Part shown: positions 1 to 32,000 of the stretch, in pieces
How the letters are laid out: each line of letters begins with the position of its first letter
How positions within the stretch are numbered: position 1 is the stretch's first letter
Notes under the pieces: generated by a model
Databases searched by the model: none
What the model was told of the DNA's origin: nothing
Seen by the model: only the letters and a program-made list of their open reading frames with translations
Assembly (NCBI RefSeq): GCF_049243625.1
Contig: NZ_CP046975.1
Source: Corynebacterium amycolatum
GTDB taxonomy: Bacteria > Actinomycetota > Actinomycetes > Mycobacteriales > Mycobacteriaceae
Length of the DNA stretch: 32,000 nucleotides
Strand: one strand, 5' to 3'
Program-made: the position numbers and the translations under genes

Positions 1-576
1 ACCGTCGCCATTGGTTTCGCCGTGCGCTTTAAAGAGTCGATTTACTTCTGGACCGATGAGTTCTTCGCCGGCAACCGCGGTGGCGCCCCGGCTTACGAGG
101 CCAACCAGGCGTTCAGTGGTCTGCTCGCCCGCGCCGGGGTGGAGGGCACTGCGCTCGATATTGGCATCTACGGTTTCTTCCTCTTTGGCGCCATCGCTGC
201 CGCTTTCGTGGCGTGGGTCTACCATCGCGATGGCTATGAGGTCGCAGCCCTCGGTTTCGTCGCGCTGGCGGTCAGCTTTGCTGGACCGTACGCGGTCAGC
301 CACCACTGGTCGATTGTCATGGTCTTTGTGCCGCTGGTGCTCTTCGTCCGCGAGATCGGGAACATCGTTGTCGGCACCTTGTTCATGATCGCCCATTGGT
401 GGGCGCCGTACAAGGTCTTCGTGGGCAACGACTTCGGCCATGCTGCGGGCGTGGGGCAGTGGTTCTACGGCAACATGCAGGGAATCATGGGCGGCGTGCT
501 CTTCTTCACCTGCCTGGGCTACGCAATCTACCTCTGGTACAAACCCAGTCGCGTGCGGGCGCAGGCAGCTGCTTAA
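1..576 (+). CDS. Integral membrane protein, 5'-truncated by the window edge; function not assignable
   Basis: Frame 1 is open from nt 1, with no stop before the GTG at 22 used by the ORF track, and ends at TAA 574-576. The translation has several long hydrophobic segments (IGIYGFFLFGAIAAAFVAWVY, VAALGFVALAVSFAGPYAV, WSIVMVFVPLVLFV, GIMGGVLFFTCLGYAIYLWY). No family was recognised by eye. Confidence 0.55.
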   Translation, partial: TVAIGFAVRFKESIYFWTDEFFAGNRGGAPAYEANQAFSGLLARAGVEGTALDIGIYGFFLFGAIAAAFVAWVYHRDGYEVAALGFVALAVSFAGPYAVSHHWSIVMVFVPLVLFVREIGNIVVGTLFMIAHWWAPYKVFVGNDFGHAAGVGQWFYGNMQGIMGGVLFFTCLGYAIYLWYKPSRVRAQAAA

Positions 577-597
577 CGACGAGCCTGCTTAACGACG
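569..597. repeat. 13-bp direct repeat CTGCTTAACGACG x2 (3-nt spacer) spanning both stop codons of a convergent gene pair
   Basis: The copies are at 569-581 and 585-597. The TTAA of copy 1 contains the plus-strand TAA (574-576). The TTA of copy 2 is the hrpB stop on the minus strand (589-591). Confidence 0.6.
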
Positions 598-3006
598 GCG
601 CTTCGTTCTCGCAGTAGCCTGCTCCTCCCACGGGTTCTCCGGCCACGGATGCTTGGGGTAACGGCCCCGCATCTCGGAGCGAACCTGTGCGTAGGCGCCA
701 TTCCAGAAACTTTCCAAGTCTCCAGTGACCGCGAGTGGTCGCTGAGCCGGTGACAGCAAATGCATTGTCACCGGCTTTTCCAATACCTGCGGGGTCTCCG
801 CCAGGCCAAAGCACTCCTGCAACTTCACAGCCAGGACAATCTGCGCCTCTTCGTCGGTGGGGTCCTCCGGGTACTCCAGGCGAATCTTCGAACCGGATGG
901 GACCTCCAGGCGTTCGGGTACCAGCCGGTCGAAGTCCGTGGCCTCCGGCCAGGGCAGCAGGCGGCGGAGATGCTCGGCATCCAAAGTCGGAGGGGTCGGG
1001 CGGTCCAGCTCGCCAGCGAAGAGGAGCTCGGCCTGGGCCGCAAGCCCTGCGGGGGAGACATCCGGCCATGGGGCACCGCGATGAGTGTGGAGAAAGGCCA
1101 TGCGGCGGCGGAGCTGTTCGGTGTCGCGGTCGAGGTTGGGGCTGGCGTCGGCAAGCGTGCCGGCAAGCCAGGCGGAGTTGGCGGCAATGCACTGCTCGGG
1201 CGTCGGGGAGACCTGGCGGGAGGACAGCTCGATGGCGCCGAGCAGGTCGCGCTCACGGGCGCGAACGCGGCCCTGTTCGACGCGCGCCGTGGTCTCCGTG
1301 CGGACGAGGTGGCCGGCGGCGAGCATGGCGATTTCCATGTCGATTGCCTCGCCGTCGCGGATTAGCGCACGACCGTGGGAGAGCCGCGAGATGTCGGCGG
1401 CCGCGATCCACTCGTGGCCGTGCAAGTCAGAACCGCGGGCGAGTTCCGCTGCGGTGCCGCCGGTGAAGAGGTACTCGTCGGAGTTCACACTGCGCCGTCG
1501 CCCGATGAAATCCGGCCAGGCCAGGGCCGTGACCAGCGCGGGGATGTCCGAGGACAGCAGGTTGGCGGGGGCTTCAGTATCCAGCTCAATGCGGCGCACC
1601 TGCTTGGCCAAGCCGCGGGCATCGGTGAGTTTCTCCACCGCGCGTGCGACCGCGCCGGCGTGCTCCGGCATCATGGCCGTGGCGGTCAGCAGCGCGCGTC
1701 CCATGCGTGGATGCACCGGCAGGGTAGCCAGGGTGCGTCCGAGCTCCGTGATGTCACCGGTCTCATCAACAGCACCCAGGCCAGCGAGAATGCGGTTTGC
1801 AGCCTCCGTGTGGTGGGGTGGTGGGGCGTCGAGAAGCTTGAGTCCCTGCATCCCTGGCGTGCCCCACGCGGCGGCGTCGAGGAGCGCTTGGGTCAGGTCG
1901 GCGACCTCGATTTCCGGCGCGGGCCAGGCGGGAAAGGACGCGAACTCCGACTGAGAGACGCAGCGCACCACGATGCCCGGGCCCTCACGTCCCGCACGGC
2001 CCGCGCGCTGGTTCGCGGAGGACTGCGCACACGAGCTGGTGACCAGGCCGGAGAAGCCACGCGCGATGTCGAGTCGCGGCCCGCGCGTGAGGCAGGCGTC
2101 GACAACGGCGCGCACGCCCGGCACGGTCACGGATGATTCCGCAATCGCGGTGGACACAATCACGCGCCTACCGTCCGCTTGTCGACGGAACACGCGGTCC
2201 TGCTCTTCGGAGCTCTGCTGGCCATGCAGCGTTAGCACTGTCGCATCTGAGGCGTCGGCGATATAGCCTGCGCAGCGTTCCACCTCGCGGATCCCGGGGA
2301 GGAAAACCAGCACATCACCGGCGGCTTCCTCCACCATTGTCCTGGTCTGCGCTGCCACGTGCTGCAGGAAATCGTCGGTCACACCGCGCGCATCCAGCCG
2401 CTGTGGGAAGGGCGAGTAGCGAATATCCAGCGGGTGGATTGCCGCCTCCGCCGCCACAATGGGAGCCGGGGTGGAGCCACCGAGCAAGGCCGCGAACTTC
2501 GGTGCGTCCACCGTCGCAGACATAGCGACAAGGCGCAGGTCATCGCGGATATCCCGCAAGTCGCGCACCATCGCCAACACCAGGTCGGTGTCCAAGCCGC
2601 GCTCGTGCACCTCGTCGATGAGCACCGCGCTGGCATCCACGTCGCCGTCGCGCAGCAGTCGACGCAGCAGCACACCGGGAGTGACAAACTCCACGCGGGT
2701 GGCGCGGGAGACTTTGGCGTCGCCACGCACCGAGTAACCAACTTCCCCACCGAGCTTCGTGCCCGACAGTTGGGCCAACCGCCGCGCCGCCGAGCGCACC
2801 GCCACGCGCCGGGGAGCCGTGACTACAATGCGTCCGCCTAGGGTGTTGGCCACCGCCGGTGGAACCAAAGTGGTCTTGCCGGTACCCGGTGGGGCCTGGA
2901 CTACTACGTCGTGGTCGCGCACGGCATCGGCAAGCGAGGCGAGCTGCGACGCGAACGGCAGGCCTGCAGAAATGTTCTGCAAATTGAACTGGAAATCGGT
3001 GCTCAT
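589..3006 (-). CDS. hrpB: ATP-dependent DEAH-box RNA helicase HrpB
   Basis: ORF 589..3105. Helicase motifs in the translation: QAPPGTGKTT (Walker A), LIDEVHERG (DEVH box), AMSAT, QRAGRAGR (motif VI). A long HrpB-type C-terminal extension follows. I moved the start to ATG 3004-3006 (MSTDFQF...) because the 33 upstream codons would overlap the divergent CDF gene start at 3050. Confidence 0.88.
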   Translation of the reverse strand: MSTDFQFNLQNISAGLPFASQLASLADAVRDHDVVVQAPPGTGKTTLVPPAVANTLGGRIVVTAPRRVAVRSAARRLAQLSGTKLGGEVGYSVRGDAKVSRATRVEFVTPGVLLRRLLRDGDVDASAVLIDEVHERGLDTDLVLAMVRDLRDIRDDLRLVAMSATVDAPKFAALLGGSTPAPIVAAEAAIHPLDIRYSPFPQRLDARGVTDDFLQHVAAQTRTMVEEAAGDVLVFLPGIREVERCAGYIADASDATVLTLHGQQSSEEQDRVFRRQADGRRVIVSTAIAESSVTVPGVRAVVDACLTRGPRLDIARGFSGLVTSSCAQSSANQRAGRAGREGPGIVVRCVSQSEFASFPAWPAPEIEVADLTQALLDAAAWGTPGMQGLKLLDAPPPHHTEAANRILAGLGAVDETGDITELGRTLATLPVHPRMGRALLTATAMMPEHAGAVARAVEKLTDARGLAKQVRRIELDTEAPANLLSSDIPALVTALAWPDFIGRRRSVNSDEYLFTGGTAAELARGSDLHGHEWIAAADISRLSHGRALIRDGEAIDMEIAMLAAGHLVRTETTARVEQGRVRARERDLLGAIELSSRQVSPTPEQCIAANSAWLAGTLADASPNLDRDTEQLRRRMAFLHTHRGAPWPDVSPAGLAAQAELLFAGELDRPTPPTLDAEHLRRLLPWPEATDFDRLVPERLEVPSGSKIRLEYPEDPTDEEAQIVLAVKLQECFGLAETPQVLEKPVTMHLLSPAQRPLAVTGDLESFWNGAYAQVRSEMRGRYPKHPWPENPWEEQATARTKRRR

Positions 3007-3049
3007 AGAACTGGTAGTAACTCCGGACAGGCGGGTAAAGTGCCCGCAT

Positions 3050-3943
3050 ATGCAGGACTTATCTCGTTTTGGTTGGCTTTCAGTGGGGGCGGCGGTCGTC
3101 ACCATCGCGCTGAAGTTTTGGGGCTACACTCTAACCGGATCGGTGGGCCTGCTTTCCGACGCGACGGAGTCGATTGTCAATCTGGTTGCGGCAGTTGTCG
3201 CAATTATTGTGCTCAAGGTTATCGCGCGGCCCGCGGACCGCGACCATGAGTTCGGCCATTCCAAGGCAGAGTACTTCTCGGCCGGGCTGGAAGGTGCCAT
3301 GATCTTCGTGGCGGCGGCGGCGATTATTTATGTCTCTATCGAGCGTTTGGTGCACCCGCAGCCGATTGAGCAGATCGGCCTGGGCCTCATCGTGACCGTG
3401 ATTGCCTCGGTGGTTAATGGTGCGGTGGCGCTGATTCTGCTTAGGGCCGGGCGTCAGCATAACTCCCTGGCGCTGACCGCCGACGGCAAGCATCTTATGA
3501 CCGATGTGTGGACCTCCGCCGGTGTTCTGGCGGGTGTGGCTCTGGTGTGGATTACTGGCCTGTGGTGGCTCGACCCGATTATCGCGCTGGCGGTGGCCGT
3601 AAACATCCTGGTCACCGGTTTCAAGCTGCTGCGCGATTCCGGTAACGGCCTGATGGACAAGGCCATGGAGGGCGAGGACCGCGTGGCGGTGGACGAGATT
3701 TTGGCCTCGCACCGCAATCGGAGTCGGGGCATTGACGTTCACGAGATTCGCACTCGTGTGTCGGGGCATCAGCAGTTCATTGAGTTCCATGTGCTGGTGC
3801 CGGGCGCGTGGAGCGTCGAGCGCGGCCACGATGTGCTCACTGCGATGGAGGATGAGCTGCGGGAGCGCTTCCCGGGTGTGCATATTTCCTCGCATCTGGA
3901 GCCGATCGAGGACGAACGCGCCTATGGGGATGTGCAGTTGTAA
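3050..3943 (+). CDS. Cation diffusion facilitator (CDF) family divalent-metal efflux transporter
   Basis: ORF 2759..3943. The CDF-like sequence begins at ATG 3050 (MQDLSRFGWLSVGAAVVTIALKFWGY...LLSDATESIVNL). It has six hydrophobic helices, HEFGHSKAEY and HLMTDVWTS (HxxxD-type) motifs, and a C-terminal cytoplasmic domain. The upstream part of the ORF is antisense to hrpB and Arg/Ala-rich, so it is probably not coding. Confidence 0.85.
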   Translation: MQDLSRFGWLSVGAAVVTIALKFWGYTLTGSVGLLSDATESIVNLVAAVVAIIVLKVIARPADRDHEFGHSKAEYFSAGLEGAMIFVAAAAIIYVSIERLVHPQPIEQIGLGLIVTVIASVVNGAVALILLRAGRQHNSLALTADGKHLMTDVWTSAGVLAGVALVWITGLWWLDPIIALAVAVNILVTGFKLLRDSGNGLMDKAMEGEDRVAVDEILASHRNRSRGIDVHEIRTRVSGHQQFIEFHVLVPGAWSVERGHDVLTAMEDELRERFPGVHISSHLEPIEDERAYGDVQL

Positions 3944-3998
3944 CGCGCGTGAGGCAAATTCCACGAAAGCGCTGAAAGTGATGAGCCTTACACTTTAA

Positions 3999-4016
3999 GA
4001 TTGTGTATACAAAATC
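3999..4016. promoter_or_regulatory. 18-bp near-palindrome GATTGTGTATACAAAATC (core TGTATACA) 37 nt upstream of the hydrolase-fold gene; candidate operator
   Basis: 16 of 18 positions are self-complementary, with one mismatched pair. It is centred in the AT-rich intergenic region 3944-4052. Confidence 0.3.
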
Positions 4017-4052
4017 ATGCACTTGTTAAGTCCACTCGAAGGAACTGCATAA

Positions 4053-5000
4053 ATGACCTCCGAAGCCTCAACCACTTCCACTGGAATTAGCCGTTTTTCC
4101 GCGAAGAGCCCGAAGTTGCCGGAGCCGTGCCCTCGGCAGGACATCATTATCCCGGCTAATGACCGCGTCCTGCTGCGCGGAACCATGTTCCGCCCGAAGG
4201 AGAACCCAGAGAACATTCCCAACGGCATCATCACCGTTCACTCCGGTACCGGTGTGCCGCAGGGTTTCTACCACCGTTTCGCTGAGACCGTGGCAGAAAA
4301 GGGCTACGGCGTTATCACCTATGACTACCGCGGAATTGGCCAGTCCGCTCTGAAGACTGACCAGAACAATGAAGACATCCGGATGTCGGACTGGATTACC
4401 AAGGATATTCCGGGTGTGATCGAGTGGGCCAAGGAGACCTACCCGGACGTGCCGCACTTCGCTGTCGGCCACGCGGTTGGTGGTCACGGCATCGCCTACG
4501 CCGGCTCCGAGGGCACCTATGACGCAGCAGCACTGGTCAACTGCCGCGGTATGCGTATTTCCAAGGTGCCGTCCGTGGCGGGCAAGGTCCGCGCATTCTT
4601 CATCTTTAACATTCTGGGCCCGATAAGCGGTTTCATTACTGGCCACATTCCGGCGTCGGCGTGGCGTCTGGCTGTTGAACCGCCGAACGGTGTCATGCGT
4701 CAGTGGGCGCGCTGGGCTCGCAAGGAAGGCTACTTCTTCGACGATTCCGAGTTTGACTTCGCTAATCGCTTCTCCAAGGCTCCGCAGCCGTTCCTGTCCA
4801 TCCGCGTTCCGGATGATTACTGGACTGAGGAGTCCTCGGCAGACCTGATTACCAATGTGATGAGCTCTGCTGAAAAGATTGAAAAGCGTCAGGCTCAGCC
4901 GGCTGGCGGCAAGGGTGTGGGGTACGGTGGTTACTTCCGCTCCGGTCACGAGAAGGAGTGGGACGAGCTGCTGGACTGGTTCCAGACCAACAAGGACTAA
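4053..5000 (+). CDS. Alpha/beta-hydrolase-fold protein; the nucleophile-elbow position reads GHAVGG rather than GHSxGG
   Basis: 315-aa ORF. Alpha/beta-fold landmarks: ITVHSGTGV....YDYRGIGQS, followed about 65 aa later by the elbow AVGHAVGGHGIA. An AT-rich promoter region lies upstream. Confidence 0.65.
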   Translation: MTSEASTTSTGISRFSAKSPKLPEPCPRQDIIIPANDRVLLRGTMFRPKENPENIPNGIITVHSGTGVPQGFYHRFAETVAEKGYGVITYDYRGIGQSALKTDQNNEDIRMSDWITKDIPGVIEWAKETYPDVPHFAVGHAVGGHGIAYAGSEGTYDAAALVNCRGMRISKVPSVAGKVRAFFIFNILGPISGFITGHIPASAWRLAVEPPNGVMRQWARWARKEGYFFDDSEFDFANRFSKAPQPFLSIRVPDDYWTEESSADLITNVMSSAEKIEKRQAQPAGGKGVGYGGYFRSGHEKEWDELLDWFQTNKD

Positions 5001-5012
5001 GTAGGAGGTTTC

Positions 5013-5513
5013 ATGGTGATTGCCAAGGTGGAAACGCCCTTCGGTGCGCTTGGAATCGCCACCTCCGCTCGCGGGGTCGTCGAAGTCAATCTCTTAGGTC
5101 CCGTGCTTGACGACGACCCCAGCGCCGCCGACCCCGAAGCGCAGGCGGTGGCGGAACTGGCGGCGCAGCAGTTCCGCGAGTATTTTGCCGGGCAGCGCCG
5201 TGAGTTTGCGCTGCCGCTGGACTGCGACGTATTCACGCAGGATTCTTTCCGCGCTCGTGCTCTGACCGCACTGCGCGATGTGCCGTATGGCCAGGTTGTG
5301 ACCTATGGCGAGCTTGCCGAGATGGCCGGCTCACCCCGTGCCGCCAGGGCTGCCGGGTCGGCCTGTGCCACCAATCCGCTGGGTATTCTGATTCCCTGTC
5401 ACCGCGTGGTGCCCGCCAGTGGGGGAGCGGGATCTTTCGGTGCCTATGCCGGTGGCCGTGAAATGAAGCGCTGGCTACTCGAACTCGAAGGTTGGCCACC
5501 CGCTAATCTCTAA
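5013..5513 (+). CDS. ogt: Methylated-DNA--protein-cysteine S-methyltransferase (Ogt/MGMT)
   Basis: The active-site motif IPCHRVV is in the translation, together with an MGMT-type helix-turn-helix region (YGELAEMAGSPRAARAAGSA). An AGGAGG Shine-Dalgarno sits at 5002-5007. Confidence 0.9.
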   Translation: MVIAKVETPFGALGIATSARGVVEVNLLGPVLDDDPSAADPEAQAVAELAAQQFREYFAGQRREFALPLDCDVFTQDSFRARALTALRDVPYGQVVTYGELAEMAGSPRAARAAGSACATNPLGILIPCHRVVPASGGAGSFGAYAGGREMKRWLLELEGWPPANL

Positions 5514-5516
5514 TGC

Positions 5517-6179
5517 ATGACTTCACATTCTCCGCGCGACCAGTTCGCCACCGAATTTGAGAACATCGTCCGCAACCGTCGTGCCACACGCGTCTATGCG
5601 GACGAACCTCTTGACGACGCTGACGTGCGCCGCCTCCTGGAGCTATCTTTGGAAGCTCCCAGCGCCTTTAACATTCAGTCCCGCGCGATTGTGCGTATCG
5701 AGGACCCTGAGGTGCGTCAGAAGGTAGTGGAAGCTGCCGGTGGTCAGAAGCAGGTTGCCAATGCGCCGCTGCTACTCGCTTTCATTGGTGAGCCGACCGG
5801 CTGGAAGCGCGGTATTCCGCGCCTGGTTGAGACCAACAAGGCCACTGGCCTGTGGGACAAAGTTGCCGCCGCTGAGCGGGAGGCCTCGATGACCTCCTTC
5901 CATGAGGCCCGCGAGAAAAAGGGTCTCTCCCGCGAGTTCGCAATCCGCGACGCCATGATTGCCGCTTCTTTCGCTATGGTCACTGCCAGCGCCTTTGGTT
6001 GGGCTAGCTCCCCGATGACGGGCTTTAGTGAGCAGAAGGTCAAGGAAGCTATCGGTGCCGGTGACACCGATGTGGCGGTAGCGCTGTTGCTGGCCATCGG
6101 TGTCCCGGGTGAGTTCCCGGCTCACCCGGGCCGTTTCGAGTTCGAGCAGCGCGTCTACACCGACCGCTACGAGGGGTAG
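5517..6179 (+). CDS. Nitroreductase-family FMN oxidoreductase
   Basis: 220 aa. The N-terminal RRATRVY motif and the overall pattern (PSAFNIQ...) fit the nitroreductase fold. The start is 3 nt after the ogt stop, so it is probably co-transcribed. Confidence 0.8.
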   Translation: MTSHSPRDQFATEFENIVRNRRATRVYADEPLDDADVRRLLELSLEAPSAFNIQSRAIVRIEDPEVRQKVVEAAGGQKQVANAPLLLAFIGEPTGWKRGIPRLVETNKATGLWDKVAAAEREASMTSFHEAREKKGLSREFAIRDAMIAASFAMVTASAFGWASSPMTGFSEQKVKEAIGAGDTDVAVALLLAIGVPGEFPAHPGRFEFEQRVYTDRYEG

Positions 6180-6184
6180 CAGCC

Positions 6185-8245
6185 CTACAGCGCGAGCGCT
6201 ACCTCGACGGCCTGGCGAATGGCACGCTTTGCGTCCAGCTCAGCGGCCACGTCTGCACCGCCGATGATGGTGACATTGGAGTTCTCGCCGGTGACGCTTT
6301 CGCGATCCTTGTCGCCCAGGCAGTCCAGATTGGATACCTGTCCAGTACAGACAATCACGTTGTCAACTGCGATGACCTGTGGCTTTTCATCGATGGTGAT
6401 GTGTAGACCCTCGTCATCGATACGGTTGTAGGTGACGCCGGTGTACTGCTTGACACCGGCCTTCTTAATCTCCGCACGGTGAACCCAACCAGTGGTCTTG
6501 CCCAGGCCCTTGCCGATGCGGGAGGTCTTGCGCTGCAGCAGGTGCACCTCGCGCTCGACCTCAAACTCCTCAGCTGCGCCAGAGACCGTGCCCGGCTTGG
6601 TCAGACCCGCGCGGAACTCCGCTGGGTCACCGACGCCCCAGGCGTCCTTCCAGGCCTCGATGGTCTGGTTCGGCTTGCGCGTGAGGTACTCACACACGTC
6701 CACACCGATACCACCAGCACCGATGACGGCCACCTTGTTACCGGCCTGCTTCGCACCCGAGAGCAGCTCGTCGTAGCGAATGACCTTCTCGTGGTCGATA
6801 CCGTCAATGCCCGGGATTCGTGGGGTGACACCCGTGGCCACAATCACGTGGTCAAACTTGGTCTTGAGCTCGTCGACGTCGGCACGCGTGTTCAGGTGAA
6901 CCGGAACTTCGAGCACCTCCAGGCGACGTGAGAAGTACTTCAGCGTCTCGCCGTAGTCCTCCTTGCCCGGAATCTGTGCGGCGAGGTTGAACTGGCCACC
7001 AATCTGATCGGCGGCCTCGAAAATCTCCGGCTGGTGACCGCGCTGAGCTGCGGCTTCCGCGAAAGCGAGTCCAGCCACACCAGCGCCGATGACGGCGACG
7101 CGCTTGGCCTTGTCCTTCGCAACCGGCACGGATACCAGCTCGGTTTCGTAAGCCGCCTTCGGGTTGACCAAACAGGTGGAGCGCTTGGCCGCGAAGGTGT
7201 GGTCCAGGCAGGCCTGGTTACAGGCGATACAGGTGTTGATCTGGTCAGCTCGACCATCGCCCGCCTTGATGGCGAAGTCCGGGTCAGCCAGCAGTGGGCG
7301 GGCCATGGAAATCAGGTCCGCATTGCCGTCAGCGAGGATCTTCTCCGCAACCTCAGGGCGGTTGATTCGGTTGGAGGCTGCGATCGGGACGTCGACAAGC
7401 GAACGGAGACGACCAGTCAGATCCGTGAATGCGGCGCGCGGCACGGACGTAACGATGGTGGGGACGCGTGCTTCGTGCCAGCCGATGCCGGTGTTGAAGA
7501 CATCGACGCCAGCCTCGACCAGACGCTGCGCGAGTTCAGTGGTCTCGGACCAGGTCTGGCCGTCTTCCACCAGGTCAAGCAGCGAAATGCGGTACTGAAG
7601 CAGGAAGTCCTCGCCCACTTCGGCGCGAATGCGGCGAACAATTTCGATGGGCAGACGCATGCGAGCCTCGGCGCTGCCGCCCCAGTTGTCCGAGCGGTGG
7701 TTAGTGCGCTCGGCCAGGAATTGGTTGAGCAGGTAACCCTCGGAGCCCATAACCTCAATGCCGTCGTAACCAGCGCGTTTCGCGAGCTTCGCGGCGCGAA
7801 CATAAGCGCCAATGGTGCGTGAGACATCAAAGCCGGTGAGGCGATGAGCCTTAAACGGGCTAATCGGTGACTGACCGGTATTGGCGGAGCGAGCCAGCGG
7901 GCTGTAGCTGTAACGACCGGCGTGCAGCACCTGCAGCACGATGTGGCTGCCGTGGGAGTGCACGAGGTCAGTAACGCGGCGGTGATTGTCCGCCATGCGC
8001 TTCGACGCCATCATCGAACCGGCCGGAGTCAGCCAACCCTCGATGTTGGGAGCATAACCGCCGGTGACGATGAGTCCCACGCCACCTTCGGCACGCCGAC
8101 CCAGATAGGCAGCCAGCTTGGGGATATCACGGGTGCGATCTTCCAGACCGGAGTGCATTGAACCCATGATGATGCGATTGCGCAGAGTTAGAGGACCGAC
8201 GTCGAGAGAGGAGAGAAGATGTGGGAAGTGAGGCTGGTCAGACAT
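6185..8245 (-). CDS. fadH: NADPH-dependent 2,4-dienoyl-CoA reductase
   Basis: 686 aa. It has an N-terminal OYE-type FMN barrel (LRNRIIMGSMHSGLE), a Cys cluster CIACNQACLDH (4Fe-4S), and two Rossmann GxGxxG motifs (VAVIGAGVAGLAFA, VAVIGAGGIGVDV). This architecture matches E. coli FadH. Confidence 0.9.
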   Translation of the reverse strand: MSDQPHFPHLLSSLDVGPLTLRNRIIMGSMHSGLEDRTRDIPKLAAYLGRRAEGGVGLIVTGGYAPNIEGWLTPAGSMMASKRMADNHRRVTDLVHSHGSHIVLQVLHAGRYSYSPLARSANTGQSPISPFKAHRLTGFDVSRTIGAYVRAAKLAKRAGYDGIEVMGSEGYLLNQFLAERTNHRSDNWGGSAEARMRLPIEIVRRIRAEVGEDFLLQYRISLLDLVEDGQTWSETTELAQRLVEAGVDVFNTGIGWHEARVPTIVTSVPRAAFTDLTGRLRSLVDVPIAASNRINRPEVAEKILADGNADLISMARPLLADPDFAIKAGDGRADQINTCIACNQACLDHTFAAKRSTCLVNPKAAYETELVSVPVAKDKAKRVAVIGAGVAGLAFAEAAAQRGHQPEIFEAADQIGGQFNLAAQIPGKEDYGETLKYFSRRLEVLEVPVHLNTRADVDELKTKFDHVIVATGVTPRIPGIDGIDHEKVIRYDELLSGAKQAGNKVAVIGAGGIGVDVCEYLTRKPNQTIEAWKDAWGVGDPAEFRAGLTKPGTVSGAAEEFEVEREVHLLQRKTSRIGKGLGKTTGWVHRAEIKKAGVKQYTGVTYNRIDDEGLHITIDEKPQVIAVDNVIVCTGQVSNLDCLGDKDRESVTGENSNVTIIGGADVAAELDAKRAIRQAVEVALAL

Positions 8246-8428
8246 GCAACCAGTATCGCGGTTTTAACGGCTGTGCATGCGGTGAATCGGAAAAATTTTT
8301 GCACAGTTTTATATACGTTTCACGTGGAACATCAGGTGTAAAGCACACGCAGTCTTCGGCGGAGGAAGGTGTCCTATGACTACAGTCGGGGATATCAGTA
8401 GACGCATGTAGCAAGGAGTTGAGCCCTC

Positions 8429-9190
8429 ATGACCTCTGAAACTTCAACTAATGGCAGGAAAGTAGCTGTAGTTACCGGTGCTTCTTCCGGTATTGGTGCA
8501 GCCACTGCCAAGCAGTTCGCAGCTGAAGGTTTTCGCGTTGTGTTGGGAGCCCGCCGCGAGGACAAGCTCGAGGCTGTCGCGGAGGAGATCCGCGCTGCCG
8601 GTGGTGAAGCGACAGTCTACAAGGTTGACGTCACCTCTGACGACGATGTGGTGGCGCTGGCTAAGGCTGAACCGCGTGTCGACGTGCTGGTAAACAACGC
8701 CGGTGGTGCCTGGGGCATGGAGTCGGTTGAAGACGCTGTCGAGGAAAAATGGCGTTGGATGTACGACGTCAACGTGCTGGGCACCCTGCGCGTCACCCGC
8801 GCACTGCTGCCCGCACTGAAGACCACCAGCGGCATTGTGCTCACCGTCGGCTCGATTGCCGGTCGCCAGGTCTACACCGGCGGTGCCGGCTACAACGCCG
8901 CCAAGCACGCTGAGCGCGCCCTGGTGGAAGTCCTGCGTCAAGAGGTTGCTGTCGATGGAGTGCGCGTCACCGAAATCGATCCGGGGCGCGTCCACACCGA
9001 CTTCTCACTCGTGCGTTTCGACGGCGACGAGACCAAGGCCGCAGCGGTCTACGACGGCGTTGAGTCGCTGACCGCCGATGATGTTGCCGACATCATTGTG
9101 TTCGCGGCCACCCGCCCGAATCGCGTCAACATCGACTTCCTGCAGGTGACCCCCATCGACCAGGTGGGCGGCGCGAAGCCGAAGAAGTAA
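8429..9190 (+). CDS. Short-chain dehydrogenase/reductase (classical SDR)
   Basis: TGASSGIGAAT cofactor motif, NNAG, catalytic YNAAK. 253 aa. Confidence 0.85.
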   Translation: MTSETSTNGRKVAVVTGASSGIGAATAKQFAAEGFRVVLGARREDKLEAVAEEIRAAGGEATVYKVDVTSDDDVVALAKAEPRVDVLVNNAGGAWGMESVEDAVEEKWRWMYDVNVLGTLRVTRALLPALKTTSGIVLTVGSIAGRQVYTGGAGYNAAKHAERALVEVLRQEVAVDGVRVTEIDPGRVHTDFSLVRFDGDETKAAAVYDGVESLTADDVADIIVFAATRPNRVNIDFLQVTPIDQVGGAKPKK

Positions 9191-9215
9191 AACCGACTAC
9201 GTAGAGGAGCCGTAT

Positions 9216-9947
9216 ATGAGCATCGATATTGCCGCTGATACCAAGATTGCCCTGGTCACGGGCGCAAGCCGTGGTATTGGCCTGGCGGTCGCTAAGGATC
9301 TCTCCCGTGATCACCACGTCATTGTGGGCGCTACCAGTGCTGAGTCTGCTGAGAAGGTGGCGTCGCAGTTGCCGTCGGCAAGCGTATTCGTTGCTGATCT
9401 GGGTGATGCCGACGCCGTAAACGCGGAAGTGGCAAAGCTGTTGGAGGCGCTCGGTGGGCGCGGGCTGGATGTGCTCGTGCACTCGGCGGGTGTGTACGTC
9501 GATGGGGACGTGGCGGAGGTTTCGCGTGCGGACTGGTCGCGGATCATGGACATCAACGTCGTCGCCGTCGCCGACCTGACCCGCCAGCTGCTGCCGGCGC
9601 TGCGCAAGGCGGAGGGCACGCTGGTGACCATCAACTCGGGCTCGGGATTCCGCGCTTCAGCTGGTACTTCGCCGTATGCGGCGTCGAAGTTCGCGCTGCG
9701 GGCCTTCACCGATGCGCTGCGCGAGGAAGAGCGTGGCGCGGTACGAGTCAGCTCCGTGCACCCCGGACGCGTCGATACCGATATGCAGGTTCAGCTGCAG
9801 TCGAATTGGCACCGCGATGATGCGGATTGGCGTTACGACGGCACGAAGTTCATGCGGCCTGAATCGATCGCAGCCGCAGTACGTCTGGCCGTTGATACCG
9901 GAGCGGATGCCAACGTGGATGAAATCCAGGTGCGCCCGCGCGGATAG
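9216..9947 (+). CDS. Short-chain dehydrogenase/reductase (SDR), second paralogue
   Basis: TGASRGIGLAV, HSAG, catalytic YAASK. 243 aa. GGAG lies 6 nt upstream of the ATG. Confidence 0.85.
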   Translation: MSIDIAADTKIALVTGASRGIGLAVAKDLSRDHHVIVGATSAESAEKVASQLPSASVFVADLGDADAVNAEVAKLLEALGGRGLDVLVHSAGVYVDGDVAEVSRADWSRIMDINVVAVADLTRQLLPALRKAEGTLVTINSGSGFRASAGTSPYAASKFALRAFTDALREEERGAVRVSSVHPGRVDTDMQVQLQSNWHRDDADWRYDGTKFMRPESIAAAVRLAVDTGADANVDEIQVRPRG

Positions 9948-9977
9948 CCGGTGGGCACACTTTCGTGTACAGGCTTC

Positions 9978-11675
9978 TTACTGAGCGTCCAGGTTCAGGC
10001 GCTCGTGCATTGCCTTGACTTCGCGCGGGACAACCTTGCCGATGGCGTTGCGCGGCAGGGAGTCGACGAAGAAGACGCGGTCCGGAGTGGAGTGCTCGGC
10101 CAGAGTTTCGCGGACGTACTCGCGCAGCATGTCCTCGGTGAGGTTCTTGCCGGCCTCATTGTCCTCGCGGACAACGTAGAGGAACAGGTCAGCGAAAATC
10201 TCGTCGTTTTCGTTGCTGCCGTGGCAGAAGACGTCGGCGATGCCCGGCACCGGGCCGAGAATTTCTTCGACCTCGCGTGGGAAGACGTTCTCGCCGCCCT
10301 TGATCACCATGTCGTCGGAGCGACCACAGATGTACAGGTAGCCGTCCTGGTCGATACGGCCGAGGTCACCGATCTGGAACAGGCCATCGACGGTGGTGAA
10401 CTTGTCCTTCTTGTTCAGGTAACCGATGAAGGAGAGCTCCTGAGCGGTGTGGATCATGCCAACCTCGCCCGGCTCGACTTCCTTGCCGTCGTCACCCAGG
10501 ATGCGAACCTTGGCGCCAATTGCCGGTCGACCTGCGGAGTCCGGGCGAGCTGCGAGGTCCGCGCCGGATGCGATGGAGCACAGGCCGGCCTCGGTGGAGC
10601 CGTAGAAGTTACAGATAACCGGACCGAAGCGGTGAGTCAGCGCGGAGACGAGCCAGCCCGGGATGGCGTTACCAGAGGAGACGATGAAGCGGAACGGTCC
10701 AATCTTGCGGTTCGGCTCCTCATCCAGAACGTCCTTAATCTGGCGCAGGAAGAAGGCCGCGGAAATCATGCCGTTACAGCCGTACTGCTCACACTGGTCA
10801 ACAGCCTTCTTCGGGTCGAAGACACGCATGGTGACAATGGTGGAGCCGGTAGCCATGCCAATCAGCACATTTGCCCAGCCCCAGGCGTGGAACATGGATG
10901 CGGACTGGTGAATGACCATGTTGCGGCGCCACGGAATACGCTCGGCGATTGCACCCACAGTTGCCGGTGTCTTCGGCTCATTGCGCAGGACACCCTTCGG
11001 GATGCCGGTCGTGCCGGAGGACATGATGATGATGCGTCCCTGCTCCGGCTTCGGATCTAACTTGGCGTTCGATGTACGACCTTCTTCAATGAGGTCTTCC
11101 ATGAACAGGAAGTTCTTGCCTGCGTTCTTGCGGGTCTCCGGCTTGGTCACGGAGGTAATAACGACGGTGACATCGTCGAGGTCTTCCGGCAGATTGCCCA
11201 GGAACTCGTCATCGACGAACAGGAACTTGGCCTTATTCTGGTCAACGACGCCGCGGATCTGAGTCGGGCCAGAGCCGATATTCATCAGCATAATTTCGGA
11301 GCCGATGAATCCCTTGATGGCCATCGGCAGGATGATGCCGCGGCCGTTACGTGCGATAACGCCGAAGCTGGACTTCTGGGTCATGCCGCGGTCTATCAAG
11401 GCGCGAGCCAGGGCGTGAGAGTTGTCGAGCAGCTGAGAATAGGTGAGTTCACCGTCATCGTCGACAAGGGCGAGGCGATCCGGGTAGCGCAGCGCACTCA
11501 TGGAAATAAGGCTGGCGACGGAGAACTTCAAGCGACGCAGGTAATCGAGGATCTTCGGCGCCGTCTTCGGAGTCATGTACAGGGCGCCGGTACGCAGGAG
11601 TGGTGGAATCGACTGGGCAAAAGCCTTGATTTGGAGCCCAAGTGGTACTTCCGGAGCCTTCATTTCAGCTGCCAT
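9978..11675 (-). CDS. Acyl-CoA synthetase / AMP-dependent ligase (FadD-like)
   Basis: 565 aa. ANL-superfamily motifs: MSSGTTGIPKG, YGSTE, GDLGRIDQDGYLYICGRSDDMVIKGGENV, and a terminal GKV lysine region. Confidence 0.9.
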   Translation of the reverse strand: MAAEMKAPEVPLGLQIKAFAQSIPPLLRTGALYMTPKTAPKILDYLRRLKFSVASLISMSALRYPDRLALVDDDGELTYSQLLDNSHALARALIDRGMTQKSSFGVIARNGRGIILPMAIKGFIGSEIMLMNIGSGPTQIRGVVDQNKAKFLFVDDEFLGNLPEDLDDVTVVITSVTKPETRKNAGKNFLFMEDLIEEGRTSNAKLDPKPEQGRIIIMSSGTTGIPKGVLRNEPKTPATVGAIAERIPWRRNMVIHQSASMFHAWGWANVLIGMATGSTIVTMRVFDPKKAVDQCEQYGCNGMISAAFFLRQIKDVLDEEPNRKIGPFRFIVSSGNAIPGWLVSALTHRFGPVICNFYGSTEAGLCSIASGADLAARPDSAGRPAIGAKVRILGDDGKEVEPGEVGMIHTAQELSFIGYLNKKDKFTTVDGLFQIGDLGRIDQDGYLYICGRSDDMVIKGGENVFPREVEEILGPVPGIADVFCHGSNENDEIFADLFLYVVREDNEAGKNLTEDMLREYVRETLAEHSTPDRVFFVDSLPRNAIGKVVPREVKAMHERLNLDAQ

Positions 11676-11898
11676 GGGTGAGAATCCTCCAAGATGATGG
11701 ACAAGCGACTAATAGCGCCAAGCGACTCTCCAGTCACATTGACACCATCAACCACGATAGTGCGATTTTGTAACAACCAGACTTTAACAAACCTGTGCCG
11801 CGTCAAAAAGTAGTTTCGACGAAGAAATGTGAAAGATGTGCAAGTAGTGTGCACAGTGCTTTATGACGGATACCTTTTTCGCGAACGGACTCGAGGAT

Positions 11899-11962
11899 AC
11901 AGTGTTATCAAACGGTTATAAACCGATGGAAAGTGGCAAACGTAACGAAATGATAACACTGT
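11899..11962. repeat. Perfect 12-bp inverted repeat ACAGTGTTATCA / TGATAACACTGT separated by 40 nt
   Basis: The arms are at 11899-11910 and 11951-11962. They lie inside the 540-bp AT-rich intergenic region upstream of the acyl-CoA synthetase gene on the minus strand. Confidence 0.6.
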
Positions 11963-12215
11963 GGTAACGATATCAATTCCGATATTGACCTATATAACTC
12001 TATGAACCCAGGGGTTTTCGGTTGGTTTGTTTGAGGGGAGTGGACCGTGAGTGAATGGCGGTCGCCCCCAGAAATTAGGGGCTAGGATTCTTCAGAAAAA
12101 CAGAAACGTTCGCGACTAGGAGGGGCGGGGGTTGCGAGCGCGTAGCTAAATAGGTGACATATTCGCCGGCTTGAGCCTAGAAGTGTGGTGTCGGTGTGTG
12201 TCGGAAACGGTTGCC

Positions 12216-13073
12216 CTAATTCAGGGTTAGAGCGGCAAGCGCGGGCTCATCCTCTGGTGTGCAGGTGGAGAGCCAACGGTCGATGGCATCGGACTCCGCC
12301 TGCGTGACCCACAGGTTGTATTTCTGTTTTACCGCCACCTGGCGAGCGACATACTGGCAGCGAAATGGTTTGTTGGCGGGTACCCAGGATGCGGCATCGC
12401 TATCTCGCTTTTGCTGATTAGCGGGACCATCGACGGCCAAGAGGTTGAGGGGGTCATTGGCAAAGTCCTGCCGAACCTCAGGTGAGAGCTGCTGTGCTCC
12501 CTTTTGCCAGGCGTCGCTCAAGGCCACAACATGGTCGATTTGCACGGCGGAAGAGGTGTCGCGGCCGCGCTGAAACTCAATCATCGTGCCAGTGTAGGGA
12601 TCCAGTAGTTGCCCCGAAAGTACGACGCAATCGCGGGTATTTGGTTTGTACTCCTTATTAATAAGGTCACGATTCAAAATGTCGTTCCGCGTGTCACATC
12701 CGTTGTGGCCAAACTCGGCAGAGATGTCATCGCTCCAACGTTGCCCGAATTCGTCGCGCGCATAGCCGGTTTTCGGTGCGCGCCCTTTTATCTCCAGCTG
12801 GTTGAGGGCGCTACGGATGCCGTCGATAGGCGATGTGCCGGGCGCTGGGGTGCCGGGGGAGTCTGGGGTGTGGGGCGCTTCAGGAATCTCGGGCGCGGGT
12901 TCCGCTGGCTCGGGCGTAAAAGCGGGTGCCGGGGCCGGGCTATGCGACTGGCTCTCTGGAGTGGGGTCTATGGGATCCGTGCAGCCGCTGAGGATTGTCG
13001 CTGCGCCGATAAGGAGGGCGAGGCCCTGTAATGGCGAGCGGAAACGACGGTTGGCGAGCATGGAGCTAACCAT
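12216..13073 (-). CDS. Secreted lipoprotein with a DUF1524 / His-Me-finger (GmrSD C-terminal-like) nuclease domain
   Basis: ORF 12216..13124, but that start is a TTG. ATG 13073 or ATG 13061 gives a signal peptide (MLANRRFRSPLQGLALLIGAATILSGC) with the lipobox LSGC. A Pro/Ala/Glu-rich linker follows. The DUF1524 hallmarks are GHNGCDTRNDIL, IDHVVALSDAW and NLLAVDGPANQQKRD. The exact start is uncertain. Confidence 0.8.
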   Translation of the reverse strand: MVSSMLANRRFRSPLQGLALLIGAATILSGCTDPIDPTPESQSHSPAPAPAFTPEPAEPAPEIPEAPHTPDSPGTPAPGTSPIDGIRSALNQLEIKGRAPKTGYARDEFGQRWSDDISAEFGHNGCDTRNDILNRDLINKEYKPNTRDCVVLSGQLLDPYTGTMIEFQRGRDTSSAVQIDHVVALSDAWQKGAQQLSPEVRQDFANDPLNLLAVDGPANQQKRDSDAASWVPANKPFRCQYVARQVAVKQKYNLWVTQAESDAIDRWLSTCTPEDEPALAALTLN

Positions 13074-13263
13074 AGCGGTAGGAGGGGATTGGGTATGGAG
13101 GGGATTTGCTAAAGAATCGAACAACTGTGCGTGGATAGTGGGGGTGGTAGCTCGATTAGGGGGTTATGAGATTAAAACGGGTAGTAAAAGCCCGGTTTTA
13201 TTCGGGCTGGCAGGCTGGTCTAGCTCCTTCGGGGGTGGGCAAATACAGTTAATTCCCTAAATA

Positions 13264-13277
13264 CGTATTGCAATACG
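13264..13277. promoter_or_regulatory. Perfect 14-bp palindrome CGTATTGCAATACG about 90 nt upstream of gltB; candidate operator
   Basis: Read directly: the reverse complement of 13264-13277 is identical to the forward sequence. It lies in the AT-rich gltB upstream region. Confidence 0.35.
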
Positions 13278-13368
13278 CCTAGATGAAAGTGCATTGTTAA
13301 AACAGTTGGAAATATAGATAACCCGTGTCCCCCAATTGGCACATTGCACCTACAAGGGGAAAACAGCC

Positions 13369-16300
13369 ATGACAGCTAAGACAGCCATGACTCTGATCGA
13401 AACAGCGGCCACATTGCCTCGTGGTCCTCAGAGGGAAGGTCTCTACCACCCGTCGAACGAACACGATGCGTGTGGCGTGGCCTTTGTTGCCGACATTTAC
13501 GGTCGCCAGACCCATGACATTGTGGAAAAGGGCATTCAGGCACTGGTCAATCTCGACCACCGCGGTGCCGCCGGTGCAGAGAAGACCACCGGCGACGGTG
13601 CCGGCATTCTCATTCAGGTTCCGGATGCCTACTACCGTGCTGAGCTGAGCAAGGAAGGCGTTATTTTGCCGCCGGCGGGAACCTACGCCACTGGTATCGC
13701 CTTCCTGCCGCAGGCGCGGATGGCCACTCTCGATGCCATTCGGGCTATTGAAGACACCTGCGCTGAAGAGGGCATCGAGATCCTGGCATGGCGCGATGTA
13801 CCGATCGACGCTGAAGGGCTCGGCCAGATGGCCCGTCAGGCTATGCCAGTGCTCCGTCAGCTCTTCGTTACCGCGAAGAACTACGAGGGGCGCCAGCTCA
13901 GCGATATTGATCTCGACCGCAAGATGTTCTTCCTGCGTAAGCGCTGCGAGCGTGAGCTGGGCGAACGGGGCGCCGGCGAGGGCTCTGGCGGCGACACCGT
14001 GTACTTCCCGTCGCTGTCCAGCCGCACAATTGTCTACAAGGGTATGCTCACTACCCCGCAGCTGAAGGATTTCTATCTTGACCTGCAGCAGAAGGAAGTT
14101 ACTTCCGCGCTGGCCATCGTGCACTCGCGCTTTTCCACGAACACTTTCCCGTCCTGGCCGCTGGCACACCCGTACCGCTACGTCGCTCACAATGGTGAGA
14201 TCAACACCGTGCGCGGCAACGAAAACTGGATGCGCGCCCGCGAGTCGCTGATTCGCTCTGGCAAGCTGGGCAATATCGACCGCGCGCTGCCGGTGTGCGA
14301 CCCCAACGGTTCTGACACTGCGCGTTTCGACGAGGCCCTGGAGCTCCTGCATCTCGGTGGTCGCAGTCTCCCGCATGCGGTCATGATGATGGTTCCGCAG
14401 GCCTGGGAGCACGATGACAACCTCAGCCCGCAGGTTCGCGCGTTCTACGAGTACCACGCCTGCCTGATGGAGCCGTGGGACGGCCCCGCCGCTATCTGCT
14501 TTACCGACGGCCAGGTCATCGGTGCCACCTTGGATCGCAATGGCCTGCGGCCGGGACGCATTTGGGTGACTGACGAGGGCCTGGTGGTGATGGCCTCCGA
14601 AGCTGGTGTCTTGGATATCCCGCCGGAGCAGATTGTGCAGCGCACGCGCGTACAGCCGGGGCGTATGTTCCTGGTGGACATGAAGGCCGGTCGCATTATT
14701 GAGGACAAGGAGATTAAGTCCACGCTGGCCGCCACTGGGCCCTACGAGGAATGGATCAAAGAAGGCCTGGTCGACATCGCCGATTTGCCACGAGAGCGCT
14801 ACCAGTACATGCCGCATGCCCGCGCGGTGTTACGACAGCGCGTCTTCGGCATCACCGAAGAAGACGTTGACCTAATCATCCGCCCGATGGCACTCACCGG
14901 CGCGGAGGGCCTGGGTTCGATGGGCTCGGACACGCCGATTGCGGCGCTGTCCAACCGACCTCGCATGCTGTTCGACTTCTTCTCGCAGCGGTTTGCACAG
15001 GTGACCAACCCGCCGCTGGACTCGCTGCGCGAAAAGTCCATCACCAGCATGAATACGTTGCTGGGGGCAGAGACCAACATCTTGGAGCCCACTGCCGATG
15101 CCGCCCGTCGTATCCGGCTAGAGCATCCAATCCTGGACAACCACGACTTTGTCACCCTGTGTCAGGCGGGCAAGAACGAGGAGTACTCCGAGTTCCGCGC
15201 CGAGGTCATCTCCGGCCTGTACCCGGTCGCCCGCGGTGGCCGTGGCCTGCGCAACGCTATTCGTCGTGTCCGCCGTGAGGTCTCTGAAGCCATTGACCGT
15301 GGTGCCCGACTGATTGTGCTGTCTGACCGTGAGTCCAACGAGCGCTTTGCGCCGATCCCCTCGCTGCTGCTGACCTCTGCGGTCCACCACCACCTGGTGG
15401 AGGAACGCACTCGGACGCGTGCCAGCCTCATCATTGAGGCTGGCGACGCCCGCGAGGTGCACCACATGGCCATGCTGCTGGGCTTTGGTGCCGATGCCAT
15501 TAACCCATACATGGCTTTCGAAACCATCGATGAGCTGCGCATGAAGGACCAGCTCGGTGATCTGACGCTGGATCAGGCCTGCTCGAACTACTGTAAGGCC
15601 GCCTCCAAGGGCGTGCTGAAGGTCATGTCCAAGATGGGTATCGCCTCACTGCAGTCCTACCGTGGCGCACAGCTGGCCGACACCGTCGGTCTGTCGCAGG
15701 AGTTCCTGGACGAGTACTTCACCGGCGCTGTTTCTCCGCTGGAGGGCATTGGCCTCGACGAGGTCGCAGAAGATGTTGCCGCTCGCCACCGCAGCGCATT
15801 TCTGCCGCGTCCGGAAGAGCAAGCACACCGCGAGCTGGATCTCGGCGGCGAGTACAAGTGGCGCCGCGAAGGCGAGTACCACCTATTCAACCCGGAGACC
15901 ATCTACACGCTGCAGCATGCGACCCGCACTGGTCAGTACGCGGTCTTCCGAGATTACACCAACAAGGTCGATGAGCAGACCAAGCAGCTGGCAACTCTGC
16001 GCGGCATGCTCGAGTTCGTCTCGGATCGCGAGCCGATCGACATTGGAGAGGTTGAACCGGTCTCCAGCATCGTCAAGCGTTTCTCCACCGGCGCGATGAG
16101 CTACGGTTCCATCTCCGCGGAGGCGCACGAGACGCTGGCTATTGCCATGAATCGCCTGGGTGGCATGTCCAACTCCGGCGAGGGCGGCGAGGACCCGGAC
16201 CGCTTCGAGATGGAGGCCAACGGCGACTGGAAGCGCTCTGCCATCAAGCAGGTCGCATCGGGTCGCTTCGGCGTGACCAGCCACTACCTGTCCAACTGCA

Positions 16301-18009
16301 CCGACATCCAGATTAAGATGGCCCAAGGCGCAAAGCCCGGCGAAGGTGGCCAGCTGCCACCGAACAAGGTCTACCCGTGGATTGCGGAAGTCCGCATCAC
16401 CACCCCGGGCGTGGGCCTGATTTCGCCGCCGCCGCACCACGACATCTACTCGATCGAGGATTTGGCGCAGCTCATTTACGACCTCAAGAACGCCAATCCG
16501 CGCGCCCGCATTCACGTGAAGCTCGTCTCCGAGCAGGGTGTGGGTACTGTCGCCGCTGGTGTGTCGAAGGCGCATGCCGACGTCGTGTTGATCTCCGGCC
16601 ACGATGGCGGCACTGGTGCCTCGCCGCTGACCAGCCTCAAGCACGCCGGTGGTCCGTGGGAGCTGGGGCTCGCTGAAACCCAGCAGACCCTGATGCTCAA
16701 CGGGCTGCGCGACCGCATCCGCGTGCAGTGCGACGGTCAACTCAAGACCGGTCGCGATGTCGTGGTCGCGATGCTGTTGGGCGCTGAGGAGTTCGGTTTC
16801 GCCACCGCTCCGCTGGTGGTGGAGGGCTGCGTCATGATGCGCGTCTGCCACCTGGACACCTGCCCAGTCGGTATTGCCACCCAGAATCCGAAGTTGCGGA
16901 GCAAGTTCACCGGCCGTGCCGAGCACGTGGTCAACTTCTTCACCTTTATCGCCCAGCAGGTCCGTGAATACCTCGCTGAACTGGGTTTCCGCACCATCGA
17001 TGAAGCGGTCGGGCATGCCGAGTGCCTGCGTCCGCGCAAGGATCTCGACAACCTTCCGCGCGTCGCAAAGCTTGACCTGGAGCGAATCCTGCACGTTGCC
17101 GAAAGCCCCTTCTTTGCGGACCAGGATTCCTACTGCACGACGGCGCAGGACCACGGGCTCGAGGGTGCGTTGGACGAGCGCCTCATCGACGAAGCGCAGC
17201 CCGCACTGCGCACGGCGCGCGCGAATGGGTTGGCGCCGACGCCAGTGGCGCTGCACCACGCCATCAGCAATGTGAACCGTTCCGTGGGCACGCGGCTCGG
17301 GTACGAAGTCACCAAAGTCGCAGGTAAGCATGGGCTTGCCGACGACTCCATCGTCGTCAACCTGCTCGGTTCCGCCGGTAACTCGCTGGGCGCGTTCCTG
17401 CCGGCCGGTGTGACTATCAAGCTGGAGGGCGATGCTAACGACTTCGTCGGCAAGGGACTGTGCGGCGGCAAGATTGTGGTCCGACCTTCACGTTCGGCTC
17501 CGCCGACCGCGGATGTGGCTACCGACACCATTGCCGGCAACGTCATTGGTTTCGGTGCCACCAGTGGTGAGATCTTCGTCCGCGGCACTGTCGGTGAGCG
17601 CTTCTGCGTGCGTAACTCCGGTGCTACGGCCGTGGTCGAGGGCATCGGTAACCACGGTTGTGAGTACATGACCGGTGGCCGCGTCGTAGTGGCGGGTCCG
17701 GTCGGTCACAACTTCGGCGCCGGTATGAGTGGCGGTATCGCCTATCTGCTGGATAACGAGGCGACGCGGGCGAACATCAACACCGAGCTGATCGACATCG
17801 TGCCGCTGGGTGATGAGGACATCAGCTGGCTGGAGGCCACGCTGTCGAAGCACCGCAAGCTCACGGGTTCCAAGACTCGGTTCCCGGCTGCACAGTTCAT
17901 CAAGATCATGCCGCGTGATTACGCCCGAATTCTCGACGTAGTCGCGAAGGCAAAGGACAACGACGCTGACATCAACGAGGCAATCATGGAGGCAGTAAGC
18001 AATGGCTGA
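13369..18009 (+). CDS. gltB: Glutamate synthase large subunit
   Basis: ORF 13336..18009. It has the Ntn-amidotransferase catalytic Cys (CGVAFVADI), FMN/Fe-S central domains and a C-terminal GXGXG beta-helix domain. I prefer ATG 13369, which has AAGGGGA 8 nt upstream, over TTG 13336. An 11-bp direct repeat ACAGCCATGAC (13363-13373 and 13381-13391) supplies a second in-frame ATG at 13387. Confidence 0.95.
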
Positions 18010-19543
18010 TCCGAAGGGTTTCATGAAATTCCAGCGCGAAGAGCCTGCTCATCGTCCGGTTCCGCTGCGTCTGATGGACTGGAAAGAGGTCTATGAGGAG
18101 CAGGACAAGGGGCAGCTGCAGCAGCAGGCTTCTCGCTGCATGGACTGCGGCGTGCCGTTTTGTCACTCGGCCTGCCCGCTGGGCAACATCATTCCGGAGT
18201 GGAATGACCTGGTTCGTCAGAACCGCTGGCACGAGGCTTTCGAGCGCTTGCACGCCACCAATAACTTTCCCGAGTGGACCGGTCGCCTGTGTCCGGCTCC
18301 GTGCGAGGGCGGTTGTGTGCTCGGCATCAACGACGATGCGGTGACCATTAAGAGTATTGAGCTGGCCATCGTTGAACGCGGCTTCGATGAGGGCTGGGTG
18401 CAGCCGATTGTGCCGACTTTCGACACCGGTCAGCACATCGCTGTTATCGGCTCCGGTCCGGCGGGCCTTGCTGCAGCACAGCAGCTGACTCGCGCCGGGC
18501 ATGATGTCACGGTCTTCGAGCGTGACGACAAGATTGGTGGTCTGATGCGCTACGGTGTACCGGACTACAAGATGGAGCAGCGCTTCCTCGACCGTCGCCT
18601 TGAGCAGATGGAGATTGAGGGCACCGAGTTCCGCACCAACGTCTCACCGACCGCCGCTGACCTGGCCGAATTCGACGCGGTTGTTCTAGCTACCGGTGCG
18701 TCACTTGCCCGTGACCTACCTGTCGATGGTCGTGACCTCGAGGGCATTCACCAGGCTATGGAGTACTTGCCGGGCGCCAACCGCGTTGCCGTAGGCGAGC
18801 TCGACACCCCGCCAATTGATGCCAAGGGCAAGAAGGTTGTCGTCATCGGTGGTGGCGACACCGGCATTGACTGCTTCGGTACCGCGCTGCGCCAGGGAGC
18901 GGTGTCCGTCACGCAGTTCGATATCCGTCCGCGGGCTCCGAAGTCCCGTGCGGCGTCGACTCCGTGGCCGATGTATCCGCTGGTCTGGCGCGTAGCTACT
19001 GCCCACGAAGAAGGTGAGTACACCATCACCGGTTCCGAGCCGCCAGAGGTTACCGAGGCGCTCGGCCTTAACGCTCGCGTCACCGGTGAGACGCTGGGCA
19101 AGCGCGTCTTCAACGTCAACACCGTCTCCTTCCACGGCGAGGACGGTCACGTGACCGGTCTGTCCGCCAACGAGGTCGAGGTCATCGATGGGAAGCGCGT
19201 GCCCATGGAGGACACGGATTTCGAGCTCGATGCCGACCTAGTTCTCATTGCTCTGGGCTTCTCCGGCCCGGAGCGCGGGGGCCTGCCGCATGAGCTGGGG
19301 ATTCAGTTCAACGATCGCGGTGTGATGATGCGTGACGACGACTACCTCGCCGTGCGCAGCGACATCGAGCAGAACTTCGACGGTCCGGTGTTCGTGGCCG
19401 GTGACAATGGCCGTGGTGCCAGCCTAATCGTGTGGGCTATCGCCGAAGGCCGCGCCTGCGCCGAGGCCGTGGACCAGTACCTGATGGGCGAGTCCAACTT
19501 GCCTCGCGCGGTGGAGCCAGAAGACGCTCCAATTAAGTTGTAA
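18002..19543 (+). CDS. gltD: Glutamate synthase small subunit
   Basis: Fe-S Cys clusters ([18 protein letters not shown]) and the dinucleotide fold [14 protein letters not shown]. The start overlaps the gltB stop by 8 nt (ATGGCTGA), implying translational coupling. Confidence 0.95.
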
Positions 19544-19551
19544 ACCCTGGT

Positions 19552-22191
19552 TTAGTTCACCACTATGTCGCCGCGTGCTCCCATTTCGGCATGCACCATC
19601 TGGTGGTCAACAAAGCGGTACGTGCCCGGCTCCGGGAATTCGGCCTCAACATAACCACCCTGCGCGGCACCGAGGTCAAGGGCTTGGGCGCCGCCCACGC
19701 CGTCGTCAAGCAAAAGCGTTCCCTCTTTGTACACGCGATGGAACTGCGTACCGACGATGTGGAAGCTCGTGCCCTTGTTGGGGCCTGCGGCCAGTAACCA
19801 GAAACGTACCGTCTCACCTGCGCGAATGCGGATGGGGTGGGTGAGATACTGGTCGGGGTAACCGTTGAACTTGTAGATATCCGGATCCTCGGCCATGACC
19901 TTGTCGGCATCGGGGCCGGCTTCGCCCCAGTAGCTTTCGGACTGCACCAGAAGAACTTCGTGGTCGACTTCTGCGAGGCTCGGCGGGTCAATGATGACCG
20001 CACCGTGCATGCCGGCAGCGATGTGCATGGACATGGGCATGGTTGCGCAGTGGTACATCCAGATGCCCGCCCGGTCGGCGCGGAAGCGGTACTCAAGCTT
20101 CTCGCCAGGGGCAATGTCTCGCATCGGCTCATCCGGCGAGACAATGCCCGCGTGGAAGTCGATGGAGTGACTCATCGTGCCATCGTTAATGAGCGTGACG
20201 ACGAACTCGTCGCCCACCTTGCCGCGCAGGGTTGGCCCCAGCGGTTTGCCGTTGAATACCCAATGCTGCTGCTCGACGCCAGGGGCAGCGTAGCCGGTGA
20301 ACTCGCTGGCTCTCAGGGTGACGTGGTGGACTGTAGTGTCCTCGGCGGGCGCCAATATTGGATTAATGGTAGGGGAGTCTGGGCCGGGTTGCTCGCCGAC
20401 ATTCCCGAGCGCACCGGGAGTGGCATGGTCAGCGTGGTTGCCACGTCCGGTGTGGTGTGAATGATCAGTGCTACCTGTATTGACCGTGAGCGTCATGCCC
20501 ATCTGGCGGTGACCAGCAATGGTGCACCAGCCGTCAATGTCACCGGGAACAACCGGCACTTCAATGGTGGCGGAGTTGCCAGGGGCGACACGTCCGGTGT
20601 CCTCGCCGGTGGCCAAGCGCAGATCGTGGACCTGGGAATCAGCGTTGACCATGGTGATGACCAGGCGGTCACCGGGGTTGACCTCGATGATGTTTGGGGT
20701 GTACGTCATATCGTTGGCGGTAACCGTGACCTCGACGGTCTCGCCGGTGGGTGCGATATCGCCGGTGGTTTCAATGCTGCCCGTTCCGCCGCCACCGCTC
20801 AGCGCAACACCAATAGTCACTACCAGACCCAATACAGCCAGAGCGGCGGTAGTTTGAGCACCGAGTCGACGTGCAGTTGCGTGCAGTTCGACCGGCTTCG
20901 GCGTTGCTTCTTTGTTGGCCCGTGCCTTCTGACTTTCTTTCAGCGCACCAATCTGAGCCTTCGCGGCACGACCGACAAGTGGCAGATAAGACACCAAGGC
21001 AAGGGAGACCATTGCGGAGACCGCCACTTTGGCCCAGGAAGGCAGCGGCATTAGCCACAGTGCCAGACCAATATTGATGATCGACCAGCGGAATGCGCCC
21101 GCGCGGTCAAGTTCCTTCATACCGGCAGAGACTGGGCCAGCACCTCCGCCGATGGTGGCGGGCAAGAGTTGGCTCATCATGCCGATAAGCAATTGTGCGC
21201 CGAAACCGATTACCAGCGGCAGCGTAAGGGATGAGATTACGAAGCTGCCGTCAAGCGCCTTGACTGTGGCAACTGTGAGTGTGCCGATCAGCCAGACGGC
21301 CGCAGCCGCAACAGACAGCGCCGGGTAGCTGAGGCGGTCGCGGGGGTCTTTAGCGACAGTCATGACGTTGTGCGCCCACGGAATGGCGGCTATAACCCAG
21401 CCGATAGTGATGATGCCAAGGCCGACGGAGGCGAACCAGTTGAAGCTGGTCAGTGCACCGATTGTGGTAGTCGCGATACCTATGAGCTGTACTGCTAGTG
21501 CCAGCTTCGGGCGGGAATGCGGCGACATCTGGGTTCGCCACAGCGCTGGGAACATGGTGATGAGCGTGCCGCAGGCCGCGAGCCCGAGGAAGCCAATAAG
21601 GTTGATGGCTTCATGTGCCAGTAGGAGGTCGTCGTGAAGCGCTTCGCCCTTCGGAGATGCGAGGATGGCGCCGAGCGTGGCGCCGATCGGCAGTAGGCAT
21701 GCCGACGCGACGTAGTACGCAACGGAGATGGCGAATGGTCGATCGCGTTTCGCTACCAGGTCGCGTCCGAGGGAAATCGCATGCCATGCGACGGCGACGC
21801 CGACGACCGCCGCGCCGGCCGTGGTCACTGGCCACCAATCGCCCAGCTTGCCGACGACCGTTGCGACAATGCCCGCGTTGAGCAGGTAAATGTTTGCTAA
21901 CTGAATGTGCCGATTGCCATCGGGCACATCGATTTTCAGTAGTTTCTCGGTGAAGTGGCGGCCCCAGATAAGGATGGAGTTAGTGACGGCGCCGAGGGTA
22001 AAGAGGTGCACCAACAGCCAGCGCCCATCGGTGACAAATGGGTGGACTAATGCGGCCACAATGATGGCAGCGAACCACCAGCGCACCGGCATACCGGCCT
22101 TGCGATGCCAGGACATGCGGTGACTCTTGCCAGGTTTAGAAGGGGGTTTGGTTGTGGGGGCTTGGGGCTCTGGTGTGGCGGGCGACGACAT
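19552..22191 (-). CDS. Membrane-anchored multidomain copper nitrite reductase (NirK-type core) with an N-terminal polytopic membrane domain and an extra cupredoxin domain
   Basis: 879 aa. Residues ~30-470 form about 10-13 hydrophobic helices. Residues ~480-570 form a cupredoxin with type-1 Cu ligand spacing (QVHDL ... WCTIAGHRQMGM). A His-rich linker follows (TDHSHHTGRGNHADHATPG). The NirK core carries SHSIDFHAG (T1 and T2 His), YHCATMPMSMHIAAGMHG (T2 His, T1 Cys/His/Met), FHIVGTQFH and a C-terminal VDHQMVHAEMGARGDIVV. Confidence 0.8.
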   Translation of the reverse strand: MSSPATPEPQAPTTKPPSKPGKSHRMSWHRKAGMPVRWWFAAIIVAALVHPFVTDGRWLLVHLFTLGAVTNSILIWGRHFTEKLLKIDVPDGNRHIQLANIYLLNAGIVATVVGKLGDWWPVTTAGAAVVGVAVAWHAISLGRDLVAKRDRPFAISVAYYVASACLLPIGATLGAILASPKGEALHDDLLLAHEAINLIGFLGLAACGTLITMFPALWRTQMSPHSRPKLALAVQLIGIATTTIGALTSFNWFASVGLGIITIGWVIAAIPWAHNVMTVAKDPRDRLSYPALSVAAAAVWLIGTLTVATVKALDGSFVISSLTLPLVIGFGAQLLIGMMSQLLPATIGGGAGPVSAGMKELDRAGAFRWSIINIGLALWLMPLPSWAKVAVSAMVSLALVSYLPLVGRAAKAQIGALKESQKARANKEATPKPVELHATARRLGAQTTAALAVLGLVVTIGVALSGGGGTGSIETTGDIAPTGETVEVTVTANDMTYTPNIIEVNPGDRLVITMVNADSQVHDLRLATGEDTGRVAPGNSATIEVPVVPGDIDGWCTIAGHRQMGMTLTVNTGSTDHSHHTGRGNHADHATPGALGNVGEQPGPDSPTINPILAPAEDTTVHHVTLRASEFTGYAAPGVEQQHWVFNGKPLGPTLRGKVGDEFVVTLINDGTMSHSIDFHAGIVSPDEPMRDIAPGEKLEYRFRADRAGIWMYHCATMPMSMHIAAGMHGAVIIDPPSLAEVDHEVLLVQSESYWGEAGPDADKVMAEDPDIYKFNGYPDQYLTHPIRIRAGETVRFWLLAAGPNKGTSFHIVGTQFHRVYKEGTLLLDDGVGGAQALDLGAAQGGYVEAEFPEPGTYRFVDHQMVHAEMGARGDIVVN

Positions 22192-22248
22192 ATATCAATA
22201 ATACGCATACTGGTTGCGCATTTAATAGGGGTGCATGTAAGAGTGCTT

Positions 22249-22452
22249 TTATTTGGGCAGGTCTTCGCCGTTTTTGTAGGCCTGCCAGAACTGTGTGGTC
22301 TGCTGTGTCTGACTCATCCGGTTTTGAATCAGCATCAGGGTAGCAAGCAATAGCGTCATCACCGTTAGAACTGAAACGGCAGTAATCAATGCAGCAAGGA
22401 AGGGCTTCCGGATGATGAAAGCGCGTGCCCGACGCGTTGATGATGTGCTCAC
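22249..22452 (-). CDS. Hypothetical small single-pass membrane protein (67 aa)
   Basis: GTG start at 22452. The translation has a basic N-terminus (RRARAFIIRK) followed by one hydrophobic helix (PFLAALITAVSVLTVMTLLLATLMLI). It is on the same strand as the NirK-type gene and 57 nt upstream of it. There is no recognisable family, so coding status is unproven. Confidence 0.4.
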   Translation of the reverse strand: MSTSSTRRARAFIIRKPFLAALITAVSVLTVMTLLLATLMLIQNRMSQTQQTTQFWQAYKNGEDLPK

Positions 22453-22691
22453 GGAGAAAGTGTAACCCTTTTGTCAAAAACGATTGTTTGAGTATTCACG
22501 CAAATACTTCCGTGAATAAGCATCTCAATAAAGAGGCGATTTTGCATTAATTGGAATCGTCGGGAAGTGGTTACGTTAGAAGTTAGTTTGTACAGCTAGT
22601 TATATGAATGTAAACAGATTGAAGCTTCGGTAAATAGTTGGCGAAACATTGTTTTACCAGGGAGGATGACGGGTGGAAAGGGTGGCTTTTT

Positions 22692-22715
22692 GGCTACCCG
22701 AACGATGGGGTAGCC
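22692..22715 (+). other. GC-rich hairpin (8-bp stem GGCTACCC/GGGTAGCC, 8-nt loop) in the leader of the glycan operon
   Basis: Read directly. It is about 105 nt upstream of ATG 22820. No U-run follows on either strand, so it is not a canonical terminator. Confidence 0.3.
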
Positions 22716-22819
22716 CATTGGAGTAGAGGGCTGTAAATGTAGTTCATATCGCATAGTATGCCAAGCCTGTGGAACGCATTGTGCGTAGGAAAATTTAACC
22801 AGCAATAAAAGGCATAAGA

Positions 22820-24696
22820 ATGTTTATCCGAGACTGGAAGCAGCTCGCCTGGTGTGTATTTGATGTACTCGCCTGGCTGGTTGCGCTGTCCGCCGCTAAT
22901 GGAATCGTCCGCGGTGAATTGGTATCTTTCTCTGAAATATCAGGCACTAATTTTTTGGTTGTCGCTGTCGCCGTGGTAGTCATCGTCCTGCTTGGCCTGC
23001 TGCTCGGGGAGTACACCAACCCGCAACGCGTATGGCCCGGCAGTCGAACTGAAGATATTGTTCTGCTGAGCATCAGCATGGGGGGCGCTACCGCAGCCAC
23101 TGGTTTGGCTCAAATTCTGAAGACCTTCCCGGAAATTGCGTGGTACGTTCCGTTCGCCGGTGGCTGTGTCGCAACTTTGGCAAGTATCTATACCCGAACT
23201 CTCGCTCGCTGGATTACCGATAACTTTGGCACCCGCCAGACGGATGATCGCTTGATTGTTCTCGGTGCAGGCCGTCGAGCCAAGTTTTTTATTAACAGCC
23301 TTACGGATTCCGGTATTTCCCGTGAGAACCGCTTCCACTTGGTTGGAATCGTCGATCCCGAAGAAAGCGGTGAGAACCATATTTCTCGTATCCATGGTCT
23401 CCGCGTGATTCGTGGCATTGATCAGTTGGGCGAAGTCGCATCGCGCACTTCGGCGCAGTCGGTCATCATTGCGACTAATGAGCCACTGTCCACTGAGTGC
23501 ATCAATGTCCTCAACCACATTTGTGAGGAATCGTCCCTGCGCCTGCTTATTCTGCCGCCGGTGGAGGAGTACTCGCGCCACCGTGGCGCTGTCGCTACCT
23601 CGCAGGTGCGCGAAATTAACATCGCCGACCTCATCGGCCGCCAGCCGCTGCACCTGGATGAATCCAAGGTCGCTTCGATAATCCGCGGTAAGAAGGTGCT
23701 GGTCACAGGCGCTGGCGGTTCTATCGGTTCCGAGATCTGCCGACAGGTTCACCGCTTTGAGCCGGCAGAAATTATCATGCTGGATCGCGATGAGGGCGGC
23801 TTGCATGCCACTCAGCTGTCGCTGACGGGTTCGGCGCTTCTCGACGGCTCCGATACCGTCTTGGCTGATATCCGTGACGCGGAAATGCTGACGCAGATCT
23901 TCACCGAGCGCAAGCCCGATGTTGTCTACCATGCTGCAGCTCTCAAGCACCTGCCGCTGCTGGAGAGCTACCCTGCAGAAGCAGTGCAAACCAATGTCAT
24001 CGGAACCCAGAACGTCCTGGATGCAGCCGCTGCGGCCAATGTTTCAACCGTTATTAATATTTCCACGAAAAGGCTGCGAACCCAGCCTCGATTCTGGGTG
24101 AATCCAAGCGCGCCGCAGAACGTCTGACTGCGCACATGGGGCAAACTCACGAAGGTGTCTGGGCATCTGTCCGCTTCGGTAACGTGTTTGGCTCGCGTGG
24201 CTCGGTCATTACGACTTTCCAGCGTCAGATTGAAGAGGGCGGCCCGGTTACGGTGACGCACCCTGACGTTCAGCGCTACTTCATGACCATTCCGGAGGCA
24301 TCGCAGCTGGTGCTGCAGGCTACCGTTATTGCAGAGTCCGGTGAGACTCTGGTGCTGGAGATGGGTGAGCCGGTCAAGATTGCTGAGCTGGCGGAGAACC
24401 TTATCAGGCTCCATGACGCAGACGTAGAGATTGTCTACACGGGTCTTCGCGAAGGTGAGAAGATCTCCGAGGACTTGGTTGATGACCGCGAGGTTCCCAA
24501 GATTGGTGATCGTCATCCGCTGATTACTGAGGTACGTGTTGAGCCGGAACGGCTGAATTCGCGGATTCTCCCGTGCACACATAATCACGATGCTGCACGT
24601 CGTTGGCTTGCAGAGCACGGTGGGGCGCAAAGCAGTATTGCGGCGTATCCCGCTGGTGCACAATCACTTGCAACCGCTAGCTCGAAGGCAAAATAG
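22820..24696 (+). pseudogene. PglF/CapD-like membrane-anchored UDP-GlcNAc 4,6-dehydratase (Polysacc_synt_2 family), interrupted by a 1-nt frameshift near 24067-24071
   Basis: ORF 22820..24127 is in frame 2. It has N-terminal TM helices, the Rossmann motif VLVTGAGGSIGSE and HAAALKHLP, and reads ...VINIST and then nonsense. The family sequence continues in frame 1, which is open from 24058: EKAANPASILGESKRAAERL...RFGNVFGSRGSV...RYFMTIPEA, ending at 24696. The junction coincides with the conserved STDKA-type motif and the run AAAA at 24068-24071. Confidence 0.75.
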
Positions 24697-24714
24697 TTAG
24701 GATGACTCCCCACC

Positions 24715-25959
24715 GTGACAATCACCAGCTCCTCTAACTCCGGGCAGCTGGCGCAAAGAGTTCGAACAGTTGCGACGATTTCGGCAGCTTCAGCGCTGGC
24801 CGCAATCGTCGCTTTTGTGGTCAGTATTCTTTCCGCGCGAGTGCTGGGGCCCGCCGGTCGAGGCGAGGTCGCTACCGTTTTGCAGTTCGCCTATATTGTG
24901 GCGCCCTTCGTCGGCTTTGGGGCCGATCGGCTTTTGCTGCGCCGCGATGATTACGACCACGGTCTCATTCCGAGTGGTTTCGCCATGACTGTGGTCGCTC
25001 TGATTGCCTGTGCCATCGCAGGTGTCGTCTACGGACCGTGGACGGCAATGGCCGGCGTTGTCGCCTTGGTTACCGTGTCATTTTCCATGGTTCGTGCGAT
25101 GGCTATCAGCCGCCATCGAGTGTCTTTCTTTGTCGCAGTATTCGTCGGTTTCCAGGGCTCAGTACTGCTGATTAGCACTGCATTGTATTTTGCAGGAGTC
25201 GAGGACTGGCGCTGGTGGGCTGCGGCCTATATCTTCCCGGCGCTGCCCCTGGCAATCTGGTCGCTAGCGAAGTCACGCAAACACACCGATTCCCGTGTTG
25301 GCGGAGTGGTAGAGACGGCTCGAACAAATGCCCCATTCATCGCATCGGGCCTGGGACCGCTGACGACGACACGCTTGGGGCGCGTTTTACTGCCGGCGCT
25401 GGCCTCACCGGCGTCGTTAGGCCTTTTCGTGGTCGTGGCTACGGCGACAGAGCCGCTGTATTGGGTCGCGCAATCGGTCGCCGATCAGCGCACCAGCGAC
25501 CAGAGGGGTCGCGAACTCACCCCGTCTCGTGTGCTCCGACACCTTGGCATAGTCACTGCAGCGTACGGCGCGCTTGGTGCGCTCGGTGGTGTGGCACTCT
25601 ACTTCCTCATCGTGCCGGTATTCGGCCATGAGTTTGAGCCTGCCCGGGAGTTGGTGCTGCCACTGACTATCGCGGCCGTGGTGCTCGGCTGCTACCGACA
25701 CCTGTGCGGTGAAATTCTCGGCAGCGACAATCCCCGTCGAATTGGCCGAGTGGAGCTCATTTCCGCCGTTATCGCTGTCATTTGTTACCCGATTGGCATT
25801 CTTCTCGGAGACGCCCTCGGCCTCGCGTGGACTAGCGCAGTTGTCTATTTTGCAGCAGCCGTGGTTGCGGCAGTGGCGCTAATGCGGCCAACCGGAGGCC
25901 AGAAGAATCCATCAACTACCACCGAAGAACTCCCCGTCGACGTAATCGAGGAAAGCTAA
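24715..25959 (+). CDS. Wzx-like oligosaccharide flippase (MOP/polysaccharide-biosynthesis family membrane protein)
   Basis: 414 aa with about 12 hydrophobic helices. The N-terminal pattern SILSARVLGPAGRGEVA is typical of Wzx-type proteins. GTG start with AGGA 12 nt upstream. Confidence 0.7.
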   Translation: MTITSSSNSGQLAQRVRTVATISAASALAAIVAFVVSILSARVLGPAGRGEVATVLQFAYIVAPFVGFGADRLLLRRDDYDHGLIPSGFAMTVVALIACAIAGVVYGPWTAMAGVVALVTVSFSMVRAMAISRHRVSFFVAVFVGFQGSVLLISTALYFAGVEDWRWWAAAYIFPALPLAIWSLAKSRKHTDSRVGGVVETARTNAPFIASGLGPLTTTRLGRVLLPALASPASLGLFVVVATATEPLYWVAQSVADQRTSDQRGRELTPSRVLRHLGIVTAAYGALGALGGVALYFLIVPVFGHEFEPARELVLPLTIAAVVLGCYRHLCGEILGSDNPRRIGRVELISAVIAVICYPIGILLGDALGLAWTSAVVYFAAAVVAAVALMRPTGGQKNPSTTTEELPVDVIEES

Positions 25960-25962
25960 ACA

Positions 25963-27153
25963 ATGCGAATCACTTATATCCACCAGCACTTTGTTCTCCC
26001 CGGTGAGCCGGGTGGTTCCCGACCCTACGAGTTTGCCCGCCGAATGGCCGCTGTAGGCCACGAGGTGACAATGATCTGTGGTCGCGATGAGGCCATGGAT
26101 AAAACTGTTGATGGCATCCACGTGCGTCGTCTAGCGATTCCGTACCGCAATGAAATGTCGAAGCGCGAGCGCATCGTCAGTTTCTTCAACTTCCTAGTGC
26201 GCGCCTCCGCGGTTGCTGCCCGTGTGCCTGCCGACGTGATTTACGCGTCCTCGACTCCGCTGACTGTGGCGGTTCCGGGAATTGTGGCGAAGTTTACTCA
26301 GCGTGCACCGTTGGTGGCGGAGATCCGTGACCTGTGGCCAGAGGTGCCGATCAAGTTGGGCTATCTCAATAATCCGGTCGCGATTTTCCTGGCTAAGCAG
26401 CTGGAGAAGGCATTCTATGCGGCATCGAGCGAGGTGGTGGCGCTGTCGCCGTCGATGGCCGATGGCGTCAAAGAGGTAGCTCCGAAGAAGCGCGTGACCG
26501 TCATTCCAAATGCGTCGGACTTTGAGCGCTTTGATATCCCGGCCGAGCAGCGTGCGGCTTTCCGCAAGGAGCAGGGCTGGGGCGATGATGTGGTGGCCGT
26601 CTACGCCGGTGGTTTTGGCATGTCCTACCAGCTGGAGTGGCTTGTGGATTTGGCGGCGCAGCTGCGTCGTGATGGCGTGGAGAATGTGCGCTTTGTCCTG
26701 CTGGGGCAGGGAAGCGACTCGGATGCGTTGTACCAGCGCGCTGAGAACGCTGGTCTCGATGCCGATGCGATGTTCCTCGGCCGTCAGCCGAAGGAAGATG
26801 TCGCCAAGTACGTGTCTGCCGCCGATATCGCGCTATCGCCGCTGCGTGATGACCCCTGCCTGGAGGGCAACTCCCTGAACAAGGTCTTCGATGCCATGGC
26901 CGCATCGCGTCCGGTGGTGTTCAACCACGGTGGCTGGCTGGAGGAAGCCGCAACCGAGCACGATGCCGGTTGGCGTCTCTCGCGCGATATTCCGACCGCG
27001 GCCAAGCGATTCGCTGAGATCATCTCCGACCGCGATGAGATGCGCGCAGCGGGACAGCGAAACCGCGAACTGGGTGAGAAGCGTTTTGCTCGTGACAGCC
27101 TGTACAACCAGCTCATCGAGGTACTCAACCGCGTCCGAAAGGTTCAGAAGTAA
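25963..27153 (+). CDS. Glycosyltransferase family 4 (WbuB-like)
   Basis: 396 aa. The N-terminus MRITYIHQHFVLPGEPGGSRPYEFARRMAAVGHEV is characteristic of WbuB-type GT4 enzymes. The C-terminal half is GT-B fold. The start is 3 nt after the wzx-like stop. Confidence 0.85.
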   Translation: MRITYIHQHFVLPGEPGGSRPYEFARRMAAVGHEVTMICGRDEAMDKTVDGIHVRRLAIPYRNEMSKRERIVSFFNFLVRASAVAARVPADVIYASSTPLTVAVPGIVAKFTQRAPLVAEIRDLWPEVPIKLGYLNNPVAIFLAKQLEKAFYAASSEVVALSPSMADGVKEVAPKKRVTVIPNASDFERFDIPAEQRAAFRKEQGWGDDVVAVYAGGFGMSYQLEWLVDLAAQLRRDGVENVRFVLLGQGSDSDALYQRAENAGLDADAMFLGRQPKEDVAKYVSAADIALSPLRDDPCLEGNSLNKVFDAMAASRPVVFNHGGWLEEAATEHDAGWRLSRDIPTAAKRFAEIISDRDEMRAAGQRNRELGEKRFARDSLYNQLIEVLNRVRKVQK

Positions 27154-28331
27154 TGACTAACGCCGACGCTAACAAGCCCAATGAGCGGATCTTTCTTTCG
27201 CTCGCGACAGTCACCGAAGCAGAAGAACAGGCCGTCGTTCGTGCACTCCACTCTGGTTGGGTGGCTCCGTTGGGCCCCGAGGTAGACGCGTTTGAAGCGG
27301 AGATTGCCAAGCGCTGCGGTGTTGAGCACGCGCTCGCACTGTCGTCTGGTACTGCTGGCCTGCACTTGGCGCTGCTCGCGCTGGGGATTGGTGAAGGTGA
27401 CTACATCCCGGTTTCCACCATGACCTTCGCGGCCACGACCAACGCCATCGCTTACGTCGGCGCTACGCCAGTGTTTATCGATGCCGCAGAGGACGGCAAC
27501 ATCGACCCTGAGCTGCTGCTCTGCACCGTCGATGAACTGCTTGCCGAGGGCAAGAGCGTTCCTGCCGTGATGATTGTGGACCTCTTCGGCCGCTGCGCCG
27601 ACTACCCGGCCTTCGCGCCACGCCTGGAAGAACTCGGCATCGCGCTCATCGAGGACGCCGCCGAGGCGCTCGGTGCTAGCGTCGATGGTCAGCCGGCCGG
27701 CAGCTTTGGTCGTGCCGCCGCGCTGTCTTTCAACGGCAACAAAATCATGACCACCTCCGGCGGTGGCATGCTGCTGTCCAACGATGCTGATCTCATCGCC
27801 CGCGCGCGCTACCTGTCCACGCAGGCGCGTCAGCCCGTCGCTTGGTACGAACACACCGAAATCGGCTACAACTACCGTCTTTCCAATCTGCTTGCCGCGC
27901 TGGGGCGGGCGCAGCACTCGCGTCTGGACGACATGATTGCTCGCCGCCGCCAGATTCGCGACGCGTACCTAGATTTGCTCGCCTCGCTTGACGACGATGC
28001 CCCTGGTAAAGGTACCCGCTTGCTCTCTGACTCCGACGAGCGGTTCACCGAGAACTGCTGGCTGACCTCGATTGTGCTGCCACAGGATGCCGTCGATAAG
28101 GGCGTGCTGAGCCCGGACAGCGTGATTGCGGCGCTGGGTGAGTCCAACATCGAGGCTCGTCACCTGTGGAAGCCGATGCACCTGCAGCCGGTGTATGAGG
28201 GCGCGCGAGCGACCATCAACGGTACCGCTGAGAATCTTTTCTCCCGCGGCATTACTCTTCCTAGTGGTCCGGCGCTGGACGATGACGACGTCGCGCGGGT
28301 GATAGGTGTTTTGAAGGAAGTGCTGGGATGA
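27153..28331 (+). CDS. DegT/DnrJ/EryC1-family PLP aminotransferase (PglE-like sugar 4-aminotransferase)
   Basis: 392 aa. It has EDAAEALGA and the PLP-lysine region SFNGNKIMTTSGGGML. The start overlaps the GT4 stop (TAATG). Confidence 0.9.
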   Translation: MTNADANKPNERIFLSLATVTEAEEQAVVRALHSGWVAPLGPEVDAFEAEIAKRCGVEHALALSSGTAGLHLALLALGIGEGDYIPVSTMTFAATTNAIAYVGATPVFIDAAEDGNIDPELLLCTVDELLAEGKSVPAVMIVDLFGRCADYPAFAPRLEELGIALIEDAAEALGASVDGQPAGSFGRAAALSFNGNKIMTTSGGGMLLSNDADLIARARYLSTQARQPVAWYEHTEIGYNYRLSNLLAALGRAQHSRLDDMIARRRQIRDAYLDLLASLDDDAPGKGTRLLSDSDERFTENCWLTSIVLPQDAVDKGVLSPDSVIAALGESNIEARHLWKPMHLQPVYEGARATINGTAENLFSRGITLPSGPALDDDDVARVIGVLKEVLG

Positions 28332-29890
28332 CTTCTACTGAGGTAGCTGGAGAAGCTGTAAAACAGCGAAAACCAATACTGCAGTCGCTATTTATTGTGG
28401 TGGCCGCAGGAATGTTTGCTGGTGTTCTCTACGTTGGCGACATGACGATGAAGGATGTCTCCGCAGCGCTTCCTGATTTATCTTTGGCATTGTCGATTTT
28501 GGTGATCGTTGCAATCCTTACCGCCGTTGGCACGCCTCAATCTCAGCGCCAGAGTTGGTTGAACGCGATGAAAGGCGCTGGCAATGTAAAACAGTGGCCG
28601 ATTGCAGCGTGGGCATTAGTGGCGTTCTATGTCTGGCTGTTATGGATGATGCTGTCCGGACTATGGGCTCCTGAAGCTGCCGAAGTCGCTCCCGTCGTTA
28701 CTGCGTTGATAACGCTCGGACTCATCGCCACGATGGCAGCGATACTGTTCTATTTGCATCCTCAGGCACTGGTGTGGCTGTGGTTAGCAATAGCCATTTG
28801 CTCGCTTATTTTTCTCTACGGCGGCATTACTGGTCCGAAATATGTCGGACGTATGACTGCGTTCGGCGGTGGCCCGAATGTCTTTGCCCGTTTCATGCTG
28901 TACGGCATCGCGGCAGCTGTGTTTTTTATGCTGTGGCGTAAGTTCATGTGGGCAGCTCTCTTGTTCGCTGCACCATTTGCTTACGGTCTCGTTGCGTCGG
29001 GAAGCCGCGGTGTACTGGTTGCTACCACCGTGGTAGTCCTCTTTACCGCAATAGCTGTGTTTTTTCACTGGGGTTGGAAGTGGGCGACTGTTTTTTACGT
29101 CGCTGTCGCCGCAGCGGTCGCGTATGGATACTCGCGATTCATCGCAGGTACCGAGATTGAAGAGTACTTTAAGACGCGCTTTATCCAGTTGACCTTCGAA
29201 AAAGAACATGATTCTGGGCGTAGTTATCTTCACGATGAAGCTTTCCGAATCATGGGTGAACACCGCATCTTTGGTGGTGGTCTGCACAGCTTCGTTGTGC
29301 TGTCGACACCGAGGTCTTCACGTCCACTGGAGCATCCGCACAATATCTTCTACACAGTCGGATCTGAAGCGGGTGTCATAGGAATCGGTCTGTTTGTGAT
29401 TGTGCTGGTTGTGTTGGCAATCGCTTGTCGCCACCTATTCAAGTTTCTTCAAGCTGGTCTGACCGTAGCTGTGGCGTTAGCGGTTCTTGTGGCACAGGTT
29501 TTTTCCGGCTACTACTACGATTCCCGTTCGCTATGGCTATTTGGCTTTGCAGCAGCATTTGCAATGCTGAGCCTACGGTGCCGCGCGCAGGACACAGCAT
29601 CGGTAGAACCAGAGCTGGAGCCGCAACCAGAACCCGCAGCCGAGCCCGAACCAGTCATGGTCACCGATACCGCGGAGCCGGTTGTGCCGGAGCTGGAGCC
29701 AGCGGTGGCCGTCGTCAAGCAAAGTGCGCCTGACAACAAGAATGACAACAAGAAACTGCGCGTTGCGGCAGCGTCGTTTGCTGCGGCTGGTGCAGCGGGT
29801 GCGATCGGTTGGTTGGTCAGAAACCGTTCAAATGCGGAAGTCGATGCGCGTGCCGAAAAGCTTCTGCGCGAAATGTTCAACGAAAAGTAG
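28328..29890 (+). CDS. Wzy_C / O-antigen-ligase-family polytopic membrane protein with a C-terminal Pro/Glu-rich linker and an extra TM helix
   Basis: 520 aa with more than 10 hydrophobic helices. A large loop (EIEEYFKTRFIQLTFEKEHDSGRSYLHDEAFRIMGEHRIFGGGLHSF....EHPHNIFY) resembles the Wzy_C periplasmic loop. The start overlaps the aminotransferase stop (ATGA). It is the most AT-rich gene in the locus. Confidence 0.72.
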   Translation: MTSTEVAGEAVKQRKPILQSLFIVVAAGMFAGVLYVGDMTMKDVSAALPDLSLALSILVIVAILTAVGTPQSQRQSWLNAMKGAGNVKQWPIAAWALVAFYVWLLWMMLSGLWAPEAAEVAPVVTALITLGLIATMAAILFYLHPQALVWLWLAIAICSLIFLYGGITGPKYVGRMTAFGGGPNVFARFMLYGIAAAVFFMLWRKFMWAALLFAAPFAYGLVASGSRGVLVATTVVVLFTAIAVFFHWGWKWATVFYVAVAAAVAYGYSRFIAGTEIEEYFKTRFIQLTFEKEHDSGRSYLHDEAFRIMGEHRIFGGGLHSFVVLSTPRSSRPLEHPHNIFYTVGSEAGVIGIGLFVIVLVVLAIACRHLFKFLQAGLTVAVALAVLVAQVFSGYYYDSRSLWLFGFAAAFAMLSLRCRAQDTASVEPELEPQPEPAAEPEPVMVTDTAEPVVPELEPAVAVVKQSAPDNKNDNKKLRVAAASFAAAGAAGAIGWLVRNRSNAEVDARAEKLLREMFNEK

Positions 29891-29900
29891 GAGATGACCA

Positions 29901-30566
29901 ATGGATTCACTAAGCATCCGCGCGCAACGGGTAATTAAGCGTGGCATCGACGTCGCGGCGTCTGCAGCAGGCCTGATTGTGCTGTCGCCAGTTATGGGTG
30001 CTACGGCGCTGGCAGTACGGCTTTCCATGGGGAAGCCAGTCCTATTCCGCCAGGAACGCCCGGGCCAGGATGGTGAGCCGTTTAATATCCTCAAGTTCCG
30101 GACGATGCACCACGTCAATCCGGCAAAGGGGTTTGTCGACGATGCGTCCCGCCTCACGCAGGTAGGAAAATTCCTTCGGTCCACAAGCTTGGATGAGCTC
30201 CCGGAGCTCTTTAACGTTCTGCGTGGCGATATGAGCCTCGTTGGTCCGCGTCCGCTGCGCATGAAGTATCTAGAACGTTATTCGCCGCGCCAAGCACGCC
30301 GCCATGAGGTGCCACCGGGAATTACGGGGCTTGCCCAGGTCTCGGGCCGCAATGGCATCACCTGGGAAGAGCGTTTCGAGTACGACGTGCAGTACGTGGA
30401 TAATTGGTCGCTACTGCTCGATGCAAAGATCCTGCTCGACACGATCTTGGTGGTGCTGAGGCGCGAAGGCATCTCAGAAGAGGGTCAAGCGACCATGACT
30501 GAGTTCACCGGTTCGTCGAACAATGGGTCGTCGGATAAGGACGTCTCCGCTAACGAAGATTCTTAA
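29901..30566 (+). CDS. Small monotopic phosphoglycosyl transferase (Bac_transf family, PglC-like initiating sugar-phosphate transferase)
   Basis: 221 aa with a single N-terminal re-entrant helix (AASAAGLIVLSPVMGATALAV). Motifs: PVLFRQERPG, FNILKFRTM, DELPELFNVLRGDMSLVGPRP, PGITGLAQV. AGGAG lies 8 nt upstream. Confidence 0.9.
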   Translation: MDSLSIRAQRVIKRGIDVAASAAGLIVLSPVMGATALAVRLSMGKPVLFRQERPGQDGEPFNILKFRTMHHVNPAKGFVDDASRLTQVGKFLRSTSLDELPELFNVLRGDMSLVGPRPLRMKYLERYSPRQARRHEVPPGITGLAQVSGRNGITWEERFEYDVQYVDNWSLLLDAKILLDTILVVLRREGISEEGQATMTEFTGSSNNGSSDKDVSANEDS

Positions 30567-31254
30567 TCACACTTGCGGGAACACCGGCGACAACGGAGTA
30601 GTCATCGACGTCTCTGGTAACTGCGGCTCCGGATCCGATGTACGCTCCCTCGCCGACGGTGAGGCCGGGGTTGATTACGGAGTTGGCGCCTAGGGTGCAG
30701 GCTTCGCCAAGCGTGACAAAGCCCGACACGGCATTGAGCGGGAAGATTGTGCAGTAGTCTCGCAGCACCGCATCGTGGCCGATCGTGACATTCATATTGA
30801 TTTGGGCGTGCTTGCCTACCTCAATATTGCAGGTCAGACGTGTTCCGGGGCAGATGACCGTGCCCTCGCCGAGCGTGACCAGCGCACCAATGCTGGTGTC
30901 TGGGTGAACCAGAGTCGCGGGCACGAGCTCCGCGGCATCTGCGCGTTGCGCAATCGAGCGTCGAGCAGCACCGCTGCCGATTGCGACTGTGTAGTAGACC
31001 CCCTCGGGCAAGTCCGCGAAGATGTCGGTCTTACCTAAAAACTGCACGCCCATTTTGTGGAAAAATGTCATGTCCGGGGCGCCATCATCGATAATGCCTA
31101 GGATTTCCCACTGCGCTGGTAGGCCGTTGGCTGCTGCGTAGTCATTGATGTCCTTGATGAAGCTGACCACGTTGCGCCCAAAACCACCAGCGCCGACGAT
31201 GACAATCTTTTCGGTCGTCGTGTTGTTAATCCACTGCTTTGGCATGAGTGTCAT
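30550..31254 (-). CDS. NeuD/PglD-family sugar N-acetyltransferase (left-handed beta-helix)
   Basis: ORF 30550..31368 begins at a TTG with an Arg/Gly-rich, non-family N-terminus. The family sequence starts at ATG 31254 or ATG 31245 (MTLMPKQW...EKIVIVGAGGFGRNV, a Rossmann-like N-domain). Hexapeptide repeats follow (VHPDTSIG..VTLGEGTVICPG...IEVGKHAQINMNVTIGHD). The 3' end overlaps the pglC-like 3' end by 17 nt. Confidence 0.8.
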   Translation of the reverse strand: MTLMPKQWINNTTTEKIVIVGAGGFGRNVVSFIKDINDYAAANGLPAQWEILGIIDDGAPDMTFFHKMGVQFLGKTDIFADLPEGVYYTVAIGSGAARRSIAQRADAAELVPATLVHPDTSIGALVTLGEGTVICPGTRLTCNIEVGKHAQINMNVTIGHDAVLRDYCTIFPLNAVSGFVTLGEACTLGANSVINPGLTVGEGAYIGSGAAVTRDVDDYSVVAGVPASVIKNLR

Positions 31255-31303
31255 TATCCCACTGATAGCCGTATTTAGCCGGAGTGCGTGCCCCAGAATC
31301 CGC

Positions 31304-31831
31304 CTACCACCAGTACGTCGGATACCGAAGGCGGCGCAGCCGGTTGGCGAGAATCCCCAACGCCACAATCATGATTGAAGAGGCGAAAACGAAGCCAAGG
31401 AGACGGAAGTCGTTGCTGATGCCGGGGCCGTGTGGCATCAGCGCGGTGACAATCGCGGTAGCGGTCGCTGGGGAGTGAGCTGCCCGAGCAATGAGCATAA
31501 GTGCGAATGCGATACCGGCGGCGATTGCTGCGGTGATGATGGAGACACCAAAAAGTCGCGAGAGCAGGATGCCAGTGATGCAGCCGATCAGGTGTCCAAC
31601 CACAACATTTCGCGGTTGTGCCAGGGGCAAGTTCGGTGCGCCGACGATAAGGGCCATGGCGGCCCCAATAGGGGGCAAAAACAGCAGGTCGGAAATGGAG
31701 TTTGAGATGAGCGCCAAGGTCATAAGCGGCAAACTCACAGCCACTGAAGCGGCGACAATATGACGCAGCGGCGGGCGGGGTGGCGCTTCGCTGGCGATCC
31801 GGGGCCACTTCGGAGACCGTGAATTAGACAT
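31304..31831 (-). CDS. HPP-family integral membrane protein
   Basis: ORF 31304..31945. It has four to five hydrophobic helices and an HSPATATA segment at the position of the HPP(A/P)GA motif. I moved the start to ATG 31831 because the longer form would overlap the divergent S4-domain gene. The start is uncertain. Confidence 0.65.
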   Translation of the reverse strand: MSNSRSPKWPRIASEAPPRPPLRHIVAASVAVSLPLMTLALISNSISDLLFLPPIGAAMALIVGAPNLPLAQPRNVVVGHLIGCITGILLSRLFGVSIITAAIAAGIAFALMLIARAAHSPATATAIVTALMPHGPGISNDFRLLGFVFASSIMIVALGILANRLRRLRYPTYWW

Positions 31832-31907
31832 GAGAACGATGTTAGGGTGCGCTGCCTCATCTCCGTAGCGGTTCGAGATTATTACCGGATATGACACACT
31901 TAAGGGC

Positions 31908-32000
31908 ATGGAGCCTATCGATGTCGCAATCCGGGATGAGTCCATCCGTCTCGGGCAATTCCTGAAGTTGGCAAACCTGGTGGAAACGGGCGGTCTGGCC
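31908..32000 (+). CDS. S4-domain RNA-binding protein (YbcJ-like), 3'-truncated by the window edge
   Basis: Not in the ORF track because it runs off the end. ATG 31908, preceded by AAGGG, opens a frame reading MEPIDVAIRDESIRLGQFLKLANLVETGGLA, which matches the conserved N-terminus of small S4-domain proteins (IRLGQFLK...GG). An in-frame stop at 31866-31868 upstream fixes the start. Confidence 0.5.
   Translation, partial: MEPIDVAIRDESIRLGQFLKLANLVETGGLA

Follow-up and report, generated by a model that had tools for sequence, protein, structure and literature searches.

How electrons reach the copper nitrite reductase (NirK) of actinobacteria has so far been unexplained, and to our knowledge these organisms lack a soluble periplasmic cytochrome c or pseudoazurin for NirK. 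Among the actinobacteria are commensals of skin and mouth, such as Corynebacterium, Rothia, and Cutibacterium, that convert nitrate and nitrite from the diet or from sweat to NO. A gene of Corynebacterium amycolatum, contained in the 32,000-nucleotide stretch of DNA analyzed here (the window), raises the question in a specific form: does the large membrane domain that precedes its NirK supply the electrons? A NirK wired to an oxidase-like membrane domain would be a concrete, testable answer. That the gene product is a copper nitrite reductase integrated into the membrane is close to certain; that the membrane domain is its electron-input module is plausible, at a little under an even chance.

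An entry for the identical protein (C. amycolatum, "nitrite reductase") already exists in public databases. A literature search on the family returned a sole mention, a 2017 in-silico note in which the 13-TM extension was already recorded (Int J Genomics, PMC5338063). It describes the 882-aa "NirK" of C. pseudotuberculosis, C. durum, and C. vitaeruminis as having a conserved CuNIR core, which is preceded by roughly 500 N-terminal aa in which 13 TM helices are predicted; the window protein is an orthologue with the same architecture. The extra cupredoxin and the nature of the membrane domain went unrecognized in that note, and no function was given for either (PMC5338063). New here is the recognition that the membrane domain is like subunit I of heme-copper oxidases and NO reductases (HCO/NOR) in its modeled fold, and not NnrS- or CopD-like.

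The reading frame and its modules

The ORF list and translation place an intact ORF at 19552-22191 on the minus strand. An earlier sequence-only reading had described a four-module protein here without giving its strand, and all motifs it quoted were located in the translation. In the membrane part these are LVHPFV (48-53), LVHLFTLGAV (60-69), LLLAHEAINLIGFLG (189-203), and IPWAHNV (270-276); in the cupredoxin, WCTIAGHRQMGM (555-566); and in the NirK core, SHSIDFHAG (674-682), YHCATMPMSMHIAAGMHG (713-730), FHIVGTQFH (810-818), and VDHQMVHAEMGA (861-872). A second in-frame ATG at 22116 (M26) would give the 854-aa form chosen by most database entries, and both the 879-aa and 854-aa versions are on record for C. 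amycolatum. The ORF runs from 12 TM helices and TM13 through a type-1 cupredoxin and a short linker with His residues to a full NirK core:

19552..22191, minus strand: whole ORF, 879 aa plus stop, start ATG at 22191
22087..22191, minus strand: cytoplasmic N-terminal tail (aa 1-35), Lys/Arg-rich (6 K+R versus 1 D+E)
20965..22086, minus strand: 12-TM membrane domain (aa 36-409) from a hydropathy scan, predicted heme-copper-oxidase subunit-I-like fold
20860..20964, minus strand: positively charged cytoplasmic loop between TM12 and TM13 (aa 410-444), 7 K+R
20788..20859, minus strand: TM13 (aa 445-468) from a hydropathy scan, helix 416-440 of the modeled construct
20488..20742, minus strand: extracytoplasmic type-1 cupredoxin (aa 484-568), Pfam Cupredoxin_1 (484-560), E 6e-12
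20332..20487, minus strand: low-complexity linker (aa 569-620) with a His cluster at aa 577-589 (nt 20425-20463)
19555..20331, minus strand: two-domain NirK core (aa 621-879), Pfam Cu-oxidase_3/_2 (637-737), PDB matches 2dv6, 6the, AniA 1kbv, and GkNiR 3wia

Hydropathy and the positive-inside rule give an N-in topology with 12+1 TM helices and the copper domains outside. The N-terminal tail includes a conserved SWHR[KR]A motif, and the TM12-TM13 loop is the lowest pLDDT region of the two-domain model. TM13 carries the chain to the outer face of the cytoplasmic membrane, so that the two copper domains are extracytoplasmic. TM13 is kept even in homologues that consist of the membrane domain only (e.g., P0017).

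The copper domains

The C-terminal 260 aa are, judged from sequence, almost certainly a complete NirK core. Solved NirKs are matched at E values of 2e-41 (2dv6), 5e-41 (6the), and 3e-39 (AniA), with an overall range to 1e-30, and the ligand motifs align with them residue for residue. In the alignments with 2dv6 and 6the, H675, C715, H723, and M728 fall on the T1Cu ligands of these enzymes. The T2Cu ligands H680, H714, and H863 are present and invariant, and the catalytic residues D678 (in SHSIDFH) and H811 (in SFHIVG) are kept in 35/35 orthologues. Altogether, 11 core residues and the four cupredoxin ligands are invariant among the 35 full-length orthologues. The claim of a bona fide NirK, for which the sequence-only reading had proposed an alignment of residues 590-879, is thus upheld by the presence of every T1 and T2 ligand and the catalytic Asp and His. 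NirK T2 sites sit at subunit interfaces, and the protein is therefore predicted to act as a trimer.

The cupredoxin has the Cu ligands H522, C556, H561, and M566, all kept in 35/35 orthologues. The spacing given earlier, C-x4-H-x3-M, is corrected to C556-x4-H561-x4-M566; M566 is invariant, and M564 is kept in only 24/35 orthologues. Foldseek matches of this domain are 4hcf, AcoP, 2dv6, and auracyanin. The proposal of a separate type-1 cupredoxin like that of three-domain NirKs is borne out by HdNIR of Hyphomicrobium denitrificans (2dv6, 6tfd/6tfo), which has the same order of type-1 cupredoxin, linker, and two-domain core. Residues 53-428 of 2dv6 are collinear with residues 497-875 of the window protein (E 2e-41), and the cupredoxin motif reads CSIAGHRQAGM in HdNIR and CTIAGHRQMGM here. 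However, HdNIR loses a signal peptide and is soluble in the periplasm, whereas the window protein has 13 TM helices (about 470 aa) before the cupredoxin. The linker is also longer than that of HdNIR and contains His. The core additionally resembles the class II NirKs AniA (1kbv) and GkNiR (3wia/3wkq) at E values of 1e-39 to 1e-37, sharing with them the C-x8-H spacing of the T1 loop and Val at the Ile257 position. AniA and GkNiR are membrane-tethered too, but only through a lipid; separate cytochromes c or cupredoxins supply their electrons, and neither has a fused cupredoxin or polytopic domain.

The reading of the C-terminal part as a generic two-domain multicopper oxidase, or of the four-module ORF as an assembly or frameshift artefact, is essentially refuted: it draws on the NCBI label of most copies ("multicopper oxidase domain-containing protein"), a score of 134.4 bits against the NCBIfam equivalog TIGR02376, below a cut-off of 296.3 that is the threshold of one curated model and not a catalytic feature, and a few shortened database versions (P0004, 644 aa; P0007, 745 aa; L071) that are frameshifted copies with tails diverging from the window protein, but the NirK-specific Asp678, His811, and mononuclear T2 site are present and invariant, the HxH pair pattern of a trinuclear cluster is absent, all best matches are NirKs, and the ORF is intact in independent assemblies, complete genomes included. 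The 35 full-length orthologues come from Corynebacterium, Gordonia, Arthrobacter, Rothia, Cutibacterium, and Micrococcaceae. One ORF holds all parts in about 35 genomes, with a constant module order across at least six actinobacterial genera, and the copper residues are 100% conserved in the full-length orthologues; the fusion is therefore real. The sequence-only reading had named missing T2 or catalytic residues and an artefactual fusion as grounds for giving it up; the residues are present and the fusion is recurrent.

Fold and family of the membrane domain

The AF2 model of the membrane domain has a pLDDT of 89.5 and a pTM of 0.88. When compared with the PDB by Foldseek, its 29 best matches are all HCO/NOR subunit I (cbb3, ba3, aa3, qNOR; TMq 0.65-0.69, prob 1.00), and from rank 30 unrelated membrane-protein folds are mixed in at TMq of about 0.3 or less. 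The subunit I matches include 9g6b_A, 1ehk_A, 3mk7, and 8hcr_F, and identity to real oxidases is 9-14%. TM1-4 align with TM5-8 as an internal repeat (E 2.2e-5), with H62 aligned with H193, and a further internal repeat has E 3.9e-4. On the strength of these models, the membrane domain has the HCO/NOR subunit I fold with a pseudo-symmetry of three times four helices. It shares with subunit I proteins (CcoN, ba3, CtaD, NorB, qNOR) the 12-TM fold, the pseudo-threefold repeat, and His at the outer-side ends of even-numbered inner helices.

Sequence comparisons are fainter. The query protein is unmatched by Pfam COX1 (PF00115), and COX1 is the only recurrent membrane Pfam family, found sub-threshold in 5/80 members (best E 2.2e-6; best score 27.3 bits against a gathering cut-off of 34.8). 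Alignment to real oxidases is weak and its register ambiguous: CyoB favors a +4-helix shift, placing LLLAH193..N on LFLIAH419FHN (E 0.02-0.08), and NorB favors an unshifted register (E 0.06), from a shallow profile in which all added homologues were at least 82% identical. When the family profile was run against PDB sequences, nothing was matched. The sequence-only reading had guessed at an NnrS-like or CopD-like domain. NnrS is a heme/copper membrane protein often found beside nirK in proteobacteria, and the Phaeobacter NnrS gene lies about 6 kb from nirK. NnrS (PF05940) is alike in its roughly 400 aa and 12 TM helices, but a sequence relationship is undetectable: Pfam gave no match in 14 members even at E<=10, nor in a set of 80 at E<=0.01, and hhalign against Phaeobacter NnrS gave E 0.73. 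For CopD, the same Pfam scans and NCBIfam gave no match, and there was no CopD-like protein in the fold search. An NnrS or CopD identity is rejected on the profile searches and, for NnrS, on the hhalign comparison; the predicted fold is that of HCO subunit I.

Across 148 sequences, the invariant membrane residues are W58, H62 (TM2), H193 (TM6), G200, G329, Q333, P344, and R368, and Y160, W300, and N373 are near-invariant. Of the histidines in the motifs that had been called conserved-looking, H62 and H193 are kept in 148/148, but H50 is found in 58% and H274 in only 9% of family members. H137 (TM4), which that reading did not list, is kept in 92%. H62 and H193 occupy symmetry-equivalent positions near the outer face. 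The canonical HCO subunit I has six His, in TM2 and TM10 for the low-spin heme, in TM10 for the high-spin heme, and in TM6 plus two in TM7 for CuB/FeB. This set is not kept: a conserved His in TM7 or TM10 is absent among family members, and TM10 has the invariant Q333. With no TM7 His-His and no TM10 HxH, a heme-CuB/FeB binuclear centre is therefore not predicted. In the HCO/NOR families these His are universal except for one substitution in gNOR (PMC11214002). A large family is thus predicted to share the oxidase subunit-I fold while doing without the "universal" six-histidine centre, which bears on ideas about the evolution of respiratory oxidases and NO reductases.

The family comprises about 1,500 clusters at 50% identity. 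It has no Pfam or NCBIfam model, and its members therefore carry no annotation beyond "multicopper oxidase domain-containing" or "cupredoxin domain-containing". Three architectures occur: the membrane domain alone, with a cupredoxin, and with a cupredoxin and NirK. Membrane-only proteins of about 430 aa make up 70/147 representatives, and the membrane domain with a cupredoxin and without NirK is common.

Possible roles of the membrane domain

The reading preferred here is that the membrane domain is an electron-entry module with a single putative redox cofactor, a possibility to which we would give somewhat less than even weight. The simplest cofactor would be one low-spin heme b between H62 and H193. 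The membrane domain, TM13, and the cupredoxin are modeled as one rigid unit (pLDDT 93.8, pTM 0.89), and the putative heme site would lie just below the docked cupredoxin, like CuA over heme a in oxidases. TM13 with the cupredoxin has a weak Foldseek resemblance to oxidase subunit II (5ndc_B, 2yev_B), which also combines a single TM helix with a cupredoxin; however, the window cupredoxin has a mononuclear T1 site instead of CuA and is fused C-terminally. Electrons from menaquinol would pass to the cupredoxin T1Cu, the core T1Cu, and then the T2Cu, where nitrite would be reduced to NO. Such a protein would be a self-contained quinol:nitrite oxidoreductase for actinobacteria. No quinol-binding motif was identified in the membrane domain. 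The module order shared by at least six genera speaks for a coupling of the domains, and the common occurrence of the membrane domain with a cupredoxin and without NirK fits the pair being a functional redox unit. On the other hand, membrane-only members are abundant, and the domain therefore has a function that needs neither cupredoxin nor NirK, which counts against electron input.

A more specific form of this reading is doubtful: the 12-TM domain would be a single-cofactor offshoot of the HCO fold, forming with TM13 and the cupredoxin a fused "subunit I-subunit II" menaquinol-oxidizing module, and the whole protein would be the first quinol-dependent NirK. If so, one polypeptide would form a respiratory branch from the quinone pool to nitrite, and the membrane-only and membrane-plus-cupredoxin relatives would be new quinol:copper-protein oxidoreductases in Actinobacteria.

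A mainly passive role is unlikely. The membrane domain would then be an anchor or scaffold, the relic of an oxidase-like domain, holding NirK at the membrane of a cell that has no retaining outer compartment, while electrons would come from another membrane protein, such as the bcc complex via its di-heme c subunit. Monoderm bacteria must tether extracytoplasmic enzymes, and Firmicute NirKs are lipoproteins; the canonical cofactor ligands have also been lost. However, one TM helix or a lipid would do for tethering. The argument that a soluble NirK is impossible in a Gram-positive or mycolate envelope, made in the sequence-only reading, needs nuance because Firmicute NirKs solve the same problem as lipoproteins; moreover, C. 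amycolatum is without mycolic acids. Against a mere anchor, conservation across the roughly 1,500 clusters reaches 90-100% at about 20 intramembrane positions with polar or aromatic residues, and many species keep the domain on its own, at about 40% identity and with every invariant residue retained. This conservation and persistence indicate selection for an intrinsic activity of the membrane domain.

That activity might instead be the handling of NO, although we judge this distinctly unlikely. The domain would be a degenerate NOR relative that binds, reduces, or sequesters NO from the fused NirK, and the membrane-only and membrane-plus-cupredoxin relatives would be stand-alone NO detoxifiers, like NnrS or a minimal NOR with a cupredoxin electron-entry subunit. 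The fold superfamily includes cNOR and qNOR, the subunit-I-like domain with one TM helix and a cupredoxin mimics subunits I plus II of an oxidase or NOR, and membrane-only members fit a function independent of nitrite reduction. A NOR or oxidase gene was not found nearby in 80 loci, but a separate qNOR has been reported for corynebacteria with such a NirK (PMC5338063). The missing ligands of the binuclear centre, conserved in all known HCO/NOR families bar the gNOR substitution (PMC11214002), and the absence of similarity to NnrS also argue against this role.

A device for copper acquisition or metallation is improbable. Copper would be held or moved at the outer face to load the cupredoxin and NirK, with the linker as a Cu-capture arm. 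The invariant His pair near the outer membrane face is consistent with this role, as are the source label "copper oxidase" on some membrane-only homologues and the need for three Cu per chain with no dedicated chaperone gene nearby. Short HxH or HxxH linker motifs occur in 34/35 full-length proteins. The window linker has five His (577, 579, 580, 586, and 589) and not the six counted earlier. However, the His cluster is poorly conserved: the orthologue linkers, of 47-77 aa, have 0-5 His, and that of C. pelargi (L012) has none. The Met-rich or Cys motifs that usually mark Cu(I) transport were not found, matches to CopC, CopD, or PCuAC are absent, and the neighborhoods lack copper-homeostasis genes. 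In addition, we know of no transporter with the oxidase subunit-I fold.

In the same 80 loci, no conserved partner gene was found next to the gene, which together with the absence of a NOR gene fits the self-sufficiency of the preferred electron-entry reading. In Corynebacterium, membrane-only, membrane-plus-cupredoxin, and some full-length genes share one syntenic slot, whose neighbors are sodA, msrA, a LysR regulator, an MFS transporter, a RecB-like nuclease, a LuxR-type two-component pair, and a sortase. The Rothia genes have a different, equally uninformative context, and the window copy is flanked by gltBD and a polysaccharide cluster.

Reading frame and copper domains

The NirK fusion gene occupies 19552-22191 on the minus strand as a single long ORF of 879 aa with an ATG start, and read on the plus strand this interval is broken by stops throughout. 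Every motif quoted in an earlier sequence-only reading was reproduced in the minus-strand translation. A second in-frame ATG at 22116, corresponding to M26 ('MSWHRK...'), is the start used in most database relatives. In the upstream sequence, no clear Shine-Dalgarno precedes the first ATG (22191), and a weak AAGAG precedes the second. The first ATG is immediately preceded by an AT-rich stretch (TATTATTGATAT); approximately 60 bp before this ATG, a small reading frame on the minus strand (22136-22477) ends in 'AAATAA'. Public databases contain the exact protein in both 854-aa and 879-aa forms, named 'multicopper oxidase domain-containing protein [Corynebacterium]', 'Copper-containing nitrite reductase ... 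Corynebacterium amycolatum' and 'nitrite reductase [Corynebacterium amycolatum]'; its 90%-identity cluster has 278 members. The flanking genes and the copper domains matched in Pfam are as follows.

13336-19543, plus strand: gltB-gltD, convergent with the NirK fusion gene
From 22820 onward: polysaccharide-synthesis cluster, beyond a 630-bp gap (22192-22819) from the NirK fusion gene
aa 484-560: Cupredoxin_1 (Pfam)
aa 637-737: Cu-oxidase_3/_2 (Pfam)

The NCBIfam NirK equivalog TIGR02376 matches aa 620-876 with 134 bits, below its 296-bit cut-off. The best match among PDB sequences is the three-domain NirK of Hyphomicrobium denitrificans (2dv6, E 2e-41), which is collinear over aa 497-875 and so spans the extra cupredoxin as well as the core. 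Next come 6the, Neisseria AniA (1kbv), 6tfd and Geobacillus NirK. In alignment to the PDB NirKs, HSIDFH falls on HSVDFH, SFHIVG on SFHVIG, VDHQM on VDHAL and YHCATMPMSMHIAAGMHG on YHCATPSVPTHITNGMYG. Conservation of the ligands was assessed in an alignment of 35 full-length proteins recovered from 80 genomic loci. The cupredoxin ligands (H522, C556, H561, M566), the type-1 (T1) copper ligands of the core (H675, C715, H723, M728), the type-2 (T2) ligands (H680, H714, H863) and the catalytic residues Asp678 and His811 are each kept in 35/35. The earlier proposal of a NirK core preceded by a separate type-1 cupredoxin is therefore borne out, and the invariance of the T1, T2 and catalytic residues leads to rejection of a generic multicopper oxidase.

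The linker (aa 569-620) contains five His, not the six first counted. In orthologues it spans 47-77 aa with 0-5 His and mostly retains no more than a short HxH or HxxH motif; the linker His are a weakly conserved feature.

In one metagenomic relative (P0025, 712 aa), the membrane domain is joined directly to a NirK-like core and the cupredoxin is absent. Its core has lost the domain-I Cu ligands (GGQCNFGG replaces SHSIDFHAG; YRCAGTDD replaces YHCATMP) and retains FHVVGGQF and LDHVMV. This protein is a degenerate variant and probably non-catalytic.

Fold and conservation of the membrane domain

Hydropathy predicts 12 helices (aa 36-409), a Lys/Arg-rich loop, and then TM13 (aa 445-468). By positive-inside charge, the N-terminus is cytoplasmic and the copper domains are extracytoplasmic. 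The query matched no membrane family in Pfam or NCBIfam, and a word-indexed search with residues 1-470 returned actinobacterial relatives only. When 1.84 billion representatives were searched exhaustively with a profile, 1,543 clusters matched at E<=1e-3, 407 of them at E<=1e-30; by sequence similarity, the domain belongs to a large unnamed family.

An AlphaFold2 model of the membrane domain (14-sequence alignment) reached pLDDT 89.5 and pTM 0.88. The best 29 Foldseek matches in the PDB are exclusively heme-copper oxidase or NO reductase subunit I (TMq 0.65-0.69, probability 1.00, 9-14% identity), including cbb3 (9g6b and 3mk7), ba3 (1ehk), mycobacterial and corynebacterial aa3, and qNOR; from rank 30, unrelated folds are mixed in (GPCRs, transporters, TehA), all at TMq no higher than about 0.3. 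Among the membrane families in Pfam, only COX1 recurs in family members (5/80, best E 2.2e-6, under the gathering score). The family profile also contains an internal repeat, in which TM1-4 match both TM5-8 (E 2.2e-5, H62 paired with H193) and TM9-12 (E 3.9e-4). This pseudo-threefold build is like that of oxidase subunit I, where it is typical. The NnrS-like and CopD-like folds suggested earlier found no such support: profile searches of family members never gave a CopD or NnrS match, and when the family was compared by hhalign with a genuine NnrS, encoded at a nirK-nor plasmid locus of Phaeobacter, the result was negative (E 0.73).

Conservation of residues in the membrane domain, computed on 148 sequences at <=50% identity
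H62, TM2: 100%
H193, TM6: 100%
G200, TM6: 100%
G329, TM10: 100%
P344, TM10: 100%
W58, TM2: 99%
W300, TM9: 99%
Q333, TM10: 99%
R368, TM11: 99%
N373, TM11: 98%
W76, TM2: 96%
Y160, TM5: 94%
H137, TM4: 92%
H50 (in LVHPFV), TM1: 58%
H274 (in IPWAHNV), TM8: 9%

Among the membrane His that had looked conserved by eye, H62 and H193 are invariant, and H50 and H274 are not. The heme-copper oxidase superfamily is defined by six His that bind two hemes and CuB/FeB: TM2 and TM6 carry one each, TM7 and TM10 two each. According to a recent survey, all six are completely conserved bar one substitution in gNOR (PMC11214002). The membrane-domain family has no conserved His in TM7 or TM10; therefore, it fails superfamily membership despite the common fold. 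Two placements of H62 and H193 on the oxidase helices emerged. CyoB aligns best with a four-helix shift (E 0.02-0.08) that sets LLLAH193xxxN onto LFLIAH419FHN, the high-spin heme ligand, and the register of the Pfam COX1 match agrees with it. NorB aligns in the same, unshifted register (E 0.06), for which the near full-length Foldseek alignments (470-498 columns) also argue. Both placements are structurally possible because of the internal symmetry of the domain.

Distribution and architectures of the fusion

The membrane-domain profile, run against a single genome for each GTDB species, yielded 171 relatives, from which 80 loci were fetched and searched by tblastn with the membrane domain, cupredoxin and NirK core separately. 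All three parts lie in one ORF in 34 of the 80, in Corynebacterium, Gordonia, Arthrobacter, Rothia, Cutibacterium modestum and Micrococcaceae. The fusion is thus genuine, as first read, and an assembly or frameshift artefact is not borne out. The membrane domain with TM13 and cupredoxin (~555 aa) accounts for about 10 of the 80 loci, and the membrane domain with TM13 only (~430 aa) for about 30, mostly in the C. tuberculostearicum, C. aurimucosum and C. striatum groups.

Membrane-only, membrane-cupredoxin and some full-length genes of Corynebacterium occupy one common syntenic slot (loci L008-L066), in the order sodA, msrA, LysR, MFS, the gene itself, RecB-like nuclease, Lsr2-like, LuxR-type response regulator/histidine kinase and sortase. 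The window copy lies outside this slot, adjoining gltBD, which together with slot sharing implies domain loss in place and at least one relocation. Membrane-only proteins still terminate in TM13 (for example P0017). The shared slot and the retained TM13 suggest that the copper domains were secondarily lost, rather than gained stepwise.

Several records require care. Two apparently short relatives (P0004, 644 aa; P0007, 745 aa) and one locus (L071) were rejected as genuine short forms; they are frameshifted copies. A metagenomic protein (P0001, 551 aa) continues past '...HDLRLAT' as a frame-shifted translation of the 5' end of its own gene (PPHQNPKPPQPNHLLNLARV...), and the contig apparently runs from the gene's middle straight into its start; this is either an assembly chimera or a tandem duplication. 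The sole non-actinobacterial match of the genome scan, a membrane-only member on a 1479-bp contig (JXSN01000412.1) labelled Achromatium sp. WMS2, a gammaproteobacterium, is probably a contaminant. The closest genome record (NZ_JVVM01000033.1; 93-98% aa and ~92% nt identity) bears the title 'Corynebacterium vitaeruminis strain 1285_CVIT', and the exact window protein is filed under C. amycolatum; the genome record may be misnamed.

Proposed electron supply to NirK, and the surrounding window

A complete NirK with three copper centres lies outside the membrane, tied covalently via TM13 to an oxidase-fold domain in which the invariant, symmetry-related H62 and H193 sit close to the outer face, as placed by the hydropathy topology. 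The membrane domain, TM13 and cupredoxin fold as one confident model (pLDDT 93.8, pTM 0.89), with no drop versus the membrane domain alone, and TM13 with the cupredoxin weakly resembles oxidase subunit II (5ndc_B, 2yev_B). The likeliest reading, at somewhat less than even odds, is that this unit copies the subunit I/subunit II arrangement and feeds electrons to the reductase. H62 and H193 would hold a cofactor, most simply one bis-His heme b, that exchanges electrons with the cupredoxin copper, and electrons would pass from quinol through the membrane cofactor, cupredoxin T1Cu and core T1Cu to T2Cu. An inner-side cluster (H137, Y160, Q333, R368, N373) is a candidate quinol or proton site. The main point left unexplained by electron input is the stand-alone membrane-only proteins, which make up 70 of the 147 family representatives.

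The persistence of these stand-alone forms, with the strong conservation of intramembrane polar residues, also makes it unlikely that the membrane domain is a passive anchor. A role in handling NO is slightly less probable, given the absence of a binuclear centre. A copper-loading device is the least probable, as the domain is without Cu-transport motifs and the linker is poorly conserved.

The gene itself is not new: public databases already list the protein and its architecture, and a paper of 2017 had pointed out the TM extension. That in-silico study described an 882-aa NirK from C. pseudotuberculosis, C. durum and C. vitaeruminis whose N-terminal region, ~500 aa long and with 13 TM helices, it did not identify (PMC5338063). 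The literature searched contained neither the oxidase subunit-I fold assignment, nor a definition of the large ligand-poor family, nor a subunit I/II-like interpretation of the membrane domain with its cupredoxin. The value of the finding is a testable explanation of electron supply to NirK in actinobacteria.

The remainder of the window holds ordinary housekeeping genes, with these further features.

12216-13124, minus strand: ORF with a GmrSD_C restriction-endonuclease domain (type IV restriction of modified DNA), just upstream of gltB
22820-24127 and 24136-24696, plus strand: two ORFs of a CapD/WbpM-like gene

The CapD/WbpM-like polysaccharide biosynthesis gene (Pfam Polysacc_synt_2; 22820-24696) is split between different frames, and its orthologue in the closest genome record is a single 625-aa protein. 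Since tblastn switches frame near 24067-24073, the split is a frameshift, either a pseudogene or a sequencing error. G+C is 0.53-0.55 at 22001-24000 and 28001-30000 versus about 0.60-0.66 elsewhere in the window. These low-G+C stretches fall inside the polysaccharide cluster (glycosyltransferase, DegT aminotransferase, Wzy-like, Bac_transf), a possible horizontal acquisition.

Follow-up and report, generated by a model that had tools for sequence, protein, structure and literature searches.

The window analysed here, a stretch of 32,000 nucleotides from the Corynebacterium amycolatum contig NZ_CP046975.1, carries a compact locus of seven genes with the following features.

22192..22819, unstranded: AT-rich non-coding leader, between a divergent multicopper-oxidase gene and the locus
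22820..24696, + strand: PglF-type membrane-anchored UDP-GlcNAc 4,6-dehydratase, here a pseudogene (Pfam Polysacc_synt_2 and relatives)
24715..25959, + strand: candidate Wzx-like (MOP-family) flippase, polytopic, 414 aa (sub-threshold Pfam match and homology)
25963..27153, + strand: GT4 glycosyltransferase, putatively adding the second sugar (Pfam Glyco_trans_4_4 and Glycos_transf_1)
27153..28331, + strand: PglE-like sugar C4 aminotransferase of the DegT family (DegT_DnrJ_EryC1, E 1e-86)
28328..29618, + strand: Wzy_C-family polytopic membrane domain, residues 1 to ~430, proposed repeat-unit polymerase (Pfam Wzy_C, 55 bits)
29619..29890, + strand: conserved C-terminal module of the Wzy_C protein (88% identity to the corresponding end of P0010, the unrelated 567-aa allele)
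29901..30566, + strand: PglC-like small monotopic phosphoglycosyl transferase, 221 aa (Bac_transf, E 3e-65)
30550..31254, - strand: PglD/NeuD-family amino-sugar N-acetyltransferase (Pfam PglD_N and Hexapep)

The original prediction, made from the letters of the window, described eight adjacent genes; its ORF positions and junctions (a 3-nt gap, TAATG, ATGA and a 10-nt gap) stand, while the count falls to seven, as both Polysacc_synt_2 ORFs belong to one frameshift-split gene. The acetyltransferase gene runs convergent to that of the PglC-like transferase, with a 17-nt overlap at the 3' end of the latter. Upstream, the leader region has a GC fraction of 0.49 (across 22001-23000) and contains a perfect 8-bp palindrome, GGCTACCC-N8-GGGTAGCC, at ~22692-22715, whose GGCTACCC...GGGG core is kept in the alignment of relatives, including the distant L006; a consensus scan of the leader gave no convincing promoter and no convincing terminator. 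The gene adjoining the locus encodes a multicopper/cupredoxin membrane protein.

The two ORFs of the dehydratase gene (22820-24127 and 24136-24696) match positions 1-129 and 163-279, respectively, of the Pfam Polysacc_synt_2 profile. They are separated by a 1-nt deletion and a C>A change at ~24067-24070, where the window reads ACGAAAAGG and relatives read ACGGACAAGG; as a result, the S-T-D-K motif loses its catalytic Asp-Lys. The original prediction had already remarked that this enzyme is not intact. Since the identical lesion recurs in five further assemblies (L087-L091), it is real and has been inherited. The gene is intact in L001-L004 and L008 (intact length in relatives, 625-628 aa), and for one such intact protein, of 628 aa, the best PDB match is C. 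jejuni PglF (5BJU, 249.5 bits). With the catalytic Asp-Lys lost, the pathway is therefore probably off in the lineage of the window.

The remaining sugar enzymes point to the same route. The top PDB matches of the aminotransferase are to C. jejuni PglE (1O61 and 4ZTC, 245-247 bits), and its score against the NCBIfam LegC-family model (307 bits) lies under the cut-off of 420. The acetyltransferase exceeds the cut-off of the TIGR03570 NeuD/PglB/VioB model (166.5 over 160.8), with PDB matches to VioB (100.6 bits), WeeI (71), the acetyltransferase domain of N. gonorrhoeae PglB (64) and C. jejuni PglD (54.6). The PglC-like transferase matches C. concisus PglC (8E37) over its full length at 205 bits, its top PDB match, and WbaP at 137. 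Its GLLLP motif is degenerate. It keeps all five residues (Y123, Y127, W155, F159, F202) of the aromatic box that has been defined in PglC and linked to use of UDP-diNAcBac (PMC10186338), and it is probably specific for that substrate. The original proposal that a UDP-2,4-diacetamido-2,4,6-trideoxyhexose is made and loaded onto polyprenyl phosphate draws support from PglF, PglE and PglC as closest solved relatives, from the NeuD/PglD family membership and from the intact aromatic box.

For the flippase candidate, the Pfam Polysacc_synt match (23.3 bits) falls below the gathering score of 28.2; its orthologue in L006 carries PF01943, it scores 93 bits against the Actinoplanes protein at the position assigned Wzx by Tezuka and Ohnishi, and a crude hydropathy scan shows many hydrophobic stretches. 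Its candidate status derives from this sub-threshold match and the homology to the Actinoplanes Wzx. No informative solved relative was found for the GT4 enzyme. The content of the locus agrees with the earlier expectation of one GT4 step followed by flipping.

The gene following the aminotransferase (28328-29890, + strand) encodes the Wzy_C protein in full. Its AF2 model (pLDDT 76.5) has a single significant PDB match, to WaaL (7TPG; E 6e-7, TM 0.59, 16% identity), and R227, R298 and H338 are invariant. Sequence and fold do not separate polymerase, ligase and O-oligosaccharyltransferase in this case. Beyond the membrane domain lies a C-terminal module composed of an acidic Pro/Glu-rich linker, an extra hydrophobic helix (residues ~479-497) and a charged tail of 23 residues (...AEVDARAEKLLREMFNEK). 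The module is confined to members of Corynebacterium, being absent from the Actinoplanes homologues and from C. spheniscorum; among the 1.84 billion representatives searched, no further protein family carries it at a significant level, with one borderline match (E 8e-4).

The membrane domain of this protein is a swappable cassette. In most C. amycolatum genomes the Wzy_C domain is replaced by an unrelated membrane domain of 567 residues, to which this C-terminal tail is likewise fused. The exchanged segment, 28333-29618, is unalignable with the other allele, and blastn breakpoints against L004 (28332/28333 and 29618/29619) fall at the start codon and at ~codon 431. The two domains are unrelated by profile comparison (hhalign probability 0.2%), and each polymerase type comes in a number of diverged versions (identities to its own query of 49-95% and 60-100%). 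Around the cassette, Wzx, GT4 and DegT are 98.3%, 99.5% and 98.5% identical between allele types, and the range over all locus proteins other than the exchanged one is 94-99.5%. Exchange of the polymerase gene alone, with the rest of the locus unchanged, is classically seen for Wzy genes. Because no family was detectable for the 567-residue allele, we infer from its position alone that it too is a polymerase. If so, the same repeat unit could be joined through different linkages, giving two serotype-like forms.

A survey of 86 sequences with a Wzy_C homologue in other Actinomycetota places the protein in a recurrent context: DegT accompanies it in 82, and GT4 and a wzx-like gene each in 75. 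A Wzz/tyrosine-autokinase fusion lies within 10 kb of the homologue in 65 of the 86. In C. spheniscorum (L045), a low-molecular-weight phosphotyrosine phosphatase and a Wzz-kinase ending in a YGYGYGY tail stand directly upstream of a collinear block, in which dehydratase, wzx, GT4, DegT, Wzy_C and PGT follow in the order seen in the window. The Wzy_C protein is the sole candidate polymerase in both kinase-containing loci examined (L045 and L005). The Actinoplanes layout is that of the published wps-3 cluster, whose in silico description by Tezuka and Ohnishi assigned the O-antigen-ligase-like protein as Wzy, with membrane helices only in Wzz, Wzx and that protein. Within the window itself, as had been noted, the larger ORFs scanned gave no match to Wzz, tyrosine-kinase or LCP families, nor did a Wzz/tyrosine-kinase query match the window. 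Close relatives likewise lack such genes over ~9 kb downstream, and Wzz/kinase co-polymerases, phosphatases and LCP genes are missing from the window and from the flanking 9-10 kb of every locus in the C. amycolatum group. A Wzy_C protein grouping with ordinary Wzy polymerases, with a Wzz or LCP partner just outside the window, had been named as evidence against the original prediction: orthologous loci largely show this picture, the sequence bordering the window does not.

On balance, we consider it somewhat probable that the locus serves a Wzx/Wzy-dependent surface polysaccharide pathway in the C. amycolatum group of Corynebacterium. Its gene content, homologies, synteny, cassette swap and inherited lesion are observed, while the sugar identity, polymerisation, the difference in linkage and the loss of function are inferred. 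In strains with intact genes, the PglF-like dehydratase, PglE-like aminotransferase and PglD-family acetyltransferase would convert UDP-GlcNAc into UDP-diNAcBac or a stereoisomer, the PglC-like monotopic transferase would load the sugar-1-phosphate onto undecaprenyl phosphate, and the GT4 enzyme would add one further sugar. The lipid-linked disaccharide would then be flipped by the Wzx-like protein and its units polymerised outside the membrane by the Wzy_C protein, with attachment or release of the polymer depending on genes elsewhere. Our literature searches found no study of the locus and no description of a polymer. Polymerisation was one of several outcomes first entertained, and it is favoured by the co-polymerases near homologues in 65 of the 86 sequences.

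General protein O-glycosylation, in which a PglL/PilO-like Wzy_C protein would transfer the flipped disaccharide from its undecaprenyl diphosphate carrier to Ser/Thr of envelope proteins, as happens in Neisseria, and no polymerisation would occur, is unlikely. The compactness of the locus, its single glycosyltransferase and the lack of a co-polymerase in the C. amycolatum group recall the pgl set of Neisseria, whereas the Wzz/tyrosine kinases and phosphatase of homologous loci belong to polymer assembly. The only NCBIfam match of the protein is to the O-linking transferase TfpM (E 4e-5), but its 23 bits fall short of the 600-bit cut-off; the Arg/Arg/His triad common to WaaL and PglL is present, as are Gly316 and Gly318, spaced from R298 like the Gly residues conserved in PglLs (Schulz et al.), yet PglL_A (PF15864), a model built to separate PglL from WaaL, does not match even at E <= 10. 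The adjoining copper protein gene invites comparison with AniA, a Neisseria copper protein and known PglL substrate; however, this adjacency is lost in L006 and L045, and no pilin-like acceptor gene is adjacent. Replacement of the Wzy_C domain by an unrelated membrane domain in most strains is typical of Wzy genes, and we know of no O-oligosaccharyltransferase replaced in this way. Thus the O-glycosylation system first suggested finds no support, given the Wzz/kinase genes in 65 of 86 sequences and in L045, the sole polymerase candidate of two loci and the lack of PglL_A.

Quite improbable is a ligase of the WaaL/TacL kind, moving the lipid-linked glycan to a membrane glycolipid or envelope glycan to form a lipoglycan. 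The WaaL fold match and the conserved Arg/Arg/His would suit it, as would the missing co-polymerase, and a Gram-positive precedent exists in S. pneumoniae TacL, a Wzy_C protein acting on a teichoic acid with reducing-end AATGal, a related trideoxy-diamino-hexose (PMC5727136). Against this, the locus would then be without a polymerase, so that no more than a disaccharide could be passed on, the Wzy_C protein is the sole polymerase candidate in homologous loci with a co-polymerase, and genes for acceptor synthesis are not linked. A relic decaying clade-wide, beyond this lineage, is very improbable: the dehydratase is a fixed pseudogene here and the co-polymerase and phosphatase of C. spheniscorum are missing throughout the C. 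amycolatum group, but every other gene of the window is intact and full length, the dehydratase is intact in five relatives, each polymerase type persists in several divergent forms, and protein identities of 94-99.5% across ~93% nucleotide divergence indicate purifying selection.

Read as a polysaccharide locus, the system combines features of several known ones. With the Pgl pathway of Campylobacter jejuni and C. concisus it shares the four-enzyme route (PglF, PglE, PglD, PglC) and the conserved aromatic box; its PglC-like enzyme differs in the degenerate GLLLP and in a charge-swapped salt bridge (E117-K196 becoming K122-E201). Campylobacter Pgl has an STT3-type PglB and an ABC-type flippase, PglK. 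Here a Wzx-like protein stands in place of PglK, a Wzy_C protein is present, and STT3-type PglB had no match among the locus genes or the window ORFs that were scanned. Neisseria pgl/PglL likewise pairs a short diNAcBac-based glycan and one or two glycosyltransferases with a flippase and a Wzy_C-family enzyme, whereas here the PglL_A motif is missing, relatives lie in co-polymerase/tyrosine-kinase loci and the Wzy_C gene is inside the sugar locus. WaaL (7TPG) and TacL share Pfam family, fold and Arg/Arg/His, but no LPS or known glycolipid acceptor is present here, and genomic context favours polymerase over ligase activity. The eps operon of Bacillus subtilis is a far larger one and encodes numerous additional glycosyltransferases. 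EPS synthesis there starts on Und-PP-diNAcBac, EpsC/N/M making UDP-diNAcBac, EpsL being the PGT and EpsD the next GT (PMC10653937). This is the same Gram-positive logic of diNAcBac placed on undecaprenyl phosphate by a PglC-like small transferase before a glycosyltransferase acts; the present system, known from genes alone, differs in its single GT and in a polymerase with a lineage-specific C-terminal tail. Outside the C. amycolatum group, the nearest relatives are the Actinoplanes missouriensis wps-3 (AMIS_58080-58180) and C. spheniscorum loci. These differ in having a Wzz/tyrosine autokinase and Wzy_C proteins without the C-terminal module, the latter locus also a phosphotyrosine phosphatase and the former other tailoring enzymes and no PglD, yet both hold homologous DegT, GT4, Wzx and Wzy_C genes in the same order.

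The glycan locus at 22820-31254 is best filed with the Wzx/Wzy-dependent polysaccharide loci that begin on a bacillosamine-type sugar, and it has three local peculiarities: it has no linked co-polymerase (Wzz or Wzz/tyrosine kinase), its polymerase is a dimorphic cassette joined to a conserved tail, and it is inactivated in the lineage of the window. ORF checks and Pfam and NCBIfam profile searches upheld the gene positions, domain assignments and tight gene junctions of the original prediction. The genes are:

22820-24127 and 24136-24696: Polysacc_synt_2 dehydratase, in two ORFs (Pfam/NCBIfam domain search)
24715-25959: MOP/Wzx-like protein (weak Polysacc_synt match: 23.3 bits, gathering score 28.2)
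25963-27153: GT4 glycosyltransferase (domain search)
27153-28331: DegT aminotransferase (domain search)
28328-29890: Wzy_C protein (domain search)
29901-30566: Bac_transf phosphoglycosyl transferase, 221 aa (domain search)
30550-31254, minus strand: convergent PglD_N/hexapeptide acetyltransferase (passes the NeuD/PglB/VioB family cut-off)

The last two genes overlap at their 3' ends by 17 nt (30550-30566). Below the Polysacc_synt gathering score itself, the Wzx-like protein aligns at 93 bits with the Wzx candidate of Actinoplanes, and its orthologue in a more distant relative (L006) carries PF01943.

A bacillosamine-type initiating sugar, as originally predicted, is well supported by the closest relatives of the enzymes concerned, as judged from their sequences, which specify neither the stereochemistry of the sugar nor that of the amine in the PglE-like product. 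For an intact dehydratase from a relative, the top solved match is C. jejuni PglF (5BJU), at 249.5 bits versus 148 for CapE, with the ISTDKA motif aligned; the aminotransferase matches C. jejuni PglE (1O61/4ZTC) best among solved structures, at 245-247 bits over residues 13-385. The acetyltransferase contains a PglD_N domain and scores 166.5 against TIGR03570, above the cut-off of 160.8; its top solved match is VioB, not PglD, within a nearest set of VioB, WeeI and the PglB/PglD acetyltransferases. The phosphoglycosyl transferase aligns with C. concisus PglC from end to end (205 bits, versus 137 for WbaP). Specificity for UDP-diNAcBac has been ascribed to an aromatic box (Y118, Y122, W150, F154, F197), a C-terminal extension and a GLLLP loop (Anderson et al., PMC10186338). 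All five box residues are present here as Y123, Y127, W155, F159 and F202, and the extension is there too, the alignment reaching the C-terminus; the loop motif is absent, the window having G-FVD, with a one-residue deletion, versus GELLP in C. concisus. A salt bridge, E117-K196, pins the C-terminus of C. concisus PglC, and the corresponding residues here, K122 and E201, have the charges swapped. The exchange is compensatory and supports the published structural model.

In the lineage of the window, judging from the sequence of the gene, the dehydratase is dead. Relatives have TCC ACG GAC AAG GCT (S-T-D-K-A) here; in the window this has become TCC ACG AAA AGG, through loss of one base and a C>A substitution at 24065-24071, exactly at the catalytic Asp codon. 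The Thr-Asp-Lys triplet, whose catalytic role is known from work on PglF, thus loses its Asp-Lys and the frame is shifted; the 23 residues between the two dehydratase ORFs are in frame in neither. The exact Wzy_C protein of the window occurs on 16 public contigs, and all five of those listed that include the dehydratase (one NCBI genome, three JGI metagenome assemblies and one Logan assembly) have the identical lesion and the same split into 435 and 186 aa. Sequencing error as the source of the frameshift is ruled out by the combination of deletion and substitution and by its recurrence in these five further assemblies. The site is intact in five relatives (L001-L004 and L008). Taken together, these observations make the lesion real and inherited. 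Every other gene of the locus is intact in the window lineage, and the lesion has the look of a recent switch-off, fixed in that lineage.

Serotype variation based on Wzy usually takes the form of one polymerase gene being swapped while the rest of the locus stays constant. In the C. amycolatum group, two unrelated cassettes can supply the membrane domain of the candidate polymerase, the Wzy_C type of the window and an orphan type of 567 aa. Most C. amycolatum genomes encode, at the position of the Wzy_C gene, a polytopic protein of 567-575 aa, and this allele shares with the window protein only the last ~100 residues, at 88% identity. Comparison with one such locus, L004, shows collinearity up to 28332 and again from 29619, the membrane domain alone being swapped: 28333-29618 of the window is exchanged for 10006-11432 of L004, one breakpoint falling at the start codon and the other near codon 431. 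Elsewhere, identity across the allele types is 98.3% for Wzx, 99.5% for GT4, 98.5% for DegT, 93.7% for the phosphoglycosyl transferase and 94.0% for the acetyltransferase. The two domains have a similar layout, each with a hydrophilic loop of ~90-100 residues in the same place, and each type has several divergent forms, at 49-95% identity to its query for the one and 60-100% for the other. The view that they are divergent alleles of one gene was dropped because hhalign revealed no homology between them (probability 0.2%). No family was found for the 567-residue allele in Pfam or NCBIfam at E <= 10; its relatives are limited to the same clade, and its AF2 model (pLDDT 44) is too poor for use.

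Fused to both cassette types is a conserved C-terminal module (29619-29890), in which an acidic Pro/Glu linker is followed by one hydrophobic helix and a charged tail. The homologues of Actinoplanes and C. spheniscorum, whose loci have a Wzz/kinase, lack this module, and a search of 1.84 billion representatives gave no significant match in other protein families, with one borderline match (E 8e-4).

Genomic context says more about the role of the Wzy_C protein than its sequence or fold does. When one genome per species was scanned, 79 loci proved to have a homologue, chiefly in Actinoplanes and Paractinoplanes, with others in Agrococcus, Frigoribacterium, Cellulomonas, Aeromicrobium, Tessaracoccus, Geodermatophilus and Corynebacterium spheniscorum. 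Counted within 10 kb of the homologue in 86 sequences (the window, the comparison loci L001-L007 and the 79 loci), DegT genes occur in 82, and GT4 and wzx-like genes in 75 each. In the C. spheniscorum locus (L045), genes for a low-molecular-weight phosphotyrosine phosphatase and for a Wzz-kinase whose C-terminus bears a YGYGYGY cluster precede a block arranged as in the window: dehydratase, wzx, GT4, DegT, Wzy_C and phosphoglycosyl transferase. An ABC ATPase and two 5-helix membrane proteins are inserted in this locus between the phosphoglycosyl transferase and acetyltransferase genes (12506-15078). The Actinoplanes layout is that of the wps-3 cluster, in which membrane helices are confined to Wzz, Wzx and an O-antigen-ligase-like protein that its authors named Wzy (PMC13390465); hydropathy of the locus with this layout that we inspected (L005) agrees, and L045 has no other candidate polymerase. 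Because no other candidate membrane protein is found in L005 or L045, the two kinase-containing loci inspected closely, the Wzy_C homologue is there the sole possible polymerase of a standard Wzx/Wzy pathway.

The window had been described as lacking Wzz, LCP and kinase genes, and it does. For related loci, where such partners might have been supplied, the outcome was divided: a Wzz/tyrosine-autokinase fusion lies within 10 kb of the homologue in 65 of the 86 sequences, and neither co-polymerase, kinase, phosphatase nor LCP genes occur in the window or in the 9-10 kb around any C. amycolatum-group relative locus. Co-polymerases specifically are lacking in the window, L001-L004, L006, L008 and L087 (the last an assembly with the dehydratase lesion), and no remnant of their genes was found upstream of the loci of this group. 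With the C. spheniscorum Wzz/kinase as query, no match named C. amycolatum was among the best 120, most of which have no species name, so that this does not amount to absence.

The Wzy_C protein itself, which scores 55 bits to its domain, is a member of the WaaL/Wzy/PglL superfamily whose sequence and modelled fold are compatible with any of these activities and do not tell them apart. No PDB chain was matched by sequence search, and the AF2 model (pLDDT 76.5) has WaaL (7TPG) as its only significant PDB match (E 6e-7, TM 0.48/0.59). Here as in L005 and L045 it is the sole large polytopic membrane protein besides the Wzx-like one, and hence the candidate polymerase. The best view is that the locus would direct a Wzx/Wzy-dependent polysaccharide starting on a bacillosamine-type sugar. 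A glycan ligase resembling WaaL or TacL keeps some weight, as does an O-linking transferase, mainly owing to the co-polymerase gap in the C. amycolatum group. The WaaL-like fold also speaks for a ligase, and TacL of S. pneumoniae demonstrates that a Gram-positive Wzy_C protein can be one, in its case for a glycan whose base is a related trideoxy sugar (PMC5727136); a ligase would, however, be expected beside a separate polymerase and with a defined lipid or glycan acceptor, and no second polymerase candidate is present in the window locus, L005 or L045. Evidence goes against the O-glycosylation originally proposed, by a PglL/PilO/TfpM-like transferase: residues R227, R298 and H338 do not vary across the family alignment, but this Arg/Arg/His triad, common to WaaL and PglL, does not discriminate because WaaL has it too; PglL_A (PF15864), a model designed to tell PglL from WaaL, was unmatched in a Pfam search at E <= 10 that returned only Wzy_C and a low-complexity match; the TfpM family model gave 23 bits against a cut-off of 600; and homologues lie near a Wzz/kinase in 65 of the 86 sequences and are the only possible polymerase in L005 and L045. 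We consider it quite improbable that the Wzy_C and 567-residue proteins of this clade are other than simple polymerases, moving a diNAcBac unit to proteins or an envelope acceptor, or that the C-terminal module replaces the co-polymerase; such transfer, if true, would give Actinomycetota their first bacillosamine-based system of en bloc glycosylation.

Housekeeping genes flank the locus (gltBD, a membrane multicopper/cupredoxin protein and an HPP protein), and the nearest named relatives are C. amycolatum and allied isolates, at ~93% nucleotide identity. A perfect 8-bp palindrome, GGCTACCC-N8-GGGTAGCC (22692-22715), precedes the dehydratase start by about 105 nt, its core GGCTACCC...GGGG retained in the leader of L006. 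No T-run follows this palindrome, a possible operator or RNA hairpin. Scans for promoters and terminators, Rfam families and tRNAs were uninformative. The spacer between the acetyltransferase and HPP genes (between 31254 and 31304) is an insertion hotspot across loci, occupied by an Abi_C gene in L004 (13045-14514) and by ~2.9 kb of additional DNA in L008 (about 12947-15836). Farther away, 11001-13124 combines lower GC (0.53 for 11001-12000) with an adjacent gene for a restriction endonuclease of the GmrSD_C type (12216-13124, minus strand), and may be a small defence islet unconnected with the glycan locus. The divergent neighbour (19552-22191, minus strand) encodes 879 aa; the N-terminal half of the protein is large and polytopic, and cupredoxin/multicopper-oxidase domains and low-complexity stretches rich in Pro, Ser and Thr are also present. 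In Neisseria, the substrates of PglL include a copper protein, AniA; a functional tie between the glycan locus and this neighbour was rejected because the genes are not adjacent in L006 or L045, and their adjacency here is probably coincidence.

Bacteria of the C. amycolatum group are common on skin, as commensals and opportunists, and next to nothing has been published on their surface glycans; we found no study of this locus in Corynebacterium. It predicts a diNAcBac-initiated polymer with a two-sugar repeat, in two forms within the population that differ solely in the polymerase, a dimorphism that could be behind serotype-like differences, susceptibility to phages or recognition by the immune system; the inactivated lineage offers a ready-made natural negative control. 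Current understanding is not overturned by the locus. Wzx/Wzy clusters are known, and poorly characterised, in C. glutamicum (PMC7305114). The closest experimentally studied analogue is eps of B. subtilis, in which EpsCNM produce UDP-diNAcBac, EpsL loads it and EpsD adds GlcNAc (PMC10653937), and the theme of bacillosamine-initiated polysaccharides, experimental in that organism, would extend to the many Actinomycetota with a DegT/GT4/Wzx/Wzy_C core.
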